Part shown: positions 1 to 64,000 of the stretch, piece by piece | How positions within the stretch are numbered: the first letter of the stretch is position 1 | Layout: each line of letters starts with the position of its first letter | Assembly (NCBI GenBank): GCA_964449925.1 | Contig: CAYVCM010000001.1 | Span: 10,306 to 74,305 of the forward strand | Source of the DNA: an uncultured Clostridium sp. | GTDB taxonomy: Bacteria > Bacillota > Clostridia > TANB77 > CAG-508 | Direction: 5' to 3' | DNA length: 64,000 bases | Position numbers and translations under genes: made by a program | The notes under the pieces: generated by a model | What the model saw: only the letters and a program-made list of their open reading frames with translations | Told to the model about the DNA's origin: nothing | The model's database searches: none

Positions 1-161
1 TAGTCAAGCAATTTTACCTCTTTTTGCCAAGTTTCGTATGACTGTTTTTTACAAATATCGACACAAAAAAATAGAAAAAAACAGTATTATTTTTTTTATT
101 GTTTAAATACTGTTTTTTCGTATTATAAAATTATTTTATAATCAACATATTTTATATAAAT

Positions 162-1442
162 TTAATTTTTATGTCTAATGGTAGAAATAACCATTTTTTC
201 TTCTTTAAAAATGCTATCTAAAATTTGTGTTACATATTCTATGCTTATATTTTCTATATTATCTATATAATCAAAAGCCATAATTCCATTAAAATAATTT
301 CCTAAAACCATATTAGAAGTATTTTCAATATTATCAAAATCTCTTACATATTCTCCATATAATTTCTTTTTTATTCTTTCAAAGTCTTCTTTAGAGATAC
401 CCTCTTCTTTCTGTCTTTTTATTTCTTCCTTTATTCTACTATATACCTCTTCTGGATTATTTGATTGTCCTGATATAACTATATGTGCATAATTTTCTGA
501 AAATTCATAACTTCCACCAATTCCATCTGATATTATACCTTCATCATATAATTGTTTATATAGTTTTGAGCTTTTACCTATTAACATTTCTAACAAAATT
601 TGGATAGCAATATCCCTCTTTACCATTTCTGCTGGATCTTCTGTTGGTTTAACTTTTATTGCAATTGTATACATTGGTTGGCTAACTTCCATTTCTTGTT
701 CGATTTTATCTTTCACAATCGTTTCTGGTTCTTCTGGATAAAAGGTTTGAATTTCCCCATTAACTTTATTGGGTTTTAGTCTCTTTTTAATTTCTTCTAA
801 AATATTTTCTGGTACAAAATCACCACATACAACTATTGCCATGTTTGATAAATTATAGAATGTGTTATAGCATTTGTACAATACTTCTTTGTCTATTTTG
901 CTTATAGATTCTATTGTTCCTACTACATCAATTTTTATTGGATGATTATGATATAAAATTTTCATTGCATTTAAGTATACTCTCCAATCAGGATAATCAT
1001 CATACATCATAATTTCTTGCCCAATGATTCCTTTTTCTTTTTCTACATTTTCATCTGTAAAATATGGGTTTTGTACATAGTCCATTAATTCATCCATAGC
1101 TGGATAAAAATTATCTGTACCTCCAAATAAATATGCTGTCATATCATTTGATGTAAATGCATTTGCATCTACTCCTAATGCTGTTAATGTATCTAAACTA
1201 TTTGTTCCATTTTCTTGTTCAAATAATTTATGCTCTAAAAAATGTGCTACTCCATTTGGTACTTCTGTTTTTTCATTTTCTCCAGGTACAATAAAAACAT
1301 TTTCATTTGAGCCATAATTTGTTCCCCATATCATGTATTTTTTTTGTATACCTTTTTTAGGTATAATCATAACAGTTAAGCCATTTTCTAACTTTTCTAA
1401 ATATAGCTTTTCTTTTACTTTTGAATTTTCTATAATTTGCAT
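162..1442 (-). CDS. M16 (pitrilysin) family zinc metallopeptidase, catalytic subunit
   Basis: 426-aa ORF. The N-terminal HFLEH sequence matches the inverted H-x-x-E-H zinc-binding motif of M16 peptidases. It pairs with a second M16-like ORF immediately upstream on the same strand. Confidence 0.85.
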   Translation of the reverse strand: MQIIENSKVKEKLYLEKLENGLTVMIIPKKGIQKKYMIWGTNYGSNENVFIVPGENEKTEVPNGVAHFLEHKLFEQENGTNSLDTLTALGVDANAFTSNDMTAYLFGGTDNFYPAMDELMDYVQNPYFTDENVEKEKGIIGQEIMMYDDYPDWRVYLNAMKILYHNHPIKIDVVGTIESISKIDKEVLYKCYNTFYNLSNMAIVVCGDFVPENILEEIKKRLKPNKVNGEIQTFYPEEPETIVKDKIEQEMEVSQPMYTIAIKVKPTEDPAEMVKRDIAIQILLEMLIGKSSKLYKQLYDEGIISDGIGGSYEFSENYAHIVISGQSNNPEEVYSRIKEEIKRQKEEGISKEDFERIKKKLYGEYVRDFDNIENTSNMVLGNYFNGIMAFDYIDNIENISIEYVTQILDSIFKEEKMVISTIRHKN

Positions 1443-1461
1443 TGTTATTCTCCTATCATTA

Positions 1462-2724
1462 TTAATTTCTTAAAAAATATATTGTATTTATTTCCACTTT
1501 GTTAGCAATTTTTAAAACATCCTCTTTTGATACTTTTTCTATTCGTTTTATATAATCTTCAACTGATTTTTTGTTGCTAGACATTTCTTGCCCAAAATAA
1601 TATATAATGCTTGTGTCTTGTTCGTCATCAATTGTTTTGATTGATGATATAATTGTTTTTTTAGCATTTTCTACTTCTTCATCTGTAAAATCTCCGTTTT
1701 TCATATCTTCTATTTGTTCTTTTATTAAATCTAATGCTTTTTCATAATTTGATATTTCTATTCCACAATTTATAAATATATTGTCTTTGTATTTAAAGTA
1801 TCTAGAACTTGCTTCATATGCTAAGTGCGCTTTTTCTCTTACATTTTGAAACATTTTGGAATTTGCACTTCCACCTAAAATGCTATTGTATATTATGACA
1901 TCATATTTCTCATCTTCATTTTCAACATTTACATCTATTCCAATTACAAGCTTACCTTGTGTAACATCCATTTTTTCTATTTTTTCGCCTTGTTTTTTGT
2001 TGCTTTCCTCACCTTTTTGGTTATAACTTGGTACTCTTTGTTTTAGTTTTTTTATATTTGAATTTTCGGCAATTATATTTTCTACTTCTGAATTTACATT
2101 TCCAGAAATAAATATGTCAATTTTGCATTGTTCTATAAGCTGATTATATCTTTCATATAAATTTTTTGCATCTATTTTTTCTAAATCGTCTATATATCCA
2201 AATTTGTATAACCCAAATGCTTTATTTTTATACATTTCTTCTATACATCTATCTAATGCATATCTTCTTTTGTTGTCAATTCTTCCTTCTATCCTTTGTT
2301 TCATGTTAGTCTTTTCCTGTTTTACATATTCCTCTTTAAATGCATCATTTTCTGTTAGTGGATTAAAAACAATATCCATAATATAATCAAGAGCTTTTTG
2401 CAATATATTTTCATTGGGTTGTGGTAGAAATTGGTCATTTACAGTTTCCATATAATATTTTAATACTAGATTGTCTCCTGTTTTGTCAATACCACAATCA
2501 AAAGTAGCTCCATATAACTCTTCTAGCTTTTTGCTAATTTCTTCTTGTGTTGGCATTAAACTGCATCCTCTTCTTAATACGGCAGAAATAAGTGCATTTG
2601 GTGTTACTGTTTCCCTTTCTAGTTTGGTTGTTAAAAATATTGCCACTAAATTTGTTTTAAATTTGTCTGTGTTTAATACATGAAGCTTTATTCCTGTTTT
2701 TATTTCTTTTTCTATATATTCCAT
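1462..2724 (-). CDS. M16 family peptidase-like protein, non-catalytic partner subunit (no HxxEH)
   Basis: 420-aa ORF with M16-like length and composition but no HxxEH motif. It lies 20 bp from the catalytic M16 ORF. This active-plus-inactive subunit arrangement is typical of M16 pairs. Confidence 0.65.
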   Translation of the reverse strand: MEYIEKEIKTGIKLHVLNTDKFKTNLVAIFLTTKLERETVTPNALISAVLRRGCSLMPTQEEISKKLEELYGATFDCGIDKTGDNLVLKYYMETVNDQFLPQPNENILQKALDYIMDIVFNPLTENDAFKEEYVKQEKTNMKQRIEGRIDNKRRYALDRCIEEMYKNKAFGLYKFGYIDDLEKIDAKNLYERYNQLIEQCKIDIFISGNVNSEVENIIAENSNIKKLKQRVPSYNQKGEESNKKQGEKIEKMDVTQGKLVIGIDVNVENEDEKYDVIIYNSILGGSANSKMFQNVREKAHLAYEASSRYFKYKDNIFINCGIEISNYEKALDLIKEQIEDMKNGDFTDEEVENAKKTIISSIKTIDDEQDTSIIYYFGQEMSSNKKSVEDYIKRIEKVSKEDVLKIANKVEINTIYFLRN

Positions 2725-2870
2725 AATTCTCCTTTCTTTAATATTTGGATTTTTTTAGGTTTTATATGTTTTATTTTGTTACTATTTCTTTTTTATAGTT
2801 TTACCAAATATTTATTTTTTTATTTATTATGTGTATATTATATCACAAAATTTTATTATTATTACATTTT

Positions 2871-3069
2871 TTTGTCGCATTGGGTGTCTCATTGGGGACG
2901 TTTCTTTTTGGGACATTTTTGAACGATAGGGACGGGTCAAATCGTTCAATTTTTGGGTATCTCATTGGAAATGTTTACTTTTGAGAAATTTTGAACGATT
3001 TGACCCGTCCCTATCGTTCAAAAATGTCCCAAAAAGAAACGTCCCCAATGAGACACCCAATGCGACAAA
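2871..3069. repeat. Family-1 intergenic palindromic repeat (~200-bp near-perfect palindrome, arms ~78 bp)
   Basis: Left arm TTTGTCGCATTGGGTGTCTCATTGGGGACGTTTCTTTTTGGGACATTTTTGAACGATAGGGACGGGTCAAATCGTTCAA. The right arm is its reverse complement, read directly. The centre is a degenerate GTATCTCATTGGAAATGTTTACTTTTGAGAAAT unit. GC content is well above the flanking DNA. Confidence 0.85.
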
Positions 3070-3116
3070 AAAAGTGCATCTGATGATACACCTTTTGATT
3101 TGACAAGATTTGCCTA

Positions 3117-3293
3117 TTAATATTTTCTTTTTCTTGCTGCCTCTGATTTTTTCTTTCTCTTTACACTAGGCTTTTCATAATGCTCTCTTTTTCTAACTTC
3201 TTGCAATACTCCATTTCTAGCACATTGTCTTTTAAATCTTTTTAGAGCATCTTCTATATTACCATTATTTACTTTTATTTCTAACAATTTCAT
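3117..3293 (-). CDS. rpsU: 30S ribosomal protein S21
   Basis: 58-aa ORF absent from the ORF track because it is under 60 aa. Translation: [58 protein letters not shown]. The hallmark [13 protein letters not shown] motif of S21 is present. A GGAGGGG RBS lies 6 nt upstream of the ATG. Confidence 0.9.
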
Positions 3294-3426
3294 TCCCCTC
3301 CTTCCAGGTCCTACGAAAACTGTATATTGGAATTATTTTCTTTAACGATATATATTATATCCCATTGTATTGCTATTGTCAATAGAAATACTTTGATTAA
3401 TTTTTTGAGTTCATCTGAACTTATTA

Positions 3427-4011
3427 TTAAGAAAACAACCCACCAATAAAATTAAATATTGGATTTTCAAATAATAATTGTCTCATCCATCCATTTGTAA
3501 ATGGTACAAACCATAATATGACACCAATAATAAGAAGTGCAATTATAGTTAGTCCAACTGCCAACCAATCTTTTTGACTTATTTTTTTCTTCTCTATTTT
3601 TGGCTTATTCGCAAACAGGTCTTTTACCAAATCTATAATTCCAAATATGGTTCCAACATTGCTTTTATTTCTTACTATTTTTGTTTGGGCTTTACTTCCA
3701 TTATTTTCTGATTGTTGCTGATTGGCATTTACATTCTGGTTTCTTCTTGAATACATTCTTTCATTATATTCTTTATTCTGTGCAGTTTCTTTCTCTTTTT
3801 GTAATTCTAAATCATATTGTGATCTTAAAAAGCTATCTGATAAAATATTATATGCTTCGTTAATATCTTTTAGCTTTTTTTCTGCTTCTTTTTTCTCAAC
3901 AGATGAATATAAATCTGGATGATATTTTTTTACTAATGTTTTATATGCTTTTTCTATAATTTCTTGTGATGCTTTTTCGTTTACTTCTAATATTCCATAA
4001 TAATCTTTCAT
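3427..4011 (-). CDS. J-domain (DnaJ-like) membrane-anchored protein
   Basis: The N-terminal YYGILEV...[12 protein letters not shown] segment carries the HPD tripeptide of J domains. There is a lysine-rich linker and a C-terminal hydrophobic segment. Confidence 0.8.
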
Positions 4012-4091
4012 AATATTACCCTCATTAGTTTTTTTCTTGTGCTTATTGTATTATATATAATAAAAAAATTCAAGGGGTAAGGATAAATAAG

Positions 4092-4144
4092 AAAAATCTT
4101 ATATGTGATCAAGATAAAAGTTGATTTTTCTATACAATAAAAAA
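4092..4144 (-). promoter_or_regulatory. Conserved ~55-bp intergenic motif, copy I (downstream of ftsH, upstream of the J-domain gene)
   Basis: The plus-strand sequence AAAAATCTTATATGTGATCAAGATAAAAGTTGATTTTTCTATACAATAAAAAA is about 90% identical to 13464-13518. It is bounded by a 7-bp inverted repeat, AAAAATC...GATTTTT. Read on the minus strand it contains TTGATC-N17-TATTTA, which resembles a sigma-A promoter. Confidence 0.4.
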
Positions 4145-4161
4145 TGAACTCTAGGTATTTC

Positions 4162-6060
4162 CTAAAGTTCACCAAAAATTGCTTCAAATTCATCTGAATT
4201 AATTTTTTCTTTTTCTAATAATATTCCTGCAACTTTGTGCAATTTATCTATATTATCTGACAATATTTTCTTTGCTCTATTATATCCAGTATCAACGATT
4301 TTCTTTGTTTCTTCATCAATAATTGCTGCTGTTTCTTCTGAATATTCTTTTGTATGTCCGAAATCTCTACCTAAGAAAACTTCATCTTGGCTAGATCCTA
4401 GCATTAAAGCACCAATTTTTTCACTCATACCATATTTTGTTACCATGCTTCTTGCTATTTGTGTTGCTCTTTCAATATCATTACTTGCACCTGTTGATAT
4501 ATCATTTAAGATAAGTGCTTCTGCTACTCTACCACCTAAAAGTGATACAATATTTTCTTCCATTTCTGTTTTTGACATGAAGTTTTTATCTTCTGTTGGT
4601 CTATACATAGTATATCCACCAGCCATACCTCTAGGTACAATTGATATTTCATGTACTGGGTCTTGTGTTTCTAAATAATGGCTAACAACTGCATGACCTG
4701 CTTCATGATATGCAACTAGTTTGTTTTCTTTTTCACTTCTTACTTTTGTTTTCTTTTCAGGTCCCATTGTTACTTTTACCATTGCATCTTCAATTTCTCT
4801 CATACCTATTTCATTCATATTTCTTCTAGCTGCTAATAAAGCTGCTTCATTTAATATGTTTTCTAGGTCTGCTCCTGCAAATCCTGATGTATTTTTTGCA
4901 ATTATTTTTAAGTCTACATCCTCTGCTAATCTTTTCTTTCTTGCGTGTACTTCTAATATTTGTTCTCTTGCCTTTACATCTGGCAATCCTACAACAATTT
5001 GTCTATCAAATCTTCCTGCTCTTAATAAAGCTTTATCTAATACATCTGGTCTGTTTGTAGCTGCTAGAACTATAACACCTTCATTAGTTGAAAATCCATC
5101 CATCTCAACTAATAATTGGTTTAATGTTTGTTCTCTTTCATCATGTCCTCCACCAAGACCTGCACCTCTTTGACGTCCTACTGCATCAATTTCATCTATA
5201 AATATGATACATGGTGCATTTTTCTTTGCTTGGTCAAATAAATCTCTTACTCTAGAAGCACCTACACCAACAAACATTTCTACAAAGTCTGAACCACTAA
5301 TTATAAAGAATGGTACTCCAGCTTCTCCTGCAACTGCTTTTGCAAGTAATGTTTTACCTGTTCCTGGTTGTCCAACTAATAATACACCTTTTGGTATTCT
5401 TGCACCCATATCTGTAAATTTCTTTGGATTTTTTAAGAATTGTACAATTTCTTCTAATTCTTCTTTTTCTTCATCTACACCTGCTACATCTTCAAATGTA
5501 ATTCTATTCTTTTCTGCTGGTGTCATCATTCTTGCTTTACTTTTTCCGAATGTCATTGTTTTATTTCCTGGGTTTCCACTACTAGCTCCTCCCATAGTTA
5601 AAAACCAAAATAGCATAAAGATGATTAATATGGCAAATGGTGTTATTAGTGGAATTAAAGCTACAAAAATAGATTCTTCTTCCTCTTCTAATGTGAAGTT
5701 TCCATTTGACATGAATTCTTCTACATATGTCATAAATGTTCCAATATCTGGTATTGTAACTTCTTTCCTTATACTGTCATCTTTTAATTCTACTTCAGCT
5801 GTTTGACCATCAGAACTTATAACAATTGAATTAACATTGTTGCTATTTATATTTGTAATTAACTCTGAATATGTTAATTTAGAGTTACTATTTTCTACAA
5901 TTGATGATAATACAACTAAAAAAATCACAATGATTATTAGCCACATAGCTAATGTTTTTATTCCGTTTTTCAAAATAATTCCTCCTCTTTGTACTTGATG
6001 TTTATTTAGATATGAACACATATCTTTTTGCACTCTATCACATTGTTTTTTCTTTTTCAA
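4162..6060 (-). CDS. ftsH: ATP-dependent zinc metalloprotease FtsH
   Basis: Walker A GQPGTGKT, the AAA second region of homology, and the zinc motif HEAGHA. An N-terminal transmembrane segment precedes the cytoplasmic domain. The true start is probably internal to the 632-aa ORF. Confidence 0.95.
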
Positions 6061-6121
6061 TAGTTTTTTGTATTTCTTTTTTATTACAAAATTTATTGCA
6101 TTTCTATATTATTACGGCTAT

Positions 6122-7186
6122 CTAGTTTTCCTTGGAAATTTTTATTTTTCCATTTTTCACAAAAATTTTTAGATTTTTGTTTGGAGTTAAATATTTGTTT
6201 CCAATATTGTTTTCGCATAATTTTATAATATCCTCTATATGTATTGCTTCTATTCCATTTGCTATTTCAAAAAGCCTTGTTATAGTATATATAATTATAT
6301 TAGACTTTATGACTTTTTCTTGCATATTAAATTTTTTTAAGTCTAATACTACTTCATTTTTGTTTTCTTCTAAAACTATTTCATTATATGCTTTTTCTAC
6401 TTGTTTTTGTATATATTCTTGTTCTTCACACATAATCTGTGATAATCTGTTTAGTGTTTTTATGATGTTTGGATTAAATTCTTTTTCTATATATGGAATA
6501 ACAATATTTCGTATTTTGTTTCTTGTATAATTATTTTCAAAATTTGTTTTGTCTATTCTAGGATTTAACCCTTGCTTTGCACAATATTCTTCTATTTCTT
6601 TTCTGTTACATTCTATTAATGGTCTTATATATTGATTTCTTTTAGGTTCAATTCCTTTTAATCCCGCTGTTCCGCTACCTCTTAGAAGATGCATTATAAC
6701 AGTTTCTGCATTATCATTTTGGTTATGTGCAATTGCAATTTTGTTACTTGATGTTTTTTCCATAATTTCGTTGAAAAATTTATATCTTTCTTTTCTTCCG
6801 GCTTCTTCTAGTCCTATTTTATTATTATAGGCAATCTTTTGAACATCTATACTTTTAGAATAAAATTCAATATTGTTTTTTTGACAATAATTTCTTACAT
6901 AATCTTCGTCTTGATTTGCCTCTTCTCTAATCATGTGATTTACATGTGCTACCACTATATTTGAAAAAAAAGTCATACCATTTTGACATTCTTTTTCTGT
7001 TGCCAAAATGGTATGTCCTCTTTGACAATTTTGCTTTTGTATTTTTAGCAAAACATCTAGTAAGCACATTGAATCTGGTCCTCCAGACACACCAATAACT
7101 ATTTTATCTTTTGTTTCAATTAATTTGTATTTTTTTACTGTTTTTAAAACTTTTGTGTAACAGTCTTCTTTTATTCTTTTACTCAT
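6122..7186 (-). CDS. tilS: tRNA(Ile)-lysidine synthetase
   Basis: PP-loop motif SGGPDS near the N-terminus. The gene sits immediately upstream of ftsH, matching the conserved tilS-(hpt)-ftsH neighbourhood. It is a short 354-aa form. Confidence 0.85.
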   Translation of the reverse strand: MSKRIKEDCYTKVLKTVKKYKLIETKDKIVIGVSGGPDSMCLLDVLLKIQKQNCQRGHTILATEKECQNGMTFFSNIVVAHVNHMIREEANQDEDYVRNYCQKNNIEFYSKSIDVQKIAYNNKIGLEEAGRKERYKFFNEIMEKTSSNKIAIAHNQNDNAETVIMHLLRGSGTAGLKGIEPKRNQYIRPLIECNRKEIEEYCAKQGLNPRIDKTNFENNYTRNKIRNIVIPYIEKEFNPNIIKTLNRLSQIMCEEQEYIQKQVEKAYNEIVLEENKNEVVLDLKKFNMQEKVIKSNIIIYTITRLFEIANGIEAIHIEDIIKLCENNIGNKYLTPNKNLKIFVKNGKIKISKEN

Positions 7187-7253
7187 AACCTCTCCTTTGA
7201 ATTTTAAGGTTTACACTAAATCAGAGTTTATTTTAATATATTTTTTAAATATT

Positions 7254-8588
7254 TTAGTCATCAAATCTTTTTTCTAAATTAACAAATTTAGTATAACTTC
7301 CTAGCCATAGCAATTCTACTGTTCCTAATGAACCACTTCTATGTTTTGCAATAATTACTTCTGCTATATTCTTTTTGTCACTATCTTTATTATAATAATC
7401 ATCTCTATATAAAAACATAACAATATCAGCATCTTGCTCAATTGCTCCAGATTCTCTTAAGTCTGAAAGCATTGGTCTATGGTCCATTCTTTGCTCTACT
7501 GCTCTTGATAATTGTGATAATGCAATAACTGGTACATCTAATTCTTTTGCTAGTATTTTTAGAGATCTACTAATTTCTGATATTTCTTGCTCACGGCTTC
7601 CATTTCTTCTGTTGCTACCTTGTACTAATTGTAAATAGTCAATAACTACCATACCAATATTCTTCTCTAATTTTAATTTTCTACATTTTGCTCTGATTTC
7701 CATAACAGATATTCCTGGTGTATCATCAATATATATCTCTGCTTCTGATAATGGTCCGATTGTTCCTGCTAATTTTGTCCAATCATCTTCTTCTAATTTT
7801 CCTGTTCTTATTTTATTATTATCAACCATGGCTTCACTACATAAAATTCTGTTTACCATTTGTTCTTTTGACATCTCTAAACTAAAAATTGCAACTGGTA
7901 CATTTGCTTGTACTGCTGCATTTGTCGCTATATTTAAAGCAAATGCAGATTTACCCATAGCTGGTCTTGCAGCAATTAAAACTAAATCTGACCCATGAAA
8001 TCCTGCTGTTTTATAGTCTAGCTCTGTAAAGCCTGATGGCACACCTGTTATATGTTGTTTTCTGTTATATAGTTCTTCTAATTGCGTAAAACTTTCAACT
8101 AAAACATCTTTTATTGCTGAATAACCTTTTTTATCATTGTTTTGCATGATGTTGAATATCTTTTTTTCTGCACCTTCCATGATGTCATCTACATCTTCTG
8201 TTGGGTCATACCCTAATTCAATTATTTCATTAGCTGTTTTTATTAGGTTTCTAAGTGTTGATTTTTCTTCTACAATTTTTACATATTTTACAGCATTTGC
8301 TGTTGTAGGTACTTTGTCTGGCAGACTTGCTAAATATTCTAATCCACCTACTTGTTCAAATTTTCCCAATGCTTCTAGTTCTGCTTTTACTGTAATAATA
8401 TCAATTGGTTCTGCACGATTATATAAGTTTAAAATTGCTTCATAAATAAATCTATTGTCTGTTCTATAAAAATCTTCTTCTTTTAAAACTTCTATTGCAG
8501 ATATTACTGCATCTCTATCTGTTAACATACTACCTAAAACTGCTTGCTCTGCTTCTACATCATGTGGTGGCACTTTTCCTAGTTCCAT
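7254..8588 (-). CDS. dnaB: Replicative DNA helicase DnaB
   Basis: 444 aa. Walker A AARPAMGKSAF and RecA-like helicase motifs. It lies downstream of rplI, as in the conserved gdpP-rplI-dnaB order. Confidence 0.95.
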   Translation of the reverse strand: MELGKVPPHDVEAEQAVLGSMLTDRDAVISAIEVLKEEDFYRTDNRFIYEAILNLYNRAEPIDIITVKAELEALGKFEQVGGLEYLASLPDKVPTTANAVKYVKIVEEKSTLRNLIKTANEIIELGYDPTEDVDDIMEGAEKKIFNIMQNNDKKGYSAIKDVLVESFTQLEELYNRKQHITGVPSGFTELDYKTAGFHGSDLVLIAARPAMGKSAFALNIATNAAVQANVPVAIFSLEMSKEQMVNRILCSEAMVDNNKIRTGKLEEDDWTKLAGTIGPLSEAEIYIDDTPGISVMEIRAKCRKLKLEKNIGMVVIDYLQLVQGSNRRNGSREQEISEISRSLKILAKELDVPVIALSQLSRAVEQRMDHRPMLSDLRESGAIEQDADIVMFLYRDDYYNKDSDKKNIAEVIIAKHRSGSLGTVELLWLGSYTKFVNLEKRFDD

Positions 8589-8701
8589 CTTTAACCTCCA
8601 CTATTATCTATTACTTATTTTATCTTATATATTATTTATTTTTATTTTTTATATTTATATTTGTCTTTTGTAATAGTTTAATTTTCTAATATACTAATTT
8701 G

Positions 8702-9148
8702 TTATTCTGAAATAACATCAATTTTTAGTTTTCCAATAACACCTTCAAATAATTTTATTTCAACATTGTGAACACCAAGTGCTTTGATAGTTTCTTTTAA
8801 ATCAATTTTCTTTTTGTCCACTTCGATATTGTATTGTTTTGATAATTCTTGTGCAATTTCTTTGCTAGATACACCACCAAATATTTTTCCGTTTTCTCCT
8901 GCTTTTACTTGTATTTTTAATAGTATTTTAGATAATTTATCTGCTGTTTTTATTGCTTCTTCTTTTTCTTGGTTTTTTTGGAATTTTGCAGAGTCTTGTT
9001 TTGCTTTTAGTTTCGCCATATTGGCTTTATTTGCTTCTACTGCTAGATTTTTAGGAAATAAAAAGTTTCTTGCATATCCGTCTGAAGCATTTATAATCTC
9101 ATCCTTTTTTCCAACCCCTTTTATGTCTGCTTTTAGTATTACTTTCAT
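8702..9148 (-). CDS. rplI: 50S ribosomal protein L9
   Basis: 148 aa. The N-terminus [36 protein letters not shown] is canonical for L9. Confidence 0.95.
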
Positions 9149-9218
9149 TGTAGCACCTTCCTTCGTCTTTTTATTCCATCATATTGTACTATATTTTTTC
9201 CTTTAAATCAAGTTCTTA

Positions 9219-9288
9219 TGTCTCATTGGGGACGTTTCTCTTTGAGACATTTGTGTCTCATTGGGGACGTTTCTCTTTGAGACATTTG
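9219..9288. repeat. Family-1 repeat, two tandem 35-bp hairpin units
   Basis: TGTCTCATTGGGGACGTTTCTCTTTGAGACATTTG occurs twice in tandem. Each unit has a GTCTCA/TGAGAC stem. Confidence 0.85.
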
Positions 9289-9652
9289 TGGACAATAGTG
9301 AGTAGCTTTTTATTGTATATTCCTGTTACAGTCCCTAAAAGCAACAAATTTTCTTTAACTTTCATTCTCTTTTGTGTATGATTAATAAAAATTAATCATA
9401 TCCTCTTTTTTTAATTTTGTAAACAAATTTAGAAATTATAATATTTTAAAATATTTTATCGCCTTTAATTTATAATAAATATACCACACTAATTTTAGAA
9501 ATACATTAATAAAAGCTTCCAGTTTGAAAACCAGAAGCTTTTACTTTACAAAAATACATTTTATTTCTTTTTTGTTAATTCAGGTCTTTTTGCAATTGCA
9601 TCATATAATCTATAAATTATACAGATGAATTTTGGCTTAATTTCAAATCCAT

Positions 9653-10260
9653 TAATACTCCAAACTGTTATCATCTAAAAGAAAATCATATATACTCATC
9701 AAAATAATACCATTATCATAACGAGATTTTGTTACATTTTCTCCTACTATTATCATCTTTTTAAAGAAATCATTTACATTTAATAAAGATTTTTGTTCCT
9801 GTTTTACTTTTTCTTCTGATTTCATCTCAAGTGCAGATTGAATATAGATTTTATTATTTCCTTTATTAACAACAAAATCTATTTCTAATTGTTTTTTGCT
9901 ATTTCATTCACGAACTTCAACAGAACCAACATCAACATTATATCCACGTTTTCTTAGCTCTATATATATAACATTTTCCATAGTATGAAAAATTTCTTCA
10001 CTTTGCCTAAAATCTAAAAATGAATTTCTAATTCCCATATCTGTAAAATAATATTTTTGAGGTGTTTCAATAAACTTTTTTCCTCTTACATCAAACCTTC
10101 TAGCTTTTTCTATCATAAAAGCATCTTGTAGATAATTTAAGTACTTATATATTGTTTTATCTGTCATAGTAGATGATTTATTATCTCTTTCTTTAAAATT
10201 ATTTGAAAGCTTAAGGGGATTTGTAAGACAGCCTATATCTGATGCTATTAGTGGATAAAC
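9653..10260 (-). pseudogene. Truncated AAA+ ATPase (DUF4143-type C-terminal region) carrying an in-frame TGA
   Basis: The translation GDEVRVYPL...KYYFTDMGIRNSFLDF...ENVIYIELRKRGYNVDVGSVEVRE*NSKKQLEIDFVVNKGNNKIYIQSA... matches the C-terminal DUF4143 module of AAA_14/DUF4143 ATPases. The N-terminal ATPase domain is absent. A single in-frame TGA at 9904-9906 interrupts the reading frame. Confidence 0.6.
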
Positions 10261-10412
10261 TCTTACTTCATCACCTTATTACGAATTTTTTCCGTTTGTG
10301 TACCTTTTTCGTAATTAGTATATGTGATTTTTTTGAAAATATGTATGAACAATGAAGATGTGTTAAAAGGTAAAACAACTAAATTGAATTTTCAATCTAG
10401 CTGTTTTATGTT

Positions 10413-10922
10413 TTAACTTTTATGTTTTTTCTCTTTTTTCTTGTAGCTAAATAGTAAGCCTATGCTAATTGCTAATACAATTTGTACTATTCCTATAATT
10501 ACAATTCTGTCATTTCTGTCTAGTCCTGTTGATACTGTAATTATCATATTTGATGTTGAGCTGTTGTCATCTGTGTTTACATCATCATATCCTGCTGGGT
10601 TGTATAGGTCACTTATGATTACTAAGTTTTCTTTTTCTCCAAAGTTGCTGCTTCCTCCCTCACATCTTAATACTATTTCTATTTCTTCATATTCTCCTGG
10701 TTGGATTGTTGTATCTGCTAATGCATCTGTTACTAATACTCCGTTTTTTTCTTCCCATACTATATCATTGTCTTCTTGATAGTATGTGTATCCTGCTGGG
10801 ATTACTTCTACTATTTCTTTTGCTGTTCCTTCTATTTCTCCTGTGTTTGTTACTCTTATTTTGTATGTTATTTTTATGCTTGCTGTTTCTGCTTTTGTTC
10901 TATGGATACTTACCATGTACAT
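10413..10922 (-). pseudogene. C-terminal remnant of an A-type giant surface-protein paralog (DUF11-like domain, sorting signal and TM anchor)
   Basis: The 169-aa ORF aligns with the C-termini of the 36729-45476 A-part and of the 49798-54726 protein. The shared pattern is Y.I.VTN.GE...PGE..E...VL...I.VSTG, then a TM helix, then KKKEKKHKS. It has no N-terminal signal peptide or upstream domains. Confidence 0.55.
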
Positions 10923-11019
10923 TTCATCTTGTGTGTCTATACTTTGTGAGCCTTGACTTATTGCATTTACTGTTGCTTTAAATTTTTGACATGCTTTTTT
11001 ATATTAAAAACAGAAAAAT

Positions 11020-13044
11020 TTAGCTTTCTATTTCTGAAAAATATTCATTAATTCTATTAATTAATTCTTGTTTAGTTTCTTCCATAGTCATACCCTCTAC
11101 CTGTGCTCCAGCCAAAGTTATATGACCACCACCACCTAATTTTTCAAGAATCACTTGTACATTAACATCTCCTATTGACCTTCCACTAATGCAAATTTTA
11201 TTTCCTACTTTTCCCATAACAAATGAAGCTGTTATATCACTAATTGTTAATAGCTCATCTGCTGCTTTAGCACATATCAAACTTGCTTCTTTGTCTTTCT
11301 TTTCATATGTTGCAATAGCTATGGTGTCATTTACAATTTCTGCTTTTTTTACAATAGCTGAAATTTTATTATATGTGTCTAAATCACTTTGGAACCATTT
11401 TTTTACTCTAATAATATTAACTCCACATCTACGCAAATATGCAGCTGCTTCAAAAGTTCTAACACCAGTTTTAAATGTAAAGTTTTTTGTATCCATCATT
11501 ATTCCAGCATATAGACTTTCTGCTTCAATTGTTTTTAAGTCTACATTTACTTCTGCATATTGTAATAATTCTGTTACTAATTCTGCTGCTGATGATGCAT
11601 ATACTTCTTGGAATGTTAATGTTGCATTTTCTATATAATCTGCACTTCTTCTATGATGGTCTATAATTACTATTTTCTCTGTTCTTTTTAATAGTTCTGG
11701 TGCTTCTACATATGTTGTTTTATGTGTATCAAGTACCACAACTAAAGTTTCATTATCTATATTTTCTTCTGCAACTTCTTTTGTGATTAATATGTCTTCA
11801 TATTCAGGATCTTTTTCTAAATCTTCTTTAAAGCTTTGTAATGTACTTGTTTCATCACTGTCAATCACATATGCTTTTTTGCCTAAACTTTTTGCTAATC
11901 TATAAATCCCCATACTTGATCCCATAGAATCGATGTCTGGATTTGTATGACCCATTATCATAACTTTACTTGCATCTTTTATTAAATTTTCTAATGCATG
12001 TGCTACAACTCTTGCCTTTACTTTTGTCCTTCTTGCAACTTCTTGAGCTCTTCCTCCATAAAATTTATAAATCTCGTTTTCTCTAACAACTGCTTGGTCT
12101 CCACCACGACCTAATACAATATCCATAGCAGCTTGTGCAGATCTATATTTTTCTCTGTCTGTTGTTCCATCATTTGATATAGCTATACTTAATGTGATTT
12201 GTACATTTCCTTTTGTCTTTATCTCTTTTACTTTGTCTAAGATACGAAATTTATCTTCTTTCATTTTTTCAAAATATCTTTGTTCAAATAAGTATACATA
12301 TCTATCTCTTTCTGTTTTGATTAATACACCATTTGCTTGGTCTGTCCATTCATATACATATTTATCTATTTCTGCTGTTACTTGTGGTTTTTCTTTGCTT
12401 TCTAGCTGTTGAATGGTATCTTCATAATTATCTATCATAATTATGGTTACACAAGATTTAGAGTCTTTACATTCTTTTTCTAATGTTACTTTTTCTGTTT
12501 CGTCTATAAAATATAACATTATCATGTATTTATCAGCATGTTTCTTATCATATTTTCTAGAATGTACAAATTTTCCTAATACTTCATAATATTTGTTGTT
12601 TATTTCTATATGTTTTTTTATTTCTTTTTCTCTTGACGTGTCTTTTTCAGTTTCTTTTATGTCTAATTGTATGTCTTCTACTAAGTTGTCTAGATATTTG
12701 TTGATATCTATATCACTAAATTCATATGTGAATTTTGCACTTCTCCATATGATGTTTCCGTTTGATTCCATTATTATTAATGGAAATGGTGAGTTTATTA
12801 AACTGCTTTTTGCTGCTGTGTCTGCTGATAATGTTAGGTCTTGCAATGTTTCTGATATTTCGCTTTTTCTTCTATTATTTGTGTAATATGCATATGCTAC
12901 AATAGCAATAAATATTAATATTGATGGTATAATCATGTTGATGTTTTCTATGCATACAATTACAAATAATATGAATATTATTGCTAAGTATATTTTTGTT
13001 TTTGATAATAGTTTATCAAAAATTTTTCTACTGGTATTTTGCAT
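11020..13044 (-). CDS. gdpP: Cyclic-di-AMP phosphodiesterase GdpP (DHH/DHHA1)
   Basis: 674 aa with two N-terminal TM helices, a degenerate GGDEF-like region, a DHH motif (IIDHHRR) and a DHHA1 GGGGH motif. It lies upstream of rplI-dnaB, matching the conserved yybT-rplI-dnaC block. Confidence 0.9.
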   Translation of the reverse strand: MQNTSRKIFDKLLSKTKIYLAIIFILFVIVCIENINMIIPSILIFIAIVAYAYYTNNRRKSEISETLQDLTLSADTAAKSSLINSPFPLIIMESNGNIIWRSAKFTYEFSDIDINKYLDNLVEDIQLDIKETEKDTSREKEIKKHIEINNKYYEVLGKFVHSRKYDKKHADKYMIMLYFIDETEKVTLEKECKDSKSCVTIIMIDNYEDTIQQLESKEKPQVTAEIDKYVYEWTDQANGVLIKTERDRYVYLFEQRYFEKMKEDKFRILDKVKEIKTKGNVQITLSIAISNDGTTDREKYRSAQAAMDIVLGRGGDQAVVRENEIYKFYGGRAQEVARRTKVKARVVAHALENLIKDASKVMIMGHTNPDIDSMGSSMGIYRLAKSLGKKAYVIDSDETSTLQSFKEDLEKDPEYEDILITKEVAEENIDNETLVVVLDTHKTTYVEAPELLKRTEKIVIIDHHRRSADYIENATLTFQEVYASSAAELVTELLQYAEVNVDLKTIEAESLYAGIMMDTKNFTFKTGVRTFEAAAYLRRCGVNIIRVKKWFQSDLDTYNKISAIVKKAEIVNDTIAIATYEKKDKEASLICAKAADELLTISDITASFVMGKVGNKICISGRSIGDVNVQVILEKLGGGGHITLAGAQVEGMTMEETKQELINRINEYFSEIES

Positions 13045-13198
13045 ATATAAACTTCTCCTTATATTTATTCTATTATATTTTACTTATAAATAGGGGTTTT
13101 GTCAAGTTTTCCAATATTTTTCAAAATAACAATTGTTTTTTTTTATAATATATATTAAAATTAGTTTAGATTACACATAAATGGATAAGGTGATTTTT

Positions 13199-13417
13199 AT
13201 GAAAAGATTTTTATTAAAAAATAATAAAGGAGCTATAACATTATTTGTATTAATTTCTATGCTCTTTTTTATGGTTGTACTTAGTAGTCTTTTTATGACT
13301 ACTAGTAATCAGAAACAGTCTCAAACATCAGAATTAGATAAAATAAAACAAGAATATGAGAACTCTGTTGATAATATTGACCAAATCTATAATAACACAT
13401 TGGCTAATCAATCTTAG
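13199..13417 (+). CDS. Small hypothetical membrane protein
   Basis: The likely start is the second ATG at 13199, with an AAGGTGA RBS 7 nt upstream. There is one TM helix. A rho-independent terminator follows the gene. Confidence 0.4.
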   Translation: MKRFLLKNNKGAITLFVLISMLFFMVVLSSLFMTTSNQKQSQTSELDKIKQEYENSVDNIDQIYNNTLANQS

Positions 13418-13463
13418 TCATATTCATCTATGTTATGAGGATGCTTAACCTTGTTGTATACGG

Positions 13464-13518
13464 AAAAATCTTATATAGCGTCAAGATAAAAGTCGATTTT
13501 TCCTATACAATCAAAAAA
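13464..13518 (-). promoter_or_regulatory. Conserved ~55-bp intergenic motif, copy II (downstream of rpoC)
   Basis: AAAAATCTTATATAGCGTCAAGATAAAAGTCGATTTTTCCTATACAATCAAAAAA is about 90% identical to 4092-4144. Read on the minus strand it contains TTGACG-N18-TATACA. Confidence 0.4.
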
Positions 13519-13553
13519 AGTTGCTAAAATTTGTATTTTAGCAACTTTTTTTG
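13519..13553. terminator. Bidirectional rho-independent terminator shared by rpoC (-) and the small plus-strand ORF
   Basis: Stem AGTTGCTAAAAT, loop TTGT, stem ATTTTAGCAACT. A-runs and T-runs flank it on both sides. Confidence 0.7.
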
Positions 13554-13620
13554 ATATAGGAAATTTTATCTTAATCTGATATAAAATTTTTCCATATACA
13601 AGAAGGTTAGGTATTTTTAC

Positions 13621-16600
13621 TTATTCCATATTTTCTGTGTCTGCAACTTGTTCTAATTCTTTTTCTGTATTAATATGAATACTTTGATATTTTTGCATAC
13701 CTGTTCCTGCTGGAATTAATTTACCAATGATAACATTTTCTTTTAATCCGATTAAGTCATCTACTTTACCTTTAACAGCTGCATCTGTAAGTACTCTTGT
13801 AGTCTCTTGGAATGATGCTGCTGATAAGAAACTATCTGTTGCAAGAGCAGCTTTTGTAATACCAAGTAATACTCTTTTTCCTGTTGCAGGTCTCTTGCCT
13901 TGTGCAACTGCTTCTGCATTTTTATCTTCGAATTCATACATATCAATTAATGAACCTGGGAACATATCTGTATCTGCATTGTCTTCAACTCTTACTTTTT
14001 TAAGCATTTGTCTACCAATAACTTCGATATGTTTATCATTAATGTCAACACCTTGATTTCTATATACTTTTTGCACTTCTGAAATCAAGTATTCGTATAC
14101 TCCTTCTGGTCCTTTTAATGTTAGAATTTCAGATGGGTTTATTGAACCTTCGATTAATGGTTCACCAACTTCTACCATGTCTCCATCTCTTACTTTCATT
14201 TTTGATCCAAATGGAATAGTATATGATTTTGAATTGTCTTTACTTGTAACAATTACTTCTTTCTTTTTCTTTGTTTCTTTAATTTTTACTTTACCTTCAA
14301 TTTCTGAAATGATTGCAAGTCCTTTTGGTTTTCTAGCTTCGAATAATTCTTCTACCCTTGGAAGACCTTGTGTAATATCTGCTACACCTGCTACACCTCC
14401 AGAGTGAATTGTTCTCATTGTAAGCTGTGTACCTGGTTCACCAATAGATTGTGCTGCTATAATACCAATAGCTTCACCAATAGATACTAAATCTCTTCTT
14501 GCTAATCCCATACCATAACATTTTTGGCACACACCATGTTTTGAATGACATCCAAGAACTGAACGCACTTGTAATTTTTCGATTCCAGCTGCTACGATTT
14601 CGTCTGCAATTTTTTCTGTAATCATTGTATTTGAGTCTACAATTAGCTCTTTTGTTTCTGGATTATATACATCTTCAACTGGGAATCTTCCTAGTAATCT
14701 TTCTTGCATTTTTTCAATAACTTGTTGTCCATCTTTAATGTCATATACAATAATTCCTTCACTTGTTCCACAATCATGTTCTCTTACTATAATGTCTTGT
14801 GATACATCAACTAATCTTCTTGTTAAGTATCCAGAGTCGGCTGTTCTTAATGCTGTATCTGAAAGTCCTTTTCTAGCACCATGGGCAGAAATGAAGTACT
14901 CTAATGCGTCTAATCCTTCTGCGAATGATGATTTGATTGGTATTTCTACTGCTTTACCTGTTGTACTTGCCATTAGTCCACGCATACCAGCAATTTGTCT
15001 TAATTGGCTCATATTTCCTCTGGCTCCAGATTTAACCATCATATATATTGGGTTTAATTCATCAAAGTTTTCTTCCATGGCATCACTAACTTTGTTAGTT
15101 GTATCTTCCCATACTTTGATAACTTCTGAGTAACGCTCTTCGTTTGTAATTAAACCTCTTGCAAATTGTTTTCTAATGTTTTCTATTTTTTCATCTGCTT
15201 CATTTAAGAAACCTTTTTTAGCTTCTGGAACTTGTACATCACTCATAGAGAATGTAATACCTGCTAATGTAGAATACTTGAATCCTAGAGCTTTAATATA
15301 ATCTATTACTTCTGCTGATTCTGTTAATCCATGTGTTCTGATTACTCTTTCAATTATATTTCCCATAGATTTTTTCATAACAGGGAAACTAATTTCATAT
15401 TGGAATGGATCTTCTTTTCTATCAATAAATCCTAAATCTTGTGGGATTCCTTGGTTAAAGATAATTCTTCCAACACTTGTTTCTACTTTCTTTGTTTTGA
15501 TTTCACCATCAATTTCTTTAGAAATTCTAACATGAATTTTTGCATGGATTCCTACTTCATGGTTTTCAAATGCCATTAGGGCTTCTTCTGGGTCTTTATA
15601 ATAAGTTCCTTCTCCTTTTTCTCCATCTAATACCATTGTTAAATAGTAGCTTCCTAAAATCATGTCTAGTCTTGGTACTGCAACTGGTTTACCATCTTGT
15701 GGTTTTAGTAAGTTGTTTGTTGAAAGCATTAAATATCTAGATTCTGCTTGTGCTTCTGGTGATAATGGTAAATGTACTGCCATTTGGTCACCGTCAAAGT
15801 CAGCATTGAATGCTTCACATACTAATGGGTGAAGTTTTATGGCTCTACCTTCTACTAATACTGGTTCAAAACTTTGAATTCCTAATCTATGTAGTGTAGG
15901 TGCACGGTTTAACATAACTGGGTGATCTTTTATAACTTCTTCTAATATTCCCCATACTTCTGGTTTTAATCTTTCTACCATTCTTTTTGCATTTTTGATG
16001 TTTTGTGCAATTCCTCTTCCAACTAATTCTCTCATAACAAATGGTTTAAATAATTCAACTGCCATTTCTTTTGGAAGTCCACATTGATAAATTTTAAGTT
16101 CTGGTCCTACTACAATAACAGAACGTCCTGAATAGTCAACACGCTTACCAAGTAAGTTTTGACGGAAACGACCTTGTTTTCCTTTTAATAAATCTGATAA
16201 AGATTTTAATGGTCTGTTTCCAGCACCTGTTACTGGTCTACCTCTTCTTCCATTGTCAATTAGGGCATCTACTGATTCTTGTAACATTCTTTTTTCATTT
16301 CTAACAATGATTTCTGGTGCTCCTAATTCTAATAGTCTTTTTAATCTGTTATTTCTGTTGATAACTCTTCTGTATAAGTCATTTAGGTCTGATGTTGCAA
16401 ATCTACCACCATCTAATTGAACCATAGGTCTTAAATCTGGTGGAATAACTGGGATTACATTCATAATCATCCATTCAGGTCTATTTCCTGAAAGTCTAAA
16501 TGCTTCTACTGTATCTAGTCTTTTTACAAGTTTGCTTTTCTTTTGCTCACTTGCTTTTTCTAGTTCTTTTCTAATTTGTAATGATAGTTTTTCAACATCA

Positions 16601-17148
16601 ATTTGCTCTAATAATTCTCTTAAAGCTTCTGCTCCCATTTTTGCTTTGAATGAACCTCTACCATATTTTTCTTCTGCTTCATGATATTCTTTTTCATTTA
16701 AAACTTGGCATTTTTCTAAATCTGTTGTTCCTTTGTCAATTACTACATAAGAAGCAAAATATATGATTCTTTCTAGGTTTCTTGGTGAAATGTCAAGTAA
16801 TAATGCAATTCTACTTGGTATACCTTTAAAATACCATATATGTGCTACTGGTGCAGCTAATTCGATATGCCCCATTCTTTCTCTTCTGACTTTTGATTTT
16901 GTTACTTCAACACCACATCTGTCACATACTATTCCTTTATATCTAACCCTTTTATATTTACCACAGTGACATTCCCAGTCTTTTGTTGGACCAAATATTC
17001 TTTCACAGAAAAGTCCATCTTTTTCTGGTTTTAGTGTTCTGTAATTAATTGTTTCTGGTTTTTTTACTTCCCCTTTTGACCATTCTCTGATTTTTTCGTC
17101 TGATGCGATTCCAATTTTTAGTTTATCAAAAATATCTAATTCGTCCAC
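13621..17148 (-). CDS. rpoC: DNA-directed RNA polymerase subunit beta-prime
   Basis: Canonical motifs [57 protein letters not shown] and [12 protein letters not shown]. The ORF is open back to 17220, but the conserved N-terminus and a GGGGGA RBS point to a GTG start at 17148. Confidence 0.96.
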
Positions 17149-17245
17149 TTTATTTCCCCCTAAATAAGTTTTTTTAGGTAATTCTAAAACAGTTAAGAGG
17201 TCTGGCCACTGCTGGTGCAATTCCTTTCTGTCGCCTCTTTCCTTT

Positions 17246-17269
17246 TTAGAATTTATTCAATTAATTTTT
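17246..17269. repeat. 24-bp direct repeat, copy A, flanking the rpoB-rpoC insertion
   Basis: TTAGAATTTATTCAATTAATTTTT is identical to 17825-17848. Confidence 0.85.
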
Positions 17270-17752
17270 CAAACTGTTATAAAAACTTTTTCTGTATTCT
17301 TCTATTTTCTCATAGCTTACAATTCCAATTTTAAAAATTATTTGTTCGTTTTGTATTTTATAAATAACATCTGTTTTTACTATACTATCTCTATTTAGAT
17401 TATTTGATTCATCTTTTTCTAATAATTTATTAGTTTTAAACTTTAGTTTATTTAGATTAGATGATACAAGCATACCAAAATTTTCTATTGGAACAGCAGT
17501 ATTATCTTGATCTATTATTACAAAAAAATGATTACTACCTATTTTACCATCAGGATAACTATACTCTCTAACAAAAACAATATCTCCAATTTCATAAGGA
17601 TTATATGATTCATTATTCTCTTTTAGCACATTTTCAATTTTTCCTTTGTGCCATTCTTCCTCAACTGGATATTCTTCAAAAGCATCTTTTAAGTCTTTTA
17701 CTCTTCCATATTCATAAGCGGTTTTTAAAAAATCACTTAATTCTTTTTCCAT
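17261..17752 (-). CDS. Hypothetical protein inserted between rpoB and rpoC, with weak PemK/MazF-like toxin-fold similarity
   Basis: 163-aa ORF with an AAAGGAG RBS 11 nt upstream of the ATG. The segment IGDIVFVREYSYPDGKIGSNHFFVIID resembles the GD-[IV]-x-x-[VA]-x-F...G.E..K.RP.V[VI] N-terminal strand pattern of PemK/MazF/CcdB-fold proteins. There is an extra 50-aa N-terminal extension. Confidence 0.55.
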   Translation of the reverse strand: MEKELSDFLKTAYEYGRVKDLKDAFEEYPVEEEWHKGKIENVLKENNESYNPYEIGDIVFVREYSYPDGKIGSNHFFVIIDQDNTAVPIENFGMLVSSNLNKLKFKTNKLLEKDESNNLNRDSIVKTDVIYKIQNEQIIFKIGIVSYEKIEEYRKSFYNSLKN

Positions 17753-17824
17753 TGATTGTTAGTCTCCTTTCGATTTATTTAATAATAAGTAAACAAAATT
17801 TTTTATAAATAGAGATTTTTCCAT

Positions 17825-17848
17825 TTAGAATTTATTCAATTAATTTTT
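17825..17848. repeat. 24-bp direct repeat, copy B, abutting the rpoB stop codon
   Basis: TTAGAATTTATTCAATTAATTTTT is identical to 17246-17269. Confidence 0.85.
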
Positions 17849-20800
17849 TATATAATATCATTATCAAAATTATCTTCTGCTAAATCACCATCCAAAAGCA
17901 TGTCATCCTCTTCGTCATCTAAGCTTTCAAATAGTTCATCATTGCCATCGTCTAACATATCATCTTCTTCAATTTCTTCTGTATATCCATCTTCTAAATC
18001 TCCATCTTCGACAACAACTTCTTCCTCTTCGTGTTCATATTTTTTGTCTTTTTCTGGATCGTATTCGATGCCTTCTTCTATATTTTCTTTTAGTTCTAGT
18101 TCTTGATTATCTTCAGAGAATAAACGAACATCTAATCCTAAAGATTGTAATTCTTTTACTAGTACTTTAAAGCTTTCTGGAACACCTGGTTCTGGAACAT
18201 TTTCACCTTTTACGATTGCTTCATATGTTTTTACTCTTCCTACTACATCGTCAGATTTAACTGTTAACATTTCTTGTAGTGTATATGATGCACCATATGC
18301 CTCTAATGCCCAAACTTCCATTTCTCCAAAACGTTGTCCACCAAATTGTGCTTTTCCACCTAAAGGTTGTTGTGTTACTAGTGAGTATGGTCCTGTTGAA
18401 CGAGCATGGATTTTGTCGTCTACTAAGTGATGTAGTTTTAACATGTACATAACACCAACTGTAATTGGGCTTGCAAATGGTTCTCCTGTTCTACCATCAT
18501 ATAGTGTTGTTTTTCCATCTTTGTTCATTCCCGCTTCTGCTAATAATTGTTCAACATCTTCTTGTGTTGCACCATCAAATACTGGTGTAGATACATGCCA
18601 TCCTAATGCTTTTGCTGCTCCTCCTAAGTGAACTTCTAGCACTTGTCCTAAGTTCATACGAGATGGAACTCCAAGAGGGTTTAGTAAGATATCAATTGGT
18701 GTACCGTCTGGCATAAATGGCATATCTTCTTCTGGTAATACTCTTGAAATAACACCTTTGTTACCATGTCTACCTGCCATTTTATCTCCGACTGATATTT
18801 TTCTTTTTGTTGCAATATAACATCTAATAATTTGATTAACACCAGGTCCTAATTCATCAGAGTTTTCTCTTGTAAATATTTTAACATCTACAATTGTTCC
18901 TGCTTCTCCATGAGGTACTCTTAGTGAAGTGTCTCTAACTTCTCTTGCTTTTTCTCCAAAGATGGCTCTTAATAGTCTTTCTTCAGCAGTTAATTCTGTT
19001 TCTCCTTTTGGTGTTACTTTTCCAACTAGAATGTCTCCTGGTCTAACTTCTGCACCAATACGGATAATTCCGTTTTCATCTAAGTCTTTTAGTGAGTCAT
19101 CTCCAATGTTTGGAATGTCTCTTGTTATTTCTTCTGCTCCTAGTTTTGTGTCTCTACATTCACAATCATATTCTTCTATATGAATAGATGTAAATACATC
19201 TTCTTTTACTAATCTTTCATTTAAAAGAATCGCGTCTTCGTAGTTGTAACCTTCCCATGTTGAGAATGCAACTAATACATTTTTACCTAAAGCCATTTCT
19301 CCATCTTTAGTTGATGGCCCATCTGCAATGGCATCACCTTTTTTAACTTTTTCACCTTTTTTTACAATTGGTTTTTGATTAATACATGTTCCACCATTTG
19401 TTCTTTTAAATTTGCGTAATTTATGTACAACTGTTTTTCCATTATTATATTTAACTGTAATGCTATCTCCTGTTACTTTTTCAATAACACCATCATCTTC
19501 TGCTAATACTAAAATTCCAGAGTCTTTTGCTGCTCTATATTCAATTCCTGTTCCAACAATTGGACTTTCTGTAATCATTAGAGGTACTGCTTGTCGTTGC
19601 ATGTTTGCACCCATTAGAGCTCTTTTTGCATCATCATGCTCTAAGAATGGAATCATTGCTGCAGCAATTGAAACTAATTGTTTTGGTGAAACATCAACAT
19701 ATTGCACATTATCTTTGTCAACTTCAATTACTTCGTTTTTGTATCTAACTCTAATTCTTGGATTTACAAAACTTCCATCTTTATTAATTGGTTCTGAACT
19801 TTGAGCAATAATATAGTTGTCTTCTACATCTGCACTCATATATTCTACAGTGTCTGTTAATTTATGTGTTTCTGGATCTACTTTTCTGTATGGTGTTTCT
19901 ATAAATCCATATTCATTAATTTGTGCAAATGATGATAAAGCTGAAATTAGTCCTATGTTTGGTCCTTCTGGTGATTCTATTGGACATAGTCTACCATAAT
20001 GTGTATAGTGAATATCACGAACCTCAAAACCTGCTCTATCTCTTGTTAATCCTCCAGGTCCTAATGCAGAAATTCTTCTTTTATGTGTTAATTCTGAAAG
20101 TGGGTTTGTTTGGTCCATAAATTGTGATAATTGTGAACTTCCGAAAAATTCTCTAATTGCTGATGTTATTGGTTTTGTATTAATTAAAGTTTGTGGTGTT
20201 ATTACATCTAAATCTTGGATTGTCATTCTTTCACGAACAACTCTTTCTAATCTAGTTAAACCAATTCTAAATTGATTTTGTAATAATTCTCCAACACAAC
20301 GAATTCTACGGTTTGCTAAGTGGTCAATATCATCTGGTTCTCCTAGTCCATGTGATAAGTTTAATAGATAATTAATAGAAGCTATCATGTCTTCAGTTGT
20401 AATATGTTTTGGTACTAATTCATTTTGTCTTTCTTCTATTATTTTTACTAATTCTTTTTTATCTGTGTTATCTATAATGTCTTTTAATACTTGATAATTT
20501 ACCATTTCTTTAAAGTGTAATTTACTTAAATTTACATCTGGTAATACTTTATGAATGTTAACTGTACCATTTCCAATAATTCTAACTGTTCTTTCTCCTA
20601 CTGTTACATCTACAATGTTAATTCCAGAATTTTGGATGTTTTCTGCTATTTCTTCTGTTATAACTTCTCCTGCTTGTACAAATACTTCTCCTGTTTCATC
20701 ATCTACAACATCTTTAGCTGATACTTTTCCTTTAATTCTTCCTGCTAATGATAATTTTTGATTAAATTTGTATCTACCAACTTTTGCTAAATCATATCTT

Positions 20801-21600
20801 CTGTTATCATAAAATAATCCATTAAATAAATTTTTAGCAGCATCTGCTGTTGGAAGTTCTCCTGGTCTTAATTTTTTATAAATTTCAATTAATGCTTCAT
20901 CTTGATCTTTGATAGTATCTTTATTTAATGTTGCTTTTATTAATTCTTCATCACCAAATAGTTCTAACATTTGTGCATCTGTTGCTACACCGATTGCTCT
21001 TATTAATGTAGTTATTGGCACTTTTCTTGTTCTGTCTACACGAACCCAGAAAATGTCGTTTCCATCTGTTTCATATTCTAGCCATGCACCACGAAGTGGC
21101 ATAACTGTTGATGTATATGTTTTCTTTCCTGTTTTTGTGTCAAATTCTTCATCATAATAACATCCTGGTGAACGAACTAATTGGCTAACTACAACTCTTT
21201 CTGCACCGTTAATAATAAATGTACCACTATCTGTCATTAATGGGAAATCGCCTAAGTAGATTTCTTGTTCTTTGATTTCTCCTGTTTCACGGTTAATTAG
21301 CCTTACTTTTACATGTAATCTTGTAGAGTATGTTGCATCTCTTTCTTTTGCTTCTTCTACTGTGTATTTTGTTTTGTCTTCCATGTAGTAGTCGAAAAAT
21401 TCTAGTACAAGATTTCCTGAATAGTCTTCTATTGGAGAAATGTCTTTTAGTACTTCTCCTAATCCTTCTTCTACAAACCATTCGTAAGAGTCTCTTTGTA
21501 CTTTAATTAAGTTTGGCATTTCGATATAGTCGCCAACTTTTGCGAAATCTTTACGAGAAGTTTTCTCGTATTTCACTTCTTTTAACTTCAAGAAAATCAC
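17848..21600 (-). CDS. rpoB: DNA-directed RNA polymerase subunit beta, with an ~85-aa acidic C-terminal extension
   Basis: 1250 aa with canonical rpoB blocks, for example [15 protein letters not shown] and the rifampicin-cluster region [18 protein letters not shown]. The C-terminus is [53 protein letters not shown]. Confidence 0.97.
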
Positions 21601-21994
21601 CTCATATAAAATATTAAGCAGAAATAATCATCAACTTGGTTTGTTGATTTAATTTATAGATTAAAAGAAGTCCTTCTTAAATAATAAATTTCTTGTCTAG
21701 GATTTTAAAATTGCCTGCTTTACAATTTTAAATTTTCCTAGGGAAACTTATATTTAATTCCTCTTCTCTTAATTGTTAACATTTGAATAAAATATTTTTG
21801 ATTGTTTGATTTGATTTTGAAAATTGTGATATAAACGGCAATAAAAGAGCTGTCAAAAAATCTAGATTTTTCAACTGGCTCTAACAAAATATTTAATTTA
21901 ATTACAAAATATTGTTATTTATTTTTATCACCTTTTTTGTTTTTTATTTGGCTGTTAAAACTCTCTTTTTTCAAATCTGTATTATTATACAATA

Positions 21995-22030
21995 AAAATC
22001 CTACGGAAGTCAATACTTTCGTAGGATTTT
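21995..22030. terminator. Hairpin terminator downstream of the 22052-22639 gene
   Basis: AAAATCCTACGGAAGT, loop CAAT, ACTTTCGTAGGATTTT. T-rich sequence flanks both sides. Confidence 0.55.
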
Positions 22031-22051
22031 ATTTAAAATTATTTACATTTT

Positions 22052-22639
22052 TTATACATTTGGTTCTTCTACATCTTCTGCTGTTACAACATCTTTTTCA
22101 TAGGCAAATGTTTTTGTGACATTTTCACTAGTCCATTTAGTTACTAGATTTGTTTCTGCATCAACATAAACAACAAAATCATCTAAATTAATTACATATT
22201 GATTTTCTTCTTTCTTCAATGGTTTGTAGATATTTTCAAGTAGTATTAATTTTATTAAATCATCTTTTGAAACATCTGACGTTAATAGCATATTTTGATA
22301 TAATTCTTCTATTTCAAACTCTTCATTTAAAGTTTCTTCACTTTTTATAACCTCTCCTGTATTTGAGTTTATATAAAGTGTACCTTCTAAGTTTTCATCA
22401 ATATAAAAGTTCCAATCATATATACCATCAAGTACATATATTTCTGATTTTGTTGTTTCTTCTTCAGTATTATATCTAGTCGTTTCTTCATAATAATAAT
22501 TGTTTAAAGAATTTTTTACATCTTCTTCTGCTTCACAAATTTTGCTTATAATTGTGTAGTTTCTAATAAGATTTGCCCCTAATAGAATTATTAATATTGC
22601 ACAAATTACTACAATTATTAGTATGATATTTTTTTTCAT
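22052..22639 (-). CDS. Hypothetical membrane-anchored protein (N-terminal TM, acidic extracellular region)
   Basis: 195-aa ORF with the N-terminal hydrophobic segment IILIIVVICAILIILLGA. It has its own terminator. No recognisable domain. Confidence 0.5.
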   Translation of the reverse strand: MKKNIILIIVVICAILIILLGANLIRNYTIISKICEAEEDVKNSLNNYYYEETTRYNTEEETTKSEIYVLDGIYDWNFYIDENLEGTLYINSNTGEVIKSEETLNEEFEIEELYQNMLLTSDVSKDDLIKLILLENIYKPLKKEENQYVINLDDFVVYVDAETNLVTKWTSENVTKTFAYEKDVVTAEDVEEPNV

Positions 22640-22659
22640 ATTTTTATTCCCCCTTTTTT

Positions 22660-22714
22660 ATATATCCTGCATTGTGAGGGTTCCAAGCAGGAACCCTCAC
22701 AATGCAGGATATAT
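22660..22714. terminator. 25-bp perfect GC-rich hairpin between two hypothetical genes
   Basis: ATATATCCTGCATTGTGAGGGTTCC, loop AAGCA, GGAACCCTCACAATGCAGGATATAT. It sits between the stop of 22747-23202 and the start of 22052-22639. Confidence 0.5.
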
Positions 22715-22746
22715 ATATATGGATTGTTAATAAAATCTTCCTATGC

Positions 22747-23202
22747 TTAGCTAAAACTAATTGTTAATTGTTGAAAGTTTCCTACATTGCTTCCTGCTGT
22801 TGTTACAGTATATGTTCCAGCAGGTAACTGTATGTTCATTTTTTGAACATAATACCCATTATCGCATATAAATGGGAAACTCTTAAAATCTCCTGTACTC
22901 TGATTTGTAAACCTCAGAGTAATAACTCCAGAGCTCCCAAAAAGTCCATAGACTCCTGTATAACTTACAGTATCAACGTAACCAGCATTTATTTTAAGTG
23001 TAGTATTCTGTGGATAAATGATACTTCCGTATCCTGTTCCATAGGTAACTGCTTCATTAGAGGAATATGTTACATCATCCTCATCCAAAGTCTTAGCAGA
23101 TACAGGTAATCCACATAAAGTAATACATAATAGCATTGCCAGTGTAACGTTAATTACTCTTTTAATCCGTAGTTTCATAGTAAACATCCTCCTTTTTTCC
23201 AT
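22747..23202 (-). CDS. Hypothetical secreted protein
   Basis: 151 aa. The N-terminal basic and hydrophobic signal peptide ends in ...LCGLPVSA/KT. The mature part is beta-rich and rich in Gly, Thr and Tyr. Confidence 0.55.
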   Translation of the reverse strand: MEKRRMFTMKLRIKRVINVTLAMLLCITLCGLPVSAKTLDEDDVTYSSNEAVTYGTGYGSIIYPQNTTLKINAGYVDTVSYTGVYGLFGSSGVITLRFTNQSTGDFKSFPFICDNGYYVQKMNIQLPAGTYTVTTAGSNVGNFQQLTISFS

Positions 23203-23511
23203 ATATTCCTGCTTGTCCCAATCTTAGGGACTTCAAGATAGCATTTTTGCGCTATCAAAGTAATTCTATCACAACCATTATACAATTACAATTATTTTTT
23301 ATTAGTTTTTTGTAAAAATTTCTACTTATTTTTACGAAAATCGACATTATCTGACATTTTTTAAATTTAAGATTTTATGGATGGAGAAAAAATCATCAAC
23401 TTTTCCCAATGTTTCAGTTTTGTAAAATTTTATATTTTTTTATTACAAATATAGACATTTTTTTCTATATATAGTAAAATACTTAAGAAACTTTAAAAAT
23501 TAGGAGGAACT

Positions 23512-24012
23512 ATGGCAGAATTACCATTAATCGTAAAATATTTATTAACTGCTTTTGTTGGAATGGTACCAATCGTTGAATTAAGAGGTGCTATACCAGT
23601 AGGTGTGTTTACATTTCACTTAAATTACATAGAATCATTTTTATGTAGTTTTATAGGAAATATTATTCCTGTATATTTTATTGTGAAATTTATTAGGCCA
23701 TTGTTTGATTTTTTCGGAAGATGGAAAATATTTAAAGTTATTATTGATTGGGCTTCTGAAAGAGCAACAAGAAAAATTGAAGAAAGTGAAAAATTACAAA
23801 ATTTTGCTGCTTTAGGTTTATTTATTTTTGTTGCCATCCCATTACCAGGAACAGGTGCATGGGTTGGTTCACTAATTGCAAACTTTTTAGATTTACCACC
23901 TAAAAAAGCAATTCCACCAATTGTTGCAGGTGTTTTTGTAGCAGGTATCATTGTTCTTACATTAACAGCAATCGCAAATGGTGGTATACAATATTTATTA
24001 CAAAGAGGTTAA
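23512..24012 (+). CDS. Small membrane protein, COG2426 / putative small multidrug-export family
   Basis: 166 aa with four predicted TM helices. The N-terminal VELRGAIP motif is characteristic of that family. A GGAGG RBS is present. Confidence 0.55.
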   Translation: MAELPLIVKYLLTAFVGMVPIVELRGAIPVGVFTFHLNYIESFLCSFIGNIIPVYFIVKFIRPLFDFFGRWKIFKVIIDWASERATRKIEESEKLQNFAALGLFIFVAIPLPGTGAWVGSLIANFLDLPPKKAIPPIVAGVFVAGIIVLTLTAIANGGIQYLLQRG

Positions 24013-24025
24013 AAAAATTGAGGAA

Positions 24026-25180
24026 TCAATCCTCAATTTTTTTCTTTTCTTTTTCAATTACTTTTTTTGTTTCACGATAATCTATAAAATCATCTAATAG
24101 TATTTTTATAACTGCAATGATTGGAACTGCTAAGAACATACCTAGTATTCCAAAATATGCTCCACCAAAAGTTACTGCAAATAATACAAGTAATGGACTA
24201 ATTTTTAGTGATTTTCCAACAATTCTTGGATTAATAAAGTTAGCATCTATCTGTTGTAAAATAATAACAACAATTAGCATCCATATAGTTTGTGATAATC
24301 CACCTGTTATTAATGTGATAAGTGCTGAGATTACTGTTGCTACTATTGCACCTACATATGGTATCATATTAAATATACCAATGAAAAATCCTAATAATGG
24401 TGCATATCGTACTCCCATAATGCTCATTGCAATAGATACCATAATACCTACAACTATTGCATCTAAAAATTGGCTAGCTACAAATTTAAAGAAAATTTCA
24501 TTAGAGTCATTGAAATATTTATCTAAGTTTTTATATGTTCTTTCTTTAAAAATAGCACTTGCTAATCTTTTGAAAAATGCTATTATTTTTCTTCTATCTA
24601 TTAGAATATATACTGATACTATAATTGCAATAAAGAAGTCTACAATACTAAAAATAGCACTAATTGCATTTAGTAGATATTCTAATATTTTTTCAATGTC
24701 AAAATATTCTTTAATATCAAGACTTTGCAAATTTTGAATTTCATCTTGTACAACTTGACTTTTTAATATAGAGTCCTCTGGTAACTCATTATATGCGTTT
24801 ATTGCATTTTCAATATATTGTGGTACACTACTAATAAAATCTGTTATACTTTCAAAAACAATTGGAAAAATTGTATAACACAATATACCAATAATAGCAA
24901 TAATTATAATATAAACTGTAATAACACCTAATGCTCTTGCTTTTTTTGATATAAACCTTATTTTTATTTTTCCATATAGTTCTTCAAATTTTCTTGAAGG
25001 CATATATAATAAGTAAGCAATAAATATACCTATAAAAAATGGACTAATAACACTAAAAAATGTATGTAAACTTCCCATAATAGTTCCATAATTATCTAAA
25101 AGCTTATAAATAAAAATCAATGCTAGTCCTAGGCAAAACCAATATATCCATTTTCTCCAATTTTGTTTTACTTCATTCAT
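24026..25180 (-). CDS. AI-2E family (UPF0118) transporter
   Basis: 384 aa with about eight TM helices. The overall architecture and the mid-protein cytoplasmic loop are typical of the AI-2E/PerM family. Confidence 0.7.
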   Translation of the reverse strand: MNEVKQNWRKWIYWFCLGLALIFIYKLLDNYGTIMGSLHTFFSVISPFFIGIFIAYLLYMPSRKFEELYGKIKIRFISKKARALGVITVYIIIIAIIGILCYTIFPIVFESITDFISSVPQYIENAINAYNELPEDSILKSQVVQDEIQNLQSLDIKEYFDIEKILEYLLNAISAIFSIVDFFIAIIVSVYILIDRRKIIAFFKRLASAIFKERTYKNLDKYFNDSNEIFFKFVASQFLDAIVVGIMVSIAMSIMGVRYAPLLGFFIGIFNMIPYVGAIVATVISALITLITGGLSQTIWMLIVVIILQQIDANFINPRIVGKSLKISPLLVLFAVTFGGAYFGILGMFLAVPIIAVIKILLDDFIDYRETKKVIEKEKKKIED

Positions 25181-25311
25181 ATAATTTTATCTCCTTTATT
25201 TTTTCTTTTAAAATAGGTTATTCATTTATTTTTACTTTGACTTACAAAGCCAAAATGTTTTATTTCGTTTTCTATTTTATGGTTTCTAGTTTCGTTTATG
25301 GGGTCTAGTTT

Positions 25312-26064
25312 CTAATTTATTTCTAAACCAATTGGACAATGATCGCTACCCATTACTTCTGGGAATATCATAGCTTCTTTTATTTTATCTTTAATATCTT
25401 TTGATACAATAAAATAGTCAATTCTCCATCCTACATTTTTTTCTCTTGCTCTTCCCATATATGACCACCAGCTATAACACTCTGTTTTTTCTGGGTATAA
25501 ATATCTAAAAGAATCTATAAAACCAGCTTTTAGTAACTCTGTCATTTTAGCTCTCTCTTCATCTGTAAATCCTGCATTCCCTCTATTAGATTTTGGGTTT
25601 TTTAAATCTATTTCTTCATGTGCTACATTTAAGTCTCCACACATAATTACAGGTTTTGTTTTATTTAATGTTAATAAATAATTTCTGATTTCATCTTCCC
25701 ATATTTGCCTATAGTCTAATCTTTCTAATCCTCTTTTAGCATTTGGGGTATAATTATTTACTAAATAGAAATCCTTGAATTCTAATGTTATAATTCTTCC
25801 TTCTTTGTCATGTTCTTCTATTCCTATTCCATATGTGATTTTTATTGGTTCTTTTTTAGTAAATATGGCCGTTCCTGAATATCCTTTTCTTTCTGCACTA
25901 TTCCAATAAGATTTATATCCCTCAAATTCTAGTTCAATTTGCTCTGGTTGGCATTTAGTTTCTTGTATGCAAAATATATCTGCATCTATTTTTTTAAAAA
26001 AGTCGCTAAATCCTTTATTGACACAGGCTCGTATTCCATTTACATTCCACGAAATAAGTTTCAT
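25312..26064 (-). CDS. xth: Exodeoxyribonuclease III
   Basis: 250 aa. MKLISWNVNGIRA...FCIQETK plus downstream EEP-fold catalytic residues (DLNV, SDHCP). Confidence 0.9.
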   Translation of the reverse strand: MKLISWNVNGIRACVNKGFSDFFKKIDADIFCIQETKCQPEQIELEFEGYKSYWNSAERKGYSGTAIFTKKEPIKITYGIGIEEHDKEGRIITLEFKDFYLVNNYTPNAKRGLERLDYRQIWEDEIRNYLLTLNKTKPVIMCGDLNVAHEEIDLKNPKSNRGNAGFTDEERAKMTELLKAGFIDSFRYLYPEKTECYSWWSYMGRAREKNVGWRIDYFIVSKDIKDKIKEAMIFPEVMGSDHCPIGLEIN

Positions 26065-26100
26065 ATTTTCTTTCCTTTCTTTTTCTTTTATATAGCATTA

Positions 26101-26262
26101 GGTGTCGCATTGGGGACGTTTCTCTTTGAGACATTTTTATGTAAAATTGCAAAATGCTATTTTACATTTGTATATAATATTTTAATTTTATATTTTAGTA
26201 TATTAGAAATAGGAATTTTAATTTTACATAAAAATGTCTCAAAGAGAAACGTCCCCAATGCG
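26101..26262. repeat. Family-1 palindromic repeat with a ~100-bp AT-rich core containing its own inverted repeat
   Basis: The arms are GGTGTCGCATTGGGGACGTTTCTCTTTGAGACATTTTTATGTAAAAT and ATTTTACATAAAAATGTCTCAAAGAGAAACGTCCCCAATGCGACAC. Confidence 0.85.
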
Positions 26263-26314
26263 ACACAATGCTATATAAAAGAAAATGCCTCCTAATGGAG
26301 ACATCTCTCTATTT

Positions 26315-27283
26315 TTATTCCACAACACTTACTGTTAAATATTTTACGCCCCATTGTAAAGCTTCTGCATGTGTACTAACAAATATGTCTATAGTATTTC
26401 CAGTAACAGAGCCTCCTCTATCTTCAACTGTATAAACGTGTCCACCAATATTTAATTTTGTTCCAAATGCAAAATTACTTGAAGCTGCAACTGTTCTACC
26501 TGCTGTTGCCGTTGTTCCTGAAGCAGTTGTTCCAGTTGAGTTACCACAGCATTTACTACAAGGGCAGTATGCTGTAACTTTATATACAGTTCCACTTGAG
26601 CTTGATGTACTTGTACTTGTTGATGTTGTTGACGTACTTGTTGAACTTGTTGTTCTTGTTGTTGTTGAACTTCTTGAAGTTGTATTTTTTTGAACTTGAA
26701 CAATTTTATCTACTGGTTCTTCTATAACAACTTCTGATATGACTGTTTTTTCAATTTCTACATCATTTTGATATTTTACTTTATATGTTACTTCTTTTAA
26801 TCCGTCTTTTCCTTCTTGTACAACTTTGTTTGTTGTATCTTCTGTTGCATCTGTTGTGTCTTTTGTGATTGTCTCATAAGGTATTGTAACCTGTTCTACA
26901 ACTATTTTTTCTGTGATTGGTGCATAATTTTCTAGTAATTGCTCTAATGAAGTTTCAACTCCTTCTTCTGATATTGTTGCAATTTGTACTTCATTATATG
27001 ATTTATCTGTTATTTGGATTGTATCACCTGATGATATTTCACTATCCAAATCTGGTATCGTTTTTTGGTCATCGCTTAGTATGATTCCGTTTTCATCTAA
27101 AACATCTGATACTGTACTTTTTGATGTTACAGTTGTCATTTCATATCCATTTTGTAATATAATAGTTATGTCTTTTAAGTCTGTGCTTACTGCCATAACA
27201 CTAATTCCTGATATTAATATAAAAATTATGCTTACACAGATAATCTTCATTATAGAAATTGAAGCCTTTTCTTCTCGTTTCAT
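26315..27283 (-). CDS. Cell-wall-associated 3D-domain protein (YabE-like: DUF348, Ser/Thr-rich linker, 3D domain)
   Basis: The C-terminal 3D/MltA-like domain reads YKVTAYCPCSKCCG...GHVYTVEDRGG...IDIF. The N-terminus has a signal/TM segment and a DUF348-like region. The low-complexity linker is TTSRSSTTTRTTSSTSTSTTSTSTSTSSSSGT. Confidence 0.8.
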   Translation of the reverse strand: MKREEKASISIMKIICVSIIFILISGISVMAVSTDLKDITIILQNGYEMTTVTSKSTVSDVLDENGIILSDDQKTIPDLDSEISSGDTIQITDKSYNEVQIATISEEGVETSLEQLLENYAPITEKIVVEQVTIPYETITKDTTDATEDTTNKVVQEGKDGLKEVTYKVKYQNDVEIEKTVISEVVIEEPVDKIVQVQKNTTSRSSTTTRTTSSTSTSTTSTSTSTSSSSGTVYKVTAYCPCSKCCGNSTGTTASGTTATAGRTVAASSNFAFGTKLNIGGHVYTVEDRGGSVTGNTIDIFVSTHAEALQWGVKYLTVSVVE

Positions 27284-27525
27284 AAAATTAAATTACCTCC
27301 TTTTGGCAACACATTACTATTATACTATTATTTGAACAAAAAGTCAAATTTCAAGTTCAAAATCGAAGCAATCTGTTGCATCCCTAAGAATATATGGGTA
27401 TTATTTTTTTATATTTTTATTAAAAAATTTCATAAATTGCTTATATTTGTCCATTTTTTATCCATAATATAATATATGAAAATTTTTTAAAAATATTCCT
27501 TTTTTTGTTACTTTTCATAATTAGT

Positions 27526-27655
27526 ATGGTAGCTAGTGTAGAGGTATATGTGCTATGAACATCATTCTAAAATTATTAACAAATTCTAAAAATATTTCCA
27601 ATCACATTCGTCATCTATTCAATTTAAAATAATGTCCCTTCACACTATCTACCAT
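27526..27655. repeat. Degenerate short relative (~130 bp) of the 30236-30485 MITE-like element
   Basis: Imperfect terminal inverted repeats ATGGTAGCTAGTGTAGAGGTATAT and GTCCCTTCACACTATCTACCAT. The internal sequence TTTCCAATCACATTCGTCATCTATTCAAT is the reverse complement of 30289-30317 with one mismatch. Confidence 0.6.
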
Positions 27656-27777
27656 ATTAATTATGAAAAGTGACATATTTTTGATTTTTTTGTGAAATTT
27701 TTTTATAAATATTGTAGAAATAATATTAATATGTTATGATAATTTTGTATATATTATAGATAAGGAGGATTGTACAC

Positions 27778-28341
27778 ATGATCATTTTTATTATTTTATT
27801 TATTATAATTGCTGTCATTATAGCAGTAATAGCTATGTATAATGGTTTAGTTCAATCTAAAATAAAAGTTGATAATGCATGGAGTCAAATAGATGTACAA
27901 TTACAAAGAAGATTTGACCTTATACCTAATTTTGTTGAAACTGTAAAAGGTTACATGACACATGAATCTGAAACATTTGAAAAAATTGCACAACTAAGAA
28001 CCTCATGGGCACAAGCAGAAAGTGTTTCTAAAAAAGCTGAATTAGATAATCAACTATCTACTGCTTTAAAAACTATAATGGCAGTGTCTGAAAGCTATCC
28101 TGATTTAAAAGCAAACCAAAACTTCTCAGATTTGTCAGAAGAACTTAGAAATACAGAAAATAAAATTTCTTTTTCTAGACAATTCTATAATGATACTGTA
28201 ACAACATATAACACAAAATTAGAAGTTTTCCCATCTAACATTATTGCTGGTATGTTTCATTTTACACCTCGTGACTTATTCGTTGCTGAAAATGAAGAAG
28301 CCAGAAAAAATGTAAAAGTAGATTTTGGAAAAAATCAATAG
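27778..28341 (+). CDS. lemA: LemA family protein
   Basis: 187 aa. N-terminal TM helix, then the conserved LemA core (NGLV...AWSQIDVQLQRRFDLIPN). Confidence 0.85.
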   Translation: MIIFIILFIIIAVIIAVIAMYNGLVQSKIKVDNAWSQIDVQLQRRFDLIPNFVETVKGYMTHESETFEKIAQLRTSWAQAESVSKKAELDNQLSTALKTIMAVSESYPDLKANQNFSDLSEELRNTENKISFSRQFYNDTVTTYNTKLEVFPSNIIAGMFHFTPRDLFVAENEEARKNVKVDFGKNQ

Positions 28342-28431
28342 CAATCATCTTAATATATAATTTTAATAAATATTGTTTAGAAGGGATAGGGGATTACCTT
28401 TTCCCTTCTTTACTTTTAAAGGGAGTAGAAT

Positions 28432-29328
28432 ATGTTTGAAACAAGTAAAAAAAATAAATTTGAGTCAGGTATTATAATAGGAATTTTTATTTTAGTCATT
28501 ACTTTAATTGTATATTTTGTTTGTAATGCACTAAGATTAGGCCCAATATCCATTATGATTGCATTAGTTGTTTCAATTGCATCTGCATGGGCTTCTTACT
28601 ACTATAGTGACAAAATTGTATTATCATTGAACAAAGCAAGACCAGCTACTAAAGAAGAAGACCAAAAACTAGTTAATATTTTAGATGCTCTTATGGTAAC
28701 AGCTGGGCTACCAAATAAACCTAGACTTTATGTTGTAGAAGATGCACAACCAAATGCATTTGCTACTGGGAGAAATCCCGAAAATTCTGTTATTTGTGTA
28801 ACAACAGGACTTTTAGAAAAATTAGATTATTATGAGTTAGAGGGTGTTATTGCTCATGAAATGAGTCATATTAAAAACTATGATATTCGTTTAAGTTGTG
28901 TTGTTTCTGTTATGGTTGGTTTTATTGTAATGGTATCTGATGTATTTTCTCGTGCTTTATTTTGGGGTGGTTCACGCGATAGAGATAATGATAACAGAGC
29001 AAATGGATTATTAATGTTAATAGGACTTGTTCTTTTAATTTTAGCACCTATTTTTGGTTCTTTAATGCAACTTGCTTTATCTAGAAAAAGAGAATTTTTA
29101 GCAGATAGTACTGCTGTTGAGTTTACTCGTAATCCAGATGGTTTGATTTCTGCTTTGGAGAAATTAGAAAATGACCCTAATGAATTGAAAACTGCAAATA
29201 ATGCAACTGAAAATATGTATATTGTTAATCCATTTAAGAAGAATGGCAAGAAAAAAACTAGTAGCCTTTGGTCTACACATCCTAGTACAGCAGATAGAAT
29301 CGAAGCTTTGAGAAATTTAAAATTTTAA
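28432..29328 (+). CDS. htpX: M48 family zinc metalloprotease HtpX homolog
   Basis: 298 aa with four TM helices and the HEMSH (HExxH) motif. LemA-M48 gene pairs are common. Confidence 0.85.
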   Translation: MFETSKKNKFESGIIIGIFILVITLIVYFVCNALRLGPISIMIALVVSIASAWASYYYSDKIVLSLNKARPATKEEDQKLVNILDALMVTAGLPNKPRLYVVEDAQPNAFATGRNPENSVICVTTGLLEKLDYYELEGVIAHEMSHIKNYDIRLSCVVSVMVGFIVMVSDVFSRALFWGGSRDRDNDNRANGLLMLIGLVLLILAPIFGSLMQLALSRKREFLADSTAVEFTRNPDGLISALEKLENDPNELKTANNATENMYIVNPFKKNGKKKTSSLWSTHPSTADRIEALRNLKF

Positions 29329-29344
29329 ACTTTGTAAATGAAAC

Positions 29345-29390
29345 AAAAAAGTTCACAAAACTTATTTAAATCAGTTTTGTGAACTTTTTG
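29345..29390. terminator. Bidirectional terminator between htpX (+) and tatD (-)
   Basis: AAAAAAGTTCACAAAAC, loop TTATTTAAATCA, GTTTTGTGAACTTTTTG. It overlaps the last codons of tatD. Confidence 0.7.
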
Positions 29391-30177
29391 TTACAAGTAT
29401 TTTTTCAGCATTATTGTAAGTTATTTTTGCAACATCTTCTAGTGGCAAGCCCTTCACATCAGCAATTTTTTGTGCAATATGTTTTACATTTCTCGGATCA
29501 TTTCTAGTTCCCCTTACTGGTTCTGGTGCTAAATAAGGACTATCTGTTTCTATAAGCATTTTATCTACTGGTACCATTTCTATAATTTCATTTGCATTTT
29601 TTGAATTTTTGAAAGTTACTGGCCCTGCAAACGAAATATAAAATCCAAGCTTTAATGCCTCTTTTACCAATTCTCTATTTAATGGACAACAATGAAAAAT
29701 ACCTTTTTTGCTAACCGTATGTGTTTTTAATATTTCTAATGTATCCATAATAGCATCTCTTGTATGTATAACAATTGGTAAATTAAAATCATTTGCCATT
29801 TCGATTTGTTTTACAAAAGCATTTTTTTGTAATTCTCTTCTTTCTAAATTTTTTTCCCAATAATAGTCTAATCCAATTTCTCCAATTGCTACAATTTTTT
29901 TATCTTTTATATTATTTTTCACTAATTCGTTTATAGTTTCTATATCTTTCCACAATTCTTCTTCAATTTGTGGAATATCATTTGGAGAAATTCCACAGGT
30001 GGTATAAATATAGTCATATTTTTTTGATAATTCAACACCTTTAATAGAACCTTCTACACTATATCCTGCTGATACTATTTTTGTTATATCCGCTTTTTTT
30101 ATTTCTGCTATTAAATTTTCTCTATCTTCATTAAATTTTTCGTCATCTAAATGACAATGACTATCAAAAAATTCCAT
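29371..30177 (-). CDS. tatD: TatD family metal-dependent deoxyribonuclease/hydrolase
   Basis: 268 aa. The N-terminus FDSHCHLD is the TatD signature, followed by the conserved His and Asp ligands of the family. Confidence 0.9.
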   Translation of the reverse strand: MEFFDSHCHLDDEKFNEDRENLIAEIKKADITKIVSAGYSVEGSIKGVELSKKYDYIYTTCGISPNDIPQIEEELWKDIETINELVKNNIKDKKIVAIGEIGLDYYWEKNLERRELQKNAFVKQIEMANDFNLPIVIHTRDAIMDTLEILKTHTVSKKGIFHCCPLNRELVKEALKLGFYISFAGPVTFKNSKNANEIIEMVPVDKMLIETDSPYLAPEPVRGTRNDPRNVKHIAQKIADVKGLPLEDVAKITYNNAEKILVTKSSQN

Positions 30178-30235
30178 TTTCTCTCCCTTCTTTTAACTAT
30201 TAAAACTAGGCAATTTAGATTAGTCTTATTGTTAA

Positions 30236-30485
30236 GGTTACTATTCAGAGTTATATGGTAACAAGGTGTGGAGGTATATTATTTTAAATTGAATAAATGA
30301 CGAATGTGATTGGAAAATGATTAGAACATCTTAAATTTTTTTATGGAAAATGTTCGCGCTTGACGTGAAAGGGTGCCATAAAAAAATTTTAGAGGTTCTT
30401 AAAATTTGTATTGAGCCGAGGAATTTATGAAATTTAAAATAATATACCTCCACACCTTGTTACCATATAACTCTGAATAGTAACC
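30236..30485. mobile_element. MITE-like non-autonomous element, 250 bp with 50-bp perfect terminal inverted repeats
   Basis: The left TIR GGTTACTATTCAGAGTTATATGGTAACAAGGTGTGGAGGTATATTATTTT is the exact reverse complement of the right TIR (30436-30485). The ~150-bp core has no ORF. The element fills most of the acpS-tatD intergenic gap. Confidence 0.5.
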
Positions 30486-30495
30486 AATATTTAAT

Positions 30496-30879
30496 TCATT
30501 TCCACATTACTACTACATTTGCTGTGGCATATTCTTTACAATGTGATATACTAATATCTATTTCTTCAATATCTTGTATTTTGATATTCAAAAAATGAAC
30601 ATGTGGTCTTCCATTTTCATCATTTAGTACCTCTATATCTTTCCATCCAATATCATATTTATTTTCTAAATGGCTAGAAATCGCCTTAAACACAGCCTCT
30701 TTCGCAGCAAACCTAGCTGAATAGTGTTGATATTTTTGAGTTTTTTTACTTTCACAATATTCTATTTCTTTTTTTGTATAGATGCGCTCTAAAAAATTCA
30801 TTCCCAAATCTTCTATACTTTCTTTTATTCGTTTTATTTCAATAATATCTGTTCCACAACTAATTTTCATTTTCAACAA
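30496..30879 (-). CDS. acpS: Holo-[acyl-carrier-protein] synthase
   Basis: 127 aa. GTDIIEI...FAAKEAVFKA is the 4'-phosphopantetheinyl transferase signature. Confidence 0.85.
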   Translation of the reverse strand: MLKMKISCGTDIIEIKRIKESIEDLGMNFLERIYTKKEIEYCESKKTQKYQHYSARFAAKEAVFKAISSHLENKYDIGWKDIEVLNDENGRPHVHFLNIKIQDIEEIDISISHCKEYATANVVVMWK

Positions 30880-31040
30880 CCTTTTTCCTTTTTAATTTAC
30901 TATATGACTTTAGAACAAATCGGAAAGCCTTAAAAATCATTCTAATTTTATTTTATCGCTTTGGCTTTCCGTAAATTTGCGTGCAATTGCTGGAGCAAAG
31001 CGACTTTCATATAATGGTAATATTTGATAAATTATTTCAA

Positions 31041-31196
31041 GCGATGATTTGAGGACGGAGCAAAAAATCATCATTTGTATAAATAAATTTTTATATAATT
31101 TTTATAATACAAATGATGATTTTTTGCTCCGTCCTCAAATCATCGCTTGCTTCGTCCCCAAAATGTCTCAAAAAGAAACGTCCCCAATGAGACATA
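31041..31196. repeat. Composite Family-1 repeat: a 40-bp perfect IR module plus a GGGGACG hairpin unit
   Basis: GCGATGATTTGAGGACGGAGCAAAAAATCATCATTTGTAT, then a 28-nt loop, then ATACAAATGATGATTTTTTGCTCCGTCCTCAAATCATCGC. This is followed by CGTCCCCAAAATGTCTCAAAAAGAAACGTCCCCAATGAGACAT. Confidence 0.85.
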
Positions 31197-31199
31197 GCG

Positions 31200-52700: not shown

Positions 52701-54726
52701 CTACTTCTATTTCTTGAGAAACTCTACCTATTTCTTCATTATTTGAATAAGCATTTGCTTTTTCATTTGTATATGTTACATTAATTGATTCAGGTTGTGC
52801 AATTGATGTTTTGTTTACATGAACTGTTGCATCAATGATAATGTTTGCACCTTCTACTGATTGTGATTTATATGAAGTTTGTTCACCTTCCATTTGGATT
52901 GTGATATATCTTCCATCTACTGTATAATTTGCAATTGATAATTCTTCTTCATATAAGACATTTATACTATTTATATCTATACTTTCTACTTGTTCTGGTA
53001 ATTCTATTGTAAATGTTGGGTTTTTGTATAAATCTCTTGATTCTTCATCTGTTTTTAGTATAAGTTTTATTTCAATATCATTTGAAACTACTGTTGATAA
53101 TGTATTTCTACTAAGTTCTAATCTTGTTTCTGTTACTGTTTCATTTAGTCCCATTGAAATCTCTGTTTCAGATTCTATACCTGTTGTATATGTTACTCCA
53201 TTAATAGCTAATTCTTCTAAACTATAATTGTTATATCCATATACAATTTTTGTAGCAATACTTGTTGCTGAACTTACTATACTACTATCTGATGCACCAA
53301 TTGTTTTTGTATGTGTAAATGTTAAACTTCCTTCATTAATTGGTTGTGATGTTTTGATTGTAATTGCTTTTGGATTTCTGTCTGTATAATCAATTACAAT
53401 ATTTCCATCATCGTCTGCTTCTGTTTCACTTGTTATTGTTGCAAGTAATTCATTATCTTCGTTATATATTTCAATTGTTCCTTCTGCACCAAATATGTTG
53501 TCAAAAGTTTCTTTAGAAATAGTTGTTTTATTATAGTATATGTTACTATCTACTTCTCCATTTTCTGATATATATCTACTAGCTTCTTCATTAATATATA
53601 TGTATTCTTCAATGTTTGCTAAATTAATATCTAAAGTTGTTTCACTTGTGTATTGTTTATCAATTCCAGAATATAATTTTCCTTTATATATACTTTCTTC
53701 AGAATTACTTACTGTAACTCCTATTGTAGAGTCAATTTCTTCATTAGATAAAGTAACTGTTCCTGCATTAGATGTCAATTGCTTATCATTTTGTAATGTT
53801 ACAGTTTCCTCTGTTGTGATTTGTACATCATCTAATGTTACACTTGCATCATATATATATGTTAATATGATGTTTTCTTCTCCTTGTCTTTCCCATAAGA
53901 TGGTATCATCTTCTCCTACTTCATTTGTTAATGTGATTTCAACATATCCGTTCTCATATTTATAATCAAATGCTGACATTGTGTTTAAATTAACATCATA
54001 CATAACTTCTGGTGATAGTCCACTAATTTCTGGAGCATTAATTTTTGTATAAATTTCTTTTATTGGATAATTATTATCTTGCAATCCTAAACTTAATGAT
54101 AGTTGGACAATTCTTTTGTCTTCACCATCTATTTTGATTATTTTGTTTGTAATAACTTGTATTTCATTTTTTACATTTTCATTTGTATTTGATTCAGCTA
54201 ATTGCATTGTTACTGTTCTTGTTGCATCAATATTAATATCTTTTTCTGTATTATCTCTATAAATACCTGTTAGTGTTAATTCGCTTTCTATATCTAGCAT
54301 ATCTATATTCATAACTTCTTCATCTATTGGCTCTACTATTACTTCAATTTCTGCTGTTGTTCCAACATCTAATTGATTTAAATAGACAATATTGTCAGAA
54401 ATACTACTTACATATTCACTTTCTGAACTAACAATATTAAAGTTAGAATTTGACAATGCTATTTGTCCTACAAAAAATCCCTCTGTTTTAACATTAACAG
54501 CTAAATACAAAGATATTTCTTGCATATCTGCTGTTCTTTCTAGTGTTGTTGTTGCTTGCCCATCATCATCTTTGAAATAGGCTTCAAATTCTATATTTTT
54601 GTTATTCGTACTAGTTGCATCTGCTGCATAACTAATAAGGCTCGAACCCAAAAATATAAAATTAGTCATAGTTAGTGTCATTATTAAAAGAATAACTACA
54701 CTAATTTTAAAAATCCCTTTTTTCAT
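49798..54726 (-). CDS. A'-type giant surface protein (DUF11 / conserved-repeat-domain and SdrD-B-like repeats; C-terminal SVKTG, TM helix, KRKNSKEEE)
   Basis: 1642 aa. Signal peptide MKKGIFKISVVILLIMTLTMTNFIFLGSSLISYAADA. An acidic linker precedes the SdrD-B-like module ISGYAWYDEDNDGRKSSSE...GITVRLLN. The DUF11-like module reads Y.I.VTN.GE..GYARSIVDYLPSDLEF. GGGAGGT RBS. A paralog of the A-part of 36729-45464. Confidence 0.85.
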   Translation of the reverse strand: MKKGIFKISVVILLIMTLTMTNFIFLGSSLISYAADATSTNNKNIEFEAYFKDDDGQATTTLERTADMQEISLYLAVNVKTEGFFVGQIALSNSNFNIVSSESEYVSSISDNIVYLNQLDVGTTAEIEVIVEPIDEEVMNIDMLDIESELTLTGIYRDNTEKDINIDATRTVTMQLAESNTNENVKNEIQVITNKIIKIDGEDKRIVQLSLSLGLQDNNYPIKEIYTKINAPEISGLSPEVMYDVNLNTMSAFDYKYENGYVEITLTNEVGEDDTILWERQGEENIILTYIYDASVTLDDVQITTEETVTLQNDKQLTSNAGTVTLSNEEIDSTIGVTVSNSEESIYKGKLYSGIDKQYTSETTLDINLANIEEYIYINEEASRYISENGEVDSNIYYNKTTISKETFDNIFGAEGTIEIYNEDNELLATITSETEADDDGNIVIDYTDRNPKAITIKTSQPINEGSLTFTHTKTIGASDSSIVSSATSIATKIVYGYNNYSLEELAINGVTYTTGIESETEISMGLNETVTETRLELSRNTLSTVVSNDIEIKLILKTDEESRDLYKNPTFTIELPEQVESIDINSINVLYEEELSIANYTVDGRYITIQMEGEQTSYKSQSVEGANIIIDATVHVNKTSIAQPESINVTYTNEKANAYSNNEEIGRVSQEIEVVAPKDVTAINTIEALDVETIGEDEETSVSLQRGTDAIQMEVTFEIINNNEEDLNNVYILGTFPTKTDTEENNIDIEIIDGISIENATVYYTENEDATADLEDEENAWTEELTSSTEVKKYLIVMDSIASRTLVGGSYTIEVPQNLEYNQTATEGYAITYTNAGTGTESTVSATDISMETGVGPKLETSISATVGGEELTSSSIVRNGEVIKYCIEVSNVGSEDVSDIAVTGNIPDGTVLVEPVDNYEYTGASYYTEVETNAYGTTIESLAVGEVTYVEYEVMVESDLEEGTSITGTAEINFSDVVQETNELTVTSGTGTLRAMVKRVTDRTVDLYESGTVAYYGIVKNTTSETINNVTVQTNKSDSLQVSRVTIISGVGEDEVSDDDIYIISSDNVPEVSEDDESYATSSEVTSEEIEYSDEINIGTLEPGESKIIEYIMEIGTMPADTDTVEISIVASDGTISHRSNQWIDTVNSFDIEMSMEANTEDGYVKSGDNIIYTIRVNNTSESSTNGLTISDAIPSQLTVQSVTVNGEETDITSNNVEITEEVEANSEMEIVIETVVDYVEGRTEAETITNMATASIYGEEVAETSAINHVIAADVEDDDENTTTGTDTDDGESGNIANGTQMISGYAWYDEDNDGRKSSSESTLSGITVRLLNVETNQLVRNTSGNVLEATTNSNGMYVLENLSDGQYIVIFDYDESTYSLTTYQADGVSDSENSNARTNELLIEGEKQEVASTDIISIESNNVSNINIGLIDLQTFDLKLDKYISRIITQNSTSGTTTREYTDTTTAKIELSSKEMSGTNVVIEYEIVVTNVGEVAGYARSIVDYLPSDLEFSADLNSDWYLSGNYLYTTALSNEIINPGESKTVTLTLTKTMGEDNLVTRNNAEIYEAYNNQGLDDINSTPGNNVSGENDIGYADVIISVKTGTALYISIGVIVAILVVAGVTAGIIVKRKNSKEEE

Positions 54727-54806
54727 ATTTGGTACCTCCCTTGTAACTGAATTTTGTTTTTAATCACATTTTCAGCATTATAAATTTTAAAATCATACCT
54801 ATTATT

Positions 54807-54880
54807 AATTATACCTTTTTTTTATTGATTTTTCAACTTTTTTGCTCTTTTTTTTGCTTTTTTTTTGCTTTTTTTCCGAC
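54807..54880 (-). promoter_or_regulatory. Consensus sigma-A promoter (TTGAAA-N16-TATAAT) with phased upstream A-tracts, driving the A'-B' operon
   Basis: On the minus strand: GCAAAAAAAGCAAAAAAAAAGCAAAAAAAAGAGCAAAAAAG, then TTGAAA, then AATCAATAAAAAAAAGG, then TATAAT. This lies about 80 nt upstream of the A' ATG. Confidence 0.6.
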
Positions 54881-55014
54881 CTTAGTGTACATTTTTAGTT
54901 TTATGTATACTTGTTGTGAAAATATTACAAAATTGTTACATTTTTTAATTTATGACCATATTATATTACATAGAAGTTTTTATTTTGAATATATATTTTT
55001 ATGAGGTGATTATT

Positions 55015-55497
55015 TTGGATAATTTTAATATTGATAAAAATACTATGGATAAGTTACATTCTATGCTAAATAATGGCAATTTAGCAGATATGCTTTCTCA
55101 AATTCCACCTGATACATTAAACAATCTTTCAAATATTATAAATAACTCAAATATGGAAAAATCTGAAGCTGTACATACTAGTAATTCAAATATCCCTAAT
55201 GATTACAACACTATAAACTCAAATATTATAAACAGTAATGCTTCAACAGATGAAAACACAAAAAATAATTTTGATTTTAGCCAGATAGACATGCAGCATT
55301 TAATGCAAGTCATGTCTGCAATGAGTAAAATGAACCAAAATTCTGATTCTAGAAAAAATTTATTACAGTCTTTAAAACCTTATTTAAGGGACGAAAAAAA
55401 GGAAAAGTTAGATCAATATTCAAACCTGCTAAATGTAGCTAATCTCATGAATCTTCTTAATCAGAATAATAACAAGGAGAATTTAGATGATAAATAA
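55015..55497 (+). CDS. Hypothetical Asn/Ser-rich soluble protein (TTG start)
   Basis: A GAGGTGA RBS lies 4 nt upstream of the TTG at 55015. The product MDNFNIDKNTMDKLHSMLNNGNLADMLSQ... is low-complexity and N/S-rich. It is transcribed divergently from the adhesin operon. Confidence 0.4.
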   Translation: MDNFNIDKNTMDKLHSMLNNGNLADMLSQIPPDTLNNLSNIINNSNMEKSEAVHTSNSNIPNDYNTINSNIINSNASTDENTKNNFDFSQIDMQHLMQVMSAMSKMNQNSDSRKNLLQSLKPYLRDEKKEKLDQYSNLLNVANLMNLLNQNNNKENLDDK

Positions 55498-55885
55498 TAT
55501 GCCGTTTTTTAGATTTCCGTTTCATCCTTATACACATAGATATTCTCCATCTTTTTATAAAAATAAGTATTCAACTATGAAAAATATTTCTAGTTTTGAT
55601 GAAGAAAATTCTTTAAAGTCTACGGAAAATAAAGAAAATGAAAAAAATGCAACTGCAAATTTAAAAGAGGCACAAAATATACATGCCTCTTCTAATTATC
55701 ACATTGGTCCAATTTATATTAATACCAATGGTTTTAGCGATAAGGAAAAACCACTGATAGAATTTTCTGGACAAAAATTATATTTAGATGAACTTATTAT
55801 TTTAACTTTACTATTTTTTCTTTATAAGGAAGATGTAAAAGATGAAATGTTATTTATCATTCTCATTTTATTGCTCATAACTTGA
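55487..55885 (+). CDS. Hypothetical protein with a C-terminal TM segment
   Basis: 132-aa ORF overlapping the preceding gene by 11 nt, which suggests translational coupling. C-terminal hydrophobic stretches. Confidence 0.35.
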   Translation: MINNMPFFRFPFHPYTHRYSPSFYKNKYSTMKNISSFDEENSLKSTENKENEKNATANLKEAQNIHASSNYHIGPIYINTNGFSDKEKPLIEFSGQKLYLDELIILTLLFFLYKEDVKDEMLFIILILLLIT

Positions 55886-55916
55886 TACTTATGTTAGTTT
55901 TATGTTACCTTTTTTA

Positions 55917-56528
55917 CTATTCTATAACAATTTCGTTATTTACAATGCTAACATATGCTTGTTTATGTAATGGTTCTTCATCTCTATCAATTTCTTTTAT
56001 AATGTTTGCAATTCTAATTTGTACAGTATCTAAAAGTCCAGCAGAAATAATTGCTTGTTTATTTCCTTTTGCACCTGCATGAGCTAATCCTCTCAATGCT
56101 CCTAATACAACAATATTGTCAGATGCCATGACTTCTGCTCCAGAGTTAACATCTCCTAATATAACTAAACTTCCCTCTGTTTCCATCTTTTGCCCAGAGC
56201 GTAGTGATCCTCTATGAAATTTAGTTTCAGAAATTGCAATTTCCTTATTAAAAGTCCTAGTAATACTTGAAAGTCCTAATGCTTTTGGCATATCAAAATC
56301 GATTTCCACATCAATATTACGTTTTATTAGTGCTTGTATTTCATCAATTTCCTTATTTTTTAAGATTTTTCCTGTGACTGTGATAGGTGTTTTTTCATTT
56401 TTGTACATCTTTTTTAGTTCAGGAAGTTTTTTTCTTAAATTTTCTATAATGTCTTTTTGTTCTGCATTATCATTAATTTTAATTACGATTTCATTTTTCC
56501 TTAAATTAATACTGACACAATTCTTCAT
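55917..56528 (-). CDS. minC: Septum site-determining protein MinC
   Basis: 203 aa. The C-terminal beta-helix region VILGDVNSGAEVMASDNIVVLGALRGLAHAGAKGNKQAIISAG is typical of MinC. It lies downstream of the mreBCD-mrdA cluster. Confidence 0.8.
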   Translation of the reverse strand: MKNCVSINLRKNEIVIKINDNAEQKDIIENLRKKLPELKKMYKNEKTPITVTGKILKNKEIDEIQALIKRNIDVEIDFDMPKALGLSSITRTFNKEIAISETKFHRGSLRSGQKMETEGSLVILGDVNSGAEVMASDNIVVLGALRGLAHAGAKGNKQAIISAGLLDTVQIRIANIIKEIDRDEEPLHKQAYVSIVNNEIVIE

Positions 56529-56575
56529 TTTTACATCCTGCCTTTCTGGAATTATAATTTGTCTGAATTTTTATT

Positions 56576-58714
56576 TTATCTTAGTGATTGGTTATAATTT
56601 GTAGCACTCATATCTTCATCTACTTCTTCTGTATTCATTCCAAAATATTCTTGCATAATTTCTACTACTGCTTCTGCTGTATAGTTTCCATGTCCTCCAT
56701 TTTCTACCATAATAACTACTGCAATTTCTGGATCCTCAAATGGTGCAAACCCTACAAACCATGCGTTTACAATATCATTACCATCTGCATCTGTTCCAGC
56801 TTCTGCAGAACCTGTCTTTCCACCAACAGATATGTCAAAATCTTGAAATCTAACATAAGCTGTACCAGAAGTGTCACTTGTAACAGATTGCATTCCCTCT
56901 AAGATAATATCTAAGTAATCTTGATTAATTTCTAAATCTTCACTATCATCGTCTTCTAGTCCTAATTTTTCATTAACAAAATTGTTTATTTCCTCTGATG
57001 AGACTTCTGTACCATCTGGATTAATAATACTTTTAACAATTGTCACATCTATGTCATTTCCTCCATTTGCTAACATGCTAACATATTTAGCGATTTGTAA
57101 TGGACTAAAACTATCTAATCCTTGCCCAATAGATGCATTTATTGTGTCTCCACTATACCATGATTCTCCTGTTGATGATTCTTTGTATTCTGGTGTTGCC
57201 ATTGCTCCTGATGTTTCACTTGGTAATTCTATTCCAGTTTTAACACCTAGTCCAAAATAATTTGCGTATTTTGCAAGTGTAGTTATTCCCATTCTATCTC
57301 CTGTTTCATAGAAGAAATAGTTACATGATCTTTCAATAGCTTGTGATACAGTTAAACGCCCATGTCCTTTATGATAATCTGTGTAATACCAACATGGCCA
57401 TGTTTCTCCATATTTTACATATTGCCCTGTATCATTAATTGTTTCTGTTGTTGTAATAACACCTGATTCTAGTCCAGCTATCGCTGTAATCATTTTGAAT
57501 ATTGAACCTGGTGCATAAGAATTTTGTACTGCTTTATTCATTAATGGTTTTGCTTCATCTGTACTGTATTGGGTCCATTTTTCTGTACTAATCCCACCCA
57601 CAAAATCTGATGGGTCATAGTCTGGATAACTTGCCATTGCTAAGACTTCACCTGTTTTTACATTCATTACCACACAACTACCAGCCTGTGCATCATATGC
57701 TGTTCCAAATCCACCTGATGCAATTTTTTGGATATTTGCTTCTAATGCATCTTCTACAACTTGTTGTAGGTTTGCATCTATTGTTAGTACCACATCACAT
57801 CCTGCAACTGCCTCTTCTGCTGTATATTCGGCAGTAATTGTTCCATCGACTGCCATGTCGATTTGTTTTACCCCATCTTGTCCTTTTAAATATTCTTCAA
57901 ATACATATTCAATACCTGTTTTTCCAATAATGTCATTTTGATCATATGTATCTTGTCTTGTTGCATATTCTTCTGCACTAATTGTTGATGCATATCCTAA
58001 AATATGAGAAGCTAATGTGCCAGATGTATATTCTCTAACTGGCTCTGTTACAATATTGATTCCTGGAAATTTATCACTACTTTCTGAAAATTCTGCAACG
58101 GCTTCTCTTGGAATATCTTCTGCAATTGTTAGAGCTTGTGTACTGCTATACCCTGTTGTTGTAATTTCATATCTTATAGCAATAATTTTTCTAATTTCTG
58201 AGATATCTGTATTTGTGATTTCATATCTATCTTTAAAGTCATAAAAAGCTTCTTCAGCAGTTGCATCTTCATCTAAATCATATGTTTCTTTCCATTCTGC
58301 TAATGTTTCATCACTAATGGTGTATTCAAAAGGATCTATTGTAATTGGAAAAGAATCTACATAATCTACTTCATATGATTCTAATAGATTTACAATGTTT
58401 AAAATAGATTCATTTAATTCATCATCATCAATTTTGGTTTTATATAATTCTACACTAAATTGTGTTGTATTTGTAACTAATTCTGTACCTGTTCTATCTA
58501 AGATTTTTCCTCTTGCTGCCTTTAATGTAGTTTCTCTAGTTAATCTTGTGTTTGATTCTTCTAGGTATTCAGAACCATGTACAATTTGTAAATTAAATAG
58601 TTGAATGATTAGAACTATACCAACTAAGTATGTAATTACTGTTAATATATTAAATCGCAAATTCAAATTTGTTTTTGCTTTTTTCTTTTTTCTTTTAAAA
58701 TTTAATCCCTTCAA
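56576..58714 (-). CDS. mrdA: Penicillin-binding protein 2 (elongation transpeptidase)
   Basis: 712 aa. N-terminal TM helix, dimerisation domain and a transpeptidase domain with motifs SIFK (SxxK), SCN (SxN) and KTGS (KTG). It follows mreD. Confidence 0.9.
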   Translation of the reverse strand: MKGLNFKRKKKKAKTNLNLRFNILTVITYLVGIVLIIQLFNLQIVHGSEYLEESNTRLTRETTLKAARGKILDRTGTELVTNTTQFSVELYKTKIDDDELNESILNIVNLLESYEVDYVDSFPITIDPFEYTISDETLAEWKETYDLDEDATAEEAFYDFKDRYEITNTDISEIRKIIAIRYEITTTGYSSTQALTIAEDIPREAVAEFSESSDKFPGINIVTEPVREYTSGTLASHILGYASTISAEEYATRQDTYDQNDIIGKTGIEYVFEEYLKGQDGVKQIDMAVDGTITAEYTAEEAVAGCDVVLTIDANLQQVVEDALEANIQKIASGGFGTAYDAQAGSCVVMNVKTGEVLAMASYPDYDPSDFVGGISTEKWTQYSTDEAKPLMNKAVQNSYAPGSIFKMITAIAGLESGVITTTETINDTGQYVKYGETWPCWYYTDYHKGHGRLTVSQAIERSCNYFFYETGDRMGITTLAKYANYFGLGVKTGIELPSETSGAMATPEYKESSTGESWYSGDTINASIGQGLDSFSPLQIAKYVSMLANGGNDIDVTIVKSIINPDGTEVSSEEINNFVNEKLGLEDDDSEDLEINQDYLDIILEGMQSVTSDTSGTAYVRFQDFDISVGGKTGSAEAGTDADGNDIVNAWFVGFAPFEDPEIAVVIMVENGGHGNYTAEAVVEIMQEYFGMNTEEVDEDMSATNYNQSLR

Positions 58715-58750
58715 GACTTCACCGTCCTTTATTTTTAATTTTTTTTACTA

Positions 58751-59293
58751 TTAAAAATATCTGGTTAAGATTTTGTTACCTTTATATGTATTTTCTATAC
58801 CATATCCACATGTTTGCATTAATGGATAAAAAATTATTACAATAATTAAGTTATATATAATTTCAATAGATAATATTCTTATAAAATTTATAATTTCTAC
58901 ATTTGTACTAAATACAAAATAATTTAATATATATACAATAACTTCATATATTAATGTGGCACCTAATACCATAAACATAATTGTTGCTCTACTATCTTTT
59001 GAAAAATTTTTATCAAATGTTGCTGCTAAAAATCCTATTAAACCTAGTCCAGCTGCATAGATACCAATTTGCATGCCTATTACTAAATCTAAAATTGCTC
59101 CTATTACTACTCCATATACTACTCCTGTTATACGATTAGTAAATAATCCAATAAATAAAATAAATATGACAAATAGATTTGGCATTACACCAGAGATTGT
59201 AAACCAACTAAAAAAATCGGACTGTAAAAAATATATAATGAATGCTGCTAATATAAGAAGTATATTAATCATAAATTTTTTCAATGGTTTCAC
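58751..59293 (-). CDS. mreD: Rod shape-determining protein MreD
   Basis: 180-aa polytopic membrane protein downstream of mreC. Confidence 0.8.
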   Translation of the reverse strand: MKPLKKFMINILLILAAFIIYFLQSDFFSWFTISGVMPNLFVIFILFIGLFTNRITGVVYGVVIGAILDLVIGMQIGIYAAGLGLIGFLAATFDKNFSKDSRATIMFMVLGATLIYEVIVYILNYFVFSTNVEIINFIRILSIEIIYNLIIVIIFYPLMQTCGYGIENTYKGNKILTRYF

Positions 59294-59297
59294 CCCT

Positions 59298-60113
59298 TTA
59301 TTGATTTGTTATTACTAATACTGTATCTAATTTATCAAAATCCACAGCTGTTTGAACAATTGCATATCTGTCTGTTGAATTTTGGGTATTAACAACTTTT
59401 TCTATTGTTCCAACATGAATACCTTTAGGATAAATTCCTCCTAATCCTGATGTTACTACACTATCTCCCTGTAAAATACTATCATCATCTGGTATATATA
59501 CTGCTTTTAAAGAAGAATCTTCTTCTAAAGTACCTCTACATACTATACTTTCTTCTGTTGTACTCAACAAACAACTAACAGAATTTGATGTGTCTATGAT
59601 TGTTCTTACTTTAGCTGTATCACTTGTTACAGAAATAACATGTCCCACTAAACCTTGGTCAGCAATAACTGTCATATTTTCTTCTATTCCATCATCACTA
59701 CCAACATTAATTACAATTGTTTTTGAATAGTTACTAATATCTTTGTTTATAATATATGCTGGCACTGTGCTATATTCAGCATATTTTTCTGTTAAATCTA
59801 AATATTCTTTTAAGGTTTCATTTTCAGATCTTATGCTTTCCAACTCTCTTAATGATTGCTCTAATTCACTGTTTTCTTGCCTTAATTCTTCATTTTCTTG
59901 TTCTAGATTATTGATATCTGTAAAAAATGTACTGTTCCCACTAATTCCATTTTTTATATAGGTTAATCCATTTTGTATGGGCATAACTAATTTGCTAACT
60001 GCATTTTCAAGAAATGAAGTCCCACTATCCACATTTGAAAGTATAACAATGAAAATTAAAATAATAATGGTGATAACAATTCCTGCTATCTCTGCTTTTT
60101 TATTTTTATACAT
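59298..60113 (-). CDS. mreC: Rod shape-determining protein MreC
   Basis: 271 aa. N-terminal TM helix, a coiled-coil (EQENEELRQENSELEQSLRELES) and C-terminal beta domains. It sits between mreB and mreD. Confidence 0.85.
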   Translation of the reverse strand: MYKNKKAEIAGIVITIIILIFIVILSNVDSGTSFLENAVSKLVMPIQNGLTYIKNGISGNSTFFTDINNLEQENEELRQENSELEQSLRELESIRSENETLKEYLDLTEKYAEYSTVPAYIINKDISNYSKTIVINVGSDDGIEENMTVIADQGLVGHVISVTSDTAKVRTIIDTSNSVSCLLSTTEESIVCRGTLEEDSSLKAVYIPDDDSILQGDSVVTSGLGGIYPKGIHVGTIEKVVNTQNSTDRYAIVQTAVDFDKLDTVLVITNQ

Positions 60114-60130
60114 TTTCTACTCCTAACTTG

Positions 60131-61893
<1,763 letters not shown>

Positions 61894-62073
61894 AATATCA
61901 TTCCTTTCTTAAAATTAATATTTTGCCCCTATTAAATTTGTTACATTTTAGTAATATATTATAATTGAATCTGTAAATTTTATGTTAATATATTTTAAAT
62001 TTACAATGATTTCTATATTGGCTTGGAATGTATAATATTATTTATATTAATTTTGCCTTTGTGTTTTGTGTCT

Positions 62074-62331
62074 TTAGACTTTTTTGTAAATTAGTATTGC
62101 TAACAACATTCCAATAATACTTGCAACATTAATCTTAAACATTAATGCAAATGTAACAGTAACTACACTTAAGTCTAGTACAATAGGATCTTGTAATCCA
62201 AATGTCTGGCTATATGATAACCACCATAACCAGTCTACATTAGATGCTAACTCTCCTAGTAATCCCCCTACTACAAGTCCTGATAATACAAATACAATTA
62301 ATACCCAAACATTCTTATCTTTTGTTGCCAT
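62074..62331 (-). CDS. Small two-TM membrane protein (DUF4321-like)
   Basis: 85-aa ORF. Its hydrophobic segments are VWVLIVFVLSGLVVGGLLGELA and VVTVTFALMFKINVASIIGMLLAILIY. Confidence 0.45.
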   Translation of the reverse strand: MATKDKNVWVLIVFVLSGLVVGGLLGELASNVDWLWWLSYSQTFGLQDPIVLDLSVVTVTFALMFKINVASIIGMLLAILIYKKV

Positions 62332-62555
62332 TTTTCATACCTCCAAAATCAGCCTTTACTTCTTACGGCTATTTACTTTTTTCACATATTGGTATTATAT
62401 ATTGATTTAACATTTTTTTCAAGTAAAAAGCTTTACTTTTTTAATATTTATTGGTATATTGTTTAATATTTAAAAAATTTATTACCAAAAATTATCTATT
62501 TCAATATAATAATAATAGTAGTATAATATAATTAATAGTTTTTAAGGAGGATTTT

Positions 62556-63194
62556 TTGTATATGAAAATTGAAAAGTTAACAGAAAATAAAATCCGTGTT
62601 ATTATAAATTCTGAAGATTTAAAAAATAATAATTTAGATTATAAGACAATTATGGAAAAACCAATAGAGTCTCAAAAGTTATTCTTAGAAATGCTTTTAA
62701 GAGCAGAAAAAGAAGTTGGATTTTATACTGACGGATATAAACTTCTTGTAGAAGCTTTTTCATCTTCAGATGGATTTTTCGTTTTTACAATTACAAAATA
62801 TGATGAAAAAACTACCACTGTACCTACAAAGCCAAAAGTAAAACCTAAAAAGAAAGTTAAAAATGTAAATCCTAAAAGTTCAATTTCGATTTATCAATTT
62901 TCTGATTTTGAAGAATTTTGTGACTTTTGTACAGCCTTACATAATACAACAAAAGTGCAACCTAAACAATTGGCTAAGAATATTGCTTTGTATTTGTTCC
63001 AAGATACATATTATTTGATACTTTCTAATATAAATATAGATTATGTAAATATTCATGTTTTTTATTCTACTATTTCAGAGTTTGCAAGCTTGGCTTCTCA
63101 TTCTGAAACATTTAAGATGAAAATTTTGGAACATGGCAAGGCTATTATGAAACGAAATGCAATTGAAACAGGTATAAATTACTTTTTAACATGA
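62556..63194 (+). CDS. mecA: Adaptor protein MecA
   Basis: 212 aa. The N-terminus MKIEKLTENKIRVIINSEDLKNNNLDY...QKLFLEML...EVGFYTDGYKLLVEAFSSSDGFFVFTITK matches the MecA N-domain consensus. An AGGAGG RBS is present. Confidence 0.7.
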   Translation: MYMKIEKLTENKIRVIINSEDLKNNNLDYKTIMEKPIESQKLFLEMLLRAEKEVGFYTDGYKLLVEAFSSSDGFFVFTITKYDEKTTTVPTKPKVKPKKKVKNVNPKSSISIYQFSDFEEFCDFCTALHNTTKVQPKQLAKNIALYLFQDTYYLILSNINIDYVNIHVFYSTISEFASLASHSETFKMKILEHGKAIMKRNAIETGINYFLT

Positions 63195-63197
63195 TTT

Positions 63198-63324
63198 TTG
63201 TCTCATTGGGGATGTTTCTTTTTGAGACATTTTGGGGACGGTGATGATTTGGGGACAGAGCAAGTGATGATTTTTTGCTCCGTCCCCAAAATGTCTCAAA
63301 AAGAAACATCCCCAATGAGACAAA
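63198..63324. repeat. Family-1 palindromic repeat between the convergent mecA and M23-peptidase genes
   Basis: TGTCTCATTGGGGATGTTTCTTTTTGAGACATTTTGGGGACGG ... GATGATTTTTTGCTCCGTCCCCAAAATGTCTCAAAAAGAAACATCCCCAATGAGACA. It shares the GATGATTTTTTGCTCCGTCC module with 31041-31196. Confidence 0.85.
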
Positions 63325-63355
63325 ACGAAGATTCATTTAAGAATCCTCGTCTTTT

Positions 63356-64000: not shown

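Follow-up and report, generated by a model that had tools for sequence, protein, structure and literature searches.

Six loci of hairpin-forming repeats lie in the window, by which we mean the whole 64-kb stretch of DNA that was analysed, and all six were found at or near the positions that a preliminary description of this DNA had reported. They are built from three modules. M1 is a 31-nt hairpin unit, TGTCTCA-TTGGGGACGTTTCTYTT-TGAGACA, and M2 and M3 follow the same design, with a stem of 7-8 bp and a loop containing (G)GGACG. With up to three mismatches allowed, M1 was matched nine times in the 64-kb window compared with no match in 100 shuffles, and a Hamming scan added a tenth, degenerate unit at 2958-2988. 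The loci, referred to here as E1 to E6, are organized as follows.

E1, 2867-3073, no strand assigned: composite REPIN-like palindrome with 88-nt arms, 98% complementary
Parts of E1, in order: truncated outer arm GTCGCATTGGG at 2873-2883; M1 (+) at 2885-2915; M3 (+) at 2921-2947; degenerate M1 at 2958-2988; M3 (-) at 2993-3019; M1 (-) at 3025-3055; mirrored outer arm
E2, 9219-9284, + strand: two identical M1 hairpins in direct tandem (9219-9249 and 9254-9284), about 70 nt
E3, 26081-26285, no strand assigned: inverted M1 doublet, M1 (+) at 26103-26133 and M1 (-) at 26235-26265
E4, 31038-31196, no strand assigned: M2 palindrome, GGGGACG box and a single M1 (-)
E5, 45682-45797, no strand assigned: decayed M3 doublet (45686-45712, +; 45767-45793, -) with 56-nt arms, 91% complementary, without M1
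E6, 63196-63325, no strand assigned: inverted M1 doublet, M1 (+) at 63199-63229 and M1 (-) at 63292-63322, with 46-nt arms, 100% complementary
Start positions and strands of the nine M1 matches: 2885 (+), 3025 (-), 9219 (+), 9254 (+), 26103 (+), 26235 (-), 31164 (-), 63199 (+), 63292 (-)

M2 had been described from the 31-kb and 63-kb copies and M3 from the 2.9-kb and 45.7-kb copies, and each was recovered in exact form in only one of its two copies. Exact M2 occurs in the window only in both arms of the 31-kb palindrome (31043, +; 31115, -) and exact M3 only in both arms of the 2.9-kb palindrome (2921, +; 2993, -), with an expectation of zero in either case. In the 63-kb copy M2 is degenerate yet symmetric, with four to seven mismatches, and M3 is likewise degenerate yet symmetric in the 45.7-kb copy, with five to six. 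The GGGGACG heptamer is found 10 times in the window, against 0.12 expected, and all 10 occurrences fall within the six loci. The hairpin z-scores of the modules range from -2.2 to -4.5, and the M1 hairpin folded as single-stranded DNA gave a dG of -4.7 (z = -3.8). Inverted M1 doublets, with arms that are 98-100% complementary, are present at three of the six loci (E1, E3 and E6). At the four loci with paired units, both units are identical within the locus, while one to three positions differ between loci. The repeats form a non-random family with hairpin potential and an intergenic location. A local duplication was ruled out by the unrelated flanks of the six loci, and a CRISPR array by the irregular spacing of the units and the lack of unique spacers.

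As the preliminary description had stated, all six loci are intergenic and most are situated 3' of genes: five lie 1-49 nt past a stop codon, the exception being E2, which is 71 nt upstream of the rplI start (9148). E1 lies 44 nt past the rpsU stop (3117), and folding it as RNA gave -158 kcal/mol (z = -27). E2 is not palindromic; a Logan contig from the same organism (L059) is 100% identical to window positions 7779-9248 and ends within the first E2 unit, which is an assembly break at the repeat. Sequence of this organism is contained in SRR7039260 and ERZ25039390. The E3 palindrome covers 26102-26266 with 47-nt arms that are 100% complementary, extends to about 26081-26285 with a 2-nt indel, and has an AT-rich centre (26149-26219) and outer arms with a truncated GCATT(A)GG. 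It is located between a G5/3D-domain gene on one side and an Exo_endo_phos gene on the other, and its architecture (M1, TTTTTATGTwAA and an AT-rich part) is also found at another locus in a different MAG (L015, 6164-6317). The M2 palindrome of E4 (31038-31149) has 56-nt arms (31038-31093 and 31094-31149) that are 91% complementary, and contains M2 (+) at 31043-31072 and M2 (-) at 31115-31144. It is followed by the GGGGACG box on the - strand (31153-31159) and the single M1 (-) (31164-31194), the locus ending 4 nt past the stop of a 413-aa ORF (31200). The M3 units of E5 surround a central GC hairpin with A/T runs (45724-45755), 8 nt past the stop of a 1323-aa SpaA-domain gene. Both M1 arms of E6 carry the private variant GGGGATG, and its interior holds GGGGACG boxes at 63234-63240 (+) and 63281-63287 (-) and M2-like units at 63243-63272 (+) and 63266-63295 (-); the locus lies between the convergent genes for MecA (mecA, stop 63194) and an M23 peptidase (stop at about 63351).

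Two general properties ascribed to the copies hold for most of them. The 2.9-, 26-, 45.7- and 63-kb copies are long, near-perfect palindromes, the 9.2-kb copy is not, and the 31-kb copy combines the M2 palindrome with a single M1. The GC content is above the window mean of 28.8% at five of the six loci (32-42%), but that of the 26-kb copy is only 26.7% because of its AT-rich centre.

Recurrence and turnover in related genomes

An exact 20-mer recovered 58 loci in 18 species-level MAGs of uncultured low-GC Clostridia, and these loci contain 94 M1 cores in 411 kb. The preliminary description had allowed that the copies might be confined to the window or the modules absent elsewhere; the modules in fact recur genome-wide in these 18 related MAGs. 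At the density of the window, about one M1 unit per 6 kb, its complete genome would by extrapolation have on the order of a hundred or more dispersed units. M2 forms its own doublets in L015, M3 adjoins M1 in L012 and L031, and inverted doublets were found in L014, L015, L027, L030, L035, L043 and L055. The commonest form is the single unit, which accounts for 56 of the 85 distinct M1 units. Position 5 of the M1 stem occurs as T-A, G-C and C-G, and in about 21% of the units this variable position is mismatched. The orientation of the 56 single units showed no bias relative to local GC skew (30 versus 26, p = 0.69), so the lagging-strand signature of IS200/IS605-type transposition was not seen.

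The composition of a locus can differ between close strains. Contig L151, from a sister strain, has two mismatches in about 470 nt of flank at the rpsU site. The junction ...TTTTTTTGTCGCATTGGG| is common to it and the window, and is followed in L151 by an E4-type M2 doublet and an M1, where the window has M1-M3-M1'-M3-M1. The presence of different modules at this site in a near-identical strain means that module turnover is recent; recombination between dispersed copies could equally have caused the swap. Exact-protein searches for more strain variants gave short contigs for L9 and S21 only, and no record for the 322-aa protein, ACPS or MecA. M1 units are also present in L050 (79% identity) and L024 (86%) where the window has none, and at these orthologous positions no exact empty site was obtained, as the intergenic DNA was too diverged to align. 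A search of viral contigs with the M1 and M3 patterns gave no matches, and a phage origin was rejected on this basis.

The transposase gene flanked by M1 units

A 256-aa ORF lies between inverted M1 units in L007, L039, L028 and L018, and Pfam assigns it to Y1_Tnp (E = 3e-15). Among the NCBIfam models it scores highest with the REP-associated tyrosine transposase, at 63.7 bits compared with 22 bits for IS200, although 63.7 bits is less than the equivalog cut-off of that model (80). The gene is present as a single copy in the relatives, has no tnpB adjoining it, and is found in a constant gene order of MreB, radical SAM, small ORF, transposase gene, radA and disA. The order is also kept in relatives at 60-68% identity, and a single conserved site was found across 55-100% identity. 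The 64-kb window contains no Y1 transposase gene and lacks the MreB-...-radA synteny. The partner enzyme is presumed to be encoded elsewhere in the window's own genome.

The HUH motif N59-H60-x-H62, Y119-x3-N123-P124 and W137-S138-S139 are invariant in the alignment, which holds 35 homologues for the catalytic HUH/Tyr residues. The AF2 model of the transposase (pLDDT 91.8) has its best PDB match in 4ER8, the structure of TnpA-REP with a bound REP hairpin (TM 0.70, rmsd 2.7 A), and the IS200/IS608 TnpA structures rank lower. A Y1 (REP-associated) transposase had been named in the preliminary description as a partner to look for, and the gene flanked by inverted M1 units in the relatives answers to this, with a predicted fold closest to E. 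coli TnpA-REP. At the sequence level, the protein is 28-38% identical to published TIRYTs (BLASTP E = 1e-26 to 1e-35) versus 21% to the E. coli RAYT (E = 0.01). It carries a C-terminal extension of 110 residues that is helical in the AF2 model. Pfam gave only weak HTH matches for this extension (HTH_23 in 3 of 35 members, E = 0.02, and Sigma70_r4_2 in 3 of 35), and a profile search of the PDB with it did not find DnaA.

Enzyme and repeat vary together. The L007-type genes are accompanied by M1 and a second hairpin, and the L028-type genes (57% identical) by the ...TCATGCGACAT repeat subtype; in L064 the loop is kept and the stem changed, and in L067 the stem is kept and the loop changed. Among 61 metagenomic loci of distant relatives (34-46% identity), 42 have flanking inverted repeats, and GGGAC/GGGGWSAS is contained in 40 of the 42. 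Across 75 loci of relatives, GGGAC lies within a perfect stem of at least 5 bp in 67% of the motif-bearing flanks versus 14% in flank-shuffled controls, and the stems that enclose it are mutually unrelated in sequence. The design of a stem with GGGAC is kept across distant relatives of the enzyme.

Origin of the repeats

We consider it probable that the six loci are non-autonomous hairpin repeats of the REP/REPIN type, namely "TIR repeats", in dispersed form, that belong to a Group-1-like REP-associated tyrosine transposase (TIRYT). The core of the preliminary description, a dispersed and modular family of REP/BIME type, is borne out by the recurrence in 18 MAGs and by the flanked Y1_Tnp gene. 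Each of the modules M1, M2 and M3 presents a (G)GGGACG box in the loop of a short stem, and the modules are arranged singly, in tandem or as an inverted doublet folding into a long hairpin. It is proposed that the single-copy chromosomal HUH/Y1 enzyme, encoded elsewhere, would bind the hairpin and the GGGGACG box on single-stranded DNA and cleave close to the point where the 5' arm meets the loop. The strand would then be rejoined at another site, preferably adjoining or inside existing copies, which would give rise to the mosaics and the truncated 5' arms. The mechanism is modelled on IS200/IS605 TnpA and E. coli TnpA-REP, and it is by analogy with these enzymes that the repeats are presumed to be moved by the transposase and the cleavage to occur at this position. 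With five of the six loci directly past stop codons, the repeats may incidentally affect the 3' ends of transcripts. Published biochemical assays of RAYTs concern Groups 2 and 3 only, and none the Group 1 / subclass 2.1 / TIRYT branch (PMC8266576).

It could also be suggested that the enzyme is a domesticated DNA-binding or DNA-processing protein with the hairpins as its genomic binding sites, and that the spread and reshuffling of the repeats are due for the most part to homologous recombination, gene conversion or template switching between copies and not to transposase cut-and-paste. Such a protein, given its fixed place beside radA-disA, could have a role in replication, repair or chromosome structuring. 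The gene is indeed single-copy, syntenic and conserved to 55% identity, and the REPIN literature regards Group 1 RAYTs as co-opted genes without REPINs. The identical units within each paired locus fit concerted evolution, the strain difference at the rpsU site retains the outer junction and a common M1, as in conversion between copies, and the single units have no strand bias. However, recombination alone cannot put identical 31-nt units into unrelated intergenic sites of 18 species, and the truncated 5' arms abutting full units resemble the footprints of cleavage or insertion. None of the 35 homologues in the alignment departs from the catalytic HUH and Tyr residues, which speaks for a retained cleavage activity. 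Considering these points, we regard this explanation as unlikely.

That selection at gene ends maintains the repeats chiefly as functional RNA or DNA structures (terminators, 3'-end stabilizers or protein-binding sites), alike through a common function and not through mobility and with an incidental link to the transposase, seems very unlikely to us. It would fit the position of the five loci past stop codons and the high stability of the hairpins; a scan for consensus terminators flagged three sites in E1, and the centre of E5 resembles a bidirectional terminator by eye. The same scan, however, gave no sites in E5 and E6, and E2 is upstream of a gene and not after one. An Rfam scan of the window at gathering thresholds gave no match, and when E1 was scanned permissively it was matched only below threshold by microRNA-precursor-like models, as any long hairpin is; a tRNA or tmRNA search found none. 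Function alone also leaves unexplained the near-identity of 31 nt across unrelated loci and species, the swap of modules between strains, and the units flanking the transposase gene in every examined relative. The elements are short, with terminal inverted repeats, a mosaic structure and a place between genes, and in these respects they would suit MITEs of the Correia, RUP or BOX kind that descend from a conventional DDE insertion sequence, but we find this origin hardly credible. Direct reading of the sequence revealed no target-site duplications flanking E1, E3 and E6, which is the expectation for Y1 enzymes. RUP and Correia elements are DDE-mobilized MITEs with target-site duplications, and the likeness to them drawn in the preliminary description is not supported. 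Furthermore, no DDE transposase carrying these ends was present among the 150 retrieved loci, the units bound no gene other than that of the HUH/Y1 enzyme, and a single unit, which would be one end alone, is the commonest form.

Among the mobile DNA of bacteria, REP/REPIN-RAYT systems are the leading case of elements that are long-lived and inherited vertically, and work on them has been confined almost wholly to Proteobacteria and to the enzymes of Groups 2 and 3. The window and its relatives tie a TIRYT-type enzyme in low-GC Clostridia to abundant, modular, hairpin-forming repeats, and GGGGACG in a hairpin loop is a simple candidate recognition element and provides a defined substrate on which the branch could for the first time be tested biochemically. 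We put forward, as a tentative generalization that may well prove too broad, that a variable stem of 5-13 bp presenting rGGGGACGkTTC in its loop is the general and so far unrecognized counterpart of REPs throughout the TIRYT / Group 1 (subclass 2.1) branch of domesticated Y1 transposases. If this is true, a large branch would recognize a loop box instead of a GTAG tag, and a branch said to lack REP-like sequences and REPINs could maintain REPIN-like populations of a modular make-up, in this case in a gut lineage of Gram-positive bacteria and with signs of ongoing turnover between strains. The present position of the field is that REPINs occur only in RAYT Groups 2 and 3 (bioRxiv 10.1101/2021.07.10.451892). 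A practical consequence is that the repeats break short-read assemblies of these gut MAGs: two contigs from the window's organism end inside M1, and many homologous transposase genes are found alone on contigs of about 1 kb.

Comparison with known systems

The REP/BIME/REPIN-RAYT systems of Proteobacteria (Groups 2 and 3) share with the Clostridia repeats the short extragenic palindromic units, the location after genes, the inverted doublets forming long hairpins (REPINs) and the BIME-like mosaics. They also share a single-copy, vertically inherited Y1 transposase flanked by units, which was seen in the Clostridia relatives, and the E. coli TnpA-REP structure 4ER8 is the best match of the modelled Clostridia protein. 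However, neither end of M1, M2 or M3 has the 5' GTAG tag of the Groups 2 and 3 REPs, the conserved part here is the loop box GGGGACG and not tag plus stem, and the Clostridia protein is only about 21% identical to the E. coli RAYT.

The HUH/Y1 catalytic fold is common to IS200/IS605 elements and their miniature derivatives (PATEs), which also have subterminal hairpins recognized on single-stranded DNA, a recognition that is presumed here by analogy, and no target-site duplication. In contrast to these elements, the transposase here is single-copy and syntenic and not multi-copy, is without tnpB, and belongs to repeats with no detected strand bias; the NCBIfam IS200 model scored 22 bits versus 64 for the REP-associated model.

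A close likeness is found in the TIRYT/TIRtron systems and their families of TIR repeats, described by Di Nocera, De Gregorio & Rocco (2013, PMC3733652). TIRYTs correspond largely to TnpA-Y1 subclass 2.1 (Quentin 2018, PMC6006769) and RAYT Group 1 (Bertels 2017, PMC5581495), the reference TIRYTs being placed in subclass 2.1 / Group 1 by statements in the papers. The Clostridia protein has the TIRYT signature MPR..., RGN, YCLMxNHVHL, GHLxQxRF, Y-x3-NP and WSS, and exceeds the classical RAYTs in length, having a helical extension at its C-terminus. As in TIRYT systems, its gene is flanked by inverted repeats with a GGGGWSAS-like box, which is matched exactly by GGGGACAG in L060 and GGGGACAC in L069 and at six of eight positions by GGGGACGT in M1, and further copies of the flanking repeat are scattered through the genome, singly, as dimers and in clusters.

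Several features differ from the published TIRYTs. The host is an uncultured Clostridia lineage of about 28% GC, and the Clostridia mosaics are assembled from interchangeable hairpin modules, of which there are at least three or four. The Clostridia repeats consistently fold on themselves into hairpins that carry the box in the loop, whereas only some TIRs are partly or wholly self-complementary (PMC3733652) and a systematic survey reported no REP-like sequences adjoining subclass 2.1 genes (Quentin 2018, PMC6006769). For subclass 2.1.2 a C-terminal similarity to DnaA_C/HTH has been reported, whereas the Clostridia protein gave weak Pfam HTH matches only and no PDB sequence match. The preliminary description had stated that no such family is described for this kind of genome, and no paper on such a family in Clostridia was found; the kind as such has been described, in the form of repeat families derived from the inverted repeats flanking TIRYT genes (PMC3733652). 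The repeats of the window are probably REPIN-like repeats associated with a TIRYT / Group-1-like RAYT, the gene association being seen in relatives, and they add a new member to a kind of bacterial "genome parasite" that is already known and do not form a new class.

Repeat loci and hairpin modules in the window

The window has a GC content of about 29% and carries nearly all its genes on the minus strand. Its six repeat loci (E1 to E6) are built from three hairpin modules, M1, M2 and M3. M1 is a 31-nt unit (TGTCTCATTGGGGACGTTTCTYTTTGAGACA) with nine matches in the window at three or fewer mismatches versus none in 100 shuffles, and a tenth, degenerate copy (M1') lies at 2958-2988. Exact M2 forms the two arms of the 31-kb palindrome and exact M3 those of the 2.9-kb palindrome (0 expected for each), while degenerate but still symmetric M2 units occur at 63 kb and M3 units of that sort at 45.7 kb. 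The window has 10 copies of the heptamer GGGGACG where 0.12 would be expected, each within one of the six loci.

Repeat loci (palindromes from the repeat finder)
E1, 2867-3073: palindrome, arms 88 nt, 98% complementary
E2, 9.2 kb: two M1 hairpins in direct tandem, 71 nt upstream of rplI
E3, 26102-26266: palindrome, arms 47 nt, 100% complementary
E4, 31038-31149: palindrome of M2, arms 56 nt, 91% complementary, with one single M1 beside it
E5, 45682-45797: palindrome, arms 56 nt, 91% complementary
E6, 63196-63325: palindrome, arms 46 nt, 100% complementary

The preliminary description had taken every copy for a GC-richer intergenic palindrome, mostly just 3' of genes. The 9.2-kb copy is not a palindrome, and that at 31 kb is one only in its M2 part; GC is raised at five loci (32-42%) but not at the 26-kb copy (26.7%). 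All six loci are intergenic. Except for the 9.2-kb tandem, they lie 1-49 nt past a stop codon: four follow rpsU, a G5/3D-domain gene, a 413-aa ORF and a SpaA-domain gene, and the fifth, E6, is between convergent mecA and M23 peptidase genes. A possible terminator role has been proposed for them from their position; a consensus terminator scan flagged sites in E1 and none in E5 or E6.

The modules share one plan, a stem of 7-8 bp enclosing a loop with (G)GGACG.

Stem, loop and stem of the modules
M1: TGTCTCA, TTGGGGACGTTTCTYTT, TGAGACA
M3: GAACGAT, AGGGACGGGTCAA, ATCGTTC
M2: GATGATTT, GAGGACGGAGCAAA, AAATCATC

As single-stranded DNA, the module hairpins fold better than shuffles (z = -2.2 to -4.5), and for the complete element at 2.9 kb the folding energy is -158 kcal/mol (z = -27). 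Paired M1 units are mutually identical at all four two-M1 loci and differ at 1-3 positions between loci, with variants in E1 (...TTGGGACA), E3 (TGTCGCA...) and E6 (GGGGATG). M1 pairs therefore arise or are kept as symmetric units. Truncated 5' arms, GTCnCATT(GG), immediately precede full units in E1, E3 and several related loci, and no flanking direct repeats were seen in the sequence read at E1, E3 and E6.

Other features of the window
9652-10167 (-): short ORFs with DUF4143 ATPase fragments (PF13635, E = 2e-10), probably a decayed gene, in a long non-coding stretch beside the M1 tandem
17261-17752 (-): 163-aa ORF whose PemK/MazF-like toxin domain scores just above gathering (PF02452, E = 3e-5); it is situated between rpoB (17848-21600) and rpoC (13621-17220), an unusual break in the rpoBC pair
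27479-27549/27632-27702 and 30236-30298/30423-30485: arms of a second, unrelated palindrome set
27595-27633 and 30278-30316: 39-nt segment common to both second-set palindromes, in opposite orientation (97%)
36729-54726 (-): three giant surface-protein genes in a row (2915, 1323 and 1642 aa) with common internal repeats; Pfam, on the first two only, gives SpaA, SdrD_B, DUF11 and CarboxypepD_reg domains

The second palindrome set carries no GGGGACG box, and the fetched loci did not contain it. It encloses 2.5 kb in which two genes lie on the plus strand (27778-29328) and one on the minus strand (29371-30177); GC skew is near zero there, and the window is otherwise minus-strand. An inserted or invertible segment may begin and end at these palindromes.

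The repeats and their partner transposase in related genomes

A search with an exact M1 20-mer gave 58 stretches (loci with L numbers are those fetched from other genomes or metagenomes) from 18 species-level MAGs labelled uncultured Clostridia, Clostridium, Bacillota or Eubacteriales, with 94 M1 cores in 411 kb. The nearest MAG is only 79-86% identical to the window in DNA; the 18 therefore do not include the window's species. In most of the MAGs, M1 and a small second hairpin after it, TTTGTCCAyTTTGGGACACATC, make up the full unit; a second M1 subtype ends in ...TCATGCGACAT. M2-type units form palindromic doublets of their own in L015, M3 adjoins M1 in L012 and L031, and a fourth hairpin, AGGGATTxGGGGACGGAGCTxAAAATCCCT, carries the M2 loop on a different stem. 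Compared with the window (2921-2947, 2993-3019), L012 (1439-1465) keeps the M3 stem but has its loop turned around with respect to the M1 beside it, a flip-flop-like arrangement. Across 80 distinct M1 units, the 7-bp stem has a mean of 6.24 Watson-Crick pairs, compared with 5.73 +/- 0.06 when 3' arms are shuffled among the units; the variable stem position is T-A in 36, G-C in 12, C-G in 8, T.G in 7 and mismatched in 17.

The Y1 transposase partner that had been anticipated is present in related genomes, flanked by M1, but no homologue was found in the 64-kb window. In L007, M1 units at 3101-3131 (+) and 4155-4185 (-) bracket a 256-aa ORF that matches Pfam Y1_Tnp above gathering (E = 3e-15). 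Its top NCBIfam model is the REP-associated tyrosine transposase (RAYT), at 63.7 bits (below the equivalog cut-off of 80), versus 22 bits for the IS200 model. Homologues in L039, L028 and L018 are likewise adjoined by M1. The gene order MreB, radical-SAM gene, small ORF, transposase, radA, disA is invariant, and is also kept in relatives at 55-68% protein identity, fetched via their protein sequence; the paralogous type P0050 has a different context, and the window has an MreB homologue (60131-60913) but not this order. Databases contain no fewer than 924 homologues with a length near 256 aa; many of the genes stand by themselves on contigs of roughly 1 kb, which would be expected of a gene with repeats on either side. 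All the transposase genes examined (L007, 3215-3270; also L018, L028, L060, L064 and L069) have a conserved palindrome, AAAAAGTATAGCAa...TGCTATACTTTTTATG, about 60-100 nt upstream and inside the flanking repeats, with a possible role as operator or as terminator for the ORF upstream.

The homologue alignment has an invariant HUH motif (N59-H60-x-H62), Y119-x3-N123-P124 and W137-S138-S139. The sole match in a PDB sequence profile search was 4ER8, E. coli TnpA-REP (E = 0.014), which was also the top Foldseek match of the AlphaFold model (pLDDT 91.8; E = 5e-7, TM 0.70, rmsd 2.7 A over 145 columns), followed by the IS200/IS608/ISDra2 transposases. The C-terminal 110 residues are helical in the predicted model; neither Pfam nor the PDB profile search confirmed them as DnaA_C or HTH. 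Against reference sequences from Di Nocera et al. 2013 (their Additional file 5), the enzyme is 28-38% identical to TIRYTs, a branch of RAYTs (E = 1e-26 to 1e-35), including one from Desulforudis audaxviator, a member of the Clostridia, and 21% identical to the E. coli RAYT (E = 0.01). TIRYTs mostly belong to TnpA-Y1 subclass 2.1 (Quentin et al. 2018), which equals RAYT Group 1 (Bertels et al. 2017).

The flanks of orthologues differ in an ordered fashion along with enzyme type.

Flanks by enzyme type
L007-type genes: M1 and second hairpin
L028-type genes (57% identical): GCGACAT subtype
L064: loop kept, new stem TGTCCA/TGGACA
L067: stem kept, loop changed; tandem doublets on both sides
L060: ATGGGGACAGTCCCCAT
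L069: flank end GGGGACACATC

GGGGACAG and GGGGACAC are perfect matches to GGGGWSAS, a motif reported in TIRYT flanks by Di Nocera et al. (PMC3733652). A metagenome scan by protein alignment gave 80 loci of relatives at 34-62% identity; flanking inverted repeats occur at 42 of the 61 with enough flank, and 40 of these 42 contain GGGAC. In 75 pooled loci, 114 of 144 flanks have an inward-reading GGGAC, enclosed by a perfect stem of 5 bp or more in 67% of the 114 versus 14% of flank-shuffled controls. The loop reads rGGGGACGkTTC..., and the enclosing stems are unrelated in sequence (e.g., GTGTGTCAA/TTGACACAC, AACACAAA/TTTGTGTT, AGCAGG/CCTGCT, CAAACA/TGTTTG). Since a stem-enclosed GGGAC recurs across the relatives' loci, M1, M2 and M3 are local versions of a hairpin plan kept throughout this enzyme branch.

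Strain differences and a possible mechanism

The window's S21 protein is also encoded on L151, a 604-nt contig of a strain whose flanking sequence, about 470 nt, mismatches the window's at 2 positions. Both share the junction ...CACTTTTTTTGTCGCATTGGG|, past which the window has M1-M3-M1'-M3-M1 and L151 an M2 doublet, an AT-rich centre and then M1(-), the same composite as E4; the breakpoint falls exactly at a truncated 5' arm. Thus, module content at one site varies between near-identical strains, a sign of recent turnover, and the E4-type composite is present at two different loci. Two contigs of the window's organism, L059 (window position 9248) and L151, end inside M1, where the assembly breaks at the repeat.

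The family is dispersed, hairpin-forming, intergenic and strain-polymorphic, lacks target duplications, and in relatives is tied physically and evolutionarily to an HUH/Y1 enzyme present in single copy. On the analogy of IS608 TnpA and E. coli TnpA-REP, two enzymes with established biochemistry (PMC8266576), the enzyme would bind the hairpin and box on single-stranded DNA, cut near the junction of 5' arm and loop, and rejoin the strand at another place, frequently next to or within a copy already there, which would yield mosaics and truncated arms. Single units have no orientation bias relative to GC skew, which does not support the analogy, and recombination between copies could also swap modules.

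Relation to known systems

No account of such a repeat family in Clostridia turned up in the paper library searched. The nearest described system is TIRYT/TIRtron, with moderately abundant families of terminal inverted repeats (TIRs) "organized as REPs in dimers or clusters" (PMC3733652); the window's family fits this description and is a new member from an uncultured low-GC Clostridia lineage. It resembles the REP/REPIN-RAYT systems in its working, but unlike those of classical REP families its repeats have no GTAG tag. REP-like sequences were not found beside subclass 2.1 genes (Quentin 2018, PMC6006769). The hairpin-with-loop-box plan, as read from sequence, exceeds published statements on this branch, although it partly overlaps the 2013 report of GGGGWSAS and some self-complementary TIRs (PMC3733652). 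The overall reading of the preliminary description was thus essentially right: the feature is real and of a known kind, and what is new here is the host lineage and some of the detail.

Follow-up and report, generated by a model that had tools for sequence, protein, structure and literature searches.

How did a gene for a 163-residue protein come to lie between rpoB and rpoC in an uncultured gut Clostridium, and what might its product do there? In the 64-kb window, by which we mean the whole stretch of DNA analyzed, rpoB (RNA polymerase beta subunit; 17848..21600 in the ORF list, with its stop codon TAA at 17848-17850), the 163-aa ORF (17261-17752, stop codon at 17261-17263) and rpoC (RNA polymerase beta' subunit; 13621..17148) are all oriented on the minus strand, as the preliminary description of this DNA had reported, and no terminator-like site was found between the three genes. 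Bounded by a terminator on neither side, the 163-aa gene should be co-transcribed with the RNA polymerase genes. The rpoB product is 92-95% identical to its relatives (tblastn), its homologues carry Pfam RNA_pol_Rpb2_6 and Rpb2_7, and in the window it ends in a long, acidic C-terminal tail; rpoC has relatives that are 92-97% identical. The true start of rpoC is the GTG at 17146-17148, which has GGGGGAAATAAA before it, a feature kept in relatives, and both the ribosome-binding site (GGGGGAAATAAAGTG) and the GTG are conserved among them; the TTG at 17220 given in the ORF list is not the start. The 163-aa gene comprises an N-terminal module (codons 1-55; 17588..17752, minus strand) and a MazF/PemK-fold domain (codons 56-163; 17264..17587, minus strand), and it carries with it a 71-nt spacer (17753..17823, minus strand) that contains the ribosome-binding site AAAGGAG. 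The stretch GGAAAAATCTCTATTTATAAAAAAT of this spacer is homologous to the matching spacer in three relatives (L002, L083 and L005), and the region of its ribosome-binding site is similar to that of an orthologue next to a lysS-like gene (L019).

The gene is bracketed by two copies of TTAGAATTTATTCAATTAATTTTT, at 17246-17269 and 17825-17848, which are the only copies in the 64-kb window; no such repeat arose by chance in 100 shuffles, even with three mismatches allowed. The perfect direct repeats that were initially described are real and exact, except that their length is 25 nt and not 24: the exact match spans 17245-17269 and 17824-17848 and reads AAAAATTAATTGAATAAATTCTAAA on the coding (minus) strand, and beyond these 25 nt the likeness extends to 32 nt at 91% identity (17238-17269 and 17817-17848, at a spacing of 579). 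The upstream copy begins on the final A of the rpoB stop, while the downstream copy includes the end of the 163-aa gene (its two final codons and its stop) and, at its 3' end, the beginning of the rpoC leader hairpin. Two independent assemblies, ENA ERZ25039390 (L081) and Logan SRR7039260 (L082), carry both copies in the same arrangement, and the arrangement is therefore no assembly artefact.

That the gene was inserted, as first proposed, is borne out by an outgroup contig (L084) that holds the empty site, rpoB-TAA-ATAAAATAATTAAATAAATTTTAAAAAGG...leader-rpoC. Its spacer consists of repeat sequence and rpoC leader only, and its single repeat copy lies directly after the rpoB stop and runs into the hairpin leader, at the position of the upstream copy in the window; the downstream copy, for its part, is kept in all relatives and in empty sites. 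Full-length rpoC places L084 outside the insert-bearing group, with nucleotide distances of 0.118-0.131 versus 0.045-0.093 within that group. A metagenome scan for the DNA pattern, done in one run, returned two loci only, one of which is the empty site. We propose that the 25-nt repeat arose by duplication of native sequence, namely the stretch found after the rpoB stop in empty sites, which would there make up the 5' flank of the leader hairpin of rpoC; thanks to the duplication, the rpoC leader would stay intact behind the insert.

Comparison of the spacer across related genomes, besides yielding the empty site, showed that six sister lineages (L001, L002, L003, L005, L083 and L085) have the gene at this very place too, and that all six lack a perfect upstream copy of the repeat. 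The dS from the window is 0.6 to rpoBC-located copies versus 0.9-1.1 to lysS-located copies, and because the six sisters share the site at a dS of about 0.4-0.6, the insertion is old. The preliminary description had called the gene an acquired passenger, but with six sister lineages sharing it and distant orthologues elsewhere, it is no recent foreign arrival in this genome. The order of the window and L002 within the clade has a bootstrap of only 77-79%. Trees from short fragments that include L085 (rpoC) or L093 (rpoB) were distorted by truncated sequence; L093 was placed by rpoC 5' distances only, and L101, which looks chimeric, was left out.

The exactness of the repeat sits uneasily with an insertion of this age. 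Over such divergence an unselected 25-nt copy is expected to gather about five substitutions, and the chance that 25 bases have passively stayed unmutated since the shared insertion is low (below about 1-8%). As the sister lineages have the gene but no second perfect copy, either the exact repeat postdates the insertion, or its identity is maintained by conversion or selection; the repeat is probably not the untouched scar of a target-site duplication that it was at first thought to resemble. The insert contains the 163-aa gene alone, with neither a transposase nor an integrase; its ends bear no convincing terminal inverted repeats, no GTTRRRY-type core of an integron/attC-like cassette was seen by eye, and 25 bp exceeds, to our knowledge, the duplication lengths made by known transposases. 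Perfect identity of the two copies would be specific to the lineage of the window and younger than the insertion, and could have come about through gene-conversion homogenization, through selection acting on the two copies alike, or through local rearrangement at a later time. MITE-like sequences fill the upstream position in sister lineages and none occurs in the 64 kb of the window, so the window could preserve the original duplication, the upstream copy having been lost in the sisters. Two alignment registers of the window's upstream copy against the post-rpoB element of the sisters are about equally good.

As for the product, the resemblance to MazF and PemK toxins that was noticed at the outset is real and covers the C-terminal two thirds of the protein. 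Residues 56-155 match Pfam PemK_toxin (PF02452; E = 3.3e-5), scoring 24.5 bits where the cutoff is 23.1, with relatives reaching up to 37.8 bits, and profile matches in the PDB include Staphylococcus aureus MazF (E = 0.004) and Bacillus subtilis EndoA. An AF2 model computed on a diverse alignment has a mean pLDDT of 82, with the toxin domain mostly at 83-95 (a run on a shallow alignment was poor, at pLDDT 66, and was not the model used), and the top 50 PDB hits of a Foldseek search with this model are all of the MazF family (probability 1.00, target-normalized TM 0.77-0.80, rmsd about 2.8 A). Residues 56-163 are accordingly modeled as a MazF/CcdB-type SH3-like barrel. In profile alignment with S. 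aureus MazF, His75 (codon 17528-17530) falls at the catalytic Arg (GGVRPV against GSNHFF) and Ser97 at the catalytic Thr, which in B. subtilis MazF are Arg25 and Thr48. The window protein thus has neither the canonical Arg nor the canonical Thr of the PF02452 family but His75 and Ser97 in their place, and the wider family conserves this His and this Ser to at least 90%. The active site may be altered and yet functional, and the domain is a putative endoribonuclease; with the catalytic Arg replaced by His, it may also bind RNA without cutting. Searches of NCBIfam and PADLOC with the 163-aa protein returned no match.

The N-terminal module offers a further clue to function. Residues 1-55 carry the motif AFxEyPxExEWHkG, invariant in two alignments (A1 and A2), and many module residues are invariant. 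Small genes of 54-57 codons lie directly upstream of toxin-only relatives and are homologous to the module over about residues 3-46 of the window protein: searches of the module against the upstream small ORFs of L089 and L094 and against an alignment of the partners (A6) gave E = 1e-7 in BLASTP and E = 8.6e-7, 2.6e-8 and 6e-7 in hhalign, with the comparison of the N-terminal alignment to the partner alignment reaching E = 6e-7 at a probability of 92%. These small ORFs either end 1-11 nt before, or overlap with, the toxin genes P0322, P0283 and P0269 and those of two loci on viral contigs. Antitoxin genes of type II systems lie beside the toxin gene, usually upstream and overlapping it. Fusions point in the same direction, P0270 joining RelB, the module and PemK, and P0229 the module, PemK and HTH_3. 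The window has no separate antitoxin gene, as originally stated, but the acidic N-terminal domain is a homologue of a small gene in antitoxin position. By sequence homology, then, one polypeptide unites a predicted toxin domain with the counterpart of a free-standing partner, and gene position, fusion partners and analogy suggest that the module is its antitoxin part. Searched alone against PDB and Pfam, the module gave chance hits only, and no known antitoxin family was detected; a supposed likeness to the C-terminal tails of MazE/EndoAI was dropped on these grounds. AF2 places the module with moderate confidence (pLDDT 53-82). We read the 163-aa protein as a putative single-chain antitoxin-toxin and infer its nuclease activity, its toxicity and their inhibition in cis from sequence. 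The N-terminal module would hold the nuclease domain inactive in cis, and proteolysis, or a ligand binding to the module, would release it.

At least 107 species of uncultured gut Clostridia have relatives of the 163-aa gene. We fetched 80 species-representative loci, each from a different species genome; in 76 of these the gene is not adjacent to rpoBC, and half (40/80) have a lysS-like neighbor, in the order, on one strand, of a lysS-like class II aaRS gene, the ORF, an M50 peptidase gene, tsaD, a phosphoesterase gene and tig. At other loci the orthologue follows ftsH or lepA. The gene tree broadly parallels these synteny groups, and in it the copies located at rpoBC cluster terminally, nested within the clade of lysS-context copies. 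The dN/dS of the gene is 0.05-0.08, comparable to 0.03-0.05 for rpoC. Rather than showing a patchy, mobile distribution, the fused form is syntenic across the 80 fetched loci; tblastn of plasmid and phage collections found no match to it, and its closest relatives are orthologues on the chromosomes of the same bacterial family and not genes of plasmids or phages. On viral or conjugative DNA only split relatives occur. We suggest that the 163-aa gene belongs to the chromosomes of a family of uncultured low-GC gut Clostridia, where it is inherited vertically and under strong constraint, that its ancestral location was just downstream of a lysS-like gene, and that in one genus-level clade it was relocated to the rpoB-rpoC spacer, with the rpoB stop on one side and the structured rpoC leader on the other. 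Strong purifying selection, an apparently single copy and synteny of a housekeeping kind are not usual in a toxin-antitoxin, and a domesticated housekeeping function fits them equally well.

Other genes occupy the same site in neighboring lineages. One contig (L093), which by rpoC nests inside the clade, carries ORF103 with MNT and HepT genes between rpoB and rpoC, and another (L100) carries an ABC-type (P-loop) ATPase gene there, so that the rpoB-rpoC spacer may be a recombination hot spot with different cargo in sister lineages. We also entertain, as a tentative and rather doubtful elaboration, that in this genus the spacer is a cassette-exchange site between a conserved post-rpoB element and the rpoC leader into which toxin-type genes (the fused MazF-like gene, MNT-HepT and the P-loop ATPase gene) are repeatedly wired, the 163-aa protein being a domesticated, natural single-chain zymogen of MazE/MazF-like kind, an RNA-cutting switch made in fixed proportion to RNA polymerase. 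At the sequence level, the right flank of the sisters (AAAGAATAAAAAATAAAATTAAC...) may keep the ancestral rpoB terminus (GAAGAATAA in L084, L091 and L092), which is suggestive only. The match between AAAGAATAAAAAATAAAATTAAC and GAAGAATAA is short and AT-rich and in L093 overlaps the end of the HepT coding sequence; a retained rpoB terminus would put the original breakpoint within rpoB.

The explanation that we consider probable, with real room for doubt, is that a resident gene of single-chain toxin-antitoxin type was relocated into the rpoB-rpoC hot spot, and that the identity of the repeats is younger than the insertion. The model of the first description, in which a solo toxin gene of foreign origin was recently brought in by a mobile element that left the 24/25-bp repeats as its target-site duplication, draws on the exact repeat that brackets the gene, on the single empty-site copy at the position of the upstream one, and on a window without the MITE-like sequences that obscure the corresponding region of the sisters. 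We judge it most improbable, as it is largely refuted by the six sister lineages that share the site at a dS of 0.4-0.6; the nearest relatives of the gene, moreover, are chromosomal and of the same bacterial family, the insert lacks transposase, integrase and terminal inverted repeats, the repeat is long for a transposase product, and a copy of that age should have gathered substitutions. The suggestion that the protein might be an RNA polymerase-associated factor finds no support and seems scarcely credible to us: an accessory subunit placed between rpoB and rpoC by physical association is argued for by the position in this clade and the likely co-transcription and by nothing else, while the orthologue is away from rpoBC in nearly all fetched loci (76/80), the fold and the closest relatives are those of MazF toxins, and sister lineages have cargo of unrelated kinds at this site.

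Two further alternatives concern the role of the protein. It has a modest chance of being a domesticated housekeeping RNase or RNA-binding factor, its module a permanent part that serves, for example, substrate or ribosome binding, and its place in translation and transcription operons reflecting a part in RNA metabolism. A dN/dS similar to that of rpoC, presence in 80 loci from as many species genomes, conserved synteny with a lysS-like gene, ftsH, lepA, tsaD and tig, a gene tree that broadly follows the synteny groups, the His in place of the catalytic Arg and the many invariant module residues would all be expected of such a factor; against it stand nearest relatives that are ordinary two-gene modules, some on viral contigs or beside conjugation genes, other relatives in fusion with RelB and HTH_3, which are DNA-binding domains of antitoxins, and the MNT-HepT pair at the same site in a sister lineage, which suggests selfish or defense-type cargo. 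The protein might instead be a CapRel-like abortive-infection sensor-effector whose module senses a phage product and frees the nuclease, the spacer acting as a miniature defense island. Strong conservation and stable synteny in >100 species are atypical of fast-turnover defense genes, PADLOC gives no hit, and the ancestral lysS-like context has no other defense genes at its flanks, so we regard this role as improbable, even though fused toxin-antitoxins are known as phage sensors (PMC9712102), the alternative cargo of the site includes MNT-HepT and a P-loop ATPase gene, and two-gene relatives occur on IMG/VR viral contigs.

Among known systems, the MazF/PemK/EndoA type II toxins (PF02452; S. 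aureus MazF, PDB 4MZM and 2MF2; B. subtilis EndoA/MazF, 1NE8 and 4MDX) resemble residues 56-163 in profile and predicted fold, and Ser97 of the window protein stands at their catalytic Thr position, whereas the window protein is only about 20% identical to them, has His75 for the catalytic Arg, bears a fused 55-residue N-terminal module, lacks a separate mazE gene and an NCBIfam match, and is encoded by an apparently single-copy, syntenic gene and not a scattered one. Closer still are the two-gene modules of the same family (L086, L089, L094, L102 and L103), in which a small protein of 54-57 aa accompanies a MazF-like toxin of 114-130 aa that is 36-48% identical to about residues 51-162 of the window protein; these modules are split in two genes, uncharacterized and in some cases located on viral contigs, and Pfam has no family for the small protein. 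Conjugation genes adjoin P0296 (L097), a related solo toxin. Natural single-polypeptide toxin-antitoxins are represented by EzeT of Escherichia coli (PMC4826407) and CapRel SJ46 (PMC9712102), which, like the window protein, join a toxin domain to a partner module that is elsewhere separate and need no second gene. Their toxin folds (a zeta kinase in EzeT, toxSAS in CapRel) are unrelated to that of the window protein, the antitoxin part of CapRel is C-terminal whereas the module is N-terminal, and cis-neutralization, demonstrated for EzeT and CapRel, is predicted for the window protein. An engineered "zymoxin" that ties a MazE fragment to MazF in a single polypeptide is inactive until cleaved (PMC3281143); here too a MazF-fold nuclease is covalently tied to an inhibitory partner peptide, which is the mechanism that we propose for the window protein, although the zymoxin is artificial and built from E. 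coli MazE and MazF, with module order and sequences unrelated to ours. The MNT-HepT (HEPN/MNT) pair shares the site in L093, but its proteins are unrelated and the pair is absent from the window.

Our functional claims are drawn from the genomes of uncultured organisms. Should the proposed mechanism hold, the 163-aa protein would be a natural single-chain MazF-type toxin-antitoxin of an uncharacterized family, with a partner module that has no known relatives, and its housekeeping-level constraint in >100 gut species would bear on the purpose of chromosomal toxin-antitoxins. Its placement within rpoBC, together with the differing toxin-type cargo in sister lineages, suggests that the most conserved operon can host exchangeable genes and makes the locus a tractable one for studying how an essential transcript can take in such genes and remain unbroken.

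In the rpoC leader, a conserved hairpin at 17180..17253 (minus strand) consists of a basal stem (AAUUCUAAAAAGG / CUGUUUUAGAAUU), an inner stem (AAGAGG / CCUCUU) and an apical stem, with an MFE of -20.9 kcal/mol (z = -2.87). No Rfam family matched at 17180-17253, and the only hits elsewhere in the region were chance hits of miRNA models. RNAalifold on nine sequences predicted 25 pairs, of which six show compensatory changes, a number of covarying pairs that was reached in 1/500 shuffles, with slid controls giving 0-2; 98.6% of cells are paired. Supported by covariation, the hairpin before rpoC is a candidate new regulatory or processing element.

The MazF-like gene that separates rpoB from rpoC in this genome is evidently an insertion, and comparison with related loci indicates that it is a resident gene relocated long ago. 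The window carries rpoB (17848-21600), the 163-aa ORF (17261-17752) and rpoC in that order, all on the minus strand, and the preliminary description was therefore right that the ORF is co-oriented with rpoBC. The true start of rpoC is a GTG at 17148, served by a conserved GGGGG ribosome-binding site. We found no terminator-like sites between rpoB, the ORF and rpoC, promoter-like hexamers occur at background frequency only, and the insert contains neither a transposase nor terminal inverted repeats. The 24-bp perfect direct repeats reported around the ORF are exact and not due to chance (the 24-mer occurs exactly twice in the window, where none would be expected), but they extend over 25 nt (coding strand, AAAAATTAATTGAATAAATTCTAAA; hereafter R), with similarity reaching 32 nt at 91% identity. 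The upstream copy (17824-17848, minus strand) begins at the final nucleotide of the rpoB stop codon, the downstream copy (17245-17269, minus strand) includes the final two codons and stop of the ORF, and 554 nt of unique sequence lie between these two exact matches. The identical arrangement, with both R copies, recurs in L081 and L082, two independent public assemblies, and is not an assembly artefact.

The insertion is documented by an empty site on a human gut contig, L084, returned by a single metagenome scan with a conserved leader motif, whose RpoB and RpoC proteins are 88% and 90% identical to those of the window. On this contig the R homologue AAAATAATTAAATAAATTTTAAAAAGG starts 3 nt after the rpoB stop and joins directly to the sequence 3' of the window's downstream R copy and then to rpoC, with no intervening gene. 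Full-length rpoC places L084 as an outgroup to all insert-bearing sequences, at nucleotide distances of 0.118-0.131 versus 0.045-0.093 within the group. Since the empty site carries an R homologue at this position, R is the sequence with which the rpoB-rpoC spacer natively begins. In the window, the C-terminus encoded by rpoB is an acidic low-complexity tail of ~100 aa (17851-18150), the final residues of which are ...DNDII in the insert-bearing clade and ...EE in outgroups. Sister lineages carry a AAGAATAA-like string immediately upstream of the downstream R copy, which may represent a displaced ancestral rpoB end.

The preliminary description had read the repeats as a target-site duplication or recombination scar, which they probably are not in untouched form, and the event itself is old rather than recent. 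Among 80 of the 107 relative-encoding species-representative loci, the ORF lies between rpoB and rpoC only in the four closest (L001, L002, L003 and L005); it does so likewise on two metagenomic contigs (L083 and L085). The insertion is old and common to these six relatives, from which the window differs by synonymous divergences of 0.41-0.49 in rpoC and ~0.6 in the ORF. All six retain the downstream R copy with 0-3 mismatches, and all six lack a perfect upstream copy, having instead a different ~45 nt sequence, AAACGAAcTAAATcAGGCATCTTACGTCGTTAATTCGAAAAAG, after the rpoB stop, an element that has grown into long palindromes in some of them. An unconstrained 25-nt copy would be expected to accumulate ~5 substitutions on the window branch, with a probability of none of ~1% (~8% at half the synonymous rate), and the identity of the two R copies is therefore probably no relic kept passively since the shared insertion.

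The exact identity may instead stem from gene conversion between the copies, from selection on both of them, or from a local rearrangement that took place later in the lineage of the window, where the 3' junction differs from those of L001, L002 and L003 by a ~35-nt deletion that joins the ORF end to the repeat. Set against a purely secondary origin of the upstream copy are its position, exactly that of the single copy in the empty site, and a search of the window's 64 kb, in which the MITE-like sequences of the relatives were not found. In the relatives, such palindromic elements lie just 5' of the rpoC start or just 3' of the rpoB stop (L001 ~2560-2680, L005 ~6590-6730, L085 ~2800-2930, L093 ~2810-2900, L091 3825-3990 and L092 3410-3580).

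Because the R sequence is duplicated, the rpoC leader is complete behind the insert. This leader contains a conserved hairpin of ~74 nt (17180-17253, minus strand), the basal stem of which takes its 5' strand from the final 9 nt of the downstream R copy. RNAalifold analysis of nine sequences (the window, six insert-bearing relatives and gene-free spacers) yielded 25 pairs, six of them with compensatory changes, on a structure in which 98.6% of cells pair; six covarying pairs were reached in 1 of 500 shuffles, and slid controls gave 0-2. The window hairpin has a folding energy of -20.9 kcal/mol (z = -2.87) and no match in an Rfam search. It may have a role in processing or regulation. An intrinsic terminator was ruled out, as no U-tract follows the hairpin.

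The spacer itself is a hot spot. Further junctions, obtained by looking up homologues of the rpoB C-terminus, show that its content varies among relatives. L091 and L092 have no gene there, and palindromic MITE-like DNA separates the rpoB stop from the repeat and leader. In L093 (1633-2912) the spacer holds a 103-aa ORF of unknown family (no Pfam match) and a HEPN/MNT toxin-antitoxin pair, comprising an MNT nucleotidyltransferase and a HepT RNase, between a post-rpoB element and a repeat and leader that are those of the ORF-bearing relatives. By the 5' region of rpoC, L093 nests within the ORF-bearing clade, at a distance of 0.052 to L001 versus 0.100 and 0.130 to the outgroups, so its present cargo most likely took the place of an earlier one. 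In L100, the conserved post-rpoB element is followed by an ABC-type P-loop ATPase gene (1777-2200), and the contig stops short of rpoC; among interpretable contigs, the L100 rpoB tail has the top local identity to the window (90% across 84% of the query). L001 has an extra 138-aa ORF (1424-1840) between rpoB and the MazF-like gene, with an N-terminal hydrophobic, membrane-anchoring segment and no Pfam family. At less than 10% rpoC nucleotide divergence, spacers are thus empty, MITE-filled or occupied by different cargos, of which there are at least three, two being of toxin-antitoxin type.

The gene had also been described as an acquired passenger; it is a resident, constrained gene that was relocated, and not a foreign one. 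The protein family is large within a single group of uncultured gut Clostridia of low GC content, sampled from humans, rodents, rabbits and ruminants: over 1000 clusters exist at the 90% identity level, and 107 species genomes have relatives. Overall, it is narrow (222 representatives among 1.84 billion). A lysS-like class II aminoacyl-tRNA synthetase gene precedes the ORF, usually on the same strand, in 40 of 80 loci; in about one third it is followed by an M50 peptidase gene, tsaD and a metallophosphoesterase gene, with tig a less frequent addition, and the remaining contexts include positions after ftsH or lepA. The gene tree broadly matches these synteny groups, with the rpoBC-located copies forming a terminal cluster nested among lysS-context copies, and the window ORF has a synonymous distance of 0.6 to other rpoBC-located copies versus 0.9-1.1 to lysS-located ones; both results support one relocation. 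We saw no second copy among the 80 of 107 loci, each from a separate assembly (MAGs being incomplete), and did not find the ORF in plasmid and phage collections. The ORF has a dN/dS of 0.05-0.08, similar to the value for rpoC.

The protein is MazF-like, as the preliminary description proposed. Over residues 56-155 its score against Pfam PemK_toxin exceeds the curated cutoff, and a family profile search matches Staphylococcus aureus MazF (E = 0.004) and Bacillus subtilis EndoA. An AF2 model from a diverse alignment has a mean pLDDT of 82 (mostly 83-95 in the toxin domain), and its top 50 PDB structure matches are all MazF-family toxins (target-normalised TM 0.77-0.80, rmsd ~2.8 Å). In the profile alignment, invariant His75 and Ser97 occupy the positions of the catalytic Arg and Thr of MazF, and both are kept across the wider family, including toxin-only members; the active site is altered yet conserved. 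As the catalytic Arg is replaced, we do not call the protein a canonical MazF. It would nonetheless be predicted to work like a MazF toxin-antitoxin, and candidate biological roles include a regulated RNase, a domesticated housekeeping factor and a phage sensor.

The first 55 residues are conserved to the same degree as the toxin domain (invariant F8, A24, F25, E27, P29, E33, W34, H35, G37 and E40), and Pfam and PDB searches with this N-terminal module returned no match. A representative search yielded toxin-only relatives (111-130 aa) whose alignment to the window protein begins near residue 51. We inspected the genomic context of four of these and found a 54-55-aa ORF directly upstream in three: 7 nt away from P0283 (L086-L088), overlapping the P0322 gene by 11 nt (L089, L090) and 11 nt away from P0269 (L094). 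The fourth, P0296, is a solo toxin adjoining conjugation genes. The two-gene layout also occurs on two IMG/VR viral contigs. Homology between the small upstream proteins and the window protein covers residues ~3-46 of the latter (BLASTP of the window N-terminus against the L089 ORF, E = 1e-7; hhalign of the module alignment A2 against the L089 ORF, E = 8.6e-7, the L094 ORF, E = 2.6e-8, and the partner alignment A6, E = 6e-7, probability 92%). The module behaves as a portable unit: in P0270 a RelB antitoxin DNA-binding domain precedes module and toxin, P0229 has an HTH_3 domain behind the toxin, P0245 has the module clearly in tandem duplicate, and similarly long N-terminal regions in P0236 and P0252 apparently repeat it.

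The simplest reading of these comparisons is that the window gene is a fused two-gene module, in which the upstream partner, located as a classical antitoxin would be, now forms the N-terminal domain. Such a fusion would account for the lack of a separate antitoxin gene, and the earlier statement that no antitoxin is evident would no longer stand. By analogy, the N-terminal module may neutralise the toxin domain in cis, as suggested by an engineered MazE-fragment-MazF fusion that is inactive until cleavage (PMC3281143) and by the natural single-chain systems EzeT (PMC4826407) and CapRel (PMC9712102). We assign the protein, as a single-chain member, to an uncharacterised family of split MazF-like modules.

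Other features of the window merit mention. The usual rpoBC neighbours are absent (10413-13044 and 22052-23202): a GdpP-like c-di-AMP phosphodiesterase gene lies downstream instead of rpsL-rpsG-fusA, and two ORFs (195 and 151 aa), neither matching a Pfam family, lie upstream instead of rplJ-rplL. Between these two ORFs, a near-perfect long hairpin (ATATATATCCTGCATTGTGAGGGTTCC...GGAACCCTCACAATGCAGGATATATA, 22652-22722) gave only chance matches to miRNA models in Rfam. Three very large consecutive ORFs of 2915, 1323 and 1642 aa occupy 36729-54726 on the minus strand.

Follow-up and report, generated by a model that had tools for sequence, protein, structure and literature searches.

Introduction

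Short palindromic repeats shape bacterial intergenic regions, can alter mRNA processing and break short-read assemblies, as they do at the locus described here. The well-studied families come almost all from Proteobacteria, Neisseria and streptococci. REPINs, found in Pseudomonas fluorescens SBW25 and other Proteobacteria, are hairpin-forming doublets of REP sequences that are mobilised by RAYT tyrosine transposases (PMC3116915, PMC3337134). Solitary REPs are interpreted as what is left of doublets, and the REPIN excisions that have been seen are asymmetric, leaving part of one REP behind (PMC3116915). The Correia elements (CREE/NEMIS) of Neisseria are non-coding, intergenic and about 100-250 bp long, with terminal inverted repeats (TIRs) of 26 nt and a conserved core. 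They form a long RNA hairpin, are often co-transcribed with their neighbours, differ in presence between strains, show length variants by internal deletion, duplicate a TA target and reach hundreds of copies; IHF, promoter and RNase III functions have been documented (PMC2649163, PMC2229807). The ERIC/IRU repeats of enterobacteria and the RUP, BOX and SPRITE repeats of pneumococci are imperfect palindromes of about 100-130 bp or more in transcribed intergenic DNA, high in copy number, with internal indel variants and a mobilisation mechanism that is obscure or trans-acting (PMC3049150). PATEs and IS200/IS605 miniatures rely on hairpins and make no target-site duplication; the ends of IS200/IS605 elements are short subterminal hairpins without long TIRs (PMC3119063).

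One process, as opposed to an element family, is also of concern here. Nearly precise excision of Tn10 is a transposase-independent deletion between short direct repeats inside long inverted repeats, by which a small palindromic remnant is left. It was reportedly described by Ross, Swan and Kleckner in 1979 and by Foster et al. in 1981 (both cited in 10.1101/2023.06.07.543989).

Here we describe two related palindromic elements, A and B, in a 64-kb window, by which we mean the whole stretch of DNA that was analysed. The starting point was an original prediction, made from the sequence of the window, of a MITE-like element at 30236-30485 and a degenerate relative nearby.

Results

Genomic context

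The window is chromosomal, has a low GC content (about 28%) and belongs to a spore-forming Firmicute, an uncultured member of the Clostridia of gut type. Its genes include rpoB/rpoC, dnaB, ftsH, tilS, spoIIE and mreBCD/minC. Among species-representative genomes the nearest are MAGs of uncultured Clostridia or Clostridium sp., and their TatD identities are at most 83%. Element B occupies 30236-30485, in the 318-nt spacer between the co-directional genes acpS (30496-30879, minus strand) and tatD (29371-30177, minus strand), and lies 58 nt upstream of tatD. Element A occupies 27506-27675, with a G5/3D-domain gene (26315-27283, minus strand) on one side and lemA (27778-28341, plus strand) on the other; all four genes were assigned by means of Pfam. 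A is situated between two divergent promoters, those of the G5/3D-domain gene and of lemA, that are conserved across species, and its placement there is neutral. Among window ORFs of at least 120 aa no transposase or recombinase domain, Y1_Tnp included, was found.

Apart from these loci, a 163-aa ORF (17261-17752, minus strand) with a weak match to PemK/MazF-like toxins (24.5 bits, cut-off 23.1) separates rpoB from rpoC, normally adjacent genes. Three consecutive giant ORFs of 2915, 1323 and 1642 aa at 36729-54726 (minus strand) contain SpaA, SdrD_B, DUF11 and CarboxypepD_reg domains and are probably cell-surface proteins.

Structure of element B

Element B is a quasi-palindrome of 250 bp. The original prediction had placed it at precisely these positions and given it perfect TIRs of 50 nt; its arm sequence is correct and the perfection reaches 55 nt. 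The left (30236-30298) and right (30423-30485) arms measure 63 nt each and are complementary at 61 of 63 positions (97%); counted inwards from the ends of the element, the mismatch-free stretch is 55 nt long. A 25-nt segment of the arm matched the two arms alone, and not one of 100 shuffles gave any match. Further inwards 30315-30346 and 30376-30407 form inner arms with 84% complementarity around an apex (30347-30375) that carries the GC-richer stretch GTTCGCGCTTGACGTGAAAGGGTG; this stretch had been reported correctly as part of the core and can now be located at its tip. Palindromy thus spans about 110 nt per side, and nothing is asymmetric other than a patch of about 24 nt on each side and the apex of about 29 nt. 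The arms had been rightly recognised; the core of about 150 bp that they were said to enclose is itself largely palindromic.

All 250 bp are predicted to fold as a single hairpin, with -127 kcal/mol as RNA (z = -17.4). The other strand, folded as RNA, also gives one hairpin (-114 kcal/mol, z = -20), and as DNA the element reaches -79 kcal/mol (z = -18).

Each outer end consists of a terminal unit, S, of 27-28 nt. S is AT-rich and has the form GGTTAC-N16-GTAACC, with a 6-bp stem and a 16-nt loop. The tatD-proximal unit (30236-30262; GGTTAC-N15-G-GTAAC) and the inverted copy at the acpS-proximal end (30459-30485) give B the layout S' ... S with about 195 bp in between. We take S to be neither an integron attC nor a dif-like site, as its GTTAC ends misfit GTTRRRY and dif-type arms are absent from it.

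That the element is non-coding, as had been proposed, is borne out: B and A are small (250 and 170 bp), stop codons occur in all six frames, leaving no coding capacity, and a lone 40-aa open frame had no real relatives among 1.84 billion protein representatives, where it gave low-complexity matches alone.

Element A is a decayed relative of B

Inverted-repeat analysis and alignment to B define A (TGTTAC...GTGACA) as a decayed and internally shortened element of 170 bp. Its left (27506-27549) and right (27632-27675) arms are about 84% complementary over 45 aligned columns. A relative with homologous but imperfect TIRs had indeed been predicted here; its extent, given as 27526-27655, was too short. 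The reverse complement of A aligns to B with 78% identity along about 121 nt, including a block of 39 nt with one mismatch, ATTATTTTAAATTGAATAAATGACGAATGTGATTGGAAA, found at 30278-30316 (plus strand) in B and at 27595-27633 (minus strand) in A. The inverted orientation of this block relative to B agrees with the earlier description and its length, put at 29 bp, does not. The core of the block, GAATGTGATTGGA, is also invariant in the third, partial copy described below. By our own calculation the near-invariance of the 39 nt has a P of about 7e-4 for one window at 22% divergence. The alignment hereby hints at a possible constraint that pure selfish-DNA drift would leave unexplained.

The arms of A are homologous to those of B along their full length of about 45 nt, outermost GTTAC included, and A carries S-type ends like B at another site. 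Manual alignment showed eight differences, six substitutions and two one-base indels, that separate both A arms from both B arms. Between the two A arms there are seven differences, and between the two B arms, in their outer 55 nt, there are none. Since the eight differences from B are common to both arms of A, the arms have co-evolved. From these alignments it appears that the propagating lineage kept or re-made complementary arms and that A has been drifting since. In its layout A resembles an element of type B in which about 85 nt have been lost from the stretch that joins the apex to one of the arms. No copies beyond A and B were found in the 64-kb window.

Short-read contigs of the same organism were recovered by exact-protein look-up. 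A is identical (100%, flanks included) in the independent Logan assemblies L025 and L026 and is therefore not an assembly artefact. Contigs L001 and L002 run into B from tatD and end 30 nt into the arm, and L107 also ends inside the repeat; such ends are expected of an inverted repeat longer than k. With A reproduced and contigs of three samples entering the arm of B from the tatD side, an artefact of assembly was ruled out.

The B site in the sister lineage

Contigs L020 and L021 represent a sister lineage with 94-96% nucleotide identity to the window (about 5% diverged). Their acpS-tatD spacer of 97 nt contains exactly one terminal unit S, GGTTACAATATAACTCTGAATAGTAACC. Alignment to the sister sequence shows an extra segment of 222 bp in the window (30263-30484), the edges of which are a 5-bp direct repeat, GTAAC, at 30258-30262 and 30480-30484, such that the boundaries can slide by 5 bp. 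The filled site hence reads S'-interior-S and the site of the sister lineage S. The two S copies of B are identical to each other and differ by one base from that of the sister. Since the outer 28 nt of the arm are present in L020/L021, the B site was occupied before the split at about 5% divergence, and since the sister site is not truly empty it does not document a clean insertion event for B. The alignment fits both loss in the sister lineage and later gain in the lineage of the window. In the first scenario the full element would be ancestral, and a deletion from one GTAAC repeat to the other would have removed 222 bp in the sister. In the second, S would have been first at the site and the 222-nt S'-interior unit would have come later.

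Under drift since the split about 2.8 differences between the outer 55 nt of the arms are expected and none is seen (P about 0.06, our own arithmetic). If the full element is ancestral, this shortfall suggests arm homogenisation. The earlier conclusion that perfect TIRs imply recent mobilisation is not supported, given a site occupied before the split, arms that co-evolve and no near-identical copy in the sets searched: as the arms of the family co-evolve, their perfection can stem from homogenisation or regeneration and need not mean that they are young.

One could also imagine that the palindrome was made in place, S having been both expanded and perfected on the spot, through template-switching during replication or through inverted duplication, and without transposition. 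The solitary S of the sister lineage, the two identical S copies of B at one base from it, the mildly surprising lack of arm mismatches and several other perfect palindromes in the window that look nested like onion layers would all suit such an origin. It is nevertheless improbable, since the approximately 195 bp between the S copies are homologous to A at another locus and to the partial copy in another species, and since A has S-type ends at a different site. This homology means that S plus interior, at least, arrived as a unit.

Distribution among relatives

In 13 relatives the acpS-tatD spacer measures 13-129 nt, versus 318 nt in the window, and shows no trace of S or B; the longest, the 129 nt of L134, is unrelated sequence. 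The spacer upstream of lemA is about 250-280 nt in L028-L030 versus 494 nt in the window, where A is the extra DNA. The flanks of A could not be aligned to those of the relatives and so do not reveal a clean insertion event for A. By these spacers, A and B are both gains specific to this lineage.

A third, partial copy was found in L130, directly after the stop codon of tatD in a species with 86% TatD identity. It comprises 81 nt with 78% identity to the half-core of B (E = 1e-12) and the contig ends at the apex. Its flank resembles the arms of A and B weakly. Since L130 shares the core and its flank hardly matches the arms, arms and core are maybe separable modules. The family thus occupies three or more distinct sites between genes, and does so in two species. 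The suspicion that B might be a one-off local palindrome can be dismissed, given A at a second locus, the partial copy in L130, absence from the spacers of 13 relatives and the presence/absence difference with the sister lineage.

Some irregularities were observed next to these loci. In the sister lineage homology upstream of lemA ends 18 nt from the right end of A (window about 27693), and beyond this break the sister (L133, 1-1347) has a Peptidase_M14 gene in place of the G5/3D gene. L020 ends at the same point, and more distant relatives retain the gene order of the window. In L134 (930-1008) TatD gives way abruptly, 20 codons short of its usual end, to new sequence that is unrelated to A and B, which could be a chimeric scaffold or an insertion.

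Search for a parent element and further copies

The original prediction proposed to look for an IS with matching TIRs and for target-site duplications in the flanks. No IS with matching ends (GGTTACTATTCAGAG...) was identified in plasmids, phages, viral contigs or JGI metagenomes. A blastn search of B against plasmids and phages gave no match. An arm pattern and a 17-nt block, each scanned against viral contigs, retrieved chance matches only, and all 22 loci retrieved from JGI metagenomes with a two-gap arm pattern were due to chance. A first metagenome scan with the A-type arm pattern had 0 matches, as had GTDB genome contigs scanned with a pattern that fits A-type but not B-type arms (B-type e.g. 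TTCAGAGTTATATGGTAACAAGGTGTGGAGG). An nhmmer profile of the three copies detected nothing new in 1.64 Mb of related loci. Solitary S was absent elsewhere from the window and from 1.6 Mb of loci, its one instance being the B site of L020/L021. In total, the 64 kb of the window hold two copies and about 230 kb of related genomes a partial one, a low number that counts against the reading favoured below; a near-identical second copy was not found in any sequence set searched.

Target-site duplications were absent at both copies (n=2). The flanks of B (...TTGTTAA and AATATTT...) and A (...CTTTTTT and TATTTTT...) have no adjacent direct repeat longer than a trivial AA. Thus the transposase encoded elsewhere, which had been postulated for B, found no backing in the ORFs of the window, in the IS ends of the databases searched or in the insertion sites.

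These results speak to the reading of B as a classical MITE, i.e. a deletion derivative of an IS with TIRs of about 50 bp that was recently moved, with target-site duplication, by a DDE transposase encoded elsewhere. Small size, lack of coding capacity and long TIRs agree with membership of that class. The diverged second copy with its internal deletion is what MITE families have, orthologous sites in relatives are without the element, and the ends of A read TG...CA. However, neither copy has a duplicated target, no parent IS was found in the sets searched, and palindromy over about 110 nt per side would not be expected of a deleted IS, in which the 5' and 3' interiors are unrelated. Moreover, the sister lineage keeps a whole terminal unit instead of an empty site or a short footprint, and a near-identical sibling copy is missing from the sets searched. 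We consider a classical MITE unlikely. A related candidate, an IS remnant made of the 5' and 3' ends of a transposase gene, was excluded because the interior is itself palindromic.

Predicted RNA structure and promoters

The original prediction had also suggested that the core encodes a small RNA. The window has no match to Rfam at gathering thresholds, and A and B with E-values up to 5 yielded only a chance match to pntA (24 bits, E = 1.4). A convincing common sub-structure of the three copies was not detected (-4.5 kcal/mol, covariation term -0.1), and the element has no terminator-like end. The suggestion is hereby not sustained. More broadly, the repeat might be a structured RNA, either a small RNA gene or a selected cis-acting element for processing or stability of the acpS-tatD transcript. 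The extreme stability of the predicted hairpin on both strands and the conservation of the 39-nt block plus a half-core of about 80 nt across three loci would fit this. Stability is, however, equally a property of the DNA, and the three copies have unrelated transcriptional contexts, one preceding tatD, one following it and one lying between divergent promoters. Together with the failure to find a family or shared fold this makes a structured RNA of either kind very unlikely.

Promoter-like matches in the window are at background (33 found versus 26.9 expected). One of these, ATCACA-18-TAAAAT, matches 9 of 12 consensus positions; in A as in B it is directed at the neighbouring gene, as is the conserved block. 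An outward promoter was rejected as a feature of the element: the match is at background level, lemA retains its own conserved promoter downstream of A and the block in L130 points into the 3' end of tatD. The same data argue against an inverton, in which a site-specific recombinase would flip the asymmetric core between the inverted repeats and so alter transcription into tatD. Perfect inverted repeats around a partly asymmetric segment of about 124 nt, 58 nt upstream of tatD, the weak promoter-like match and the short-read contigs that break within the repeat are what such a switch might produce. Yet a contig break is expected of any inverted repeat longer than k, the arms of A are complementary at about 84% only, recombinase domains are absent from the window and a solitary S, as in the sister lineage, is not a state of an inverton. 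We give this explanation hardly any credence.

Other palindromes in the window and the clade

The window has at least six more long palindromes, all of them unrelated to A and B and some perfect. A 29-nt unit, GTCTCATTGGGGACGTTTCTTTTTGAGAC, unrelated to A and B, has nine copies at up to three mismatches (2886-2914, 3026-3054, 9220-9248, 9255-9283, 26104-26132, 26236-26264, 31165-31193, 63200-63228 and 63293-63321) where 0 are expected by chance. The copies are arranged as inverted doublets, a tandem pair and a singlet; as an exact degenerate pattern the unit is absent from all related loci examined. It forms palindromes at 2867-3073 (arms of 88 nt, 98%), 26102-26266 (47 nt, 100%) and 63196-63325 (46 nt, 100%), in which the arms within one element are more alike than units between elements. 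The first looks nested like an onion: a central diverged unit is surrounded by a GAACGAT...ATCGTTC hairpin pair, unit pairs and then GTCGCATTGGG pairs. Further palindromes, with other sequences, lie at 31038-31149 (56-nt arms, spacer of 0), 45682-45797 (56-nt arms, 4-nt loop) and 22652-22722 (33-nt arms). Sub-threshold Rfam matches of 31038-31149 to many miRNA-precursor models are a generic hairpin effect.

Related MAGs have (G)GGGACG-rich palindromes of their own (L029 at 1363-1515 and 5804-5906, L022 at 3015-3245). Short units of the type CCCCAATG(N)GAC occur directly after the stop codon of acpS, in the acpS-tatD spacers of L022, L023, L027, L030 and L131; L022 has two tandem 14-nt copies, ATCCCTATGCGACA, and L131 one. 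In the sequences compared, acpS-tatD spacers are hot spots for small repeats across the clade. B thus exemplifies a wider load of palindromic repeats, as yet uncharacterised, that the clade carries. As the window holds other, unrelated long palindromes, the genome tolerates or generates such elements.

Discussion

We consider it probable that A and B are members of a small family of intergenic repeats of the MITE/REPIN type, restricted to this lineage and selfish or neutral, that are non-coding and non-autonomous, form hairpins, are gained and lost through hairpin or single-stranded intermediates and have no dedicated host function. In our best reading B is an intact unit that consists of two inverted S, inner arms and a largely palindromic core, and A is an older copy. 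The family is new in sequence but not in kind; it is fairly ordinary bacterial mobile or junk DNA.

Comparison with described systems

The architecture resembles that of REPINs. Both are non-coding and intergenic, with inverted units (S' ... S in B) that fold as one hairpin; the solitary S may be a doublet remnant, the 222-bp asymmetric difference leaves one terminal unit and the arms co-evolve. There is no sequence similarity to REPINs. S is AT-rich, where REP hairpins are GC-rich and have a 5' GTAG; the spacer, at about 195 bp, is much longer than the tens of bp of REPINs, and the interior, not the terminal unit, is best conserved. Two to three copies were found in the sequence examined (64 kb of host genome) versus tens to hundreds per genome, no RAYT is present in window ORFs of at least 120 aa and the host, represented by a MAG, belongs to the Clostridia and not to the Proteobacteria. 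On sequence grounds architecture and asymmetric indel would thus place the family with REPINs and the features of REP sequence would not.

Correia elements share with A and B the size range, intergenic non-coding nature, TIRs with a conserved core, long RNA hairpin, differences in presence between closely related genomes and length variation by internal deletion. They differ by their shorter inverted repeats, TA duplication, copy number, documented host functions and unrelated sequence. ERIC/IRU and RUP/BOX/SPRITE resemble the family as intergenic palindromes with internal indel variants, but have other sequences and hosts and are high-copy families; B is longer and its arms are far more perfect. 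With PATEs and IS200/IS605 miniatures it shares the lack of target-site duplication and the reliance on hairpins, and the GGTTAC at the boundary makes a junction beside a TTAC-type sequence, as in IS200/IS605 elements, possible. It differs in having long TIRs, and TnpA/TnpB was not found here.

In its geometry, with GTAAC at either boundary and the 28-nt S left over, the 222-bp difference exactly matches nearly precise excision of Tn10. The latter is however a process and not an element family, and for B it would be deduced from one lineage comparison.

Proposed mechanism

If A and B indeed form a selfish hairpin family, what propagates would be the palindrome itself, with arms that stay or become complementary along the propagating lineage. 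Movement and loss would then follow a single-strand or hairpin route. This could involve an enzyme like those of REPINs or IS200/IS605 that is supplied in trans, or slippage of replication from one GTAAC repeat to the other, promoted by the hairpin; DDE cut-and-paste with target duplication is probably not the route. No dedicated host function is expected, and signs of one were not found. Should acpS and tatD be co-transcribed, B would place an RNA duplex of about 110 bp in their transcript, and an effect on processing may occur as a by-product.

A bolder version, which we regard as a long shot, is a REPIN-like hairpin transposon system in Clostridia with an asymmetric moving unit. The 222 nt of S' plus interior would excise, leaving the 28-nt S, and re-insert beside a solitary S by S'-S pairing in single-stranded DNA, by which the perfect palindrome would be regenerated every time. 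If true, this would account for perfect arms at a site occupied since before the divergence of about 5%, for changes common to both arms across the family and for the absent target duplications. Combined with the unrelated nested palindromes, it would point to a hairpin-processing enzyme, HUH/Y1-like or other, that is active in the clade.

Biological implications

The window thus adds a new, sequence-unrelated family from an uncultured low-GC lineage of Clostridia to the palindromic repeats of bacteria, together with one lineage comparison that has an asymmetric geometry like that reported for REPIN excision. Unless a mobilising enzyme is found, it would be a routine matter of annotation, as a repeat region and not a gene. 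If one is found, hairpin-based mobile DNA would be extended to Clostridia.
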